From an uncultured Gemmatimonadaceae bacterium (lineage in GTDB: Bacteria; Gemmatimonadota; Gemmatimonadetes; Gemmatimonadales; Gemmatimonadaceae), in the NCBI GenBank assembly GCA_963790305.1, contig CAWBOC010000006.1:224001-288000 (forward strand): a stretch of DNA of 64,000 nt, given 5' to 3'. Positions 1 through 64,000 of this stretch are shown here, piece after piece. The translations under genes and the position numbers were made by a program. The notes beneath the pieces were generated by a model that did not search any database, was not told the DNA's origin, and saw only the letters and a program-made list of their open reading frames with translations. How positions within the stretch are numbered: position 1 is the first letter of the stretch; each line of letters starts with the position of its first letter.

Positions 1-398
1 TCGACCGTCCCGGGGCGGGAAAGCAACCGTGCGACGGCGCCGAGCACCTGGAGGTAGCGCGCCGCCAACCGAGGGGGAGCGACGATCATCAGCGCGATGC
101 GCGCGTGCTGCACCTCTTCGGCGCCAAGCTCGCGCACGATGTCCCGCGGGGCGACGCCGAGCGCCACCGCGAGCTCCTTCACGGCATCGGTGCGGAAATG
201 AATGAGAAACGCGCGCTCACCCATGGCGACAATGTCCTCGCCGCGCATTTCGTTGATTCGCTGCGCCAGCTTCTCGGGGTTCGCGATCGCGCCCGTGGAC
301 TGCAGCCGCTCGTGGAGCGCACTCGCCGCTTCGCGAAGCGTTCCGGCATCGAGCGGCACGAGCACTCGATCGGGGCGAACGACGTCGGCGAGCTTCAT
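1..398 (-). CDS. PTS EIIA type-2-like domain protein (3' end runs off the window)
   Basis: Manual translation from the ATG overlapping the sucD stop (ATGA): [32 protein letters not shown]...[14 protein letters not shown]...[26 protein letters not shown]. It follows the EIIA(Ntr/Fru) pattern, with a His where EIIA has the phospho-His. Not in the ORF track because it is truncated. Confidence 0.65.
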
Positions 399-1267
399 CG
401 CGCTCGCTGGCGAACGAGGTCCACGACATCGACGGGGCGCTTCGCCACGCCCATGCCCGCGTCCTCGAACGCGGCAATCTTTTCCGCGGCTGTGCCAGCC
501 GATCCCGAGATGATGGCGCCGGCGTGTCCCATCCGGCGTCCCGGCGGTGCCGTTTGGCCGGCGATGAATCCGACCACCGGCTTCTTCATTTTTTCCTTTA
601 CAAAGCGAGCGGCATCCTGCTCATCCGTCCCGCCGATCTCGCCGATCATGACGACCGCTTTCGTGGCGGGATCGCGCTCGAACGCATCCAGGCAATCGAT
701 GAAGTTGGTCCCGTTGATCGGGTCACCCCCAATGCCGACGCACGTCGTCTGGCCGAGACCGGCGCGTGTGAGATGGTATACGACCTCGTAGGTGAGCGTT
801 CCGGAGCGGCTCACGAGCCCAATGGGGCCCGGCGCGCAGATGCGGCCCGGAATGATGCCGACCTTGGATGAACCTGGAGAGATGAGGCCCGGGCAGTTCG
901 GGCCGATGAGCCGCGCGCCGCGCGCCTTCACGTACGGGTAGACACGGGTCATGTCGAGCACCGGCACGCCCTCGGTAATGCAGACGATCAGCGAGAGTCC
1001 GGCGTCGGCCGCCTCCATCATGGCATCCGCCGCGAACGGAGGGGGCACGTAGATCACCGTCGTGTTCGCCTTCGTCTCCCGCACTGCGTCAGCGACGGTG
1101 TTGAAGATCGGCACCGTGTTCTCGAACCGCTGGCCGCCTTTCCCCGGAGTGACGCCGGCCACGACCTTCGTGCCGTACTCGATCATCTGCTTCGCGTGAA
1201 ACGATCCATCGCGGCCGGTGATTCCCTGCACCACCAGGCGAGTCGAGTTGTCGATGAAGATGCTCAC
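395..1267 (-). CDS. sucD: Succinate-CoA ligase subunit alpha
   Basis: [21 protein letters not shown] and RMGHAGAI (phospho-His) motifs. Confidence 0.98.
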
Positions 1268-2409
1268 GCGCGTTCCCCTGCCGTGGCGAGCTCGACGGCG
1301 CGCTGCACGGCCGCATCCATCTCGGTCATCGCCGAGAATCCGTGCTCCTGAAGAATCTTGACGGCGACCTCCTCGTTGGTACCCGTCAAGCGAATCACGA
1401 TCGGCACGCGCAAGGGCGACGCCTTCGTCGCCGTCACGATTCCGTTGGCGACATCGTCGGTGCGGGTAATGCCGCCGAAAATGTTGAACAGAATCGACCG
1501 CACGTGCGGATCACTGGTAATGATCTGGAGTGCCGCGACGACCTTTTCCGGATTCGAGGAGCCGCCGATGTCGAGGAAGTTGGCGGGCTCACCGCCGTAG
1601 TACTTGACCAGGTCCATGGTGGCCATGGCGAGCCCCGCCCCGTTCACGACGCATCCGACGTTGCCATCGAGCTTGATGAACGTGAGCCCCGCCTCACGAG
1701 CGCGCACCTCGGCGGGATCTTCCGCGGTCTCGTCGCGCAGAAGCGCCAGCTCCGGGTGGCGATCGAGCTCGTTGTCATCGACTCCCATCTTCGCGTCCAG
1801 CGCCACCACCTCTCCCGCCGGCGTCGTGACGAGCGGATTGATCTCGGCCAGCGATGCCCCGCTGGCCCAGAACGCCGTGTACAGCTGCTGCATGATCTTC
1901 GCGGCGGCGCGAGCCTGCTTGATGTCGGAGTAGAGAAAGAGCCCCATCTGCAACGCCTGAAATGGTAGCAGACCATAGACCGGATCGACCGGCAGGCGCA
2001 TGATCTTGTCGGGGGTCTTCGCAGCGACTTCCTCGATGTCGATGCCGCCGGCGGGGCTCACCATGAACACCGGGCGTTTCGACGCGCGATCGACGATGAT
2101 CCCGACGTACGCCTCAGTCGCGATATCGGCGGCCGGTGTGACCAGGACCTTGTGGACCGTCAGACCCTTGATCTTCATCCCGAGAATCTTCGACGCGATC
2201 TCGCGCGTTTCCTCGGGAGTCTTAGCGAGCTTCACCCCGCCCGCCTTTCCGCGCCCGCCCGCATGGACCTGCGCCTTCACCACTACCGTACCCGCATACC
2301 GTCGCGCGAGCGCCTCCGCCTCGGTGGGCGTCGTCGCGACGCCACCCGGAGGAATTGGAATGCCGTGGTGCCGAAAGATCTCTTTGGCCTGGTACTCGTG
2401 AATGTTCAC
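1264..2409 (-). CDS. sucC: Succinate-CoA ligase subunit beta
   Basis: [43 protein letters not shown]. Confidence 0.98.
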
Positions 2410-3374
2410 TGGTTCTCCGCCGTGATCGTCGTACCGGCTTCTCCGCGCACTGCGTCGCGGCCCCGGCTCAACTCCGTGATGACCGCCCGGCCACCGGTGC
2501 GCCGAACGAAATCGACCGCCGCCCGCACCTTGGGGCCCATGCTTCCTTCACCAAACGTACCGTCCTCATCGAGGCGCTCGGCATCGTCCGCCGTTAGGCG
2601 TTCGAGCCGGCGCTGCGAGGGCTTGCCGTAGTCGAGATACACCGCGTCGACATCGGTGAGAATGATAAGCAGCCGCGCATCGAGATCGCGCGCGAGAACG
2701 GCCGCGACCAGATCCTTATCCACGACCGCATCGACGCCTTCCCACCCGAGTATCGCGTCTCGGTAGACCGGAACCCCTCCCCCACCTCCCGCGACGACCA
2801 CCGTACCGGCCTCGACGAGCCGCCGAATGCTCTCCAGCTCGTGAACCGCGATGGGCCGCGGGCTCCCGACCACGCGACGCCAGCGTCCTCGTGCGTCGCG
2901 CTTCACCGACTGCCCTTCCGCGATCAGCGCCTCCGCCCGCGCATTGGGAATGCCATGACCGATGAACTTGGTCGGCTCCATGAGCGCCGGATCGTCCGGC
3001 GAAACGTGCACCTGCGTGATGATCGTCGCGACCTCACGCTCGCTTCCATGTCGTCGCAACGCGTTCTCCAGCGATTGCTGAATCATGTACCCGATCCACC
3101 CGGCCGTCGCCGCCACGAGCACGCCGAGCGGGTTCGTGGTCACCTCGGCACGCGCCAACTCGTTTCGAACCAGCTCGTCGCCAACCTGCGGTCCGTTCCC
3201 GTGCACGATGCACAGGTTCCAGCCGTCGAGTGCCAGGTCGACGATCGGTCCAAGCGCCGCGCGCGTGTGACGAAATTGGTCGTGGATGCTCGACCGCGCG
3301 GACGCCGGCGCCAGCGCGTTACCGCCGACAGCGATCACGGCGGTGGCCGGTTCCGAGGGCTCGGGCTGCGTCAT
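2406..3374 (-). CDS. arcC: Carbamate kinase
   Basis: AVGGNAL, HGNGPQVG, PTKFIG, GGGGVPV, AVVDKD, GSMGPKV. Confidence 0.93.
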   Translation of the reverse strand: MTQPEPSEPATAVIAVGGNALAPASARSSIHDQFRHTRAALGPIVDLALDGWNLCIVHGNGPQVGDELVRNELARAEVTTNPLGVLVAATAGWIGYMIQQSLENALRRHGSEREVATIITQVHVSPDDPALMEPTKFIGHGIPNARAEALIAEGQSVKRDARGRWRRVVGSPRPIAVHELESIRRLVEAGTVVVAGGGGGVPVYRDAILGWEGVDAVVDKDLVAAVLARDLDARLLIILTDVDAVYLDYGKPSQRRLERLTADDAERLDEDGTFGEGSMGPKVRAAVDFVRRTGGRAVITELSRGRDAVRGEAGTTITAENQ

Positions 3375-3419
3375 GGGATCGGGCGCCGCAAGCTATTCAG
3401 CCCCTGCGAAGGGTGCAAG

Positions 3420-5901
3420 CTAACGGGGCGGCCGCGCGAGAAGGGCGCCAAGTGCGTCGTACGCTTCACCGAACGCCGGCCAGTCGCCGCGTCGCAGGGC
3501 GTCGCGCATCGCCTCGTACAGCCGGCTCGCGCGCAGGCGCAATGACTCATCGCTAATCGGCTCCGCAGCATTTGGGTCGATTACAGCCGTCACGCCGTAG
3601 GCATCCGCGAGAGTGCGCCCGGTGAACACGCTGTCCTGGTCGAGCACGCTGACTCGGAGCAACGCCGGGGGCCCTTCTGGAGGCCACGCATACGCCGATT
3701 GCACGAAGGCCAGGCGGTCGCTCAGCGGAACGACGCGTACACGGCCGGCGCGCAGTGAGGGCTCACGCGGGCGACCAGGAAGCGAGTCTCGCGTCTGACG
3801 CAGCCGATCGAGGACGTCGTTCCATCGGATCGCGTGGCCCTGGCGCTCGAGCCAGTACGTTCCGCGCCCGCGGCCGCCTGTGGCGATAACGACCCCGCGC
3901 ACACCGCCAGCATCGTCGAGCACCGGGATCGTCCACGCAGCAGCCTCGTCGGAGACCGGTAGCACGATCGAGGCGGACGAAGGCCCCACGAGCCCGCTGT
4001 CGGCACCCTCCTCCGCTGGGAGCGTGGCCGCGCGGAGCCGGTTCGCCCCGACGTCCATGGCGGGCGAGAACACCGGCCTGCAGATGTCCGGCGTCCAGCG
4101 CAGGCGGGATCGCAGCTGCGATGCTCGTTGGTACGCGCGACCAGTCGGAAAAGAGCGTTGGAAAACGCCGGACCCAACTCAGGGCGATTGGATCGAGCGC
4201 GGAGTCCGCCACCAGCGTTACGACGCCGGTATATGCATCCACGAGTGCCGTGGCGGCGTGACGCACGTAGCTGAACTCCTCACCCCCGAGCGTGACATGC
4301 TGGCTGACGGGGTAATTCGCGGACGCGGAATACAGATCGAGCGCCCAGAGAAGCCGGCCCTCGCGGGCGATTGGCGTGACGTTGCGTCCTTGTACAAAAA
4401 AGGGTGCGAGAGCGCGCACACGCTCTCGTACGCCGCGGCGTCGAACGATGCGCGGCGTCGGTCGCGGCGGCGCGCTGACGAGCAACCGGAAGTTTTGAAG
4501 GCTCCACGCATGCGCGAGTCGTGACAACGTCGTCGTCAGCGCCGGGGCGGCGAGCGTGCCGCTGGTATCAGGTACGACCACGTAGCTCGTTGCGCCGTCG
4601 TAGACGATCGGGGTGGGAATGGCGTTCGATTCGCGCGCGGACCGCGGGCTTTCGCGAATGCGCACCGGGTCGCCCCGCACATCGGCTGCGGATGCGAGAA
4701 CGCGTGCAAGCGTCCATCGGCCTGCCGCCAAGGTGTCCGACGGTGGTCCAGGCGCGTTCACGACCGTGGCGAGGACGCCGGAAGGCGCCGCGGTCATCGC
4801 GAGAGCGTGCGTCGTGCCTTCGCTTTCCCGAGAGCGCGACATCCATCGGGCGAGGGCCGACTGCTCCCACACGGCAACCGATTGCGTCGCGTCCGCGCGT
4901 GACGGGATGAGCATCGCGGGGGCCGCGTTTCGCACGAGGTCGATTCCGTAGGCCCGTCGGGTGTACATCGTCCGCGTCGTGACGTACGCCCGCGCTCGCT
5001 CCGCCGAGTCCGGATCGCCCCGCCCGATCAGGGGTGGAATCGCGCGATCCAGCACCAGGCTCAGCAGGAGGACTGTCCCGATGCCGATAAAGGCGATCTT
5101 GACCTGACCTGTCCAGCCGAAGATTACCACCAGCACCGCTGCGACGAGCGTCAGAACCGAAAGACCCAGATTGATCGGAATGCGCCCGTCGAGATCCGAT
5201 GGCGTGAGCGCTCCCGCGTCCCCGGTACCGGAGAGTAAGACCTCGAAGGCGTCGAGGCGGTGGCTCCAGGCGAGCGTCATCATGAGCACCGCGCAAAGGA
5301 CGACGAGGTGCCGCCGCACGTAGTTCGAGATGTGCAGGCGCCCCCGTTCCCATCGCAGGCTCGGAGTGAGGGCGTAGAGAAAGATGACGAGAACCGTCAC
5401 CAGGAGCGCGGCGATCACCGACCAGTAGTAGAGCTCGCGCTCGACCGGAAGCCAGTACACGTAGAACCCGAGGTCGGTCTGAAAGTGCGGATCGGCCTCG
5501 TTGAAGGGCACTCCGATACGCGAAAGCATGAATCCGGTCCACGTCTCGGCGGGGAGGGTCACGAGGGCGCCGAAGAGCAGCGCGATGGCCGCCGCAACCG
5601 CGAGGAGGTAGGGCGATGGGACCTCCTCGGCGATCTCGATGTTGCCTAACCGGCGTGGGAGGCGCAGCGACACCACTGTCCGGCGCACGGCCCACAGGTT
5701 GGCGAAGATGAAGGCGGTAGCGACCGCACCGGAGGCGAGCCGCAACGTGGTGACCGTGGCAAACCGTGCACGCCACAGCGGCAGGGCGCCCATGGCTTCA
5801 AACCACCGGAAGTCAGCGTACGCTGCGGACAGCGCGCGCCCGGCCAGAAGCGCTAGGGCGATTCCTCCGATCGCGAGGAGCCACCAGCGCCTTGCTTTCA
5901 C
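3420..5901 (-). CDS. UPF0182 family membrane protein (one +1 frameshift at ~4005-4024)
   Basis: N-terminal TM region with WFEAMG, DPHFQTDLGFY, TRRAYGI, RERVRALAPF, YVRH..VDAYTG. The C-terminus (LRRGDWPAFGEAYDAL) continues in ORF 3420-4073. Confidence 0.85.
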
Positions 5902-5902
5902 G

Positions 5903-7273
5903 CTAGACCGTCACGCCCTGGGTGCGAAGCCACCCCTCCATCTCATTGCGGATGGCCGAGAGGCGCTCCGGCGTGCGTGCCTCGAAGCGCGTGACGAGTA
6001 CCGGCTGGGTATTGGATGCGCGAATGAGGCCCCAGCCGTCACCAAAGTTCACCCGCACGCCATCCACGCCGATCGTATCATACTTCGCTGAAAAGTGGCT
6101 GACCGCGCGATCGACGAGCGCGAATTTCAGCGATTCGGGGACTTCGACGCGAAGCTCCGGCGTGCTGACGAATTTGGGGACATCAGCCAGAAGCTCAGTG
6201 ACACTCTTCCCCGAATCCGCGACAATGCGCAGAAGTCGTGCGGCACCATACAGCGCGTCGTCGTGCCCGTAGAATCCTTCGGTGAAGAACATGTGGCCCG
6301 ACATCTCGCCAGCGATCGGAGCGCCAAGCTCCTTCATCTTGTCCTTGATCAACGAGTGGCCCGTCTTCCACATGACGGGCGTTCCGCCGGCTTTCTTGAT
6401 CGCGTCCGGCAGTGCCTGCGAGCACTTCACGTCGAAGATGATCGACTGCCCGCGCCCGGCTCGGGAGAGGACGTCCCGCGCGTAGAGAATCAAGACGTGG
6501 TCGCCCCAGACGATGCCACCTTTGTCGTCGATCACACCAATGCGGTCCGCGTCTCCATCGAATGCGACGCCGACGTCGGCGCGGTCGCGATGCACCGCCG
6601 CGATCAAATCCTGGAGATTCTCGACGACGGTGGGGTCCGGGTGATGGTTCGGGAACGTCCCGTCGCTCTCACAGAAGAGCGTCTCGAGCTTCGCGCCGAT
6701 GGCCTTCAGGAGCTGCGGGGCGACGAGCGCGCCCGCCCCGTTCCCGCAATCCGCGACGACGCGCAGCGGACGGGAGAGCTTTCCCACTCGCTTCACGATG
6801 TCAGCGATGTAGCGGTCAATCACGTGCTCTTCGCGTACGCGTCCGCGGCCCGTCGGGAATCTGGCGGCCGTGATCACACGATAGAGCGCCTGGATCTCCT
6901 CACCATGCAAGCTCCCCTTCCCAACGCTCAACTTGAACCCGTTGTACTCCGGCGGATTGTGCGATCCGGTGATCTGGATGCCGCCCACGACATCGAGGTT
7001 GTGGAGCGACCAGTACAGTAAGGGCGTTGGGACAATCCCAACGTCGACGACGTCCACGCCCGACTCCGTGAGGCCACGGACCAGCGCATCGCGGAGCGCC
7101 TTCCCGCTGGGGCGGTTATCGCGTCCAACCGCGACAGTCCCACGCAGCCCATGGTCGGCAATGTATGCCGCGTAGCCGCGGCCGATCGCGTCGGCGGTCT
7201 CCGAATGGAGATCCTTGCCGACGATGCCGCGAATGTCGTACTGCCGGAAAATCTCTTTTACGATGCTGGTCAT
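5903..7273 (-). CDS. Phosphomannomutase/phosphoglucomutase (AlgC-like)
   Basis: IFRQYDIRG, TGSHNP, DGDADR, GEMSGH, RASNTQP; start placed at MTSIVKEIF. Confidence 0.95.
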   Translation of the reverse strand: MTSIVKEIFRQYDIRGIVGKDLHSETADAIGRGYAAYIADHGLRGTVAVGRDNRPSGKALRDALVRGLTESGVDVVDVGIVPTPLLYWSLHNLDVVGGIQITGSHNPPEYNGFKLSVGKGSLHGEEIQALYRVITAARFPTGRGRVREEHVIDRYIADIVKRVGKLSRPLRVVADCGNGAGALVAPQLLKAIGAKLETLFCESDGTFPNHHPDPTVVENLQDLIAAVHRDRADVGVAFDGDADRIGVIDDKGGIVWGDHVLILYARDVLSRAGRGQSIIFDVKCSQALPDAIKKAGGTPVMWKTGHSLIKDKMKELGAPIAGEMSGHMFFTEGFYGHDDALYGAARLLRIVADSGKSVTELLADVPKFVSTPELRVEVPESLKFALVDRAVSHFSAKYDTIGVDGVRVNFGDGWGLIRASNTQPVLVTRFEARTPERLSAIRNEMEGWLRTQGVTV

Positions 7274-7325
7274 CGTGTCCACTCGCGAGGCAGGAACACC
7301 GTGCGGCTGCCCGAACGACCGTGCG

Positions 7326-8846
7326 TCAGCGCGGAGTCGCCGGCGCGCGAGGCAGGTCCTCGGACAGGTGCACCAGTTGCGGAAGGCTGCGGCGCGCAAC
7401 GCGCAGCACCGGCTGCGGCCAGATGCCGACGACGAGCAGGACGATCGCGCACGTCGCGATGACGAATCGCGTCATCCCGGGCACCCGCACCGGACTCGGC
7501 GCGTCAGCCGGCCGGGCCTTCATGAACATCACCATGACGACGTACAGATAGTAGCCTGCGGAGACGAGGCTGGTGAGCACGACCCAGATCGCGAGATTCG
7601 TCTGTGACGGCGGGCGCAGCGCAGCCTGCAGGACGTACCACTTCGCGAAGAACCCCATACCGCCGAAGATCGGGAATCCCAGCAGAGCGAGCATGAACAC
7701 CGCCATGGCGATCGACAGCCCTGGGCGCACACGCCACAATCCCGCGTAGTCCTCGATCTGTTGGCCGCGTTCCCCGGTCTGGGCGAGCGCCATGACGACG
7801 GCGAACGCGCCCATCGTCGCCAGGGTGTACGCGAAGACGTAAAAGAGGTAGGCCGATGCCCCTTCGAAGTTGCTCACCACCACCGCGACGAGCAGATACC
7901 CCGCGTGCGCGATACTCGAGTACGCGAGCATCCGCTTGATGTTCTTTTGCGCCAGAGCGACCACGTTTCCGACGATCATCGTAAAGACCGCCAGGTACCA
8001 AAGCGGCTTGTGCCAGGCCGCGTTCAAGTACGGGAACGCCTCCATCCAGATGCGCAGGAATACCGCGAACGCCGCCGCCTTCACCGCCGCCGCCATGAAT
8101 GCCGTCATCGGAGTCGGAGCGCCCTCGTAGACATCGGGCGTCCACATGTGGAACGGCGCGGCCGCCACCTTGAAGCCGAGTCCCACGACGAGCAGGCCAA
8201 CCCCCGCGAGGAGCATGGGGTTGTTGGCGAGGCCACGGGCGAGAATTGCCGCGCCAATGTCGGCGATGTTGGTGCTCCCGGTCGCTCCGAATACGAGCGC
8301 GATTCCGTACAGGAGGAATCCGGTCGAGAATGCGCCGAGCAAGAAGTATTTGAGAGCGGCTTCAGCGGCGCGCCCGCTCCGGCGGTTGAGTCCCGCCAGC
8401 ACGTACACCGCGATCGACATGAGCTCGATGCCGAGGAACACGATCATCAGATCGCGCGCGGCGGCCAGAAGCATCATGCCGGAGGTCGCGAACAGGATGA
8501 GCACGTGCGCCTCCGCCACATCGATGCGCTCCCCCTCGAGGTAATCCATGGAGAGTGCAATCGCCAGGATGGCGCCGAGCAGAATGAGCACGTCGGTTGC
8601 CCACCGGAATGGGTCCACCGCGATGACACCGCGGGTCGCCGTGTGCCCTGCCCACCACATGTAAATGACGCCCGCGAGTGTAAGAATGCAGAGCGCGATG
8701 CTCCATCGCCCCACCGCGCGCTGGCGTTCGGGCGTCTCAGCGCCCCACGCGCTCGCCAGTAGAAGTATCAGCGTACCCGCCATGAGCAGCAGGTCGGGCG
8801 CGAGCGCGAAGGTGAGCTCGAGCGGAAGATCGAGATCGAAGCGCAT
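7326..8846 (-). CDS. nuoN: NADH-quinone oxidoreductase subunit N
   Basis: EAALKYF, FKVAAAPFHMWTPDVYEGAPT, KRMLAYSSIAH. Confidence 0.96.
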   Translation of the reverse strand: MRFDLDLPLELTFALAPDLLLMAGTLILLLASAWGAETPERQRAVGRWSIALCILTLAGVIYMWWAGHTATRGVIAVDPFRWATDVLILLGAILAIALSMDYLEGERIDVAEAHVLILFATSGMMLLAAARDLMIVFLGIELMSIAVYVLAGLNRRSGRAAEAALKYFLLGAFSTGFLLYGIALVFGATGSTNIADIGAAILARGLANNPMLLAGVGLLVVGLGFKVAAAPFHMWTPDVYEGAPTPMTAFMAAAVKAAAFAVFLRIWMEAFPYLNAAWHKPLWYLAVFTMIVGNVVALAQKNIKRMLAYSSIAHAGYLLVAVVVSNFEGASAYLFYVFAYTLATMGAFAVVMALAQTGERGQQIEDYAGLWRVRPGLSIAMAVFMLALLGFPIFGGMGFFAKWYVLQAALRPPSQTNLAIWVVLTSLVSAGYYLYVVMVMFMKARPADAPSPVRVPGMTRFVIATCAIVLLVVGIWPQPVLRVARRSLPQLVHLSEDLPRAPATPR

Positions 8847-8850
8847 CAGC

Positions 8851-10429
8851 TCAGTTCCCCATCCGTGACGCGCCGGTGCGCTCCGTGGCTCCGCGCTCCA
8901 CGTCAGAAATGAACTGTGCGGCCGACCGTTCCATCCGATCGAGAATCGGCTTGGGATAAATGCCGATCCACAGAATCGGAATCACCAGGGCAACCATGAT
9001 GACCATTTCTCGCACGTTGAGATCGGTCAGTCGCTCATTCTCGACGTTGGTCACTGGCTGGAACAGGATACGCTGAATCGCCCAGAGCAGATACGCCGCG
9101 GCGAAGATGACCCCTGTCGTCGCGATGACGGTCCATATCGGCTGCGTGCGGAAGCTACCGAGCAGCACGAGGAATTCGCCGACGAAGCCGTTTGTGCCAG
9201 GAAGCCCGATCGGAGCTGAGTGAGACGATCGTCAGCATGGCGGCAAAGAGCGGGACGACGCGGGCGATTCCGCCGTAGGAATCGATCATCCGGCTGTGGC
9301 GGCGCTCGTAGATCATGCCGATGAGAAAGAAAAGCGCGCCCGTCGAGATGCCGTGGTTGATCATCACCATCAGGGCGCCCTGCACGCTCTCGAGCGTCAG
9401 CGCCAGGATGCCGAGCATCACGAACCCGAGGTGACTGACGGACGAGTACGCCACGAGCTTCTTGAAGTCCGGCTGCACCATCGCGACCAGGGCGCCGTAG
9501 ATGATGCCGATGACTGCCAGCGCCAACATGGTCGTGCGCACGGCGGGCGACATCGCGACGTCGGGGAACAGCGGCATCGCGAAACGGAGAAAGCCGTACG
9601 TGCCCATCTTGAGCATGATGCCGGCGAGGATCACCGATCCGGCCGTTGGAGCTTCCACGTGCGCGTCAGGGAGCCACGTGTGGAAGGGGAACATTGGCAC
9701 CTTCACCGCGAACGCGAGGAAGAAGGCGCCGAAGAGCATCAGACCCGCCGTCCGACTCACATCAATGCTGCGCAGCAGCGCGTCATAGCTGAACGTCGGG
9801 CTGCCGGCCTGCCAGGTCTGAATCCACAGGTAGAGGATCGCCACCAGCATGAGCAGCGAGCCGATCATCGTGTAGAGGAAGAACTTGATGCTGGCGTAGA
9901 GGCGCCGTTCCCCGCCCCAGATGCCGATGATGAAGTACATCGGGATGAGCATCACTTCCCACATCACGTAGAACAGAAGCAGATCGAGCGAGATGAAGAC
10001 GCCGATCATGCCCGTCGTGAGCACGAGCAGGAGCGCGTAGTAGGCCGGCAGCTTCTCGCGCACGCTCGTCCAGCTGCCGAGCACCGAGAGCGGCATGATG
10101 AAGGTCGTCAGCAGGATCATCATCAGCGAGATCCCGTCGATGCCGACGACGAAGTTGGCGCCCCACTCGGGGATCCAGGGCTTCATGACCACGTTCTGCC
10201 AGGTACTGCGTGCCGGATCGAACGTCCACCACAGTCCCGCCGAGACGATGAACTCCACCACCAGCGTGACGAAGGCGATGACGCGCGCGCTCGCGGCGTT
10301 GGCGATGTCGTCCGCGCGTCCACGGCCGATCCGCGCGACGTAAATCAGGATCGCGCCGACAATGGGAATGAGCAGCAATGCGGGGAGGACCCACCGCTCG
10401 TAGCCAATGTCGGCGAGGAATTCGAGCAT
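8851..10429 (-). CDS. nuoM: NADH-quinone oxidoreductase subunit M (+1 frameshift at ~9211-9213)
   Basis: [29 protein letters not shown]. Removing one base restores [17 protein letters not shown] and joins ORF 8851-9168. Confidence 0.95.
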
Positions 10430-10432
10430 GGC

Positions 10433-12634
10433 CTAACGAAGGGTGAAGGCGCCGAGCACGACCAGCACGCCGAGGACGATCGCCCAGGCGTAGGTACTGA
10501 CGCTCCCGGTTTGCAGATACGAGCCCACTCGCCCGAAGAAGCCCATCAGCTTTGCACTGCCGTTCACGATCAGGCCGTCAATGAGCCACTTGTCAGTGAC
10601 GGTCCACAGGAGCCGGCGCGAGACGCCGACCACCGGCTGCACGATGGTGCGGTCGTAGGCCTCATCGACGTACCACTTGTTCGCCAGGACACGCGCAAAG
10701 CCACGCTCCGGCACGGCCTGGTCTTTTGTCACCAGTCGCGCCGGCTTGAGGCGCAGAACCGCGAAGAGAATGCCCGCGACCGCAATCGCCACCGCCGCGC
10801 CGATGAGGAGGTACTCCGTCGCATGCTCGAGGTGGACGGCCTCACCTCCCGTGACGGCGAGGCTCGGCGCGCCGACGACGGGATCGAGCCAGTGATGCAG
10901 CCACTGCGGCGGACCGAGAAAGCGCATGAGCTCTGGAATGTTCAGCCACCCGCCGATCGCGCTGAGGATGCCCAGCACCACCAACGGCAGCGTCATCACC
11001 CACGGCGCCTCGGCCAGGTGTGATCGCTCGGTCTCTCCGGTCCGGTTCGGACCGTGGAAGGTGTAGATCATCATCCGCGTCATGTAGATCGCGGTGAGCA
11101 GCGCGGTGAACAGCCCGATGGCGTAGATGGCGTACAGCAGCGCACCGCCGGGAATGCCTAACCAGCTGGCGTCGGCAAGGGTGGAGTGTCCCGCGCGCGC
11201 GAACACGCCAGCCAGAATCTCATCCTTGGAGAAGAAGCCGGAGAGCGGCGGAATGCCCGAGATCGCGAGGGTCGCGATCCACATCAGCGCAAACGTCCAC
11301 GGCAGGTAGCGTCGGAGGCCGCCCATGTTGCGCATGTCCTGGGCGTCCGCATGGGAATGCGTGGCGTGATATGCGCGGTGCATTGCGAAGATCACGGAGC
11401 CCGACCCGAGGAAGAGCAACGCCTTGAAGAAGGCGTGCGTGACGAGATGGAAAATACCAGCCGCGTACGCACCCACGCCGACCCCGACGAACATGTAGCC
11501 GAGCTGCGATACGGTCGAATACGCGAGGACACGCTTGATGTCCCACTGCTTGAGTCCGATGGTCGCGGCCAGCAGCGCCGTCAAAGCGCCCACCACCGCC
11601 ACGGTCAGGCTCGCCACGGGCGAAAGCGCGAACAGGACGGCGCTGCGCGCAATCAGGTAGACGCCGGCGGTGACCATCGTCGCCGCATGGATGAGCGCGG
11701 AGACGGGTGTCGGGCCAGCCATTGCATCCGGCAGCCAGACGTACAGGGGAATCTGCGCGCTCTTGCCCGCGCATCCGAGAAAAAAGAACAGGCAGATCGC
11801 GGTGACGATGGCCGGCGCGAGATCGCCAGCGCGCTGCGAGATGCCGACGAAATCGAGCGCCGCGATGTTCGCGTAGAGCAGGAACATCGCGACGAGAAAG
11901 CCGAAGTCCCCGATTCGATTGACGATGAAGGCCTTCTTCCCGGCGTCCGCGTTGGCCGTGTCGCTGAACCAGAACCCGATCAGGAGGTAGGAGCAGAGTC
12001 CCACTCCCTCCCAGCCGACGAACATGACGGGGTAGTTCGCGCCCAGGACGAGCACGAGCATGAAGAAGACGAACAGATTGAGATACGCGAAGAACCGGGG
12101 ATATCCGGGGTCGTCGCGCATGTACCCGATACTGAAAAGGTGGATGAGCGCCCCGACTCCCGTGATCACCAGCACCATGATCATCGACAGCTGATCCAGC
12201 TGGAACGCGGCCTCGATGCGGAAGGCGCCCACTGGCATCCAGGTGAAATAGCGCTGCACGAACGGCTGCTCGAGGTGGTTCGCGCTCGCCATCGCGCCGA
12301 ATATCGAGGCCGCGAGGCCGAACGCGGCGAAGAGCACCGCGGGGCCGATGATGCTGGCAAGGCCGGCGAACCGGTGGCGTGGTGGCGCGTGGTGCGCGGC
12401 GTCGCCAGGCGTGTGCGTGGTATCGGCGTGCACCGCCTCATGCCCGGCGGCGTGAGCGTGCGCGGACTCGGCGGCTGGATCGGCAGGCCCGCGATGGTAC
12501 GCTGACACGATCGCGAGCAGCCCGTTGAGCAGAAACCCGAGGAGCGGAAGCAGTGGGAGCAGCCACATCCAGTCGGCCACGGTCCCACTGAGAGGGTGCC
12601 CGGTCGTCGCGGCGACTTCCTGAAGGAGCATCAC
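10433..12634 (-). CDS. nuoL: NADH-quinone oxidoreductase subunit L
   Basis: [57 protein letters not shown]. Confidence 0.97.
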
Positions 12635-12924
12635 CCGCGCATCAGGTTGATGTTGCGGAGATCGACGTTCTCGTGGTGCCGGAAGATGCTGATGATGATC
12701 GCCAGCCCGACCGCCGCCTCAGCCGCCGCGACGGTCATGACGAAGATCACGAACACCTGCCCCGCGATGCCATAGAGTCTCGACAGGGCCACGAAGGAGA
12801 GATTCACCGCGTTGAGCATGAGCTCGACGCACATGAAGATGATGATGGCGTTCCGGCGCGTGAGTACACCGATCACGCCAATGATGAAGAGAACGGCGGA
12901 GAAGAACAGCGCCTCCTGAATCAT
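12631..12924 (-). CDS. nuoK: NADH-quinone oxidoreductase subunit K
   Basis: MIQEALFF...RRN...[10 protein letters not shown]...[15 protein letters not shown] overlaps the nuoJ stop. Confidence 0.96.
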
Positions 12925-13436
12925 GTCACTCTCCGCTTGGCCAGGATCACCGCCCCGACAATGGCGGCGAGGAGCAGCAGGCTGGTGATCTCGAACGCGA
13001 GCAGATACTCGCGGAAGAGGGGGGCCGCGACCTGTTCGATCACGCCCGACTCGAGCTGCTGCCGGGGAGGGACGGGCGCAGGAGCCGCATCGTCCTTCCA
13101 CAGCACGAAGACCTCGGCGAGCAGCAGCAGGCCGACGATGCCGGCGGCGAGCTTGGTCTTGCCGCCCACAACGTCGGTGACGTCGGATGCATGACCGAGG
13201 TTGAGAAGCATGACGACGAACAGGAACACCACCATGATCGCGCCGGCGTACACGAGCACCTGGATGGCCCCGATGAACTGCGCGTCCATCATCACGTAGA
13301 GGGCGGCGAGGCAAAACATCGTGTTGACGAGCCACAGCGCCGCCGCGACCGGGCTCTTGCGCGTCACGAAGGTCACCGCGGAAATGATCGCGATGACGCC
13401 GAAGAGATAGAAATGGAAGGTGTAGAAGAGACCCAT
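12921..13436 (-). CDS. nuoJ: NADH-quinone oxidoreductase subunit J
   Basis: [35 protein letters not shown]. Confidence 0.95.
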
Positions 13437-13933
13437 CACTCGCCCTTCGGATCGGCCGGGTCCCACATCTCACACACCGGATGCGTCTGTGCGGTGAGAC
13501 GCTCGAGATCATACACGAACCCGGCACGACTGTATTCGGCGTTCTCGTAATGCCGACCCACGTGAATCGCCTCTTCCGGGCACACCTCCTGGCAATAGCC
13601 GCAGAAGATGCATCGGAACTCGTCAATCTCGTAGACGAGGGGATAGCGATTCCCTTCCTCATCCTCCCCGGGAATGAGCTTGATGCAGTTGGCGGGACAG
13701 ATCTGCGGGCACAGCCCGCACGCGACGCACTTCGCCTTTCCGGTCTCGTCGGTGAGCATGCGGTGCGTGCCGCGCCACCGCCGCGAGATCGGCTCTTTCT
13801 CCTCCGGATACTGCGTGGTCACCTTGTGGGGGTTGACCAGGTGCTTGAACGTCAGCGCCATCCCCTTGAGCGTCGCGCGAACGTAGCTCACCTGTTCCGT
13901 CGGGCGGGTCACGACCTTCACGCCGATTGCCAT
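13436..13933 (-). CDS. nuoI: NADH-quinone oxidoreductase subunit I
   Basis: Two CxxCxxCxxxCP motifs ([24 protein letters not shown]). Confidence 0.97.
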
Positions 13934-15219
13934 CAGTCACCTCCCGGCGCGGCGAGAGGTGAGCGTGACCGCATCGCCCGCAGTCTGCGGAGCTGCTCGG
14001 CCTTGACGCGCCCCGAGGCCGGGCTGATGATGCGGCCGCTATCGAGAATCACGAAGAGAACGCCAGTAAGCACGAGGTTCAGGACCCCGAGGATGAGGCC
14101 GTACAACGCTCCCGGCCGCACGCCGAGCAGATCGAGAATCAGCAGTGTGCCGGCAATGAGCACGATGTAGACGAGTGCGACGGGAAGCAGCACGCGCCAA
14201 CCGAGCGACATCAGCTGATCGTAGCGGAACCGCGGCAGCGTCCACCGGATCCACATGTAGAAGAACAGGAAGAAGAGCACCTTCACGGCGAAGAACAGTC
14301 CCGTGAGGAGCGTCTTCCCGATTGACCAGGGCGCCAGGTTGTCCCAGAGCGTGAAGGGAATGTCCCACCCACCGAAGAACAGCGTTACGAGCAGGGCGCT
14401 CGCGGTCACCATGTTCGAATACTCAGCGATGAAGAACAGCGAGAACTTCATCGCACTGTACTCGGTGTGATAGCCGGCGATGAGCTCGGATTCGGCTTCC
14501 GGAAGGTCGAACGGCAGCCGGTTCGTCTCGGCGAAGGCGGCGATCAGGAAGATGATGAAGGCAACCGTCAGGCCGAAGAAGTTCCACACTGTGGTCGCCT
14601 GCTGCCAGATGATGTCGTTGAGCGCCACGTTGCCGGCGACGAGCAGCACCGCGATCGTCGACAGCCCCATCGCGATCTCGTACGAGACCATCTGCGCGCT
14701 CGAGCGCAGCCCGCCGAGCAGCGAGTACTTGTTGTTCGAGGCCCAGCCCGCCAGCACGATCCCGTACACGCCGAGTGAGGCGATGGCGAGGATGTACAGG
14801 AACCCGATCGGCAGCGGTGCCACGACCATCTCGATCAATCCCTTGCTCGTCGGCAATGGCGAGGCGAAAGGAATGACCGCGAACGTCAGCATTGCCGGGA
14901 TGAAAGCGAGTGCCGGCGCCATGATGAAGAGTGGCTTGTACGCCGCGTCGGGGTAGGTCTCCTCCTTCATGATGTTCTTCACACCATCGGCGGCGGGCTG
15001 CAGGAGCCCATGCCACCCGACGCGATTCGGTCCGTGCCGGTCCTGAATCCACGCCGAGACCTTTCGCTCGGCGAGCGTGAGCAGTGCGACACCGACCATG
15101 AGCACGGTGAAGACGATGATCATCTTGATGACCGTCGCGATCACGAACACCAATGTGGAGGTCGGTGGCGCCTGAGGATCCGCCACCTGCAGCAGGGCCA
15201 GCGCGAGCGACCAGCTCAT
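13933..15219 (-). CDS. nuoH: NADH-quinone oxidoreductase subunit H
   Basis: ERKVSAWIQDRHGPNRVG, AETNRLPFDLPEAESEL, RWTLPRFRYDQL. Confidence 0.97.
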   Translation of the reverse strand: MSWSLALALLQVADPQAPPTSTLVFVIATVIKMIIVFTVLMVGVALLTLAERKVSAWIQDRHGPNRVGWHGLLQPAADGVKNIMKEETYPDAAYKPLFIMAPALAFIPAMLTFAVIPFASPLPTSKGLIEMVVAPLPIGFLYILAIASLGVYGIVLAGWASNNKYSLLGGLRSSAQMVSYEIAMGLSTIAVLLVAGNVALNDIIWQQATTVWNFFGLTVAFIIFLIAAFAETNRLPFDLPEAESELIAGYHTEYSAMKFSLFFIAEYSNMVTASALLVTLFFGGWDIPFTLWDNLAPWSIGKTLLTGLFFAVKVLFFLFFYMWIRWTLPRFRYDQLMSLGWRVLLPVALVYIVLIAGTLLILDLLGVRPGALYGLILGVLNLVLTGVLFVILDSGRIISPASGRVKAEQLRRLRAMRSRSPLAAPGGD

Positions 15220-16775
15220 CGGGCACCCGCGGGCGTCAGCACCGGCAGGCCGCGCAATCCGAGCGAGTCGTACGACATGCCGCCGAACTCGCTGCGCCCG
15301 GCAGCTAGCGCGGCGAACACATCGCTGGCCAGGAAGTAGTTGCCCGGCTCGCCCATCTTCGCGAGCAGATCGCCAAGCACCCACCAGCTCGGCCGTGCCA
15401 TTCCCGGCGCGGCGCGCGCCTGCAGGAATCGCTGGACTCGTCCGCGGAGGTTGGTGAAGGTGCCTTCCTCTTCCACCATGTTGGCAATTGGGAGCACCGC
15501 GTCCGCCGTTCGCAGGACTTCGGGAAGGGCGGTTCCAATGACCACGACCGCCGCCGCGCGCCCGAGATCACCCATGGCGAGCACCGAGGGGTCGGCATCG
15601 ACGAACAGGAGGGCATCTCCACCGCGGAGCCCGGCCAGCGGGGAGTCCGACCGGCGGAAGCCGAGCAGCTCGGCGCCCTGGACGTTCGCCGCGCGATCGG
15701 CGCGAAGTGCGAGATCCTCGACGCCGACGAGCGGAGCCTCGGGACCGCGCTCGACCCGGAACGCTCCGGTTCCGTCCACCCGACCGAGAATGCGGGAGAC
15801 GAGAAACAGTGCCTCGTTCGACAGCGAAGGCGAGACGACGGCATGAATGCGCTTACCGGCCAGTGCCTTCGCGGCGGCAGCGATGGCGAGATCCCACTCG
15901 GCCGCCGCCAGGCGATCGCCATGCCTCACGAGCGGTGCCTCGAGGCGGTCCGTGCGATTCATCCAGCGATAGTTCAGCCGGCCGTAGTCGCACATGAAGT
16001 ACTTGTTCACATCCTCGTTGGACCGAGGACGCAGCCGCACGACCATGTTGTCGCGCGTCTCGACCATCATGTTGCAACCCTGCGTGCAATTGGGGCACAC
16101 CGATGCCGCGCGATCCAGCTCCCACGCGCGCGCCTTGTTCAGGAAATCCTTCGAGAGCAGGGCTCCCACCGGGCACAGGTCGACCACGTTGCCCGACCAG
16201 GGGTGTGTAAGATCCTGGCCCTCGAACTTCCCGATGACGGCGCGGTCGCCGCGCTCGCTCACATTGAGCACTGGATCCTGCGCGACGTCGTCCATGAAGC
16301 GGACACACCGAGTGCACAGGATGCATCGGTTGGTTACATACAGGACATCGCCGCCGAAGTCCTCGACGGGATTGAAGCGCTTCGGCTCGACGAGCCGACC
16401 TTCCGAACGGCCTTCCGCGAAGGTGTAATCCTGCAGCTCGCACTCCCCTGCCTGATCGCAGATCGGGCAGTCGAGCGGATGATTGATCAGCAGGAATTCG
16501 AGAACGCCCTTGCGCGCTTCGAGCGCCTTGTCGGAGTGGACGTGCACGACCTGCCCTTCCGCAACGGCGGTCGCGCACGCGGGCGCAAGCTTCGGCGCCT
16601 TCTCGACTTCGACGAGACACATCCGGCACACGCCGGCGACGGGCAGGCCGGGGTGGTAGCAGTAGTGCGGAACCAGGACCCCGGCAGCCTTCGCCGCCTC
16701 GAGGATCGACGTTCCCTCCGCCACCTGCACCTGACGACCTTCAATCGTCAGCGTGATCATCTTGGCTTCACTCAT
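15216..16775 (-). CDS. nuoG: NADH-quinone oxidoreductase subunit G (short form, ~519 aa)
   Basis: PHYCYH..CRMC, NHPLDCPICDQAGECELQD, RCILCTRCVRF, CPVGAL, CPNCTQGC. Confidence 0.93.
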   Translation of the reverse strand: MSEAKMITLTIEGRQVQVAEGTSILEAAKAAGVLVPHYCYHPGLPVAGVCRMCLVEVEKAPKLAPACATAVAEGQVVHVHSDKALEARKGVLEFLLINHPLDCPICDQAGECELQDYTFAEGRSEGRLVEPKRFNPVEDFGGDVLYVTNRCILCTRCVRFMDDVAQDPVLNVSERGDRAVIGKFEGQDLTHPWSGNVVDLCPVGALLSKDFLNKARAWELDRAASVCPNCTQGCNMMVETRDNMVVRLRPRSNEDVNKYFMCDYGRLNYRWMNRTDRLEAPLVRHGDRLAAAEWDLAIAAAAKALAGKRIHAVVSPSLSNEALFLVSRILGRVDGTGAFRVERGPEAPLVGVEDLALRADRAANVQGAELLGFRRSDSPLAGLRGGDALLFVDADPSVLAMGDLGRAAAVVVIGTALPEVLRTADAVLPIANMVEEEGTFTNLRGRVQRFLQARAAPGMARPSWWVLGDLLAKMGEPGNYFLASDVFAALAAGRSEFGGMSYDSLGLRGLPVLTPAGAR

Positions 16776-18088
16776 CAGGCCGCCGCGGCGCTGCGCATGG
16801 GACAACGCTTGCCGTTAATGTGCGCCTCGAACTCATGGCGGAACTTCTGAATGCCGGAGACCACCGGCGCCGCGCAGGAATCGCTAAGAACGCAGATCGT
16901 TTTTCCCGTCATGTTCTCGGACAGCTCGAGCAGTGTATCGAGATCTCCCGTCGTCCCTGCCCCATTCTCGATGCGCTCGAGAATCTTCGTGACCCAAGCC
17001 GTTCCTTCCCGGCATTGCGTGCACTGCGCGCAGCTTTCGTGCGCATAGAAGCGGGCGAAGCGGCCGATCATGCGCACCATGCACACGGAGTCGTCGAAGA
17101 CGATCACGCCGCCGGATCCCAGCATGGACCCATTGGCGACGAAGCCTTCGTAATCCATCACCGTCGCGTCGGCTTCCTGCATCGTCTGAATGGGGACCGA
17201 CGATCCGCCCGGGATCACCGCCTTGAGCGTATGACCGGGTCGGGCGCCGCCGCACATGTCGTGCAGAAAGTCGCGAAAGGGAAAGCCCATCGTCACTTCG
17301 TAGTTACCCGGTCGAGCAATGTTGCCGCACACCGAGAATAGCTTGGTGCCGGTACTCTTCGCGTTCGACAGCGACATGCCCTTGTACCAGTCGGCGCCGT
17401 TGGCGAGGATGTGCGGCACGGCCGCGAGCGTCTCGACGTTGTTGATCGTCGTCGGCTGACCGAAGAGGCCCGCGACCGCCGGGAACGGCGGCTTGATCCT
17501 CGGGTTGCCGCGGCGCCCCTCGATCGAGTTCATCATGGCGGTCTCTTCACCGCAGATGTACGCGCCGGCGCCCTTGTGGATATGGATGTCGACGCGCTTC
17601 CCCGTCCCCATCGCGTTCTTTCCGAGAATGCCATCGCGATAGGCTTCATCGAGCGCAGCACCGACGGTCTGTAACGGCTCCGTGAACTCGCCGCGGATGT
17701 AGATGTAGCAGGTCTCGGCGCCGATCGCGTACGACGCGATCGCACACCCTTCGATGAGCGCGTGAGGCGTCCATCGCATGATCTCGCGATCCTTGAACGT
17801 CCCCGGCTCTGATTCGTCGGCGTTGCAGCAGAGATAGTGCGGCTTGCCGTCGCCAGGCTTCATGAACGACCACTTGAGGCCCGTCGGGAATCCCGCGCCG
17901 CCGCGGCCGCGCAGGCCGGAGTCCTTTACGACACTCACGATGTCCGCCGGCGCCATGCCGAGCGCCTGCTCGAGGGCGCGATACCCGCCGCGCGCTCGCC
18001 ATCCAGAGAGTGTACGGGCCTCGGAATCGCCGAAGTGCGTCGAGAGCACCAGCGTTTCCCTCGAATGGCTCTTGTGCGGGAATCCCAT
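16775..18088 (-). CDS. nuoF: NADH-quinone oxidoreductase subunit F
   Basis: GLRGRGGAGFPTG, NADESEPGTFKD, GAGAYICGEET, ESCAQCTQCREG. Confidence 0.98.
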   Translation of the reverse strand: MGFPHKSHSRETLVLSTHFGDSEARTLSGWRARGGYRALEQALGMAPADIVSVVKDSGLRGRGGAGFPTGLKWSFMKPGDGKPHYLCCNADESEPGTFKDREIMRWTPHALIEGCAIASYAIGAETCYIYIRGEFTEPLQTVGAALDEAYRDGILGKNAMGTGKRVDIHIHKGAGAYICGEETAMMNSIEGRRGNPRIKPPFPAVAGLFGQPTTINNVETLAAVPHILANGADWYKGMSLSNAKSTGTKLFSVCGNIARPGNYEVTMGFPFRDFLHDMCGGARPGHTLKAVIPGGSSVPIQTMQEADATVMDYEGFVANGSMLGSGGVIVFDDSVCMVRMIGRFARFYAHESCAQCTQCREGTAWVTKILERIENGAGTTGDLDTLLELSENMTGKTICVLSDSCAAPVVSGIQKFRHEFEAHINGKRCPMRSAAAA

Positions 18089-18649
18089 TACTCCAGCTTG
18101 CTGAGGATGTCGGGAACGCGATCGGGCGTCACCGATTCGTGGAATTCTTCATTGACCATGACCGGCGTCGCGAAGCCGCAGGCCCCAAGGCATTCCACCT
18201 CGATCACGGTGAACTTGCCGTCCGGCGACGTGACCCCCAGCTCGCGAGTTCCCGTATGCTCGAGAAATGCGCGCACGACATCTTCGGCGCCACAGGCACC
18301 GCACGGGGACGTCGTGCACACCTGCACGAAGTATCGGCCCACCGGGTGCTGGTGGTACATGGTGTAGAACGTTACGACGCCTTTCACATAGGCCGGGGTG
18401 AGCTCGAGCATCTGCGCGACCTCGGTCATCGCTCCTTCACTGACCCACCCGCGCTCGCGCTGCACGATCCACAGCGCGGGAAGGAGCACAGCCATTTTCG
18501 TCGGATAGCGCGTGAGCAGCGCATCGAGCTCGGCGCGCGCGGCTCCGGTGAAGACGGGATGGTATTCCTGCGCCATGCCCGTGGCCGCGATCACCATGCG
18601 CCGCGTGACCCGGCGAGGCGTGCGCTGCGCCAGTCTCGGCGGGCGTCAC
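18088..18649 (-). CDS. nuoE: NADH-quinone oxidoreductase subunit E (probable +1 frameshift at ~18570 in a His-rich leader; alternative start MAQEY at ~18576)
   Basis: VVTFYTMY, CTTSPC and ECLGAC 2Fe-2S motifs. A GTG overlapping the nuoD stop reads MTPAETGAAHASPGHAAHGDRGHGHG, one base out of frame with QEYHPVF. Confidence 0.92.
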
Positions 18650-19960
18650 CGGTCGATCTCTCCCATCACGATGTCGATGCTCGCGTTGATCGCGATCACG
18701 TCGGACAGCAGGTGTCCCTCGACCATCTTCGGAATCGCGGAGAGATTCACGAATGATGGCGGTCGAATTCGCCAGCGCACCGGCTTCGACGTCCCATCGG
18801 ACACCATGTAGTACCCCTTCTCTCCCTTCGGGCTCTCGACCGCCACGTACGACTCACCCACGGGAGGACGCGGACCTTCCATCACCTGCTTGAAATGATG
18901 GATCATCGACTCCATGTCGCTCATTGCCTTGGACTTCGGCGGAAGCACGACGCGATGGTCGTCGATGTTGACCGGACCCTCAGGCAGACGCTCGGCCGCC
19001 TGCTGGAGGATGCGTACCGATTGCCGCAGCTCCTCCATGCGGACGAGGAAGCGATCGTACACGTCGCCATGGGTGCCGATGGGCACATCGAAGTCGTAGG
19101 TCTCGTAGTCGAGATACGGGAAGTCCTTTCGCACGTCGTAGTCGACGCCCGACGCGCGTAGCATTGGGCCCGGACAGACCATAATTGGTGGCTTCCGCGG
19201 CCGTCATGGCGCCAAGGCCGACGGTGCGGCCAACCCAGATCGCGTTTTTCGTGAGCATGCGATCGACTTCGTCGATCGTCTTCGGGAAGTTGGCGATGAA
19301 CGCCCGGAGTGCATCCATCCACCCGTCGGGAATATCCGCCGCCATGCCGCCGACGCGCGTGGCCGACGTCGTCAGGCGTGCGCCGACCCACGACTCGAGG
19401 AGCTTGTAGACGTTCTCCCGCTCCTGGAACGACCACAGGAAGGGCGTGAAGGCGCCGATGTCGATGCAGGTCGTGCCTAACCACACCAGGTGCGAGATGA
19501 TGCGCGAGAGCTCGGCGGCGATGACCCGGAGGACGGTGCAGCGCTCGGTGATCTCGATGCCGAAGAGACGCTCCGCCCCGAGGGCGAAGGCAACGTTGTT
19601 TCCAATCGAGTTGAGGTAGTCTTCGCGGTCTGTCCAGGGAATGATCTGATTGTACTGCCGATACTCCCCGATCTTCTCGAAGCCGCAGTGGAGATACCCG
19701 ATGTGTGGGATGCAGCGCACGACCGTCTCGCCATCGAGCTCGAGCACGAGGCGGAGGACGCCGTGCGTCGCCGGGTGTTGAGGGCCGATGTTGATCAGCA
19801 TATGCTCGCCGCCGAGCTCCGGCTCCAGCATCGGCGGCTCTTCCAGCGCAATCGCCGACCCGCTGGCATCCGTCACCAACGGCGTGCGCACGGGACGTCC
19901 GTGCTCATCGAGTCCGGTTGTGGCCAGCGCCACGTCGACCGTTCGCCTGGTGGTCGCCAT
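18646..19960 (-). CDS. nuoD: NADH-quinone oxidoreductase subunit D (+1 frameshift at ~19165-19168)
   Basis: GPQHPATHGVLRL, ELSRIISHL. Removing one base gives GLSGPMLRASG and continues to ESPKGE...SIDIVMGEIDR. Confidence 0.96.
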
Positions 19961-20661
19961 TATTCGCCGGTGCGCTCCCCTGCCTTCAATCGCTGCCGCA
20001 TGTCATCGGGCAGATCCTCGAATGCGTCGGCAATGGACAGCTCCTCCATGGAGTACCGCGCCTCGGGATTCGCCGCCAGCGCCTGACGAAGCTGCTCGGC
20101 GCGCGAGAATCGGCCGCGAAGCGGGAAGTCCTTTCGGAGCGGGAACCCCTCGCGATACTGCTCCCACATCAGAATGCGGCGCAGGTCGGGGTGCCCCGTG
20201 AACCGCACACCGAACATGTCGTAGCACTCCCGCTCGAGCCAATCGGCGCCGCGATACACCGGCCACACGCTCGCGACCTCGAGCGGTGTTCCCCTGGCGA
20301 GCTCCGCCTTCAGACGGAGAAAGCGGCGGCGCGGCAGCGAGCGGAGGTGCCAGACAACCTCGAGGGGGCGCTCGGGATCGCGGAACTCCACCGCGGTGAC
20401 GTCAGCGAGGTAGTCGTATTGCTGCTCGGGATCATCGTGCAGCCAGCGCACGATTTCGAGCAGACGCTCGCGCGCGACGTACACCGACGTTTCCCCCCAG
20501 ACGACGTCGACGCGACGAATCGCGTCCCCGAATCGCGCTTGCAGCGCGGCCGCCGTCGGGTTGGCCGATCCGCCTTGGCGAGGAACGTTATGCGGCGTGA
20601 CGGGCGCCGAGCCGGCGGCGCCACCGTCGCCCACGCGGGCGACAGGCGAGCTCGAAGTCAC
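19960..20661 (-). CDS. nuoC: NADH-quinone oxidoreductase subunit C
   Basis: [36 protein letters not shown]. Confidence 0.96.
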
Positions 20662-21278
20662 AATCCGGAGCGCGTCTGGTGAACGGAATTTCCGAACGGC
20701 TCCGACAGCTCGTCGATCGCCGCGGGTGGAATGTAGAGCCCACTCTCGGGATCCGGCTCCATCTCACGCCGGATCTTCTCATCGCCCATGTGCTCCTGCT
20801 TCACCTTCTCCTGCAACAGGAGGATCCCGTAAATCAGACCTTCCGGACGCGGCGGACATCCGGGCACGTACACGTCGACCGGAATGATCGTGTCGATGCC
20901 CTGCACCACGGCGTAGTTGTCGAACATTCCGCCCGACGAGGCGCACGCTCCCATCGAGATGCACCATTTCGGCTGCGGCATCTGTTGCCAGATGCGTCGG
21001 ATCACCGGCGCGAGCTTGAAAGGAACGCGACCCGCGCAGATGAGAACGTCGGCCTGGCGTGGCGAGAAGCTCATGCGCTCCATCCCAAAGCGCGCGAGGT
21101 CGAACTTGCTGGCGGCGGTTGCCATGAACTCGATCGCGCAGCACGCCGTGCCAAACGGCATCGGCCAGAGCGAGTTGGCGCGCGACCAATTCACGAGCGC
21201 GTCGAGCTTGGTGGTGACCCAGTTCTCGCCGCCCGTTGCTTCGACGGAGCGCGACTCGGGGCGCGGGCTCAATCCCAT
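20658..21278 (-). CDS. nuoB: NADH-quinone oxidoreductase subunit B
   Basis: [34 protein letters not shown]. Confidence 0.97.
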
Positions 21279-21673
21279 TGCAGCGCTCCCTTCTTCCAGA
21301 CGTAGACGAAGCCGACGATCAGGATGGCCATGAAGACGAGCATCTCGACGAGGCCGAACATCGAAACCTGTCCGCTGGGACACACACCATTCGCGAGGGG
21401 AACCGCGCAGCTGAGGTTGCGGAAGTACGCGCCCCACGGAATGAGGAAGACGGTCTCGATGTCGAAGATGATGAACAGCATCGCGACCATATAGAACTTG
21501 ACCGAGAAGCGCTCGCGCGCTTCGCCGAGCGCCGGGATACCGGACTCGTAGGCGGATTGCTTCACCGGCGTGGGCCGGGACCGGATCGTCAGGTGCGAGA
21601 GCCCGATCATGAGAATCGCGTTGAACACGACGAATCCCATGAGCAGCAGGACCGGCAAATACGTGCGCGACAT
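21269..21673 (-). CDS. nuoA: NADH-quinone oxidoreductase subunit A
   Basis: [37 protein letters not shown]. Confidence 0.96.
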
Positions 21674-21686
21674 CAGTCTCCGGACT

Positions 21687-21704
21687 TCGTGAAATTTTTC
21701 ACGT
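21687..21704. promoter_or_regulatory. Rex-type operator upstream of nuoA
   Basis: TCGTGAA-ATTT-TTCACGT versus the Rex consensus TTGTGAA-N4-TTCACAA; lies between a TAATAT -10 candidate (21724-21719, minus strand) and the nuoA ATG. Confidence 0.7.
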
Positions 21705-21744
21705 TCTCCAGTCGCCGAATATTATTGCGACGAGAAAGGCGATG

Positions 21745-21850
21745 GAAGGGAGGCCGAATGCGGAAGGCGGAATGCGGAAATCCGTATCGCCCACACCCCC
21801 GCTGAGTCTCCCCGAAGATCGTTCCGCCTTCCGCATTCGGCCTCCCCTTC
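21745..21850. repeat. Inverted-repeat element built of GGAATGC/GGAAGGC heptamers
   Basis: GGGAGGCCGAATGCGGAAGGCGGAA (21748-21772) is the exact reverse complement of 21822-21846. Confidence 0.9.
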
Positions 21851-21916
21851 CCCTGCGCGTTATCATTTCCCCGGCGCCCCATTGTCGCGCTCGACCACCT
21901 CCTAAAGTGCCTTATC

Positions 21917-22472
21917 ATGTCCATCAAGTCGGATCGCTGGATCCGCCGCATGGCGCGCGACCACGGGATGATCGAGCCCTATCGAGGACCGACAGGTCCG
22001 CAAGGGCGTGATCTCCTACGGCGTGAGCTCCTATGGCTACGACATGCGCGTCGCGCGCGAGTTTCGGATCTTCACGAATGTGCTGAACTCGATCGTGGAT
22101 CCAAAGGCGTTCGACCCGAAATCGTTCGTCGAGTTCGAGGGGGATGTCTGCATCGTCCCGCCGAACTCCTTCGCCCTCGCCCGCTCCGTGGAATACTTCC
22201 GCATTCCCCGGAAAGTCATGACGATATGCGTCGGCAAGTCGACGTACGCACGGTGCGGGATCATCACGAACGTCACGCCCTTCGAGCCAGAGTGGGAGGG
22301 GTACGTGACGCTGGAGATCTCGAATACCACGCCGCTACCGGCGAAGATCTACGCGAATGAGGGAATCGCGCAGGTGCTCTTCTTCGAGGGGGATGAAGAG
22401 CCGGAGGTGTCGTACAAGGACAAGGCCGGCAAGTATCAAAACCAGCAGGGCGTAACGCTGCCCAAGCTCTGA
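21917..22472 (+). CDS. dcd: dCTP deaminase (+1 frameshift at ~21981)
   Basis: [18 protein letters not shown] joins (F)[42 protein letters not shown]. Confidence 0.95.
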
Positions 22473-22490
22473 GACCGCCGGCCTCGAGTC

Positions 22491-22835
22491 CTAGAAGAAC
22501 ATGATCGCCAGCAGAATCAGCACGACGGCGATCCCGGCGATCGAGAGCCACATTGTCGTGCCCTTGCCAGCGGAGACCTGTGCGAGCGTTCCGGGGTTGG
22601 CCCGTGGTGAGCGCCGGCGGTCCTCGCCGACGTGCGCGCCATGATCAGCCACGCCCGGCGTGGCAGGCACAGCGTCAGCGCCCCCGAGGGCAGCCTCGTC
22701 GAGATTGCGCGGGACGGGACGATCAGCCGCAACGGGCCGATCAGCGGGAACCCCGCGGTCGGCCGGAGCCTCTGCGGGATACGTGCGATCGATCGGACGA
22801 CGCGACGATTCGTCCTGTGGTCTCGGTGCAGTCAA
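22491..22835 (-). CDS. Hypothetical small protein with a C-terminal TM anchor and (P/A)ADR repeats
   Basis: Within ORF 22491-22874; a GGAG RBS precedes TTG at 22835; ends MWLSIAGIAVVLILLAIMFF. Confidence 0.5.
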   Translation of the reverse strand: MTAPRPQDESSRRPIDRTYPAEAPADRGVPADRPVAADRPVPRNLDEAALGGADAVPATPGVADHGAHVGEDRRRSPRANPGTLAQVSAGKGTTMWLSIAGIAVVLILLAIMFF

Positions 22836-22975
22836 TGAGATCTCCAGTAGAGGTGAGCACCTCAAATGCAGCAACCGCGCCAGTGGAGTCTACGTGGTCC
22901 GGCTAAGCCCCGTCACCCCCTCCAGGCGCCCAAGGCCGAAAAAGGCAATCGTACAGAGGCGTAAAGAGACATGGC

Positions 22976-22998
22976 ACAGAGACACACAACGTCTCTGT
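22976..22998. terminator. Small hairpin downstream of sdhB, possible terminator
   Basis: ACAGAGAC-N7-GTCTCTGT. Confidence 0.3.
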
Positions 22999-23035
22999 TT
23001 CAACGGCCCGTTGCGCCATGACCGGAACGTCAGCC

Positions 23036-23818
23036 TCACATCTCGCCGGAGGACCCCACCCGCTCGTCCCGCCCGAACAGTGACGCCCGCAAGAAGTCCC
23101 GGTTCATCCGCGCGATGACGTCGATGCTAATGAGCTTGGGGCAGGCGTCCTGGCATTCCCCAATGTTCGTGCAGTTGCCGAAGGACTCCATGTCCATCTG
23201 CGTCACCATGCGCAGCACCCGCGCGGAGCGCTCGGGCTGACCCTGCGGCACGAGCCCCAGATGGGCGATCTTCGCCGCCGTGAAGAGCGACGCCGACGCA
23301 TTGGGGCACGCGGCGACGCAGGCCCCGCACCCGATGCAGGCGGCCGCGTCCATCGCCGAATCGGCATCATCCTTGGGGACGAGCACCGCATTCGCATCCG
23401 GGACACCGCCTGTCCGCGCGCTGATGTAGCCGCCCGCGGCGATGATGCGATCGAGCCCGCTGCGATCGACGACGAGGTCACGGACGACGGGAAATGCCCG
23501 GGCGCGCCACGGCTCGATGACGACCTCCTGACCGTCGCGAAAGCTACGCAGGTGCAGCTGACAGGTGGCGGTCCCGCCCACGGGACCGTGCGCGACACCA
23601 TTGATCATCACCCCGCACGAGCCGCAGATCCCCTCGCGGCAATCATGATCGAACGCAATGGGGACCTCTCCCCGTCCAATGAGCCGTTCGTTGACGACGT
23701 CCAGCATCTCCAGGAACGACATGTCCGGCGAAAGATCCGGGGCGTCGTACGTGACAAAACGTCCCTGTGACTGCGGACCCGCCTGGCGCCACACGCGCAG
23801 CCTGAGACGCATGGTCAT
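23036..23818 (-). CDS. sdhB: Succinate dehydrogenase/fumarate reductase Fe-S subunit
   Basis: [12 protein letters not shown] start overlapping the corrected sdhA stop; [36 protein letters not shown]. Confidence 0.95.
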
Positions 23819-25729
23819 TTGTAGCTCCGCTGCGCGAGCTGAACGTTCTCGAATACCAGCGGCTCCCGATGCAGCGCGGGGCTCGACGCCTTCGCCGGCA
23901 TACTCCCAGGCGGCGACGTAGGCAAAACGCTCGTCGTCGCGCCTGGCTTCGCCATCCGGTGTCTGATGCTCCTCGCGGAAGTGGCCGCCACACGACTCCT
24001 CGCGATGGAGCGCGTCTCGACACATGAGCTCGGCGAACTCGAGAAAGTCGGCCACGCGGTTCGCCTTCTCCAGCGCCTGATTCAATTCCGCGTCGCTTCC
24101 GGGGACTGTCACGTTCTCCCAGAACTCGGCGCGAATCTCGGGAATGCGTCGCAACGCCTCCGTGAGACCGCTTGCGGTTCTCGCCATTCCGCACTTGTCC
24201 CACATGAGGGTGCCGAGCTCGCGATGGAACGAGTCGACGGTGCGCGACCCCGCGATCGAAAGCAGCCGTTTCGTCTTCTGCGCAACGCCATTGAGCGCGC
24301 CACGCACTTCGGGGTGATCCACGGTGACTTTATCGAGCTTCGCGGTGGCGAGATAATCGCCGATCGTGACGGGAATGATGAAGTAGCCGTCGGCCAACCC
24401 TTGCATGAGTGCGCTCGCACCAAGGCGATTTGCGCCGTGGTCGGAAAAGTTCGCTTCGCCCAGGACGTGGAGCCCGGGGACCGTGCTCATGAGGTCGTAG
24501 TCCACCCACAATCCGCCCATGGTGTAGTGCACCGCGGGGTAGATGCGCATGGGCACGCGGTAGGGATCCTCATCCGTAATGCGCTGATACATCTCGAAGA
24601 GGTTGCCATACCGTTCCTCGATGGTCTGTCGGCCGAGTCGCGAGATGGCGTCGGCAAAGTCCAGGTACACGCCGCGCCCACCTGGCCCGACTCCCCGCCC
24701 TTCGTCACACACCTCCTTCGCGGCTCGTGAGGCGATGTCGCGGGGAGAGAGGTTGCCGAAGCTCGGGTATTTTCGCTCGAGGAAGTAATCGCGTTCCGCG
24801 TCAGGAATCTCGTGGGGCGCTCGGGCCTCTCCCGCCGTCCGCGGGACCCACACGCGTCCGTCGTTGCGCAGACTCTCCGACATCAGGGTGAGCTTCGACT
24901 GGTAGTCGCCGCTCACGGGAATGCACGTCGGATGAATCTGGGTGAAGCACGGATTGCCGAACGCCGCGCCACGCTTCCAGGCGCGAAAGGTCGCCGTGAC
25001 GTTCGATCCCCGCGCGTTCGTGGACAGGTAGAAGACGTTGCCATACCCGCCGGTCGCGAGCACCACCGCATCGGCGACGTGTGCGACAACCTCACCGGTG
25101 ACGAGATTCCGCGTCACCATGCCGCGGCACCGGCCGTCGATGATGATGAGGTCGAGCATCTCGGTGCGCGGGTGCATCACCACAGTCCCGCGCGCGATCT
25201 CCTTGCACAGCGCCTGGTACGCGCCAAGGAGGAGCTGCTGCCCCGTCTGACCTCGAGCGTAAAACGTGCGGGACACCTGGGCCCCACCGAACGACCGATT
25301 GGCGAGATAGCCGCTGTACTCTCGCGCGAACGGGACGCCCTGCGCGACACATTGGTCGATGATGTCGACGCTGATCTCGGCGAGGCGGTACACGTTCGCC
25401 TCTCGAGCGCGGAAGTCTCCTCCCTTGATGGTGTCGTAAAACAGTCGCCAGATGCTGTCGCCGTCGTTCTGGTAGTTCTTGGCGGCGTTGATTCCCCCCT
25501 GCGCGGCGATGCTGTGAGCGCGGCGTGGGGAGTCCTGAAAGCAGAAGCAGCTGACCTGGTACCCCAGCTCGGCGAGTGATGCTGCCGCGGAGGCACCGGC
25601 GAGACCGGACCCGACCACGAGGACCTTGTAGCGACGCTTGTTCGCGGGATTCACCAGCTTCATCTCGAAGCGATGGCGGTCCCATTTTTCCGCGAGCGGC
25701 CCGGAAGGAATCTTGGCGCGAAGCTCCAT
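23815..25729 (-). CDS. sdhA: Succinate dehydrogenase/fumarate reductase flavoprotein (+1 frameshift at G-run 23878-23881)
   Basis: [36 protein letters not shown]; corrected C-terminus [22 protein letters not shown]. Confidence 0.96.
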
Positions 25730-25735
25730 CGTCGC

Positions 25736-26389
25736 CTAACGAACCACGCCGACGAGGACCGCGATGGGCACGGCGACGAACCCCAGCGGCACGAGCACCG
25801 CGAGAATCGTCGCCAGGCGCCGCCGCGCCGCGTTCACCCGCGCATGCTCGATGCCGAGCGTCTGAAACATGCTCCAGGTGCCGTGATACAGGTGCATCGC
25901 CAGTGCGAACATCGCGGCGATGTAAATCGCGGCGACCCACCAGACGCGAAACGCCGTTGTCACGTTATGGTAGGGCGCCAGGTGGATGAACTCCGGGTGC
26001 GCCTGTCCGGTGGTGAAGTGGAGAATGTGGTACACGAGGAACAGGAGGAGCGCCACGCCACCCCACCGCATCGTCCGTGACGCCGCGCTCGACGCTTGCG
26101 GATCGAAGCGCTGGTAGGGAGTGGGCCGGGCTGCTCGTGCACGCACGGCGAGCTGCGCCGCGGCGACGATGTGCAGTACGACCGAACCGAGGAGGAGAAC
26201 GCGGACTCCCCAGAGCAGAATCGGCATCGTGCGGAGCTTCGCCGCGTACCCGTCGATGGCGCTCGGGCCGACGAAGATCAGGAGATTGGCCGTGACGTGC
26301 GCGAGGATGTAACCCACGAGCACGATGCCGGTCACCGCCATCACAACCTTCTTGCCGATCGTAGAGTCCCAGAACCGCCCGAACGGCAT
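25736..26389 (-). CDS. sdhC: Succinate dehydrogenase cytochrome b subunit (single-subunit anchor)
   Basis: STIGKKVVMAVTG, multiple TM segments with His ligands, HLYHG..S.FQTLG. Confidence 0.92.
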   Translation of the reverse strand: MPFGRFWDSTIGKKVVMAVTGIVLVGYILAHVTANLLIFVGPSAIDGYAAKLRTMPILLWGVRVLLLGSVVLHIVAAAQLAVRARAARPTPYQRFDPQASSAASRTMRWGGVALLLFLVYHILHFTTGQAHPEFIHLAPYHNVTTAFRVWWVAAIYIAAMFALAMHLYHGTWSMFQTLGIEHARVNAARRRLATILAVLVPLGFVAVPIAVLVGVVR

Positions 26390-26396
26390 CGCGCGA

Positions 26397-27602
<1,206 letters not shown>

Positions 27603-27651
27603 GTAGTAATGATGTTATCGGCAATGTTATCGGCGCCTACGAAAAACTCTC

Positions 27652-28632
27652 TTACCCGCCGACCTCGGACAGAGCACGAAGCCCACCGACCTTCATCTGC
27701 AGGAGCGCGTGCTCGCGCGGCTTCTCGGCCAGGGCCTGCACGTAGAGCGGAACGAGATCGTCCCCGCGGCGGAGCGCGTCCCGAAGGTTCACCTCGTGAT
27801 CCCCGAAGAGGCAGGTGCGCAACCGTCCATCGGCGGTTAGTCGCACACGATTGCACGTCTCACAGTACGTGTGCGTCATCGGAGTAATCAGGCCGATCGT
27901 CCCAGGCGCCCCGTCGAACCGATGGTATTGCGCGGGCCCGTTGCCGCGGAGAGGCGCCCTCGTTGGCCGGAGCGTGCCCACGCGCGCGATCCGCGCCACG
28001 ACCTCATCGCTCGGGACCACGTGCTCCCACGTGAGCGAGCGGAGATCACCGACCGGCATGAGCTCGATGAAGCGCACGTGCCAGGGATGCTCGAGCGTAA
28101 GGCGCGCGAAATCCTCGAGCTCGTCATCGTTGATGCCCCGCATGACGACCACGTTGATCTTGATCGGGTCGAGCCCGGCCCGCTGCGCGGCCATCGCGGC
28201 GCCCACCGGATCGAACGGAATCGCTCGCCGCGCGATGGCGGCGATGCGCTCCGGACGGAGCGAGTCGGCGCTCATGTTGATGCGGTCAAGTCCGGCGGTG
28301 CGAAGGATCTCCGCCATCCCCTCGAGCTTTACCCCGTTCGTCGAGAGGGCGATGTCCTCGATACCCGGGACCGCGCGGACCATCGCGATGAGTCGCTCGA
28401 GCTGCGGTCGGATCGTCGGCTCGCCTCCCGTTATGCGCACGCGCCGCAGCCCGAGGGGAGCGAGCTGACTGACGATGGAGGCGATTTCCTCATAGGAGAG
28501 GATGTCGTGCTTCGGCAGCCACTCGAGCCCCTCCGGTGGCATGCAGTACAGACACCGGAAGTTGCAGCGGTCGGTCACCGAGATGCGCAGATATTCGATG
28601 CGCCGGCCAAACTGGTCGACGAGCGTCCTCAT
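27652..28632 (-). CDS. moaA: GTP 3',8-cyclase
   Basis: LRISVTDRCNFRCLYC radical SAM motif, CxxCNRVRLT, C-terminal GG. Confidence 0.97.
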   Translation of the reverse strand: MRTLVDQFGRRIEYLRISVTDRCNFRCLYCMPPEGLEWLPKHDILSYEEIASIVSQLAPLGLRRVRITGGEPTIRPQLERLIAMVRAVPGIEDIALSTNGVKLEGMAEILRTAGLDRINMSADSLRPERIAAIARRAIPFDPVGAAMAAQRAGLDPIKINVVVMRGINDDELEDFARLTLEHPWHVRFIELMPVGDLRSLTWEHVVPSDEVVARIARVGTLRPTRAPLRGNGPAQYHRFDGAPGTIGLITPMTHTYCETCNRVRLTADGRLRTCLFGDHEVNLRDALRRGDDLVPLYVQALAEKPREHALLQMKVGGLRALSEVGG

Positions 28633-29066
28633 GGCGCGACTTCCGCGCGTGCCGTGGTCGGATCGACCCACTCACGCGTTCCGTCGGTGTATTCCTCGCG
28701 CTTCCAGATGGGCACGCGCCGCTTGAGCTCTTCGATCACGAAGCGCGACGCTTCATACGCTTCGGCGCGATGCGGGTGAGCGACGGCGATCACGACACTC
28801 GCCTCGCCAAGTGCGAGCCGCCCGAGGCGATGCTCGACGATCACGTCGTCAGTGCCGAATCGCAGCACCGCCTCGGCGGCGATTGCCTCGAGCTCGCGGA
28901 GCGCCATCGCCGCGTACGCCGTGTACTCGATTCCGCTGACGGCGCGACCCTCATTCACCTCGCGCACGGTTCCGACGAAAACAATCGACGCGCCATTAGC
29001 GACGCTCGCCACCTGCGCCAACACACTGGCCGCATCGAGCGGAGTGCGGACGAGCGCGACGCGCAT
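28629..29066 (-). CDS. moaE: Molybdopterin synthase catalytic subunit
   Basis: FVGTVR, HRLGRL, PHR, LKRRVPIWKRE. Confidence 0.95.
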   Translation of the reverse strand: MRVALVRTPLDAASVLAQVASVANGASIVFVGTVREVNEGRAVSGIEYTAYAAMALRELEAIAAEAVLRFGTDDVIVEHRLGRLALGEASVVIAVAHPHRAEAYEASRFVIEELKRRVPIWKREEYTDGTREWVDPTTARAEVAP

Positions 29067-29308
29067 CAGCCGCCCGCCACTGGAGGGATCACCGCCACCT
29101 CGTCCCCGTGCCGGAGGACATGATCCCTGCGCGCATAACGTTCATTGACGGCGACGAGCGGCGCCGGGGGGAGACGTCCCTCGGGATCGAGGGCATGCAA
29201 CTGCAGCAACAGATCGCCAACTGTCGACCCGCTCGGCACTTCCATCTGCATCTGGTTCCGTCCGAAGACGTCCGCGTACGACGCAAAGAAGAGTGCGGTG
29301 ATGGTCAT
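29066..29308 (-). CDS. moaD: Molybdopterin synthase sulfur carrier
   Basis: 80 aa, LFFA...AVN...GDEVAVIPPVAGG. Confidence 0.93.
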   Translation of the reverse strand: MTITALFFASYADVFGRNQMQMEVPSGSTVGDLLLQLHALDPEGRLPPAPLVAVNERYARRDHVLRHGDEVAVIPPVAGG

Positions 29309-29361
29309 GTCGTACACTCGCGAGCGTGCGCACCACTGGCAAGACCGCGACTGAAATGCGA

Positions 29362-29395
29362 AGCGCGCCGAGGCCACTGAAAGGCCCGGCGCGCT
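29362..29395 (-). terminator. GC-rich hairpin after the HU/IHF gene
   Basis: AGCGCGCCG-(a)GGCC-loop-GGCC-CGGCGCGCT followed on the minus strand by TCGCATTT. Confidence 0.55.
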
Positions 29396-29414
29396 CTTGG
29401 GGACGAACTCGTTG

Positions 29415-29756
29415 TCACGCTTCCGTTTCGCTCGCCTCGGCCTCGTCGTCCTCGAAGTCTTCGACGCCCGCGACCATCGCGCGCAACTCCTTTGACGGCT
29501 TGAAGACAGGCACCGGGCGCGCAGAAACCTCGACGGGCGACCCCGTGCGAGGATTGCGCGCCATTCTGGTCTTGCGGTGGCGGATCTTGAATGTGCCGAA
29601 GCCGCGGACCTCGATATTCCGCTGCTCCTTGAGCGCATCCTTGATCGCATCGAGAAACGCGTCGACCACGCGGGCGCAGTCCTTCTTCGAGATCATAGGA
29701 CCGGCGGTGCGTGAAATCTGCGCGGTTACGCGTTCGACCAGATCGGCCTTCGTCAT
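29415..29756 (-). CDS. HU/IHF family DNA-binding protein with an acidic tail
   Basis: MTKADLV, IEVRGFGTF, ARNPRTG, PVFKPSKEL. Confidence 0.95.
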   Translation of the reverse strand: MTKADLVERVTAQISRTAGPMISKKDCARVVDAFLDAIKDALKEQRNIEVRGFGTFKIRHRKTRMARNPRTGSPVEVSARPVPVFKPSKELRAMVAGVEDFEDDEAEASETEA

Positions 29757-29804
29757 TCGATAGCCTCGTGGTGAGACAGCCGATCGTCCTTGATCGGTGC
29801 GTCG

Positions 29805-29833
29805 AACATAGGACGTTACCTATTGTGTGTCAA
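29805..29833 (-). promoter_or_regulatory. sigma70 promoter for the HU/IHF gene
   Basis: TTGACA-N17-TATGTT. Confidence 0.75.
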
Positions 29834-29852
29834 GCGTTTGGCTCGCTTCGCA

Positions 29853-30971
29853 CTACCGCGCGCGCACCGCGTCTAGGAACTCGCCGAACAGTGGGCGGGC
29901 GTCGTGCGGCCCGGGTGCAGCCTCTGGATGGTACTGAACCGCGAAGATCGGCAGCTCGCGGTGCCGCATGCCCTCGATCGTTTGGTCGTTCAGATTGATG
30001 TGCGTAACCTCGAGCCCGGGCGCCCCCAGAATTCCCGTTTCGTCCCCCTGCACCGCGAATCCATGATTCTGCGACGTGATCAGCACGTGGCCCGTGTCGA
30101 TCTCGCGGACGGGGTGATTTCCCCCCCGGTGGCCGTAGGGCATCTTCGCGGTGCGGCCGCCGAAGGTGAGGCCCAACAGCTGATGTCCCAGGCATATGCC
30201 GAAGATCGGGACGTTCTTCTCCGCGATCGCGCGAATGATTGCCGGGGCGTACGTTACCGCCGCGGGGTCGCCTGGCCCGTTCGACAGGAACACCCCGTCG
30301 GGCTCCATCGCGAGCACCGCCTCGGCGCTCGTCTCGGCCGGCACCACCGTCACGCGGCACTCGTGCTCCGCGAACAGCCGGAGGATGTTGCGCTTGATGC
30401 CGTAATCGTATGCGACAATGTGGTGTGGAGCTCCAGGGTCGCCCCACTGATATCGCTCTCGTGTCGACACGCGCGACGCCAGGTCCAGGCCCTCCATCGA
30501 CGGGCACGCATCGAGTGCGGCTATCGCCTCCGCGCTCGGCGTCTCGCCTTCGGCAATGACGCCGCGCATCACCCCGATCGACCTCAGGTGCTTCGTGAGG
30601 CGGCGCGTGTCAACTTCTTCGAGAATTGGTATTTGGGCGTCGTTCAACCAACTTCTCAAGTCACCGGTCGCGCGCCAGCTCGAATACGTCGCTGAGAGCT
30701 CGCGTACGATCGTGCCCGCCACCTGTGGACGCGCGGATTCGGGATCCTCGGTGTTGATGCCGTAGTTGCCGATCATCGGTGCGGTCATGACGACGATCTG
30801 GCCGCGGTAGGATGGATCGCTGAACACCTCCTGGTAGCCGGTCATGTTCGTGGTGAACACGACCTCGGCAACCGTCGGCTCGGCGGGATCGCGCAAACGG
30901 CCGCGAAAAAGGGTTCCATCTTCGAGCAGAAGGAACCCTGTTCGTGAGCCGGACGGCCCGCTCGCGATCAC
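29853..30971 (-). CDS. carA: Carbamoyl-phosphate synthase small subunit
   Basis: EVVFTTNMTGYQE, SNGPGDP, GICLGHQ, SQNHGF, QYHPEA. Confidence 0.97.
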   Translation of the reverse strand: MIASGPSGSRTGFLLLEDGTLFRGRLRDPAEPTVAEVVFTTNMTGYQEVFSDPSYRGQIVVMTAPMIGNYGINTEDPESARPQVAGTIVRELSATYSSWRATGDLRSWLNDAQIPILEEVDTRRLTKHLRSIGVMRGVIAEGETPSAEAIAALDACPSMEGLDLASRVSTRERYQWGDPGAPHHIVAYDYGIKRNILRLFAEHECRVTVVPAETSAEAVLAMEPDGVFLSNGPGDPAAVTYAPAIIRAIAEKNVPIFGICLGHQLLGLTFGGRTAKMPYGHRGGNHPVREIDTGHVLITSQNHGFAVQGDETGILGAPGLEVTHINLNDQTIEGMRHRELPIFAVQYHPEAAPGPHDARPLFGEFLDAVRAR

Positions 30972-31360
30972 GGCTGGGGCGTCGACGGTGCCGCGCCCGG
31001 TTCCGGTTGCGGGGTCACCGGGGCAGCCTCGAGAGGAATCGGCGCCGAGCTGGCACCCGGCGTCGCCGTCGCCGGAGCGGTCGGAGCAGCGGCCGGCTGA
31101 TCGAGAACGGAGCGCGACGCGACTGCCCGCGAAGACATCAGTGACAACACGAAGCCGAGCAGGAGAAACGCTCCTCCAAGGTACCAGCTCGACTTGGTGA
31201 GCACGTTGCCCATCTGCCGCGTGCCGAAGAAGGAGTCGGGTGAGGTTCCGACGCCGCCGAATGTCGCCGCGAGGCCACCGCCCTTCCCCGACTGCATGAG
31301 GATGGCGAGGATCAGGAAAATACTGGCGAGGACAAGAAGAACGATCAGGAAAGTATACAT
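30968..31360 (-). CDS. secG: Preprotein translocase subunit SecG
   Basis: ILMQSGKGGGLAATFGG, two TM segments, downstream of tpiA. Confidence 0.93.
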   Translation of the reverse strand: MYTFLIVLLVLASIFLILAILMQSGKGGGLAATFGGVGTSPDSFFGTRQMGNVLTKSSWYLGGAFLLLGFVLSLMSSRAVASRSVLDQPAAAPTAPATATPGASSAPIPLEAAPVTPQPEPGAAPSTPQP

Positions 31361-31394
31361 TGACCGAGAGGAAGGGTGTCGCGCTAAGCTTCGT

Positions 31395-31423
31395 AAGCTA
31401 CGCGAGTTACGAAACTCGGTCAA
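31395..31423 (-). promoter_or_regulatory. sigma70 promoter for secG-carA
   Basis: TTGACC-N17-TAGCTT. Confidence 0.6.
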
Positions 31424-31429
31424 GGCCAA

Positions 31430-32179
31430 TCAGGAACGCGCGATCGTCGCCCACCCCTCGGGGTCCAGGCTCGCCCCTCCCACGAGGAGACCATCGACGT
31501 CCTGTGCGGCGAGAAGCGCCTGCGCATTCCCAGTATTGACGCTGCCGCCATAGAGGATCGGAATCTCGTTTGCGCGGTCAGCTGCGAGCTGCCTGAGGGC
31601 GCCACGAATCAACGCGTGCACCGCGCTCGCGTCTCGCGGCTCTGCGGTTTGCCCGGTGCCAATCGCCCACACCGGCTCGTACGCGATGAGCATTTGCGCC
31701 ATGTGTGCGGGATCGAGATCTGCCACCCCCGCGTGGAGTTGTCGCAGCACGACGCTTTCGGTCTCTCCCGCGCGCCGCTCCTCGAGGCGCTCCCCGACGC
31801 AGAGCATGGGCCGCAACCCGGCGCGTGCCGCCGCGGCGCACTTTCGGCGCGTGTGATCGTCCGTCTCGCCGAAGACGTGGCGGCGCTCCGAATGTCCAAC
31901 GAGCGCGACGCGCGCGCCCGCATCACGCGCCATCGATGCCGAGGTCTCACCGGTGAACGCGCCCTTGTCTTCCCAGTAGATGTTTTGAATCCCGAGCAGA
32001 ATGTCAGGGCGGTCCTTGATTGCCGTGACCACCGCCGGGAGGGTCACGGCGGGCGGGAACATGATGACCGAGCGGTCGGACCGTCGCGCATAACGGGTGA
32101 GGAACGTGCGCATGAAGGCTCGTGCATCGCTCGGCCCATGGTTCATCTTCCAGTTGGCGGCGAGCACCGGCTTGCGCAT
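31430..32179 (-). CDS. tpiA: Triosephosphate isomerase
   Basis: ANWKMN, GHSERR, AYEPVWAIGTG, YGGSV, LVGGASL. Confidence 0.98.
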   Translation of the reverse strand: MRKPVLAANWKMNHGPSDARAFMRTFLTRYARRSDRSVIMFPPAVTLPAVVTAIKDRPDILLGIQNIYWEDKGAFTGETSASMARDAGARVALVGHSERRHVFGETDDHTRRKCAAAARAGLRPMLCVGERLEERRAGETESVVLRQLHAGVADLDPAHMAQMLIAYEPVWAIGTGQTAEPRDASAVHALIRGALRQLAADRANEIPILYGGSVNTGNAQALLAAQDVDGLLVGGASLDPEGWATIARS

Positions 32180-33394
32180 TCATCCCCTCGCGTCGTCGAG
32201 CACCGCCACGCCTGGCAGCGTTTTCCCTTCGAGAAACTCCAGCGATGCGCCCCCGCCGGTCGAGACGTGGCTCATCCGATTCTCCAGCCCCAGGTCGGCC
32301 ACCGCTGCGGCTGAATCGCCGCCGCCGACGATGGTCGTGGCGCCGGCATCGGTGGCGGCCGCGATCGCCTCAGCCAGACGGCGCGTTCCCTCGTCGAATG
32401 GCTTCGTCTCGAAGACGCCCATCGGACCGTTCCAGATCACCGTCCGGGCGCCCGCGATGTCCGCGGCGAAGGTTTGCACGGAGCGTGGCCCGATGTCGAG
32501 CATGGCTTGATCGGCAGGAATGGCGTCTCGCGAAACGACGCGTGCCTGCGAGCCCTGCTCGATCGACGGAGCGACAACCGCGTCCTCAGGAAGAACGAGC
32601 TTGTCACTCCCGCGATCGAGCAGGTCCTTTGCCATCGACACGCGGTCTTCCTCCACCAGGGATTTTCCGGTCTGCAATCCCATCGCGCGGAAAAACGTGC
32701 ACGCCATGGCGCCGCCGATCAGCAGCCGGTCGACCTTCGGAAGAAGCTGCTCGATGACATCGATCTTTCCCGAGATCTTCGCCCCACCCAGCACCGCCAC
32801 GAACGGACGCTCGGGATCCGTGAGCGCCCGGCCCAGGTAGCGCAGCTCCTTCTCCATGAGGAAACCGGCGACGGCTGGCTTCAGGTGGTGCGCGACACCT
32901 TCCGTTGACGCATGCGCACGATGAGCCGCACCGAAGGCGTCGTTGACGTAGAAGTCACCGAGACGCGCCAGCGCACGGGCCAGTCGCTCGTCGTTGGTCT
33001 CCTCACCGCCAAGGAAGCGCGTGTTCTCGAGCAGCAGGATCTCCCCTTCCGGAAGGGCGTTGGTCGCCTTCAGCGCCTCGTCGGTGTCGGTCGTCTCCAC
33101 GAATCGAACGCGGCACTTCGTGAGCTTCGCGAGATGGCGTGACACCGGCTCGAGGGAATACTTGAGCTCGGGCTTGCCCTTGGGCCGCCCGAGATGCGAG
33201 AGCACGATCACGCGCGCGCCCCGCTCCGCGAGGTACTCGAGGGTGGGGAGCGCAGCGCGAATGCGCGTGTCATCGGAGACATGGGCGTGCTCATCGAGCG
33301 GCACGTTGAAATCGACGCGAACGAGCGCACGCCGGCCGCGAATCGCGGAGTCGGGGAGATCGGCGACCGTCTGTTTGTTGAGTACGGCGAGCAC
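32180..33394 (-). CDS. pgk: Phosphoglycerate kinase
   Basis: RVDFNVP, SHLGRP, NDAFGAAHRAH, GGAKISGK, STGGGASLE; GTG start overlapping the gap stop. Confidence 0.97.
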   Translation of the reverse strand: MLAVLNKQTVADLPDSAIRGRRALVRVDFNVPLDEHAHVSDDTRIRAALPTLEYLAERGARVIVLSHLGRPKGKPELKYSLEPVSRHLAKLTKCRVRFVETTDTDEALKATNALPEGEILLLENTRFLGGEETNDERLARALARLGDFYVNDAFGAAHRAHASTEGVAHHLKPAVAGFLMEKELRYLGRALTDPERPFVAVLGGAKISGKIDVIEQLLPKVDRLLIGGAMACTFFRAMGLQTGKSLVEEDRVSMAKDLLDRGSDKLVLPEDAVVAPSIEQGSQARVVSRDAIPADQAMLDIGPRSVQTFAADIAGARTVIWNGPMGVFETKPFDEGTRRLAEAIAAATDAGATTIVGGGDSAAAVADLGLENRMSHVSTGGGASLEFLEGKTLPGVAVLDDARG

Positions 33395-34404
33395 TACTTC
33401 TTCGCCCCCACCATCGCCAGCACGTCGACGCATCTCGACGCGTACCCCCACTCGTTGTCGTACCAGCCGCACACTTTCACGAGGGTTCCATCGATGACGT
33501 TGGTGCTCTTCGCATCGAGCACGCAGGAGAACGGATTGCCGATGAAATCCACCGAGACCAGCTCCACCTCGGTGTAGTCGACGATTCCCTTGAGCGGGCC
33601 GCTCGCCGCCGCGCTCTTGAAGGCGGCGTTGACCTCGTCGATGGTCGTCTGACGCTCCACCTCCACCACGAGATCGACGAACGAGACGTCCGGCGTCGGG
33701 ACACGAATCGCGATGCCGTCGATCTTTCCCTTGACCTCGGGAATGACGAGCGACGTCGCCTTTGCGGCCCCCGTGGTGGTGGGGATCATCGACACGGCAG
33801 CCGCGCGCGCGCGCCGAAGATCCTTGTGCGGAAGATCGAGGATCTGCTGGTCGTTGGTGTAGCTGTGCACGGTAGTCATCGACCCGTGACGAAATCCAAA
33901 GCGATCCCGCACGACCTTCACCATGGGCACGAGGCAGTTCGTCGTGCACGAGGCGTTCGAGATGATGTGATGCTTGGCGGCGTCGTATTTGTCGTGATTC
34001 ACGCCCATGCAGAGGGTGATGTCCTCACCCTTCGCCGGAGCGGAGATGATGACCTTCCTCGCTCCGCCAGCGATATGCGCCTTCGCTTGGTCAGCGTTGG
34101 TGAACCGTCCCGTCGACTCCAGCACGATGTCGACGCCAAGGTCTTTCCACGGGAGCTTGGCCGGATCCTTCTCCGAGAGCACGGCAATCTCGTCACCATC
34201 GATGATCACCGACTTCTCGGTGGCGCGTACGTCGCCGTCGTAGGTGCGATGCACCGAATCGTACTTGAAGAGATGCGCGAGCGTCTTCGTATCGGTCAGG
34301 TCGTTGACGGCGATGAAGTCGAGATCAGCGCCCGTTTCCTTTGCGGCGCGAACAACCTGTCGGCCGATGCGGCCGAATCCATTGATGCCTACACGAATTG
34401 CCAT
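33394..34404 (-). CDS. gap: Glyceraldehyde-3-phosphate dehydrogenase type I
   Basis: [28 protein letters not shown]. Confidence 0.98.
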
Positions 34405-34425
34405 GACGGTGAAACTCCAGTCGAA

Positions 34426-35178
34426 TTAGCGGTCGCCACTCGCGGGCGCCCTGCCGAAGGTTACGAAGCTCACGATGCGCGCGCCGCCCTCGAGCAGCGC
34501 GGAAGCACACTCCACCAGCGTCGCGGCGGTGGTGACTACATCGTCGACGAGCATCACGTGTGCGCCGCGAAGGCGCGCGCGTGTGCCGGCCACCGCACGA
34601 AATGCGCCGGAAACGTTGCGGCGCCTCGCCTCGGGTGTCAACCGCGTTTGCGTTTCAGTTGCTCGCGCCCGTACGAGTACATCTCCCCACACCGGAGTGT
34701 GCCAGTAATGTGAGAGCTCGTGAGCCAGGCGCGCGCTCTGATTGAAACCGCGCTCGCGCTCGCGCGCCCCTGCTAATGGAACGGCTACCAGCGCAGTCCG
34801 TTCCCGCACGACGTCCTCCGGCCACGGCATGCGTGCCATCCGCGCGGCCATCGGTCCAGCGAGGCCATGCCATCCTCCGTACTTGAGCTCGTGCACGAGC
34901 GCCGATCCGCTGCCACGATCGACCCAGCATAGCGAGCGCCCACTGCGCACGAACGCGGGGAGCAGGTCGCACCACGTGCATCGGCGCGGAGCAACCGGGT
35001 GACCGCAGCGATCGCACCGGGGCGCGGGAAGCAGCACGATGCGGTTCCAGCACCGGGCGCAGGCGAGACCGCGGTCCGCTCGATCGTTGAGTCGACCGCA
35101 TACGACGCATGTACAGGGAAGCAGGAGATCCAGCGCAGCCTGCGCCCATCCGCGCCACGCGCCGACCGTGGCAGTCAC
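34426..35178 (-). CDS. comF: ComF family protein (double zinc ribbon plus PRTase)
   Basis: CxxC pairs, RGFNQS, LVDDVVTTAAT. Confidence 0.9.
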   Translation of the reverse strand: MTATVGAWRGWAQAALDLLLPCTCVVCGRLNDRADRGLACARCWNRIVLLPAPRCDRCGHPVAPRRCTWCDLLPAFVRSGRSLCWVDRGSGSALVHELKYGGWHGLAGPMAARMARMPWPEDVVRERTALVAVPLAGARERERGFNQSARLAHELSHYWHTPVWGDVLVRARATETQTRLTPEARRRNVSGAFRAVAGTRARLRGAHVMLVDDVVTTAATLVECASALLEGGARIVSFVTFGRAPASGDR

Positions 35179-35999
35179 GGACGCTCCGCCGTCGAGAGTG
35201 CCTCCCGCATGACGTCGCGCGGAGCAGCAATGCCAAACCACCACTCGAAGGCGAGCGCTCCCTGCTCGAGCAGCATGCACAGGCCATCGACGGCGGGGTG
35301 CTTGCGCGCGCGTGCCGCTCTCACCCACGCCGTCTCGCGCGGCCGATAGACGAGATCGAGCACCGTCGCCTGCGGACGAAGGCTCTCGATCGGGACCGGC
35401 AGCGGATCATCATCCCGTAGGCCGAGCGAGGTGGCGTTCACCACAACGGTGGCATCGCGGACGGCGTCGTGGGCCGTTGTCGTCACCGCCTCGACGATAG
35501 GGAAGCGCGCCTGGAGCGCCAAGGCACGCGCCCTCGTTCGGTTGAACAGCGACACAGTCGCCGCACTCCACCGCTCCAGGGCCGCGATCACCGCGGCCGC
35601 GGACCCGCCTGCACCGAGAACCGCGACGCGCGCTCCCGGGCGAAGTGCGCCCACCTCTCTGGCGAGGGCATCGAATCCACCCACGTCGGTGTTCGTCCCT
35701 TCGAGCAGGCCATCGCTGCCGACGCGGAACGTGTTCACGGCGTTGACGCGTTGTGCGATGACGTCGAGGCGCGCGCAGTAACGCACCATCGCTTCCTTGT
35801 GCGGGATCGTGACGTTGCCGGCAGCGCGGACCGCCACGAGGCGTTGGATCACGCCGTCGAGCGCGTCCGGGCGCACGTCGATCGCTGCGTAGGTGATTGG
35901 CAGTCCGGCGTACCGCAGCGCGGCGTTGTGCAACGCGGGGGACAACGAATGCGCTACCGGGTGTCCGACGAGCACGAGACGACCCGGCGCGCGGCTCAC
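35175..35999 (-). CDS. aroE: Shikimate dehydrogenase
   Basis: GHPVAHSLSP, NVTIPHK, AVNT, NTD, GAGGSA, DLVY. Confidence 0.95.
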   Translation of the reverse strand: MSRAPGRLVLVGHPVAHSLSPALHNAALRYAGLPITYAAIDVRPDALDGVIQRLVAVRAAGNVTIPHKEAMVRYCARLDVIAQRVNAVNTFRVGSDGLLEGTNTDVGGFDALAREVGALRPGARVAVLGAGGSAAAVIAALERWSAATVSLFNRTRARALALQARFPIVEAVTTTAHDAVRDATVVVNATSLGLRDDDPLPVPIESLRPQATVLDLVYRPRETAWVRAARARKHPAVDGLCMLLEQGALAFEWWFGIAAPRDVMREALSTAERP

Positions 36000-36478
36000 G
36001 ATCGTCCCGGTGTGCGCTCCGTCGCGATCCGCTCGATGGCGTGCTGCACTTCGCGATCGAGCTCATCGAACGCGGACCGGTAGTCGTCGAGATCGCCGCC
36101 GAACGGGTCGGTAATGGAGCGATCACTCCGCCCTCTCGACGCGTACGCCGAAAGCAGGTGTGTCTTGCCGGTGCCCCCGAGGGCCTCGATGCGCTCCACG
36201 TGGTGCGGGCCCATGGCGAGTATGAGGTCGCTGCCGCTCACGAGCTCGCGAGTGAGTAACCGGGCGCGGTGGGCTGAAAGATCGACCGACCGCTCCATGG
36301 CGACGAGTAATGCGCCGTCCGACGCGGGAGCGCCATCCCAGGCGGCGGTGCCCGCGCTTCCCACCGAGATCTCGGACAGATGGCGTTCCGCCGCGAATCG
36401 GCGCGCGAGCGCTTCCGCAATCGGGCTGCGGCAGGTGTTGCCGGTGCACACGAACAGCACGCGCATCGCCTCAGGCAT
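35996..36478 (-). CDS. Low-molecular-weight protein phosphatase (YwlE-like protein-arginine phosphatase)
   Basis: VCTGNTCRS P-loop, SAGT, ITDPFGG. Confidence 0.9.
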   Translation of the reverse strand: MPEAMRVLFVCTGNTCRSPIAEALARRFAAERHLSEISVGSAGTAAWDGAPASDGALLVAMERSVDLSAHRARLLTRELVSGSDLILAMGPHHVERIEALGGTGKTHLLSAYASRGRSDRSITDPFGGDLDDYRSAFDELDREVQHAIERIATERTPGRS

Positions 36479-37139
36479 CTCCAATCAGGTCGGGCACGCT
36501 CTCGCGCAATGTAGGTGCGGTGATAGCTCCGGGGCGGATCACTCGCGGGCGCGCGCCGGTGCAATCTACCACCGTGGACGGTGGTGAGGAGGAGAGGCGA
36601 CCACCGTCGAGCACGCGAAGCGTCCCGCGCGCCATGGCCTCTCCCCATTGCGCAACGATCTCGGACGCCGCCATGGCCGCCGGAGAGCCGGGCCGATTCG
36701 CGCTCGTCGATGTCACGGGGCGTCCATATCGCTGGATGAGGTGGGCCATGCCCGAGTGCGAGGTCCAGCGGACGGCCACGCCCCCCTCCGGCCCGCGCAG
36801 CCGGTCCGGCACGCGCCGCTCACCTCCGGGCAGCACCAGAGTCAGCGGCCCAGGCCAGTGTCGCGCGGCGAGGCGCGCCGCGTCACCGGTAAGGCGGAGG
36901 TCGAGCCGCGTCACCATGTCACTGGATGAGATGAGGATGAGAAATGGCTTGCCAGCGGGACGCCCCTTGAGCCTCACGAGGACGTCGACGGCATCATGGT
37001 CGACGGCGCCGCCGAACCCATACACCGTCTCCGTGGGGTATCCGAGGACGCCGCGGTTCTCGAGATGCGCGATCGTGTCGGACACGGCCGCGTCGATCTC
37101 CGCCTGCGACCAGAAGGGGGTCGCGCGCGGACCGGTCAC
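36471..37139 (-). CDS. tsaC: L-threonylcarbamoyladenylate synthase (TsaC/YrdC type)
   Basis: PTETVYG, KGR, WPGPLT, STSAN, STVVD; no Sua5 C-terminal domain. Confidence 0.92.
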   Translation of the reverse strand: MTGPRATPFWSQAEIDAAVSDTIAHLENRGVLGYPTETVYGFGGAVDHDAVDVLVRLKGRPAGKPFLILISSSDMVTRLDLRLTGDAARLAARHWPGPLTLVLPGGERRVPDRLRGPEGGVAVRWTSHSGMAHLIQRYGRPVTSTSANRPGSPAAMAASEIVAQWGEAMARGTLRVLDGGRLSSSPPSTVVDCTGARPRVIRPGAITAPTLRESVPDLIGDA

Positions 37140-37831
37140 TTTCCCACTCGGGCCATGGCCTCGACGAGCGCAAAATCGGCCTCCTCGGTCACTTTCACGG
37201 CGCGCTCGCTCCCTTGCACGACGACGACCTCGAACCCATGCACTTCACATAGCGCGGCGCAGTCCGTCGCAAACCGCCCGTTCCGCTGCGCGTGCGCGTA
37301 GGCCTCCTCGATCATCGCGCGGGGAAAGCCCTGTGGTGTTTGCGCGCGCCAGAGCGTTTCGCGCGGAACCGTTCGCACGATGCGTCCGTGCGCGTCGGCC
37401 TCTTTCAGCGTATCCGTCACCGGCAGAGCCGCCACCGCACCGCGGCCCGCGCGCGCCTCGGCGATTACACGGTCGACGACCTCCATCCCCACCATCGGGC
37501 GCGCCGCATCGTGAACGACGACGATGCGCACCTCATCCGGCAGGTCCTCGAGCCCGCGCAACACCGACTCCCCACGCTCGCGTCCGCCCACCGAGACCAG
37601 CAGGCGTTCGATGTCGCTTTGAAAGATCCACGGCGGCGGGTCGGCGGCATACTGCCGCGGCAGTACGCACACCACCATCGCGACATCGCTCCGCTCGTGA
37701 AAGAGCTGGAGCGAATGCAAGAGCATCGGCTTCCCCGCGATCCATCGAAACTGCTTCAACTCGGTGCCGCCCAGCCGCGAGGACGTCCCCGCCGCAACGA
37801 GGACGACCCCGACGTCGGCAGTGGAGGTCAT
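37136..37831 (-). CDS. ispD: 2-C-methyl-D-erythritol 4-phosphate cytidylyltransferase
   Basis: AAG..R...KQF, VHDAARP, DTLK, AQTPQGF, KVT. Confidence 0.95.
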   Translation of the reverse strand: MTSTADVGVVLVAAGTSSRLGGTELKQFRWIAGKPMLLHSLQLFHERSDVAMVVCVLPRQYAADPPPWIFQSDIERLLVSVGGRERGESVLRGLEDLPDEVRIVVVHDAARPMVGMEVVDRVIAEARAGRGAVAALPVTDTLKEADAHGRIVRTVPRETLWRAQTPQGFPRAMIEEAYAHAQRNGRFATDCAALCEVHGFEVVVVQGSERAVKVTEEADFALVEAMARVGK

Positions 37832-39225
37832 CGCTCGAAAAGATGACGAAAGACATCGCTGATCGTGCGCACGCCGATCGCGTTCACATCCCGCAACCGC
37901 TTCGGCACGCCACGCTCGGCGAGGTACACCGTCGTCAAGCCCATTTTCGCCCCTTCGGCGAGGCGTCGCTCGGACTGTGAGACGGGGCGGATCTCCCCTC
38001 CCAATCCGACTTCGCCCAGAAACAGCGCGTGTGCGGGAAGCGCGCGATCGTACACGCTCGACGCCAGCGCCGCGGCGACGGCGAGGTCGCCAGCCGGCTC
38101 GTGCAGCCTAACGCCGCCGACGACGTTGACGAACACGTCGAGCTGCGCGAAGGGCAGCCCGGCGCGCTTGTCGAGCACGGCCAGCAGCAGCGCGAGGCGC
38201 CGGCTGTCGAATCCGGTCGATACCCGCTGCGGCGTTCCGAATCCCGCCTTCGCGGCGAGCGCCTGGATTTCGACGAGGAGTGGGCGCGTCCCTTCCATGA
38301 GCGCGGTCACCGCGCTTCCGGACGCAACGTGGTCCCGGTCCCCAAGAAACAGCTCGGAGGGATTCTCGATCGGGATGAGACCGGCTTCCGTCATGCGGAA
38401 GACGCCGATCTCGTCCACGCCGCCGAAGCGGTTCTTTGTTGCCCGCAACACGCGATGGTCGAGCGAGCCTTCTCCCTCGAAGTAGAGCACCGTGTCGACG
38501 ATGTGCTCGAGAGTCTTCGGTCCGGCGATGCCGCCGCCCTTGGTCACGTGGCCGACGACGAAGACGGCGGTCCCGCTCTCTTTTGCGAAGCGCATGAGCC
38601 GCGCGGCGCACTCGCGCACCTGGCCTACATTTCCCGGCGCGCCCTCGAGGTCGGCGGTGAAGATGGTCTGGATCGAGTCGACGATCATCACCGCCGGCTC
38701 CATTCCGGCGGCAGTCGCGAGCACCGTCTCGAGCAACGTCTCGGTGAGCAGCTCGACGTCCGCTGCCAGGTGGCCAAGGCGATCGGCGCGGAGCTTCACC
38801 TGGAGCGGCGATTCCTCGCCGGAGACATAGAGCACGCGCTGCCCGCTGGCCTGCACGGCGCCCGCGACCTGCAGCAGCAGCGTCGACTTTCCGATTCCCG
38901 GCTCGCCCCCGATGAGAATCATCGATCCGGGAACGATGCCGCCGCCGAGGACGAAATCGAACTCGTTGATGGCGGTGCGGAGACGGCGTTCCTCGGAGCC
39001 TCGCACGTCGCGGAGCCTGGCCGTCGCGACCACGCTCCCCCCGACGCCTAACGCCGCCGCTCCCGCCTGCCGTCGCGCAGCCCCAGCCTTCCCCGCCGGA
39101 AGTCGCGCCGCCGCTTCCTCGACGAGGGTGTTCCACTCACCGCACACGTCACACCGCCCGGCCCATTTCGGGTGCTCGGCGCCGCATTCCGTGCAGCGGT
39201 AGACCGTTTTGACCTTCGCACTCAC
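37828..39225 (-). CDS. radA: DNA repair protein RadA/Sms
   Basis: CxxC zinc finger, GEPGIGKSTL, KNRFG, Lon-like C-terminus. Confidence 0.97.
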   Translation of the reverse strand: MSAKVKTVYRCTECGAEHPKWAGRCDVCGEWNTLVEEAAARLPAGKAGAARRQAGAAALGVGGSVVATARLRDVRGSEERRLRTAINEFDFVLGGGIVPGSMILIGGEPGIGKSTLLLQVAGAVQASGQRVLYVSGEESPLQVKLRADRLGHLAADVELLTETLLETVLATAAGMEPAVMIVDSIQTIFTADLEGAPGNVGQVRECAARLMRFAKESGTAVFVVGHVTKGGGIAGPKTLEHIVDTVLYFEGEGSLDHRVLRATKNRFGGVDEIGVFRMTEAGLIPIENPSELFLGDRDHVASGSAVTALMEGTRPLLVEIQALAAKAGFGTPQRVSTGFDSRRLALLLAVLDKRAGLPFAQLDVFVNVVGGVRLHEPAGDLAVAAALASSVYDRALPAHALFLGEVGLGGEIRPVSQSERRLAEGAKMGLTTVYLAERGVPKRLRDVNAIGVRTISDVFRHLFER

Positions 39226-40616
39226 TGGGCTTGTGCGCGCGCGCTGTAGTTCTCGAAGCGAGTGTACGCCTTATGAAAGAACAGGTTCACGATCCCGGTG
39301 GGCCCGTTGCGCTGCTTGCCGACGATCACCTCGGCGCGTCCCTCGAGCGAGTTGCCGTCCTTGTCGGTGGGGCCCTCGTACATCTCCTGCCGGTAGATGA
39401 ACATCACGAGATCGGCGTCCTGCTCGATGGCGCCCGATTCGCGCAGGTCCGAGAGCTGCGGGCGCTTGTCCGTGCGCTGTTCCGTCGCACGCGAGAGCTG
39501 CGACAGCGCGACAACGGGCACGGCCAGCTCCTTGGCCAGTGCCTTGAGCGATCGAGAGATCTGGCTGATCTCCTGCGTGCGATTCTCGGCGTCTGACGTG
39601 CTCTGAATGAGCTGCAGATAGTCGACGACGACGAGCCCGATGTTCGCATCGGCGCGAAGCCTGCGCGCCGCAGACCGCATCTCGAGCAGCGTGATGCCGG
39701 GGCTGTCGTCGATGAAGATGGGCGCCTGCGCGAGAATGCCGGCCGCGCGGGCAAGGCGCGGGAAATCATCGTCGCGGAGCATTCCCTTGCGAAGCTTCTG
39801 CGCGTCGACGCGCGCCTCCCCCGTGAGCATGCGCTGCACGAGAGACTCCTTACTCATCTCCAGCGAGAAGAGCGCAACCGGAACGTTGTGCTCGATAGCC
39901 GCGTGTTGCGCGATGTTCAGGATGAAGGCGGTCTTCCCCATCGAGGGACGGGCGGCGACGACAATCAGGTCGGACGGCTGGAACCCCGACGTCAGCTCAT
40001 CGAGATCGTTGAACCCGCTCGGCACGCCGGTGATCGATTTGCCACCGCGCTGGAGGGCCTCGATGCGCTCCATCGTCGGCCACAGGAGCTCCTTGATGCG
40101 CGTGAATCCTTCGCGCCCACGCTGCTGGCTGATCTCGAAGATTCGCGATTCGGCATGATCGAGCAGCTCGCCCGCCGTCTGTCGAGCATCGAAGGCCTCG
40201 GCGACGATCTCCGTGGAGGCCTCGATGAGGCGACGCAGCAGTGCCTTTTCGCGAACGATCTTGGCGTGATACTCGACGTTCGCCGCCGTCGGAACCGCGT
40301 CGACGAGGAATCCGACGTAGTCCTTTCCGCCGCTCGCGTCGAGCTCCCCGCGCCGTTGCAACTCATCGGACAGCGTGAGCGGATCGACGACGTCGCCACG
40401 CTCGGAGATCGCGACCATCGCGCGAAAGATGCGCCGGTGCCCCTCGCGATAGAACATCGTGTCGTCCACGTGCTCGGTCGCGCGCAGGATGGCATCCTGA
40501 TCGATGAGCATGGCCGCGAGCACCGCTTGCTCGGCATCCTCCGACCAGGGAGGACGCCGATCGCGGTACGCGTCACGCGGCGATTGAATCGAGTATTCGA
40601 CGGACGAGCTTGACAT
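39222..40616 (-). CDS. dnaB: Replicative DNA helicase
   Basis: AEQAVL, AARPSMGKT, DYLQL, LSDLRESGAIEQDAD, KQRNGP. Confidence 0.98.
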   Translation of the reverse strand: MSSSSVEYSIQSPRDAYRDRRPPWSEDAEQAVLAAMLIDQDAILRATEHVDDTMFYREGHRRIFRAMVAISERGDVVDPLTLSDELQRRGELDASGGKDYVGFLVDAVPTAANVEYHAKIVREKALLRRLIEASTEIVAEAFDARQTAGELLDHAESRIFEISQQRGREGFTRIKELLWPTMERIEALQRGGKSITGVPSGFNDLDELTSGFQPSDLIVVAARPSMGKTAFILNIAQHAAIEHNVPVALFSLEMSKESLVQRMLTGEARVDAQKLRKGMLRDDDFPRLARAAGILAQAPIFIDDSPGITLLEMRSAARRLRADANIGLVVVDYLQLIQSTSDAENRTQEISQISRSLKALAKELAVPVVALSQLSRATEQRTDKRPQLSDLRESGAIEQDADLVMFIYRQEMYEGPTDKDGNSLEGRAEVIVGKQRNGPTGIVNLFFHKAYTRFENYSARAQAQ

Positions 40617-41551
40617 CTTCCCAGGTGGGCTTCTTCCAGCCAGGGTTGCGTAAGAGGGCCGCCGGATGGTAGGTGGCGATGAGGGGCGTGCCGTGAAACC
40701 AGTGCAACGCGCCGCGCAGCTTGCCGATCGCGACTTTCGTGTCGAGCAGCGTCTGTGCGGCGAACGTCCCGAGGGCGAGGATGACCTTGGGACGGATCAG
40801 CTCCACCTGCCGCAACAGGTAGGGACTGCACGCGGTGATCTCGTCGGGGGTCGGGTTTCGATTCCCCGGCGGGCGGTGCTTCATCACGTTCGCGATGAAG
40901 ACCTCCTCCCGGCTCAAGTTAATGGCCCGGAGGATATCCGTCAGGAGTTTGCCGGCTTGACCGACGAAGGGACGTCCCGTCTCGTCCTCGGTGGCTCCTG
41001 GCGCTTCACCGATGCACATGAGCTCGGCCGTCGGACTTCCCTCTCCGGGCACCGGATTGATTGCCGTCGCGTACAGCGGGCAACGCGTACATGTCCGGAC
41101 CATCCCGGCGATATCGTCGAGGGTTGACGCACGTCCAATCGGTCCGCCAAAGAGCTCGGCCTCTCCACCGCCGACGACGAGACCCGCCGGGGCGAGGGTC
41201 GAGAGTTTTCTCGAGGGCGCTAGAGGCGCTAGAGGCGCTAGAGGCGCTAGAGGCGCTGGAGGCGCTGGAGGCGCTGGAGGCGCTGGACGCTGGCGGTCGA
41301 CGGGGCGCATCCGCTGGCGGCACGCGCCCAAGTGGAGCCGCGACGCCCGCGTCGACATCGAGGAGAGCTCTTCGCCAATCGCCCGGCGGTGACGACGGCG
41401 GCTCCCGGGGCACCCGCGCCGGCCCGCGCTTGCCCTGTGCGCCGACGATCCTCAGCACCTCGTCCACGGTGAGCTTGTCGAGCACCAGCTCGGACTCACC
41501 CATTTCCCGACGCTGCTCGAGATAGCGCCGAAACAGCTCCTCAACGTTCAC
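40573..41551 (-). CDS. Uracil-DNA glycosylase family 4 (net +1 frameshift in the low-complexity linker ~41190-41340)
   Basis: CTRCPL, GEAPG..ED.TGRPFVG, KHRPPGNR, TYHPAALLR. The N-terminus (VNVEELFRRYLEQRREMGESE) lies in the adjacent frame, starting at a GTG overlapping the end of coaBC. Confidence 0.9.
41216..41287. repeat. Tandem 9-bp repeat x8 inside the UDG gene
   Basis: (GGCGCTAGA)4(GGCGCTGGA)4. Confidence 0.97.
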
Positions 41552-42746
41552 GCAGCAGCGCCTCCACACGGTCGAGTATTGCGTCCGCGACGTCCGTCTT
41601 CGGCATGAGACCCAGTGGCTCGGTTCGGCCGTCGCGATGCACGATCGTCACGCGGTTCGTATCGACCGCGAACCCGGCGCCCGCCTCGGTGGAATCGTTC
41701 ACGACCACCAGATCGAGATCCTTTGCCGCCAGCTTCTCGCGACCGCCGGAGAGCGCATCTCCCGTTTCGAGCGCAAACCCGACGACCACGGCGCGGGACG
41801 GCCGCGCATCGCGAGTGGTCTTTAGAATGTCGGGGGTGGGCGTGAGCGCGATCGCGTCGGGCTTGTCCTTCTTCTTGATCTTCTTCGCCGCCGGCTCAGC
41901 CGCCGCAAAGTCCGCTGGGGCGGCCGCCATGACGAGTGCGTCCGCCTGCGGGAGCGCCGCCCGCACCGCGGTCGCCATCTCCTGCGTCGTTTCCACTGTC
42001 GTCACATCGATTCCAGCGGGAACAGGAACCTCGAGCGGGCCGGCCACGAGCGCCACATCGGCCCCGCGGCGCCACGCCGCCGCCGCGATGGCGACGCCCA
42101 TCTTTCCCGTGCTGCGATTGGAAAGAAAGCGCACCGGATCCACGGGCTCGCGCGTTGGACCAGCGGTGACGAGCACTCGCCGTCCCCGAAATGCGCCATT
42201 CGTCTCGAGCAGACGTCCCACGTAGGCGAGAATCGTCTCGGGCTCAGGCATTCGACCGGGACCGCTTCCCTCCCCCGCTGCGAGCGGCCCCTCGTCAGGC
42301 TCGATGACGCTGTGACCGAGTTCGCGCAGGTGACGCACGTTTTGCTGCGTCTGCCGGTTGGCCCACATGCGATCGTTCATGGCCGGCACGAGAAGCACGG
42401 GTGCCTCGGTCGCGAGCAGACATGCGGTGAGGAGGTCGTCGGCGAAGCCATGAGCGACGCGGGCGAGAAAGTCGGCCGTCGCCGGCGCCACGACGATCGC
42501 GTGGGCCGCCTTGGCGAGCGCGATGTGATCCAGCGCCCGTCCCGCCTCGAAGAGGTCGGTGTGTACCGGCCGACCCGTCAACGCCTCGAACGTCACCGGG
42601 CCGACGAACTCCGTCGCGGCGCGCGTCATCACCACATCGACCTCCGCGCCGGCCGCCGTCAACAAACGCGCGAGCCACCCCGTCTTGTAGCTCGCGATTC
42701 CCCCCGTGACGCCGAGGACGATTCGACGGCCGGCGTAGGGGCGCAT
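41541..42746 (-). CDS. coaBC: Phosphopantothenoylcysteine decarboxylase/ligase
   Basis: GVTGGIASYK, PAMNDRM, TAGPTREPVDPVRFLSNRSTGKMG, GFALET. Confidence 0.97.
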   Translation of the reverse strand: MRPYAGRRIVLGVTGGIASYKTGWLARLLTAAGAEVDVVMTRAATEFVGPVTFEALTGRPVHTDLFEAGRALDHIALAKAAHAIVVAPATADFLARVAHGFADDLLTACLLATEAPVLLVPAMNDRMWANRQTQQNVRHLRELGHSVIEPDEGPLAAGEGSGPGRMPEPETILAYVGRLLETNGAFRGRRVLVTAGPTREPVDPVRFLSNRSTGKMGVAIAAAAWRRGADVALVAGPLEVPVPAGIDVTTVETTQEMATAVRAALPQADALVMAAAPADFAAAEPAAKKIKKKDKPDAIALTPTPDILKTTRDARPSRAVVVGFALETGDALSGGREKLAAKDLDLVVVNDSTEAGAGFAVDTNRVTIVHRDGRTEPLGLMPKTDVADAILDRVEALLRER

Positions 42747-42753
42747 GCGCTGA

Positions 42754-42963
42754 TTACTGGCCGCGACGCCGCGGAAGCACGCGATACTCGATGGCGCCGT
42801 CGGTGAGCTCCTCGAGAGAGCGCGTCGTCAGCTTCTTCTCCCCCGGCCGCGAACGATCCCGCGGAAACTCGTTGATGATGCGTGCATACTTCGCGGCCAC
42901 GAGCACGCCGAGGTACTTGTTGGCCGCGTGCTGCGCGACTTCTACTGGTGTAAAAACCTGCAT
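42754..42963 (-). CDS. rpoZ: RNA polymerase omega subunit
   Basis: 69 aa, NKY..V.VAAK.AR; gmk-rpoZ-coaBC synteny. Confidence 0.85.
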   Translation of the reverse strand: MQVFTPVEVAQHAANKYLGVLVAAKYARIINEFPRDRSRPGEKKLTTRSLEELTDGAIEYRVLPRRRGQ

Positions 42964-42967
42964 GGGA

Positions 42968-43612
42968 TCACCCGGTTGAATTGTTGTCGACTTCCCGCTG
43001 CAATCGCTCCGTCAGAGACCGAACCTGCTCCTCCAGATTGTGCACCCGTTCGCGGCGGCTCGTCTCGGCGTCGATCACTGCCGATACCCGCGCCACCGCG
43101 CGGTCCAGATCATCGTTCACGACCACGTAATGATAGTCTCCCGCGTGCCGCAGCTCGTCCAGCGCGCTCATCATGCGCCGCGCCAGCGACGCCCGATCCT
43201 CGGTCTTTCTCGCCTTGAGCCGCTCGAGCAGTACGTCCGCTGACGGCGGAAGAACGAACACGAGGACCGCGTGCGGATACGTCCGCGCCAACTGCGCCGC
43301 CCCCTGCACGTCGATGTCCATGATGACGTGCTTCCCGCCCGCGAGCACCCGCCCAATCTCGCTTCGCAACGTTCCGTACCAGTGTCCGTGCACCTCCGCG
43401 GACTCGGCGAACTCCCCTCGCTTCCGTCGCTCCCGAAATTCCTCCGCCGTGAGAAAGAAGTAGTCGCGCCCAGGCACTTCTCCGTCACGCGGCTGCCGCG
43501 TCGTGCATGAGATCGAGTATCCGACATCCGACCGTCGCTCCAGCAGCCGGCGCGCGATCGTGGTCTTTCCGCCTCCTGATGGCGCCGACAGGATGAGCGG
43601 AAACGGATTCAC
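42968..43612 (-). CDS. gmk: Guanylate kinase
   Basis: SAPSGGGKTT, SCTTRQPR.GE..GRDY, YGT, DIDVQGA. Confidence 0.97.
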   Translation of the reverse strand: MNPFPLILSAPSGGGKTTIARRLLERRSDVGYSISCTTRQPRDGEVPGRDYFFLTAEEFRERRKRGEFAESAEVHGHWYGTLRSEIGRVLAGGKHVIMDIDVQGAAQLARTYPHAVLVFVLPPSADVLLERLKARKTEDRASLARRMMSALDELRHAGDYHYVVVNDDLDRAVARVSAVIDAETSRRERVHNLEEQVRSLTERLQREVDNNSTG

Positions 43613-44484
43613 TCGAGATTCTCGACCTGCTCGGCGATTCGCTCCAGCTCCTCCTTCACGGCGACGACGTCGTGCGTCATGGCGACATCGCGCGCCTTGC
43701 TCCCGGTCGTGTTCGCTTCCCGAACCATCTCCTGCAGCAAGAATGCGAGCCGCTTCCCGACCGGATCCGCACCACCGCGGTGCAGGGTATCGCGAAAGGC
43801 CGTGATGTGCGAGCGAAAACGATCGATCTCCTCCGCCACATCGAGCCGATCGGCGAGCAAGGCAATCTCCTGCGCCAGGCGCTGCTCGTCGATCGTGGTG
43901 CTTCCCGTGAGCTCGGTAACCGCCGCACGCAACCGCTCCCGCTCAGCGACGATCCGCTCTGGCGCGCGCGCCGCGATCCGTTCGAGCGCCTGCTCCACCA
44001 CCGCGATGCGCTCGGCGAGCACTGTCCCCATCCGCTGCCCCTCCGACTCGCGCATCGCCATCAATGCTGCAATGGCCTGCCTAACCAGCTCAACGAGCTC
44101 CTCCGCGGTGCCACCAATCTCGGCCGAGCGCTCGCTGGCGATGACGCTCGGCATCCGCAGCACCGTCGAGAGGCTCACCGGATCCTCCAATCCATGCTCG
44201 CGCTTCAGTCGACGCAGGGTCTCCAGCGCGTCCGCGAATCGACGCTCGTCCACCGCGCTGTCCCCAGCTGCCTCACGCTCGATCCGGGCAATGAGGGTGA
44301 CGTGTCCTCTGGCGATCGCGCGCCGGAGTGCTTCACGCACCTCTCCTTCCCACCGCGATAGCTCGGAGGGGAGCTTCAGGCTTGGATTGAAAAAGCGATG
44401 GTTGACGGTTCGAAGCTCGACACTCACTCGTGCAGCTCCCACCAGTCCCGCGGCGGCGCCGAACCCCGTCATGCTTCGGATCAT
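43609..44484 (-). CDS. yicC: YicC/YloC family endoribonuclease
   Basis: MIRSMTGFG, VNHRF, EEIDR, GKRL.FL.QE..RE.NT.GSK, EQVENLE. Confidence 0.95.
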   Translation of the reverse strand: MIRSMTGFGAAAGLVGAARVSVELRTVNHRFFNPSLKLPSELSRWEGEVREALRRAIARGHVTLIARIEREAAGDSAVDERRFADALETLRRLKREHGLEDPVSLSTVLRMPSVIASERSAEIGGTAEELVELVRQAIAALMAMRESEGQRMGTVLAERIAVVEQALERIAARAPERIVAERERLRAAVTELTGSTTIDEQRLAQEIALLADRLDVAEEIDRFRSHITAFRDTLHRGGADPVGKRLAFLLQEMVREANTTGSKARDVAMTHDVVAVKEELERIAEQVENLE

Positions 44485-44496
44485 GGCAAGTCGTGC

Positions 44497-44525
44497 AAGT
44501 TACGGTGCTGCAACGACCTTGTCAA
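44497..44525 (-). promoter_or_regulatory. sigma70 promoter for the yicC...comF gene string
   Basis: TTGACA-N17-TAACTT, ending 12 bp before the yicC ATG. Confidence 0.7.
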
Positions 44526-46279
44526 TTCCAGAAGTCCCATCGCACGCCGTACAACGTCGTCTGGCGCGGCAAGCTGTACCCGGGCACGAGCTCGGTTGCC
44601 CGCTGCCCGATGGTGTAGCGCTGTCTCCAGAAGATCACCGCGTCCACAATTCGGATCTCCACGAGCGAGCTCAGCTCATGGCTGCTGAGGGCGACGAGGG
44701 GACCTATCGAGCGCGGGAAGGAGACGCCGTCCCGGTAATCATGTCGCGCTGAGATCAACGCGCCGAACTGGCCGCTCGGAAACTTCTTCAGCCAGCGCGT
44801 GCGGACGTACACCTCCGAGCGCACTTGCATTTGTGGCCGGTAGAACCCCTGCCGCTCCCAGCGAAAGGCGAAGACATCGGCGTGTATCGCCCGCCAAACG
44901 CGTCCCTGAACCCCACCGAACAGCGCCCTCGTCGGCCCCTCGTCGTTGCTCACGAGTGTCGAATCGAAGATGATCGGCGGCGTGACGTGGATCGAATCCA
45001 CGGTGAGTGCGCCGCCAGTCAACCAAAGACTTCGGATCCGCAACGCGACTTCGCCCCGGGCACTCATGACATCCTCAGCATCGACCCCGCTCGGGGGACG
45101 GCGAAGCGAGGCTACCGCGGCGAACGAAAGGAATGACAGTGGGGAAAAGCGCGCCGAGAGCTCCCCAAGCGAGGTCGAATCGCCGCCGCGCCACTCGGCG
45201 AGGGCGGCAACACCCGCAATGCGGTGATTGAGGGCCAGACGGCCGGCAATCGACTGAAATCCGTCGTCCCCCGCGTACGTACGACTCGTGAGGCTCGCTC
45301 GCAGGGCGCTCGATGACCAGCCTAACGCGCCGACGACCTGGTTCCGCGAGCGTTTGTCCTCAACGCTATCTATAGGGAGTCGCGCTGGGTCGATCCGCTC
45401 GCGCGTGAACGCCTGCGAGGCAAGCAGGAGCTGCGCCCATCCTCCGCTGTCGGGGTCGCCGACGCCAATTCGCCCATATGCATCTCGGCGGATCGAGTTC
45501 ACGCGCGGAATCTCGTAGGCGTCTCCACGTCGTTGAACGTTGCGTTGGCGTCGCGCGCGAATGCCGAACCCGTCGACGCTCACAGTGCGTCCCGCCCAGC
45601 CGAGGCGCGCGATGAGCGCCAGCTCATCGCCTCCACCCGACGGAATGCCGCTCGTGCCGTATTGCTGGAATCCGCCCTGGATCGCCTCACCGTGGCCGAA
45701 GCGCCGCCCCAGCATTCCCCGATACAGATTCGTGTCTTCGTCTCCGGTGAAGACATCGGTGCGCGATGCCGTACTCGTTCGCTCGACGCGCCACGACCGG
45801 AGGTGCACGCGAAGCTCGTCCACGCCTCGCTCGACGAGCACCTCCTCGAGTGTCCATAGCTGGACCTCGGCGAGGTCGAGCAACAAGCCCGTCCGATCGT
45901 CGAATGGCTCGAGCTCGATGCCGTCGTAGAAGACGCGCACGCGGCCCCCACCGCCTAACCATGTCACCTGCGCAGGGGCAGCGAGCCATCCCGAACGGAA
46001 CGCCGTCGCGCCGGGAATCCGCTCGAGTAGCTCCAGCAGCGTGAGTCCGCCGCCGGTGAAGAGCTCCTCGCGAGTCCAGTGGTACCGGCCCGCGGCGTCC
46101 ATGGTCATTGGCAACTCGGCACGCGCGAGCGGGGCCTTGACGGTGTCTCGACGGATCACCGTGTCTGGTCGGGTGCGAATCGTATCGGCTGTCGGGGGCG
46201 TGGTATCGGCGGGAACCGCTACGGTATCCCGCGGCGGCTCCTGGCTGCCGGCGCCGGAGTAAAAAACGGCCCCGGCCAC
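44522..46279 (-). CDS. Putative outer-membrane beta-barrel protein with a TonB-receptor plug-like domain (start may be further upstream, at 46321)
   Basis: Plug-like LLELLERIPG...VRVFYDG...EVLVERG; amphipathic strands; ends YGVRWDFWN. Confidence 0.6.
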   Translation of the reverse strand: MAGAVFYSGAGSQEPPRDTVAVPADTTPPTADTIRTRPDTVIRRDTVKAPLARAELPMTMDAAGRYHWTREELFTGGGLTLLELLERIPGATAFRSGWLAAPAQVTWLGGGGRVRVFYDGIELEPFDDRTGLLLDLAEVQLWTLEEVLVERGVDELRVHLRSWRVERTSTASRTDVFTGDEDTNLYRGMLGRRFGHGEAIQGGFQQYGTSGIPSGGGDELALIARLGWAGRTVSVDGFGIRARRQRNVQRRGDAYEIPRVNSIRRDAYGRIGVGDPDSGGWAQLLLASQAFTRERIDPARLPIDSVEDKRSRNQVVGALGWSSSALRASLTSRTYAGDDGFQSIAGRLALNHRIAGVAALAEWRGGDSTSLGELSARFSPLSFLSFAAVASLRRPPSGVDAEDVMSARGEVALRIRSLWLTGGALTVDSIHVTPPIIFDSTLVSNDEGPTRALFGGVQGRVWRAIHADVFAFRWERQGFYRPQMQVRSEVYVRTRWLKKFPSGQFGALISARHDYRDGVSFPRSIGPLVALSSHELSSLVEIRIVDAVIFWRQRYTIGQRATELVPGYSLPRQTTLYGVRWDFWN

Positions 46280-46317
46280 GAGGCCGAGGCCGGCGCAGCG
46301 AAGCCAGGTCAGCGCGC

Positions 46318-47790
46318 TCAGCTCACCCGCCCGCGTACGAACTCGACGAATGTCCCAACCGGTACGCCCGTGGGCCCCTTCGGAAGCGCGACGAGATCCG
46401 TCTCCGAGTACGCCGTTCCGGCAATGTCGAGATGGACCCAGGGATAGCTGTCAGTGAATTCCTTGAGGAACATGGCTGCCGCGATAGCGCCAGCAGCACG
46501 CCCTCCGGAATTCTTGATGTCGGCGACGTCCGACTTGTTGAGCTCCTTGTAGTCCTCCCACGTCGGGAGGTGCCACCCCGGTTCGCTCGCGCGCTTTCCA
46601 GCGCCTAACACCTCCTGCACGAGCGCCTCGTCGTTTCCGAAGACCCCCGAGGCAGTGTGTCCCAGCGCGATGACGCACGCACCCGTGAGCGTGGCCGCGT
46701 CGAGCACCGCGGCGGGCTCGTAGCGACGCGCCCACGACAACACGTCGCACAACACGAGTCGCCCCTCGGCGTCGGTGTTGACGATCTCAATGTACTTCCC
46801 GAGATGGCTCTTGAGAACGTCACCGGGCTTGAAGGCGGTCCCGCTCGGCATGTTCGTGGTGCTGCCGACGAGCCCGATGACGTTGGCCTTGAGCTCCAGG
46901 CGGCCAATCGCGTCCATCGCGCCAAGCACCGCCGCGGCGCCGCACATGTCGAACTTCATCAGCTCCATGCTCTGCGCCGGCTTGATCGAGATGCCACCGG
47001 AATCGAAGCACAGGCCTTTCCCCACCAACACCACCGGACGCCCGGAGCCGCGCCGATGCTCGAGCGCGATGAGCTTGGGATCCTGCGGCGTCCCCTGGGC
47101 GACGCCGAGAAAGGAGCCCATTCCCTCCTCTTCGAGCTCCTTGCGGCCGAGCACGGTGACCTTCATGCCGTGGCGCTTGGCGATCTCGCGACCCGTATCG
47201 GCGAGGTAGTCGGGCGTGCACAGATTGCCCGGCATCATCGCGAGCCGTCGCGCCAGCGTCATCCCCTCGGCGATCGCGACGCCCGTCTCGACCTCCGCCT
47301 TCGCCCGCTTCTCATCCTGCACGACGACGACCGCCTCGTCAGGCGAGGGACGCTGCTCATCGTCTGGTGGCGGCGTTTTGGTCTCCGTGTATTCCCACAC
47401 GCCCATGGAAAGGCCGACCACCGCGCCCTCGACGCTTCCCGCCGCGCCGTCCTGATACCACGCGATCTCCCGGGCCCCGGTCCGCCGAGCGAAGCGAGCA
47501 GCGATCATCGCGGCGCGCCGGAGCGCACCGCCGGACTCGGTCACGGTCCCCATGCCGACGAGCAGAATCCGTTGCGGACCCTTCGTGCCACCGACGAGAT
47601 GCATCGTCTCATCCCGGCCGAAACGAAAATCCCGCCGATCGATGACCCGGGAGATCGCTCCGCCGAGTGCGTCGTCGAGTCCCTTGATGGCGTCGTCGAG
47701 CTTGGCGCCCTTGGCCAGCGGAAGAACGAGAAGCGGAACGTCGAGCGAGCGGAGCTGTCCGCCGCGAACGGAGAAGCGCAACGGGCTCAC
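46318..47790 (-). CDS. pepA: Leucyl aminopeptidase (M17)
   Basis: [44 protein letters not shown]. Confidence 0.96.
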
Positions 47791-49031
47791 GCCATGCCCT
47801 CGATGATGGCATCGGCGAATGCCGACGTGCTGACTTCGGTGGACCCGGGCATCTGGCGGGCGAGATCGTACGTCACGCGCCGCGACTTGATGGCATGCTC
47901 GATCCCTTTGACGATGAGTCGCCCGACCTCATCCCACTCGAGATACTCGAACATCATGACGCCCGAGAGGATGACGCTGCAGGGATTGACCTTGTCCTGA
48001 CCGGCGTATTTCGGCGCGGTGCCGTGCGTCGCCTCGAAGCACGCGAGACCATCGCCGACGTTGCCCCCTGGCGCCATACCCAGCCCGCCAACCTGGGCCG
48101 CGGCCGCGTCACTCAGGTAGTCGCCATTCAGGTTGGGCGTCGCGATCACGGAATACTCCGACGGGCGCAGCAGCAGCTGCTGGAACATGGCGTCGGCAAT
48201 GCGGTCCTTGATGACGAGACAATCGACCTTCGCGCTGCCGCTGATCTTCGCGAGATCGGCTTCGCTGATCACGTGCTCGCCGTAGCGTTCCTTCGCGACT
48301 TCGTAGCCCCAGTCACGAAAGGCGCCCTCGGTGAACTTCATGATGTTGCCCTTGTGGACGAGGGTCACCGACTGGCGGCCGGTTCTCAAGGCATAGCGGA
48401 TCGCCATGTCGACGAGGCGCTTCGAGCCGAACTCGGACATCGGCTTGATCCCAATGGCCGAACCTTCGCGGATGTCCTTGCCCATCGTGTCGACAATGAA
48501 GTCGCGAACGCGCTTCGCTTCCTCGCTGCCCGCCTTCCACTCGATGCCGGCGTAGACGTCCTCGATGTTCTCGCGGAAGATCACGACGTCGACCTTTCCC
48601 GGCTCCTTGACCGGCGCTCCGACGCCCTCGAAGTAACGCACTGGGCGAATGCAGGCGTAGAGGTCCAGCACCTGTCGCAGCGTCACGTTGAGCGACCGAA
48701 TGCCACCGCCCACGGGCGTGGTGAGAGGACCCTTGATCGAGACGCGAAACTCCTGCATCGCGTCGATGGTCTCCTGAGGCAGCCAATCGTTGTGCGCCTT
48801 GAACGCCTTCTCGCCAGCGAACACCTCCATCCAGGCAACACGGCGCTTCCCGCCGAACGCGCGCTCCACCGCGGCGTCGAAGACGCGTCGTGAGGCGCGC
48901 CAGATATCGGGTCCCGTCCCATCGCCTTCAATGAACGGGATGATCGGTGCGTCGGGAACGTTCAGCTTTCCATGGGAGAAGCCGATGCGCTCGCCATTCC
49001 GCGGCACTGTGGCGAATCGGTAGCTGGTCAT
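47787..49031 (-). CDS. icd: Isocitrate dehydrogenase (NADP-type family)
   Basis: [55 protein letters not shown]; start MTSYRF. Confidence 0.96.
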
Positions 49032-49096
49032 GACTCGATCAGGGAGAGATGGCGCGCGAGCGCGGTCTACGGCCCGCCCGCGCGCGGAATGCGTGC

Positions 49097-50249
49097 CTAA
49101 CGTCGCTGATCGAGCGGCGACACCCGCAACCCACGCGGTCCGACATACTCGGCGCGCGGCCGAATCAGCCGGTTGTTCGCATACTGCTCCAGCAGGTGGG
49201 CCGCCCATCCCGACAGCCGGCTGACCGCGAACAACGGTGTGTACAGGTCGGTCGGAATCCCCATCACGTAGTACGTGGACGCCGAGTAGAAGTCGACGTT
49301 CGGGAGCAGGTTCTTCTCGGCTTTCATCGTTTCCTCGATGCGCCGCGACATCTCGAACCATTGCGGCGTCTTGTACTTGCTGCCGAGCTCCTCCGACATC
49401 CGGCGCAAATGCGTCGCGCGCGGATCTTCGGTTTTGTACACGCGGTGGCCAAAGCCCATGATCTTGCGCTTGCTCGCGAGGGCTTTCTTGATGAAGGGCA
49501 CCGGCTCCTCGCCTTCCTTCTTCATCTCGAGGAGCATTTCCATCACGGCGGTGTTGGCGCCGCCGTGCAGCGGACCCGAGAGCGTTCCGATCGCCGAGAC
49601 GATAGCGGCGTACATGTCGGCGAGCGTCGCGGCGGTCACGCGCGCGGCGAACGTCGAGGCGTTGAGCTCGTGATCGGCGTGGAGAATGAGCGCCGCATCG
49701 ATCGCCCGCTCTTCGAGCTTCTCCGGACGTCTGCCGAGCAGCCGGTAGTACACGTTGCCGGCAAAGGAAAGCGAGCGGATCGGCCTTGATCGGTTCCTTA
49801 CCCTGACGAATCTGCGCCCACGCTCCAAGAAGCGCCGCGATTTGTCCCTGAAGTCTCGCGGCGCGCCGCAGGTTCGCGGTGCGATCATCGACGGGAGACT
49901 GCTTGTCGGGATCGTAGAACGAGAGCTCGGACACGCTTGTCCGCAGGACGTCCATGGGGTCGGCGTCCCTCGGGTAGCGTTTGAGCGATTCGATGAGCGC
50001 CTGCGGGAGGAGGTAGCAGGAGCGAATCGTCTCCGCGAATCCGTCGAGCTCGGCTCGCGACGGGAGCTTGCCGTACCAGAGCAGGTAGACGACTTCCTCG
50101 AACGTCGTGTTCTCGACGAGATCGTGGATGTCGTACCCGCGATAGATGAGCTGGCCCGTCTGGCCGTTGACGTCGGTGATTTCGGACGGGCCGGTGACCA
50201 CATCTTCGAGGCCGGCCGCGGCCGCCTTTACGGTTGCCGAAGTTGCCAT
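49097..50249 (-). CDS. gltA: Citrate synthase (+1 frameshift at ~49775)
   Basis: GLEDVV, LIYRGY then [37 protein letters not shown]. Confidence 0.93.
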
Positions 50250-50293
50250 CTATGACTCACGGTGATGCGTGAACGGTCGTGGGTAGCCGGTAA

Positions 50294-50322
50294 AAGTTAC
50301 CGGCGCGAGAAAGGCGCTGCAA
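50294..50322 (-). promoter_or_regulatory. sigma70 promoter for gltA-icd, overlapped by a palindrome
   Basis: TTGCAG-N17-TAACTT; palindrome GCCGGTAA-N3-TTACCGGC at 50286-50304. Confidence 0.55.
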
Positions 50323-50352
50323 GTTGAACGCCGCCCGAGGTTTTCGGATGCA

Positions 50353-50382
50353 CGAACGGCCGCGATGCGTCGCGGCCGTTCG
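50353..50382. terminator. 13-bp perfect hairpin 3' of tRNA-Leu
   Basis: CGAACGGCCGCGA-TGCG-TCGCGGCCGTTCG; no clear U-tract. Confidence 0.55.
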
Positions 50383-50395
50383 CGCTGATGGTGAG

Positions 50396-50479
50396 TACCC
50401 GGGGCGGGACTCGAACCCGCAAGAGCCGAAGCTCGGGGGCTTTTGAGGCCCCTGCGTCTACCGATTCCGCCACCCGGGC
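50396..50479 (-). tRNA. tRNA-Leu(CAA)
   Basis: GCCCGGG acceptor stem, D-arm GGCGGAATCGGTAGACGC, anticodon arm GGGGC-CTCAAAA-GCCCC, long variable arm, GGTTCGAGTCC T-loop; CCA not encoded. Confidence 0.97.
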
Positions 50480-50523
50480 GCGTGAGGAAATCTAGCGTCC
50501 CGAATGCCCTCGGTACACTGGCG

Positions 50524-51051
50524 TCAGGGGCGACGTCCCACCGTATCTCCCCGCCGTGCTGGCCCGCCGCCACGGCGCCGCCCGCGCATGTCCTCCATCC
50601 GGCGTCGCACCTGGTCCTGAATCGCCAGATACCGCGCGCGCTGCGTGGGGGTCATGAATGACGAGAGCGCACGCTGCTCGCGTGAGAGAAGGTCGATGCG
50701 CCGACGTTGCACGTCGATGAGCTGGTCGACGTACCGCGCGACCCGTTCCTGATTCGCGCTGTCGCCACGCATGACCTCCGCACGCAGGCTGACCCGCACG
50801 TCGCGCTCTTGCTGGTTCAGCACGCGGCGCTCCGCTTCCATGTCACGATTCACTTCCCCGAGCCGGCGCATTTGATCGGCGGTGAGACCGAGCTGCTGCT
50901 GCACGACCGTCGCCGTGCGCTGGCGAAGGCGCTGCTCGAGCGCCTGTCGGCGCGCGGGTGCCGAATCCGGTTTGGCCCGTTGCGCGTCGACCGTGGACGA
51001 TGCGCCGATGGCCGAGATCGCGAGGAACAGGAGCATTCGCTGGAAGCGCAT
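50524..51051 (-). CDS. Secreted Spy/CpxP-like helical protein
   Basis: Signal peptide; LGLTADQ and MTPTQRA (LTxxQ-like) motifs. Confidence 0.7.
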   Translation of the reverse strand: MRFQRMLLFLAISAIGASSTVDAQRAKPDSAPARRQALEQRLRQRTATVVQQQLGLTADQMRRLGEVNRDMEAERRVLNQQERDVRVSLRAEVMRGDSANQERVARYVDQLIDVQRRRIDLLSREQRALSSFMTPTQRARYLAIQDQVRRRMEDMRGRRRGGGPARRGDTVGRRP

Positions 51052-51671
51052 CAGACGTCTCCCTCGAGAACGGGCAAGAGAACCGCGGGCTCGACATCGA
51101 GCTCGGTGTCGACGTCATCGAGGACCTCGAGCAGCGACTCGAGATCGGCGTCCGCAAGATCGCTGACGCCCCCGCCCATCACGAGCTCGATCCGCGGCGC
51201 TGGCTGCCCTGTGGTCGATGGCGTCGGCGCCGACCCAACAGGTGCAGGGCGCGTCGGCTCTTCGATATGCACTACGACGGGCGGCAGATCGGACGATCCG
51301 GGGGTGCGGTCAAGATTCGAGGCGAGGAGTGCCGCGACGGCAATCGCACCGACTGATGCCGCGGCCAGCCAGACGCGACGCGCCGGCGCGGCGACGCTCG
51401 ACGCTCGACGTCGGCGCGTCTGCGCCACGGCGGTGGTCGCGTCGCGGCGCAGCGCACTCGATCGCGCTACCGCGGCCACGATGCGCGCCGTATCGATCGA
51501 GGGCGTCGCGCTCAGGACACCATGCGCCTTGCGCACGAGCTCGAGCTCCGCGCGACATGCCGCGCACGTCGCGAGGTGGGCGTCGAGCGCGACGAGCGAC
51601 GGACCGCTCAGCGCACCGCGCGCGAGGTCCGGAAGCAAGTCACGCATTTCCATGTTCGTGCATTCACTCAT
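51051..51671 (-). CDS. Membrane anti-sigma factor (zf-HC2/ZAS)
   Basis: HLATCAAC (HxxxCxxC) motif, one TM segment, acidic C-terminus. Confidence 0.85.
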   Translation of the reverse strand: MSECTNMEMRDLLPDLARGALSGPSLVALDAHLATCAACRAELELVRKAHGVLSATPSIDTARIVAAVARSSALRRDATTAVAQTRRRRASSVAAPARRVWLAAASVGAIAVAALLASNLDRTPGSSDLPPVVVHIEEPTRPAPVGSAPTPSTTGQPAPRIELVMGGGVSDLADADLESLLEVLDDVDTELDVEPAVLLPVLEGDV

Positions 51672-52215
51672 TGAGATACTCCTTCACCATGCGTACGGCA
51701 TTGTGATAGTGCACGCGCGCCGCTCCTTCGGTGGTCTCCACGACGTCCGCGATCTCCCGGTAGCTCAATCCTTCCGTCACGCGCAGCGTGAACACCGCCC
51801 GCTGCGTCTCCGTCAGTCCTTCCATCGCCGCCCGGACACGACCCTCTGTCTCCGTCGCGACGGCCGCACTCAATGGATCGTCGGCCGCCAGCGCATGCGT
51901 CTCGTCGATCGCCACCACCAGCGGCGCACGGCGGCTCGCGCGGGCCCGATCCCGACAGAGGTTGCGCGCGATCGAGAACAGCCACGTTCGCAGCGAGCTC
52001 GCCTCGCGAAACCGATCGATCGAGCCAAACGCGCGCACGAACGTGTCCTGCACCACTTCGTCGACCTCCGCGCGCTCGCCCATGCTCGCGACGAATCGCG
52101 ACACGGCGGGCGCGTGCCGCTCGACCAGGATGGTCGCCGCCCGCTCGTCCCCGCCGCGCCACCGCGCGATCAGCGCGACATCGCTCGGTTCCCCGTCCCG
52201 CCTCGGCTCGCTCAT
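51664..52215 (-). CDS. ECF sigma-70 factor
   Basis: DEVVQDTFVRAF, TWLFSIARNLCRD, region-4 HTH LSYREIA. Confidence 0.95.
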   Translation of the reverse strand: MSEPRRDGEPSDVALIARWRGGDERAATILVERHAPAVSRFVASMGERAEVDEVVQDTFVRAFGSIDRFREASSLRTWLFSIARNLCRDRARASRRAPLVVAIDETHALAADDPLSAAVATETEGRVRAAMEGLTETQRAVFTLRVTEGLSYREIADVVETTEGAARVHYHNAVRMVKEYLNE

Positions 52216-52227
52216 CCCGGCATGTGG

Positions 52228-52255
52228 TTGGACGCTTCCGCCCCACCGGTGTTAA
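52228..52255 (-). promoter_or_regulatory. Putative ECF autoregulatory promoter
   Basis: TTAAC-N16-CGTCCAA just upstream of the ECF start (AAC/CGT pattern). Confidence 0.5.
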
Positions 52256-52274
52256 GTGCGGATTCCAGGCGTCC

Positions 52275-52323
52275 TTGACTTCGCCCCCGCGCCCTGGGTA
52301 CGTTCACACCGAACGCTCGTTCG
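52275..52323 (+). promoter_or_regulatory. sigma70 promoter plus PaaR-type operator for the catabolic operon
   Basis: TTGACT-N18-TACGTT followed by the palindrome CGAACG-CT-CGTTCG (52310-52323). Confidence 0.75.
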
Positions 52324-52345
52324 ACACCCGGTTCCAGGGGGGCGG

Positions 52346-52972
52346 ATGGCTCACCAGCAGGCGCACGACGAGAAGCTCGACGCACTCCTGGCGGCCGCCG
52401 CCCGCGTCTTCGCCAAGCGCGGCTACCACGAAACGAGCATGCGCGACCTCGCCCGCGAATCGGGGGTCTCGCTCTCCGGCCTCTACTACTACGTCAAGAG
52501 CAAGGACGAGCTGCTCTTCCTGATCCAGGACCGCAGCTTCGCGGCTGTCCTCGCGAGCATGGAAGAGGCCACGGCCGGGATCGAGAACCCGGTCGAGCGC
52601 CTGGCCCGCTTCGTCGACAACCACCTCGACTATTTCGCGTCGCACATGGCAGAGATGAAGGTGCTGTCGCACGAGTCGGGTGCGCTTTCGGGAGAGATGC
52701 TCTCGCAGGTGAACGCCAAGAAGCGGGAGTATACGCGAGTCCTGATGGATATTCTCGCCGACGTCGAGCGGACCTGCGGCGCGGCGCACGTGAATCGCCG
52801 AATTGCGACCTACACGCTCTTCGGCATGATGAACTGGATCTACAACTGGTACGATCCTCTCGGCGATCTCAGTGTCGAGGTGTTGAGCCAGAGCATCTGC
52901 CGGCTCTTCCTCGGCGGGTATGTCGGGATGCCGGTGTCGGAGTCGGTTATGCCACACATGACGGCGGGATAG
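52346..52972 (+). CDS. TetR family regulator (PaaR/KstR2-like, acyl-CoA-responsive type)
   Basis: HTH FAKRGYHETSMRDLA..GLYYYVKSKDELL; C-terminal GMMNWIYNWY. Confidence 0.9.
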   Translation: MAHQQAHDEKLDALLAAAARVFAKRGYHETSMRDLARESGVSLSGLYYYVKSKDELLFLIQDRSFAAVLASMEEATAGIENPVERLARFVDNHLDYFASHMAEMKVLSHESGALSGEMLSQVNAKKREYTRVLMDILADVERTCGAAHVNRRIATYTLFGMMNWIYNWYDPLGDLSVEVLSQSICRLFLGGYVGMPVSESVMPHMTAG

Positions 52973-53021
52973 CACTCAGCTCGTTCCCGCGCACGCAGCA
53001 GCTTTTCACCAGAGGAATCCC

Positions 53022-53837
53022 ATGGCCACAGCCACCATGACCGAGCGCGAAGCGACCACCCTCGTTCGGTACCGCAAGGAGGGGCACGTCGCGATCTTCG
53101 AGCTCGATGATCCGCCGGCCAACACGTACACGCACGAGATGATGCGCCAGCTCGACGACTGCATCCTCCGCGCGCGTTTCGATGGCGACATTCACGTGAT
53201 CATCCTGCGGGGTGCGGGCGAGAAGTTCTTCAGCGCCGGCGCCAACATCAAGATGCTCAACGAGGCCGATCCGACCTGGAAGTACTACTTCTGCCTCCAC
53301 GCCAACGAGACGTTGAGCCGCCTCGAGCAGACCCCCAAGCTGGTGATCGCGGCGCTCAACGGCCACTGCGTCGGCGGCGGGCTCGAGATCGCCATGGCGG
53401 CGGACATTCGCATCGCCCGCCAGGACGCGGGGAAGATCGGTTTGCCCGAAGTCAACCTTGGCGTGCTGCCGGGCACGGGCGGGACACAGCGTCTCGCGCG
53501 GCTCATTGGCAAGGCGAAGGCGATCGAGCTCATGGTGACAGGGCGCACCTTCTCCTTCGAGGAAGCCGAGAAGATGGGGCTGGTCAACGCCGTGCTGCCG
53601 AAGGAGGACTGGTGGGACAACGTCCTCCTCTACGCCCAGCAGTTCACGCTGCCGAACAAGGCGGCGATGGCGGTGGGTCACATCAAGCGGTCGGTGCAAT
53701 CGGGGCTCGAGATGGCGTTCGAGTATGGGCTGTCGCTCGAGCGTGAGCTGCAGAGCCAGCTCTTCAAGAGCAGCGACGCCAAGGAAGGCATCGGAGCCTA
53801 CGTCGAAAAGCGGCAGCCACGCTTTCAGGGCCGCTGA
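53022..53837 (+). CDS. Single-domain crotonase resembling the BoxC N-terminal domain (putative epoxide/oxepin-CoA ring-cleaving hydrolase)
   Basis: SAGANIKML...WKYYFCLHANET...GGGLE...LPEVNLGVLPGTGG. Confidence 0.7.
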   Translation: MATATMTEREATTLVRYRKEGHVAIFELDDPPANTYTHEMMRQLDDCILRARFDGDIHVIILRGAGEKFFSAGANIKMLNEADPTWKYYFCLHANETLSRLEQTPKLVIAALNGHCVGGGLEIAMAADIRIARQDAGKIGLPEVNLGVLPGTGGTQRLARLIGKAKAIELMVTGRTFSFEEAEKMGLVNAVLPKEDWWDNVLLYAQQFTLPNKAAMAVGHIKRSVQSGLEMAFEYGLSLERELQSQLFKSSDAKEGIGAYVEKRQPRFQGR

Positions 53838-53839
53838 CC

Positions 53840-55306
53840 ATGGGCGCCGGCGTCGCGACCGAGACGCTTCCCACGCGGCTGTTCATCAACGGTGAGCAGC
53901 TGGAAGCCGCGGAGGGTCGAACCCATGACGTGATCAATCCGGCGACGGAGGAAGTGATCGCCTCGGTCGCGGCCGCCGGCGAGGGGGACGTCGATCGTGC
54001 GGTTCGCAGCGCACGCGCCACGTTCGAGTCGGACAAATGGCGAAAGACGAGCGCGCGTCAACGAGGCGAAGCGGTCTACCGCCTCGGCGAGCTGATTCTC
54101 AAGAACAAGGACGAGCTTGCCCGCCTCGAGACGCTGAACAACGGCAAGCCCGTCTTCGAGTCGATGATCGACGTGCGTCTCGCTGCCGCCACATACAAAT
54201 ACTATGGCGGCTGGGCGGACAAGATCCACGGGGAGACGATCCCCGTGGACGGACCGTTCCTGAACTACACGTTGCGGGAGCCGTTAGGCGTCGTCGGAGC
54301 GATCGTTCCCTGGAACTTTCCGATTTCGCTGGCCGCGTGGAAGGTGGCACCGGCGCTCGCCTGCGGTAACACCGTCGTGTTGAAGCCCGCCGAGCTCACG
54401 CCGTTCACGGCGATTCGAATGGCGGAGCTCGCCATCGAGGCAGGATTGCCGCCGGGCGCCTTCAACTGCATTCCCGGTCCAGGCTCGGTCGCCGGTAACG
54501 CGCTCGTCACGCATTCCGACGTCGACAAGATCGCCTTCACGGGCAGTACCGAGGTCGGGAAGCAGATCATGCGGGACGCGGCGGGAACGGTAAAGAAGAT
54601 TTCGCTCGAGCTGGGCGGGAAATCGCCGAACATCGTTTACGCGGACGCCGATCTCGACGCCGCGGCTCGCGGCGCCCTGACGGGAATTTTCTACGGCAAG
54701 GGTGAGGTCTGCGCGGCGGGATCGCGACTGCTCGTCGAGGACAGCGCTGCCGAGGAGATGCGCACGCGCATTCTCGAGCGGGCGAAGAAGATGGTAGCAG
54801 GCGATCCCCTTGACCCGAAGACCCGCCTCGGCGCGCTCGTCTCGAAGAAGCAGATGGACCGCGTGCTCGGCTATATCGAAAGCGGCAAGTCCGAGGGCGC
54901 GACGCTGCTGAGCGGTGGCGCCCGCACACCCGTGAATGGCAAAGGGTACTTCGTGCAGCCGACGGTGTTCGAGGGCGTCGAGCGCGAGATGACGATCGCG
55001 CGCGAAGAAATCTTCGGTCCCGTGCTGGCGATGATGACGTTCAGCGACGGCATGACGGGCGCCACGGAGCTGGCGAACGCGACGATCTACGGGCTCGCCG
55101 CGGGAATCTGGACGCGCGACATCAAGAAGGCCCTGCGCACCGCGCGGGAAATCCGCGCAGGCACGGTGTGGATCAACACGTACAACATGTACGACGCGGC
55201 CTCCCCGTTCGGCGGGTTCAAGCAGTCGGGTTTCGGCCGCGACCTCGGCGTGCACGCGCTCGAGGGGTACATGCAGGTCAAGTCGGTGTGGGTAGATCTT
55301 TCATGA
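53840..55306 (+). CDS. NAD(P)-dependent aldehyde dehydrogenase
   Basis: PWNFP, KPAE, FTGST, LELGGKSP, GEVC, EEIFGPV, PFGGFKQSG. Confidence 0.95.
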   Translation: MGAGVATETLPTRLFINGEQLEAAEGRTHDVINPATEEVIASVAAAGEGDVDRAVRSARATFESDKWRKTSARQRGEAVYRLGELILKNKDELARLETLNNGKPVFESMIDVRLAAATYKYYGGWADKIHGETIPVDGPFLNYTLREPLGVVGAIVPWNFPISLAAWKVAPALACGNTVVLKPAELTPFTAIRMAELAIEAGLPPGAFNCIPGPGSVAGNALVTHSDVDKIAFTGSTEVGKQIMRDAAGTVKKISLELGGKSPNIVYADADLDAAARGALTGIFYGKGEVCAAGSRLLVEDSAAEEMRTRILERAKKMVAGDPLDPKTRLGALVSKKQMDRVLGYIESGKSEGATLLSGGARTPVNGKGYFVQPTVFEGVEREMTIAREEIFGPVLAMMTFSDGMTGATELANATIYGLAAGIWTRDIKKALRTAREIRAGTVWINTYNMYDAASPFGGFKQSGFGRDLGVHALEGYMQVKSVWVDLS

Positions 55307-55394
55307 GAATGCGGAATGCGGAATGCGGAACACGAGTAAGACCCTCGCTGGTTCGACGGTCTTACGAGAATTCCGCATTCCGCATTCCGCATTC
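55307..55394. repeat. Perfect heptamer-built inverted repeat
   Basis: (GAATGCG)3GAA at 55307-55330 pairs with TTC(CGCATTC)3 at 55371-55394; inner stem GTAAGACC/GGTCTTAC. Confidence 0.95.
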
Positions 55395-55401
55395 GTAAGC
55401 A

Positions 55402-56613
55402 ATGTCCGTTATGCGCGAAGACGTCTTCCTCATCGACGCCGTTCGCACGCCCATCGGTCGTCACGGTGGCGTGCTGGCGCGGATGCGGCCCGATGATCTT
55501 GCGGCGACGGCGATCGCTGAGCTCGTCAAGCGCAGCGGCGTGGAGCCGTCGAGCATCGACGACGTCATTCTTGGGTGCGCCAATCAGGCCGGCGAGGATA
55601 CGCGCAACGTGGCCCGCATGGCGCTGCTCCTCGCCGGGCTCCCGGTCGAAGTGCCGGGCCAAACGGTGAATCGACTGTGTGGCTCGGGGCTTCAGGCTCT
55701 CGCCAGCGCCTCCCAGGCGATTCGTGCGGGAGAAGGCGACGTCTTCATCGCCGGCGGCGTGGAGAGCATGTCGCGCGCGCCCTGGGTGATGCTCAAGCCC
55801 GAGGATGGGTTTTCGCGCACGCTGCCCGCCATGGCGGACACGACGATCGGGTGGCGTTTCGTCAATCCGAGAATGCCGCGCGAGTGGACGATCTCCCTGG
55901 GCGAAACAGCCGAGGAGGTCGCGCGCTGCTACGGGGTCACGCGCGAGGAGCAGGATGCCTTCGCCCACGAGAGCCAGCAGCGCACCAAGCGGGCGCTCGA
56001 GGAGGATCGCTTCCGGGATGAGCTCGTTCCCGTGGAGGTCGTCACCAGGAGCGGAAAGACGGTGGTCGAGCGCGATGAGCATCCGCGACCCGAGACGACA
56101 CTCGAGACGTTGCGTGGGATGCGACCGGCGTTCGTAAAAGAGGGTGGAACCGTCACCGCCGGCTCGTCGAGTGGAATCAACGACGGGGCCAGCGCCGCCC
56201 TCGTGATGTCCGCTGACGCCGCGAAGCAGCTTGGGCATAAGCCCCTCGCGCGGATTGTCGCCACCGCGGTGGCCGGCGTCGCACCGAACGTGATGGGCAT
56301 TGGACCCGTACCCGCCACACGTCGCGTCCTCGAACGCGCCGGTCTCACCATCGACGACATTGATCTCATCGAGCTCAACGAGGCCTTCGCATCGCAGGCG
56401 ATCGCGTGTATCCGTCAGCTCGGCGCCGACCCGGACCGTGTCAACGTCAACGGCGGGGCGATCGCGCTCGGGCATCCGTTAGGCGCCTCGGGGGCACGCA
56501 TCGTCACGACGCTCGCGCACGAGCTGCGGCGCCGGGAAAAGCGGTACGGCCTGGCGACGATGTGCATCGGGGTCGGTCAAGGCATTGCGACGGTGCTGGA
56601 GCGCGTCACGTGA
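55402..56613 (+). CDS. Thiolase (PaaJ/PcaF-like 3-oxoadipyl-CoA thiolase)
   Basis: [52 protein letters not shown]. Confidence 0.9.
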
Positions 56614-57404
56614 CGTACGAACAGATCCTGCTCAATCGCTCGGAAGGCATCGGGACGCTCACGCTCAACCGGCCCGACAAGCTCAACGCGTTTGCCGGGC
56701 GGATGCGCCAGGAGATTGCCGACGGCCTCGATGAGCTGGAGAAGGATGATTCCGTTCGGGTGATCGTCATTACCGGCGCCGGCCGCGGATTTTGCGCCGG
56801 GGGCGACGTCACGTACATGGGCGAGCTCGTCGAGCGCCGCGATGTGGAGTCGATGGCCGCGCTCGTCGATGCTGGACGTCACGTCGTCATGACGATCCGA
56901 AACTCTCGCAAGCCAGTGATCGCGAGTGTCAACGGAGTCGCCGCGGGGGGCGGCGCAAATCTCGCCCTTGCCTGTGACCTCCGAATCGCCAGCGAGCTCG
57001 CGAGCCTCGGGCAAACGTTCAACCGCATCGGCCTGCATCCCGATTGGGGAGGCACCTACTTCCTGCCCCGACTCGTCGGGCCGGCGAAGGCACTCGAGCT
57101 GTTCTGGTTCGCCGACATGATCGATGCGCGGGAGTGCGAGCGCCTCGGCCTGTTCAACAAGGTGGTCCCACACGCATTGCTCGTCGATGCGACACGCGCA
57201 TGGGCGCGCACGCTCGCGAGCAAGCCGGGTCTCGCGATCGCCTTGGCGAAGCGTGCCGTGTATGACTCGCCCGATCGCACGCTGCCGCAGATGCTGGACT
57301 ACGAGCTCGACGCACAGCTTCGGTGCTTCGAGAGCGGAGACGCAGGCGAAGGAATCCGCGCCTTCAGCGAGAAGCGCGCGGCACAGTTCGGAGCAGCCCG
57401 TTAG
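56610..57404 (+). CDS. Enoyl-CoA isomerase (PaaG-like crotonase)
   Basis: [29 protein letters not shown] (Asp-type active site lacking the two Glu). Confidence 0.75.
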
Positions 57405-57425
57405 GACTTCAGGAGGATGTAACTC

Positions 57426-58592
57426 ATGGCAATGGCGAAGATTGGCAACTTTGACGACTGGATCGACCTGTTCAAGTTCTGGCAGGACGACATTGGTCTC
57501 CAGGTATCCGAGCTCAAGAACTACAAGTTCGACGTGAAGCTCGGCGAGCTCGAGGTGCCGGAGATCGAATTCGGCCACTACAAGGGGCAGCGGAAATGGC
57601 CGACGATCATGCACATCCCCGATCAGCGAATTCGAGATGCGCTGCAGAACCTGATCATCTTCCAGGGCGACACGGAGTTCGCCTCGGTGGAGCAGCAGCG
57701 TAGCCTGCTGCAGAATGCGCCGTCGGACTACGACCTGCTCTCGATCTATCGCGTGATGGCGGAGGAGATGCGCCACGGATGGCAGATGTCGTATCTCCTG
57801 GTGGCGCATTTCGGCGACGAGGGAAAGCGCGAGGCCGAGAAGCTGCTGGAGCGCCGCGCCGATGAGCACGAGCGGTTACTGGGCTCGTTCAACGAAGCGG
57901 TGGAGAACTGGCTCGACTTCTTCGCCTACACTCAGTTCATCGACCGCGACGGCAAGTATCAGCTGCAGATGCTCTCGACGTCGGCGTTCGCGCCGCTGTC
58001 CCGCTCGATGAAGCCGATGCTGAAGGAGGAGTCATTCCACCTCGGCACCGGGAACAACGGGTTGCTCCGCATCATCAAGGCGCGGCGGATCCCGACCGAT
58101 ATCATCCAGCGGTACCTGAACAAATGGGTGTCGACCGCGTTCGATCTCTTTGGCACCGACCAGTCATCGTCCGCCCAGTGGGCGTACGTCTGGGGACTGA
58201 AGGGACGGTTCGACGAGCGTACCAACGCGCAGCCTGCGGACGAGCGCAAGCTCAACGAGCACGCGCGCGAGCTGTATCGCCAGGAAGTGTCGGGACTGAT
58301 CGAGCGCCTGAACCAGCATATCCCCGCCGATCAGGTAAAGCTCAAGATCCCGAGCGAGAAGTTCAACCGGCGCATTGGCATCTGGAAAGGACAGACCTTC
58401 ACCGTCGATGGTGAGCCGATCGAGCGCGAGAAGTACAAGGAGTACGTCGCCTCGGTCACGCCGACGGCACAGGACCGCGCGTTCCTGGCCGACGTGTTCA
58501 AGGAGCGCGACTGGATCCTCGAGAAGAAGGTGGATGAGAAGGAGCGGGAGTGGCTCGCCGGGCCCTCCTCCGGAGGCGGCGCGGTGAATTGA
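57426..58592 (+). CDS. BoxB-type di-iron aryl-CoA epoxidase oxygenase (short form, 388 aa)
   Basis: QGDTEFASVEQQR, APS.YD, EEMRHGWQM, FIDRDGKYQL, EESFH, IQRYLNKW...DLFG...S, GLKGR, FNRRIG. Confidence 0.85.
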   Translation: MAMAKIGNFDDWIDLFKFWQDDIGLQVSELKNYKFDVKLGELEVPEIEFGHYKGQRKWPTIMHIPDQRIRDALQNLIIFQGDTEFASVEQQRSLLQNAPSDYDLLSIYRVMAEEMRHGWQMSYLLVAHFGDEGKREAEKLLERRADEHERLLGSFNEAVENWLDFFAYTQFIDRDGKYQLQMLSTSAFAPLSRSMKPMLKEESFHLGTGNNGLLRIIKARRIPTDIIQRYLNKWVSTAFDLFGTDQSSSAQWAYVWGLKGRFDERTNAQPADERKLNEHARELYRQEVSGLIERLNQHIPADQVKLKIPSEKFNRRIGIWKGQTFTVDGEPIEREKYKEYVASVTPTAQDRAFLADVFKERDWILEKKVDEKEREWLAGPSSGGGAVN

Positions 58593-59297
58593 GCCGCTCC
58601 CCGGAGCTGATCGGCCATCGCGGCGCGCCGCGCGAGCGCCCGGAGAACACGCTTGCCTCGTTTCTCCGGGCGCTCGATTTGGGTGCGGACGCCGTCGAGC
58701 TCGATGTCCATGCGACGCGCGATGGCGTCGTCGTCGTGCATCACGATTTCGTTCCGCGAGCGGAGTCGAGCGTGGCCGCACTCGGCGGACGCCCAATAGC
58801 GGAGCTCACCGCGGCCGACCTCGGCACGTTTCAAGTGGCCGGGGAGCCGATCCCGACGCTTGCCAGCGTGCTCGAAGCGATTGGTGGGCGAGCAACGGTG
58901 TACGTCGAGATCAAGGGGCGGGACATTGAAGAGGCAGTCATTGCGACCATCGAGAGCGCTCCCTCCGCCGAGGCGGGTCGCGGTGCACTCATTCGATCAC
59001 CGCGCTGTGGTGCGCACCCGCACGATGCGGCCGGACCTTCCCTCGGGAATTCTGTCGGCGTCATATCTCATCGACCCACAGGGCGCGCTGCGCGCGGCGA
59101 AGGCGCGCGACTATTGGCAGGAAGGATCGATGGTCGATGAGGCGCTCGTCGACGCGATCCACGATGCCAAGGGGCGCGTGATCGCCTGGACCGTGAACGA
59201 CCCCGAGCGCGCGCGTCGCCTCGCATCGATTGGCGTCGACGGCATCTGCACCGATGTGCTGCAGGTCATAGGGCCCGCGCTCGCGAGCACATCGTGA
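58589..59297 (+). CDS. Glycerophosphodiester phosphodiesterase family protein (+1 frameshift at ~58972)
   Basis: GHRGA...ENT, ELDV, VHHD, VEIK, SFDH, WTVN, GVDGICTD; TTG start overlaps the upstream stop. Confidence 0.88.
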
Positions 59298-60158
59298 CCA
59301 TTCGTCGCATTGCCGTGATTGGGGCAGGCACGATGGGGCATGGTATCGCGTACGTCGCCTCGGCCGCGGGCTACGAGGTTCGCCTGGCCGACGCGGATGC
59401 GGCGACGCTCGCCACCGGGATGCGAGAGGATTCGCGAAGCGTTCGACAAGGCGATCGAGCGCGGAAAGGCGACGGCGGCCTCGCGAGACGAAGGGCTGAG
59501 ACGCCTCACGAGCGCCGGCAGCGCCGGCGAGGCTGCGCGGGACGCGGATCTCGTCATCGAGGCGGTGCCGGAGCGGCTCGAGCTCAAACAGTCGATCTTC
59601 CGGGAGCTCGAACGGTCGGTTTCCACCGAGGCGATCCTGGGCAGCAACACGTCGTCGCTCTCGATCACGCGGATTGCTGACGGTCTGGCGCACCCGGGGC
59701 GCGTGGTTGGCCTGCACTTCTTCAATCCCGTCCCGGTGATGAAGCTGCTCGAGATCGTCCGTGGGGAGCGCACGAGTGAGGGCGTCGTCGACAGCGCGCG
59801 GACCTTCGCGACCTCGCTTGGCAAGACAGCGATCCTCGTGCGCGATACTCCCGGATTCGCGACGAGCCGGCTCGGCGTCGTGCTGGGGCTCGAGGCCATT
59901 CGCATGCTCGAGCAGGGCGTCGCGTCGGCGGAGGACATTGACCGCGCGATGGAGCTGGGATACAATCATCCGATGGGACCGCTACGGCTGACCGACGTGG
60001 TCGGGCTCGATGTCCGTCTCGCGATCGCCGAGCATCTGTACGCGACACTGAAGGACGACACGTACAACCCCCCTGCCCTGCTTCGTCGCCTGGTGAGTGA
60101 AGGGAAGTTAGGCAAGAAGACGGGACGAGGATTCTACTCCTGGGAGAATGACCGATGA
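59294..60158 (+). CDS. 3-hydroxyacyl-CoA dehydrogenase (+1 frameshift at ~59423)
   Basis: GAGTMGHGIA, IEAVPE..ELK, SNTSSL, GLHFFNP, PMGPL..D.VGLD, GKKTGRGFY. Confidence 0.92.
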
Positions 60159-60937
60159 CCGAACCGGAAGTCGTTCTTCTCGAGCAGCGTGGCCGCGTAG
60201 CGCTGGTAACGATGAATCGGCCGGAGAAGCGTAACGCGCTCGACGGTCAAATGCGGTGCGCGTTTCTCGGCGTCATGGATCGCGTTCGGCGCGACACGAA
60301 CACTCGGGCCGTCGTGGTCACCGGCGCCGGTGACAAGGCGTTCATCGCGGGCGCCGACATCAGCGAGTTCGAGGGGCGGTCACCCGTCGATCAATACCGC
60401 GTCATGCGCCTTCCCACCGTGTTCGACGCGATCGAGCGATTCCCGAAGCCGGTGATCGCCGCCGTGAACGGGTTCTGCCTTGGCGGCGGAATGGAGCTCG
60501 CACTCGCGTGCGACATTCGCCTCGCCTCGGCCAACGCCAAGTTCGGGCAACCGGAGGTCAACCTCGGCATCATCCCCGGCGGTGGTGGCACGCAGCGATT
60601 GCCCCGCATCATCGGGCTCGGTCACGCACTGCGACTGATCCTCACCGGCGACATGATCACGGCCGACGAGGCGCTGCGACTTGGGCTCGTGTCGGAGGCA
60701 GTTCCGGGCGACGTGCTACTCGACCGCGCGATCGCGATCGGCGAGCTGATCGCGTCGAAGAGTCCCGTGGCCGTTGCCGCCGCGAAGGAGGCGACGCGCG
60801 CGTCAATGAGCCTGCCGCTCGACGAAGGGCTGCGTCTCGAGACGGCGCTCTTCCAGCTCTGCTTCTCGAGTGAGGACAAGGCGGAAGGGGTGCGAGCGTT
60901 TCTGGAGAAGAGGGCGGCGAACTTCACGGGGCGATGA
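60155..60937 (+). CDS. Enoyl-CoA hydratase (PaaF/crotonase-like)
   Basis: AGADISE, GGGMELA, FGQPEVNLG (both catalytic Glu present). Confidence 0.9.
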   Translation: MTEPEVVLLEQRGRVALVTMNRPEKRNALDGQMRCAFLGVMDRVRRDTNTRAVVVTGAGDKAFIAGADISEFEGRSPVDQYRVMRLPTVFDAIERFPKPVIAAVNGFCLGGGMELALACDIRLASANAKFGQPEVNLGIIPGGGGTQRLPRIIGLGHALRLILTGDMITADEALRLGLVSEAVPGDVLLDRAIAIGELIASKSPVAVAAAKEATRASMSLPLDEGLRLETALFQLCFSSEDKAEGVRAFLEKRAANFTGR

Positions 60938-61857
60938 GGAAGATCGAAGGCGGAATTCGGAATGCGGATTCGGAATCGGCAGGCATCCTTCCGCATTCCG
61001 CATTCCGTATTACGGACTGCCACATCCACATCCAGCCCTGGCGGCAGCTCAAGCCCGCCGTGATGGAGACCATGCGGCGCGGCAAGGAGGATCGCTTCGA
61101 GTTCCTGCTCGCGCTGATGGACGATCCCAAGCTCCTGCTTCGGATCATGGATGAGGAGGGCATCGACCGCGTCGGCATGGTGAACTATCCGAGCCCTGAT
61201 CTCATGGGGTTCACCAACGACACCAACGACTTCGCCGCTCGTTATGCGGAAGCGGACCCACGCCGGTTGATTCCCTACGGTGGCGTACACCCGCGTTTCG
61301 CCAAGGATGCAGCCGGTGAGGTGCGGCGACTCGTCGAGCTGGGCGTTCGGATGCTCAAGATTCATCCAAACCACCAATGCTTCCCCGCCAACGCGTACAC
61401 CGAAGGGCTCGATGCACTCGGCGTGTTGTACAAGGCGTGCGAGGATCACGGGCTGCCGGTCATGATTCACACCGGGACGAGCATCTTTCCGGGGGCGCGA
61501 AGCAAATGGGGAAATCCGATGGAGATGGATGACGTCGCCATCGACTTCCCGGACCTGCCCCTGGTGATGGCGCACGGCGGACGCCCGCTGTACATGGCCG
61601 AAGCGTTCTTCATCCTCCGGCGGCATAAACGCGTCTGGCTCGATCTCTCGGGAATTCCGCCGAAGGGCCTCCTCGGATACTTCCCGCGCATCGCCGAGCT
61701 CGAGGCGCAGCTGCTGTGGGGGACGGACTGGCCAAGTCCGGGTGTCGAGAGCATGCGCCGCAACGTCGATGACTTCCTCGGGCTGGCGCTGCCCGAGAGC
61801 ATCAAGCGCGCGGCGCTGGAGACAAATCCCGAGCGGCTACTACCCACGACAGTCTGA
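60934..61857 (+). CDS. Amidohydrolase_2 family metal-dependent hydrolase/decarboxylase
   Basis: DCHIH, KIHP.HQ, IHTG, AHGG, DLSG, WGTDWP. Confidence 0.88.
   Translation: MRKIEGGIRNADSESAGILPHSAFRITDCHIHIQPWRQLKPAVMETMRRGKEDRFEFLLALMDDPKLLLRIMDEEGIDRVGMVNYPSPDLMGFTNDTNDFAARYAEADPRRLIPYGGVHPRFAKDAAGEVRRLVELGVRMLKIHPNHQCFPANAYTEGLDALGVLYKACEDHGLPVMIHTGTSIFPGARSKWGNPMEMDDVAIDFPDLPLVMAHGGRPLYMAEAFFILRRHKRVWLDLSGIPPKGLLGYFPRIAELEAQLLWGTDWPSPGVESMRRNVDDFLGLALPESIKRAALETNPERLLPTTV
60946..61010. repeat. Degenerate heptamer inverted repeat inside the amidohydrolase 5' end
   Basis: GAAGGCGGAATTCGGAATGCGGATTCGGAA ... TTCCGCATTCCGCATTCCGTAT. Confidence 0.8.
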
Positions 61858-61946
61858 TTGCCGCTTCTGGCCGCTGAGTGCCTTCGGAAGTAGGTTCTGC
61901 TCGCAACGAGCCGACACGAAGAACTCTCAAGACGGAGGCCCCCGAC

Positions 61947-63377
61947 GTGACGCGGTTCGCCATCCTCGCAGTCGCCGCTACCACTGCCTGCGCTTCCGGA
62001 AGCACGACAGCGCGTACGCCGACGACATCGAGTACTCCTGCAACGGAGACGAGCGCTCAAGGTGCCGCGGGATCGGGCGCCCTCTCGTCCCCGCTCGCCG
62101 ATCCATTCCCGAGTACCTACGCACCATTTCCGTCGCGGCCGACGGTCATCCGCAACGTCACGATCTTCACCGCCGCGGGACCGCGCATCGCGAACGGCGC
62201 GATTCTCCTTCGAGATGGCAAGATCGCCGCCGTCGGCGCGACCGTGGATGCGCCGGCTGATGCCGTCGTGATCGACGGCTCGGGAAAGTTCGTCACGCCG
62301 GGCCTGGTCGATAACCATTCGCACATGGGCGTGTACGCCGCACCGGGCGTGCAGGCCAACAGCGACGGGAACGAAGCGACCAACCCGGTTACCGCGAACG
62401 TGTGGGCAGAGCACTCGGTGTGGCCGCAGGATCCGCAGTTTCCGCGGGCATTGGCGGGGGGTATTACCACCGCGCAGATCCTCCCCGGCTCGGCGAACCT
62501 CATCGGCGGGCGGTCGGTCGTGCTCAAGGTCGTTCCCGCCCGCACCGTGCAGGCGATGAAGTTCCCCGGGGCAAAGTACGGTCTGAAAATGGCCTGCGGC
62601 GAGAATCCAAAGCGCGTCTATGCGAGCCGCGGTCCGTCCACACGCATGGGAAATGTCGCCGGCTATCGCAACGCATGGATTCAGGCGGAGCAATACCGCC
62701 GTCGCTGGGACAAGTGGCTGGCCGACAAGAAAGGTGAGCCGCCCGGTCGGGATCTCGGCAACGAGACGCTGGCCGAGGTGCTGCGCGGCAACATTCTCAT
62801 CCACAACCATTGCTATCGTGCCGATGAGATGGCGCAGATGATCGACATCGCGAAGGAATTCGGCTACCGGATTCGCGCGTTCCACCACGGCGTCGAGGCA
62901 TACAAGATCGCCGACTTGCTGGCCCGGGATTCGATTGCGGCGTCGATCTGGGCCGACTGGGGCGCCTTCAAGATGGAAGCGCTGGATGGCGTAAAGGGGA
63001 ACATGGCTCTCGTGCACCAGGCCGGAGGGCGCACGGTCGTCCACTCCGACGATCCGTCGGGCATTCAGCGACTCAATCAGGAAGCCGCCAAGGGGATCGC
63101 CGCTGGCGCGGCGTTAGGCGTCACGGTCAGCGAGGACGACGCGATCAAGTGGTTGACGCTGAATCCGGCATGGTCACTCGGCCTGGACGACCGCATCGGC
63201 TCGATCGAGGTCGGCAAGAACGCCGACATCGTACTGTGGAGCGGCAATCCGTTCAGCGTGTACTCGCGCGCCGAGCGTGTGTGGATCGACGGGGCGCAGA
63301 TGTTCGACCGCTCCGACGCCACGGAAGCCTGGCGCACGGATTTCGAGCTTGGCTTCGTGCGGCGGAGCGGACAATGA
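61947..63377 (+). CDS. Exported/lipoprotein amidohydrolase (imidazolonepropionase-like family)
   Basis: GGAGG RBS and GTG start; signal peptide ending ATTAC; TPGLVDNHSH, KMACGENP, NHCYRADE, HHGVEAY, HSDD, GSIEVGKNAD. Confidence 0.88.
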   Translation: MTRFAILAVAATTACASGSTTARTPTTSSTPATETSAQGAAGSGALSSPLADPFPSTYAPFPSRPTVIRNVTIFTAAGPRIANGAILLRDGKIAAVGATVDAPADAVVIDGSGKFVTPGLVDNHSHMGVYAAPGVQANSDGNEATNPVTANVWAEHSVWPQDPQFPRALAGGITTAQILPGSANLIGGRSVVLKVVPARTVQAMKFPGAKYGLKMACGENPKRVYASRGPSTRMGNVAGYRNAWIQAEQYRRRWDKWLADKKGEPPGRDLGNETLAEVLRGNILIHNHCYRADEMAQMIDIAKEFGYRIRAFHHGVEAYKIADLLARDSIAASIWADWGAFKMEALDGVKGNMALVHQAGGRTVVHSDDPSGIQRLNQEAAKGIAAGAALGVTVSEDDAIKWLTLNPAWSLGLDDRIGSIEVGKNADIVLWSGNPFSVYSRAERVWIDGAQMFDRSDATEAWRTDFELGFVRRSGQ

Positions 63378-64000
63378 GAATGACAACGGCGTTAGGGGTG
63401 CTGGTGGCGCTGGGGCTCGTCGTCACCGCACAGGCGCAGACGATCGCCATCGTCGGTGGTCGCGTGCTCCCGGTGAGCGGCCCGCCTATCGACGGCGGCA
63501 CGGTCATTATTCGTGACGGCAGGATTACGGCGGTGGGACGTGACGTCGCCATTCCCGAGGGCGCTCAGCGCATTGACGCGGCCGGAAAATGGGTGACCCC
63601 CGGCATCATCAACCCGGCGACGCAGCTCGGCCTGGTCGAGGTCGGACAGGTGCGTGAAACGCGAAACGCCACCGCCAGGGGAGATGAAGCGAGCGCTGTC
63701 CGCGCCGCGTTTACCGTGTGGGATGGCTTGAACCCGCTCTCCGTGCTGTTCGCCCCTGCGCGCAACGAAGGGGTGACGACCGTCGCGGTCCTCCCCACCG
63801 GTGGGCTCGTGTCGGGACAGGGCGCGCTGGTCGACATCGTGGATGGCGGCGTCAGCGACATGATGGTGAGATCGCCTATCGCGATGGTTGCGCAGGTAGG
63901 CGACCCCGAGTCGGCGAACGCAGACTCGCGCGGCGAGCTCCTGCTTCGTCTGCGCGAGCTGCTCGAGGATTCGCGCGCGTATGCTCGCCGCCGGGCGGAC
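63374..64000 (+). CDS. Exported amidohydrolase-fold protein lacking the HxH motif (truncated by the window end)
   Basis: Manual translation: MRMTTALGVLVALGLVVTAQAQTIAIVGGRV...IDAAGKWVTPGIINPATQLGLVEV...EGVTT. Confidence 0.8.
   Translation, partial: MRMTTALGVLVALGLVVTAQAQTIAIVGGRVLPVSGPPIDGGTVIIRDGRITAVGRDVAIPEGAQRIDAAGKWVTPGIINPATQLGLVEVGQVRETRNATARGDEASAVRAAFTVWDGLNPLSVLFAPARNEGVTTVAVLPTGGLVSGQGALVDIVDGGVSDMMVRSPIAMVAQVGDPESANADSRGELLLRLRELLEDSRAYARRRAD

Follow-up and report, generated by a model that had tools for sequence, protein, structure and literature searches.

A conserved operon of a soil Gemmatimonadota bacterium centred on a short BoxB-like di-iron protein: a possible BoxA- and BoxC-independent variant of aerobic aryl-CoA degradation

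Results and discussion

The operon described here is centred on a short BoxB-like di-iron protein, and on balance we lean towards the view that it encodes an aerobic 'epoxide' (Box-type) pathway acting on benzoyl-CoA or a close aryl-CoA, in a variant form that needs neither BoxA nor BoxC. We infer its catalytic assignments, substrate and electron donor from the protein families, conserved active-site residues, fold, gene order and patterns of co-occurrence. The operon probably represents a variant O2-dependent breakdown route, widespread in major soil phyla, for benzoate-like acids.

Organization and conservation of the operon

The window, i.e., the whole stretch of 64,000 nucleotides analysed, originates from a soil Gemmatimonadota bacterium (genome 94 % complete). 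Open reading frames and profile searches confirmed ten genes on the + strand at 52256/52346-61857, with the families named in a previous sequence-only reading of this DNA (Table 1). The TetR open frame begins at GTG 52256, and its orthologues align from about residue 28. Stop and start codons overlap at five junctions (thiolase/ECH2, di-iron/GDPD, GDPD/HCDH, HCDH/ECH3 and ECH3/AH2). Neither a reductase or ligase nor an acyl-CoA dehydrogenase is encoded among the operon genes, the former as already noted in the sequence-only reading; the missing in-cluster ligase counts against the Box-type interpretation.

Table 1. Genes of the operon and their supporting profile matches
Product	Position	Strand	Profile match
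TetR-family regulator	52346..52972	+	Pfam TetR_N + TetR_C_24
ECH1, single-domain crotonase, 271 aa	53022..53837	+	ECH_1 197 bits
NAD(P)-dependent aldehyde dehydrogenase (ALDH)	53840..55306	+	Aldedh 600 bits
Thiolase, 3-oxoadipyl-CoA (PcaF/PaaJ) type	55402..56613	+	TIGR02430 577 bits (cut-off 597)
ECH2, PaaG-like enoyl-CoA isomerase	56610..57404	+	TIGR02280 228 bits (cut-off 345)
Short BoxB-like di-iron oxygenase, 388 aa	57426..58592	+	TIGR03225 246.2 bits (cut-off 499.1)
GDPD-family phosphodiesterase	58550..59297	+	Pfam GDPD halves in two frames
3-hydroxyacyl-CoA dehydrogenase (HCDH), PaaH-like role	59294..60158	+	3HCDH_N
ECH3, two-Glu enoyl-CoA hydratase, PaaF-like role	60155..60937	+	ECH_1 236 bits
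Amidohydro_2 metal-dependent hydrolase (AH2)	60934..61857	+	PF04909 132 bits

The earlier count of ten genes overlooked that a single extra base divides each of those for GDPD and HCDH between two frames (near 58968-58970 and 59425-59426, respectively); in case of HCDH, one frame carries 3HCDH_N from profile position 39 and another the Rossmann N-terminus. These one-base insertions are assembly indels and not marks of pseudogenes, since both bases are absent from three same-genus genomes and from every covering contig of metagenome runs X1-X4 (2 samples, 2 studies; X1-X3 for the GDPD base, X2-X4 for the HCDH base), and since the housekeeping genes nuoD and citrate synthase are likewise broken within the same window. 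Some of the covering contigs differ elsewhere by just 0-5 positions over 220-350 bases. In genome G003, GDPD (247-aa frame) and HCDH are both intact. Two one-base insertions in neighbouring genes, neither of them within a long homopolymer, could also indicate genuine frameshifts in an operon decaying in this strain; against the contigs, the same-genus genomes and the broken housekeeping genes, this is hardly plausible.

The arrangement is conserved far beyond chance, since it is common to 10/10 fetched relatives from three families and the full operon is conserved in 28/28 Gemmatimonadota loci whose upstream flank spans 5.5 kb or more. The non-canonical, BoxB-centred acyl-CoA operon proposed earlier is thus a conserved unit, and a lack of conserved synteny, which had been named as evidence against the proposal, was not observed. 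The core recurring in other phyla consists of TetR, ECH1, ALDH, the di-iron protein and Amidohydro_2.

The short BoxB-like di-iron protein

The closest known system is the BoxAB-BoxC-BoxD pathway of Azoarcus evansii and Burkholderia xenovorans (BoxB 3PER/3PM5, BoxC 2W3P). Like that pathway, the operon combines a ferritin-like di-iron oxygenase, in which the iron ligands are identical and most residues contacting the benzoyl group are retained, with a two-Glu crotonase, an ALDH and a set for dehydroadipyl-CoA β-oxidation. It differs in the oxygenase being about 90 residues shorter and devoid of three BoxB insertions, in the missing BoxA, in the one-domain crotonase, in an ALDH not of the BoxD type, in the TetR regulator and in the additional Amidohydro_2 and GDPD proteins.

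The di-iron protein matches the BoxB model at positions 68-322 and 353-441 of 471, reaching about half of the cut-off score. It yields 201 bits with BoxB of A. evansii and only 25 bits with PaaA, and its di-iron core is ~55 % identical to the former. Alignment to BoxB revealed that the iron ligands, as listed in the part of PMC5489048 dealing with them, are all kept (E120, E150, H153, D211, E240 and H243; 6/6), and they are invariant across 18 sequences of the short clade. Among the second-shell residues that the same part of that source describes as orienting benzoyl-CoA in BoxB (Q116, T119, S123, F193, F203, F206 and T210), the first five are kept. Since Tyr takes the place of F206 (as it does in 90 % or more of the short clade) and Ile that of T210, the substrate may differ from that of BoxB.

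Phylogenetic analysis clusters the short BoxB-like proteins in a clade apart from canonical BoxB (SH-aLRT 96). The best PDB matches of an AlphaFold model (pLDDT 78) are BoxB chains (TMq 0.81-0.83, rmsd 2.7-4.0), compared to a TMq of ~0.49 for PaaA. The uncharacterised short PaaA/BoxB-like protein SSO1313 of Sulfolobus solfataricus (PDB 4MUD) is a further compact ferritin-like relative; unlike the di-iron protein it has only 235 residues, and it is a much weaker match (67 bits, TMq 0.44). The activity as oxygenase is predicted, which, like the sub-cut-off score, the lost insertions and the pocket changes, counts against the Box-type interpretation.

Candidates for ring cleavage

The sequence-only reading regarded ECH1 as a half-size BoxC. 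By the BoxC model TIGR03222, BoxC has two crotonase domains and ~550 aa, as opposed to the single domain of ECH1, which scores 83 bits (cut-off 712) and is nevertheless the most BoxC-like crotonase that a profile search found in the 94 %-complete genome; BoxC itself was not found there. The best solved structure is an enoyl-CoA hydratase of Geobacillus (2PPY, 237 bits vs 103 bits for BoxC 2W3P). ECH1 is thus not recognizable as BoxC by sequence, yet retains both catalytic Glu motifs; section 15 of PMC4498308 describes that only one domain of BoxC is active, via two catalytic Glu. The ALDH had been called generic, in agreement with its best matches (ALDH1/2, BADH and StyD types).

ECH1 is 66-72 % identical across phyla. 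Its orthologue is present in 21/21 relatives with short BoxB and in 1/20 without (G009), as well as in 5/5 genomes with a stand-alone di-iron gene, where it always adjoins the ALDH orthologue; the pairing of ALDH and ECH1 hence persists where the di-iron gene is located elsewhere. ECH1 is a candidate for the hydrolase that, in place of BoxC, opens the epoxide/oxepin ring, and ALDH for the dehydrogenase that, in place of BoxD, acts on the ring-cleavage semialdehyde, although the generic character of both counts against the Box-type interpretation. A predicted complex of the di-iron protein and ECH1 scored 0.37 (best of 3 controls 0.08), with runs sharing at least 88 % of contacts and partner pLDDT of at least 90. 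The mark of this prediction is reached by 116/157 solved complexes and 2/215 mismatches, and at scores of 0.60 or below by only 18/157 solved complexes and both mismatches, such that the predicted complex hints at an interaction of the two proteins.

Further operon members

The thiolase falls 20 bits short of its model cut-off and shares 58-59 % identity with its counterpart in the canonical paa clusters of sister genera. ECH2 lacks the sequence motifs of the two hydratase Glu and has PaaG as its best-scoring, though sub-cut-off, family. ECH3 (259 bits with the PaaF model, cut-off 371) is found in 15/30 Gemmatimonadota loci. As proposed in the sequence-only reading, the operon offers a candidate for each reaction that follows CoA activation.

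TetR is probably an acyl-CoA-responsive repressor; its orthologue is located upstream in 28/28 Gemmatimonadota loci and in 18/31 loci of other phyla. AH2, for which BB4693 (64 bits), itself uncharacterised, is the only relative in the PDB, is a conserved core member (28/30 Gemmatimonadota loci, 12/33 others) and adjoins HCDH and ECH1-ALDH in genome G042. GDPD is confined to the Gemmatimonadota form of the operon (28/30 loci vs 0/33 others). It has no place in the reaction scheme outlined below, which counts against the latter.

Proposed reaction sequence

The short BoxB would use O2 and two donor electrons to form a ring epoxide on the aryl thioester. ECH1, perhaps with the help of Amidohydro_2, would hydrolytically open the epoxide/oxepin to a semialdehyde, to be oxidised by ALDH. 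The resulting C6 dicarboxyl-CoA could be converted to succinyl-CoA and acetyl-CoA via ECH2 (isomerase), ECH3 (hydratase), the dehydrogenase and the 3-oxoadipyl-CoA-type thiolase. TetR may keep the operon repressed until an acyl-CoA intermediate builds up, and the aryl-CoA possibly derives from a molybdenum enzyme of the 4-hydroxybenzoyl-CoA reductase (HBCR) type encoded elsewhere in the genome.

The genome search detected no other dearomatising system: in addition to the missing BoxC, it yielded no BoxA (best 34 bits, cut-off 459), no PaaA other than the short di-iron gene itself as sole match to the PaaA model, and no anaerobic benzoyl-CoA reductase (neither HGD-D of the class I reductase nor AFOR_C of the BamB type). 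No electron donor for the short BoxB was identified anywhere, including the BoxA search, which counts against the Box-type interpretation. The sequence-only reading considered canonical boxA, full-length boxC and a ligase elsewhere in the genome as arguments against its proposal. The first two are absent, and a gene of the benzoate-CoA ligase family (BCL; 389 bits, cut-off 375) is present within a salicylyl-/2-aminobenzoyl-CoA-type cluster, a location which likewise counts against the Box-type interpretation. The stated absence of an aryl-CoA ligase hence applies to the operon and not to the genome.

Comparison to phenylacetyl-CoA degradation and β-oxidation

The scheme resembles the PaaABCDE-PaaG-PaaZ-PaaJFH pathway in proceeding from a CoA thioester via ring epoxide, hydrolytic opening and semialdehyde oxidation to β-oxidation, with homologous lower-pathway enzymes. 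The operon might accordingly serve phenylacetyl-CoA degradation, with the short di-iron protein replacing PaaABCDE, ECH2 acting as PaaG, ECH1 and ALDH dividing the role of PaaZ between them, and the other enzymes serving as PaaJ, PaaF and PaaH, so that each lower-pathway role has a candidate. This would fit a newly observed mutual exclusion of short BoxB and canonical PaaA, which occur in 55 and 62 of 301 Gemmatimonadota genomes, respectively, and together in none; the same holds at the genus level (28 vs 24 genera, 0 in common) and among 41 relatives (21 vs 10, 0 with both). These genomes are related and not independent, however, so that lineage or niche may account for the exclusivity; a replicate in Acidobacteriota is underpowered (15 vs 6 of 301, expected overlap 0.3). 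Moreover, there is one oxygenase subunit instead of five, it is BoxB-like rather than PaaA-like (44 bits with the PaaA model TIGR02156, cut-off 280), the lower-pathway proteins share just 40-59 % identity with their counterparts in sister paa clusters, and the genome contains zero matches to PaaK. BoxB reportedly does not oxidise phenylacetyl-CoA, according to the pertinent section of PMC4498308. Phenylacetyl-CoA as substrate is thus considered unlikely.

The operon might also serve β-oxidation of a non-aromatic acyl-CoA, for instance of an unsaturated or dicarboxylic acid released when lipids are degraded, in which case an accessory role as desaturase or hydroxylase would fall to the di-iron protein. 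The best NCBIfam match of TetR, Bacillus FadR (68 bits, under cut-off), and the generic affiliations of ECH1 and ALDH are compatible with such a function, and GDPD hints at lipid head groups. The relative G009 retains the whole operon except for the di-iron gene, which also counts against the Box-type interpretation, and the di-iron gene lies among housekeeping genes in 12/31 loci from other phyla. The conserved benzoyl-CoA pocket residues, the lack of an acyl-CoA dehydrogenase in the operon, the 3-oxoadipyl type of the thiolase, the separate FadJ-like multifunctional proteins in the genome (761-aa and 647-aa frames) and the physical linkage of an aryl-CoA-type molybdenum enzyme to the cluster (see below) all argue against a β-oxidation operon of this kind, which appears rather improbable to us.

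An HBCR-type molybdenum enzyme linked to the cluster

Returning to the Box-type variant, a new observation in its favour is that HBCR-type γ-α-β genes follow the cluster in 15/80 loci, all of Acidobacteriota. HBCR-type genes, those of the present genome included, resemble HcrCAB of Thauera aromatica (TIGR03193-03195) in gene layout, in the score of the α-subunit (852-997 bits) and in a four-Cys insert of the β-subunit; in contrast to the proposed O2-dependent route, the known enzyme functions in the anaerobic reduction of benzoyl-CoA. The α-subunit of one such locus (L127) scores just over the cut-off of 994.55 bits (996.9 bits), that of the present genome below it (852 bits). The β-subunit of the latter harbours C123, C139, C147 and C156 in a ~42-residue insert, which we take to match the [4Fe-4S] ligands of HcrB.

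One may speculate, as a tentative possibility, that major soil phyla, Gemmatimonadota and Acidobacteriota among them, use a hitherto undescribed aerobic route for 4-hydroxybenzoate/benzoate that depends on CoA throughout and in which the HBCR-type enzyme makes benzoyl-CoA, a ferredoxin-reduced compact BoxB epoxidises it, and the two hydrolytic steps of BoxC are split between the single-domain crotonase and Amidohydro_2. A general ferredoxin, and not BoxA, would then reduce the compact BoxB. HBCR-like α-subunits also occur in 94/246 genomes without short BoxB, which counts against the Box-type interpretation; two families carrying them (f6, 20/23; f7, 39/48) have neither PaaA nor canonical BoxB.

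In Gemmatimonadota, the HBCR-type genes are unlinked to the operon, and the enzyme co-occurs with short BoxB in 51/55 genomes, as compared to 25/144 other genomes of the order. The designation as a 'minimal' pathway in the sequence-only reading fits poorly with this co-occurring enzyme outside the operon.

The Box-type route and short BoxB

Benzoyl-CoA is central to the turnover of aromatic carbon, and its only known O2-dependent opening requires BoxA, BoxB and BoxC. A 388-aa di-iron protein (short BoxB), encoded in a ten-gene operon of the window, has confirmed matches in no fewer than 589 species genomes from uncultured lineages of soil, always without BoxA/BoxC partners. If active, the family would reveal a more compact epoxidase whose electrons are supplied in another way, ring cleavage shared out among enzymes in a new manner, and perhaps a reductase regarded as anaerobic that is used aerobically. 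It would also offer a testable approach to the consumption of acids derived from lignin by the abundant Gemmatimonadota and Acidobacteriota. Since annotation pipelines already tag the short BoxB family 'boxB' or 'PaaI', metagenome surveys may misread aromatic-degradation potential.

Operon structure and frameshifts

The operon encodes, in this order, a TetR regulator, a crotonase (ECH1), an ALDH, a thiolase, a PaaG-like crotonase (ECH2), short BoxB (PaaA_PaaC family), a GDPD, a 3-hydroxyacyl-CoA dehydrogenase (HCDH), a third crotonase (ECH3) and an Amidohydro_2 protein (AH2). Ten co-oriented genes of these families had been listed in the sequence-only reading, and the profiles agree with that list; the stop/start overlap which it ascribed to most of the genes was seen at five junctions.

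Positions of the operon, its surroundings and related loci (window coordinates unless prefixed; G000, source genome; G009, sister-genus genome; C, contig; L, locus)
Feature	Coordinates	Strand	Basis or remark
Ten-gene operon	52256-61857	+	family profiles
ECF sigma factor and zf-HC2 anti-sigma factor	51054-52251	-	divergent from TetR gene
523-aa frame	50707-52278	+	without family; taken as spurious
Two Amidohydro_1/3-type hydrolases	61878-63377 and 63149-64000	+	downstream of operon; first with hydrophobic N-terminus
Broken or run-together housekeeping genes	18649-20002, 47787-50249, 23039-25735, 3766-5910	-	profile matches
Salicylyl-CoA 5-hydroxylase / 2-aminobenzoyl-CoA monooxygenase-reductase-type cluster	G000:C9:767800-774995 (L158 2800-9992)		family scores
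4-Hydroxybenzoyl-CoA reductase (HBCR)-type enzyme, gamma-alpha-beta	G000:C10:354165-358184 (L162 8138-12220)		alone amid unrelated genes
Operon without di-iron gene	G009:C95:1-11084 (L132)		
434-aa BoxB-like gene of G009	L133 9566-10870	-	amid unrelated genes
564-aa short-BoxB frame, Rokubacteria MAG	L080 8239-9930	+	

In relatives of the same family, a conserved counterpart of the sigma/anti-sigma region, seen as antisense matches, precedes the operon; the 523-aa frame is regarded as spurious because it runs antisense to these two genes. Since the Amidohydro_1/3-type pair is located about 4 kb farther off in relatives of family f2, it probably does not belong to the operon. An operator scan found no inverted repeats in 52180-53060, and the scans for promoters (one promoter-like site versus a shuffle average of 1.4) and terminators (two terminator-like sites versus 6.2) yielded nothing usable.

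The reading frame of GDPD is broken and spans two frames, as does that of HCDH. Aligned with three same-genus genomes, the window shows an additional base near 58968-58970 and a second near 59425-59426, and both genes are unbroken in genome G003. Among contigs from four soil-metagenome runs (X1-X4; two samples, two studies) aligned on the frameshift region, every covering contig lacks base 58970 in X1, X2 and X3, and base 59425 in X2, X3 and X4. Housekeeping genes of the window are also affected, which suggests an indel-rich assembly: nuoD lies in two frames, the N-terminal part of citrate synthase (profile 1-145 of 357) continues in frame into isocitrate dehydrogenase, a single stop-to-stop frame spans the SdhA and SdhB domains, and UPF0182 is truncated. 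Since metagenome contigs and relatives are devoid of the extra bases and housekeeping genes are broken too, the GDPD and HCDH frameshifts are read as assembly indels.

Relationship of the di-iron protein to BoxB

Short BoxB scores below the cut-offs of both the BoxB model (246 versus 499 bits) and the PaaA model of the phenylacetate route (44 versus 280 bits). It aligns with A. evansii BoxB (3PER; 201 bits, residues 29-218 being about 55 % identical) and lacks one N-terminal stretch as well as two internal BoxB insertions. All six BoxB iron ligands named in PMC5489048 are identical in short BoxB. Identity extends to Q116, T119, S123, F193 and F203, while F206 is replaced by Tyr and T210 by Ile. 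Of 18 short-clade sequences, at least 90 % share this Tyr; two canonical representatives have retained Phe and Thr. The AlphaFold model (pLDDT 78) matches BoxB best (TMq 0.81-0.83), followed by PaaA (about 0.49) and SSO1313 (0.44). In a quick-search tree of 35 sequences (LG+G4, rooted with PaaA, long-branch rows flagged), the short forms constitute a clade of their own (SH-aLRT 96), and canonical long BoxB sequences form a separate one (99). Because pocket and fold are conserved, we argue that the di-iron protein would bind and epoxidise aryl-CoA, the binding resembling that of benzoyl-CoA by BoxB.

Search for BoxA, BoxC and CoA-ligases

The source genome (4.3 Mb, 13 contigs, 94 % completeness) provides no BoxA candidate (best match 34 bits), in keeping with the earlier statement that a reductase is missing. 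The window corresponds to C6:224001-288000 of this genome (G000), and the names borne by close homologues and related records assign it to the Gemmatimonadaceae. Its best match to BoxC is ECH1 itself (83 bits), and no matches were obtained to PaaK (phenylacetate route) or to HGD-D and AFOR_C, the families expected of anaerobic benzoyl-CoA reductases. The proposed lack of a ligase applies to the vicinity of the operon, since none of about six stand-alone AMP-binding ligases is encoded near it, but not to the whole genome: one of them, on contig C9, exceeds the cut-off of the benzoate-CoA ligase family (389 versus 375 bits). This ligase is not assigned to the operon, because its gene is part of a different cluster. 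That cluster begins with a salicylyl-CoA 5-hydroxylase-type fusion (NF006101, 1234 bits versus a cut-off of 1078) and further comprises an SDR and a crotonase, along with an acyl-CoA dehydrogenase and RidA, between which the ligase is located.

Distribution and synteny

The short BoxB family comprises 141 representatives at E < 1e-30 in a 50 %-identity library. The best 80 matches are all from MAGs, affiliating with Gemmatimonadota, Acidobacteriota, Rokubacteria, Zixibacteria, Ignavibacteria, Bacteroidota, Armatimonadota and proteobacterial bins. Literature searches retrieved no paper on the short BoxB clade and nothing relevant on GK1992/2PPY.

The arrangement of the operon is common to all ten relatives fetched, from three families of the order. 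The operon as first observed is confirmed. Among loci with enough flank (drawn from 41 titled Gemmatimonadota, one of them 'bacterium HR33', and 39 of other phyla), those of Gemmatimonadota have TetR, ECH1, ALDH, thiolase and ECH2 each nearby in 28/28 cases, GDPD and AH2 each in 28/30, HCDH in 27/30 and ECH3 in 15/30. In loci of other phyla, ECH1 (19/31) and TetR (18/31) are found near the di-iron gene, as are AH2 (12/33) and ALDH (7/31); thiolase (0/31) and GDPD (0/33) are not. The di-iron gene is surrounded by housekeeping genes in 12 of these loci; all five genomes of this kind that were tested harbour elsewhere an ECH1 orthologue (58-72 % identity) adjoining an ALDH orthologue, and in genome G042 this pair also adjoins HCDH and AH2. 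Across 41 relatives, orthologues of ECH1 (at least 67 % identity) are present in all 21 short-BoxB genomes and in a single other one, G009, where the operon has been kept and exactly the di-iron gene is absent between ECH2 and GDPD. Elsewhere, G009 possesses a divergent BoxB-like gene of 434 aa.

None of the annotated neighbourhoods shows a reductase or ligase beside the di-iron gene; in locus L107, a small [2Fe-2S] ferredoxin is encoded directly downstream of it. In a Rokubacteria MAG, the apparently extended short-BoxB frame precedes genes for a Zn-dependent alcohol dehydrogenase, an orthologue of ECH1 and a fusion of KAS III with a carrier protein.

Proposed pathway

According to PMC4498308, BoxB requires only catalytic amounts of BoxA and co-purifies with BoxC, on which it depends for relief from product inhibition, and the active domain of BoxC is solely the N-terminal one with two Glu. 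ECH1 is a single crotonase with two Glu and is 76 % conserved column-wise across phyla. The earlier view of ECH1 as a 'half-size BoxC' is not supported, as it reaches 83 bits with the BoxC model and is by sequence closer to ordinary hydratases. Nevertheless, the two Glu together with adjacency to and co-occurrence with the di-iron gene make ECH1 the natural candidate for the role of BoxC. Complex prediction for the di-iron protein with ECH1 (score 0.37, best control 0.08) weakly supports an association of the two, scores this low being more often wrong than right unless the pairing is likely beforehand.

Short BoxB would epoxidise aryl-CoA in the manner of BoxB, ECH1 would act in BoxC's place, ALDH would oxidise the semialdehyde, and ECH2, ECH3, HCDH and the 3-oxoadipyl-type thiolase would yield succinyl-CoA and acetyl-CoA. 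One may speculate that AH2, a core member, shares in BoxC's second hydrolytic step. The operon is probably a variant of the Box-type route, and a widespread one. The non-canonical Box-like operon first proposed is partly supported: the absence of a reductase and a ligase from it is retained, the halved BoxC is not.

Associations with PaaA and a molybdenum enzyme

Among 301 evenly sampled genomes of Gemmatimonadota, short BoxB (E <= 1e-60) occurs in 55 and canonical PaaA (above model cut-off) in 62, without a single genome containing both. All carriers belong to a single order of 199 genomes, in which chance would be expected to give 17 with both, and at genus level 28 short-BoxB and 24 PaaA genera show no overlap; these figures overstate significance, because related genomes are not independent. 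The exclusivity holds within both large families. An underpowered repeat with 301 Acidobacteriota genomes yielded 15 with short BoxB and 6 with PaaA.

An HBCR-like alpha subunit is encoded in 51/55 short-BoxB genomes versus 25/144 others of the order and 94/246 others of the phylum. This link is not exclusive, since families f6 (20/23) and f7 (39/48) have the alpha subunit but no PaaA and neither form of BoxB. Canonical BoxB as a substitute in such cases fails, because it is found in just 2/301 Gemmatimonadota genomes. Both the exclusivity with PaaA and the link to the molybdenum enzyme are new associations; the counts include the unpublished genomes G015, G207, G128 and G349, the omission of which shifts each count by one and leaves the conclusions the same. 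In view of the HBCR link and the absence of another dearomatiser, the substrate may be benzoyl-CoA; alternatively, the Tyr and Ile replacements in short BoxB may point to a substituted benzoyl-CoA analogue.

Genes for a three-subunit HBCR-type enzyme follow the cluster in 15/80 loci, all of Acidobacteriota; three of them (L127, L126, L129) also contain CoA-transferase subunits in the cluster, and the alpha subunit of L127 scores 996.9 versus a cut-off of 994.55. The HBCR-type alpha subunit of the source genome reaches 852 bits, and the beta subunit carries four Cys in an insert of about 42 residues, which we take to be the [4Fe-4S] loop that distinguishes the enzyme of Thauera.
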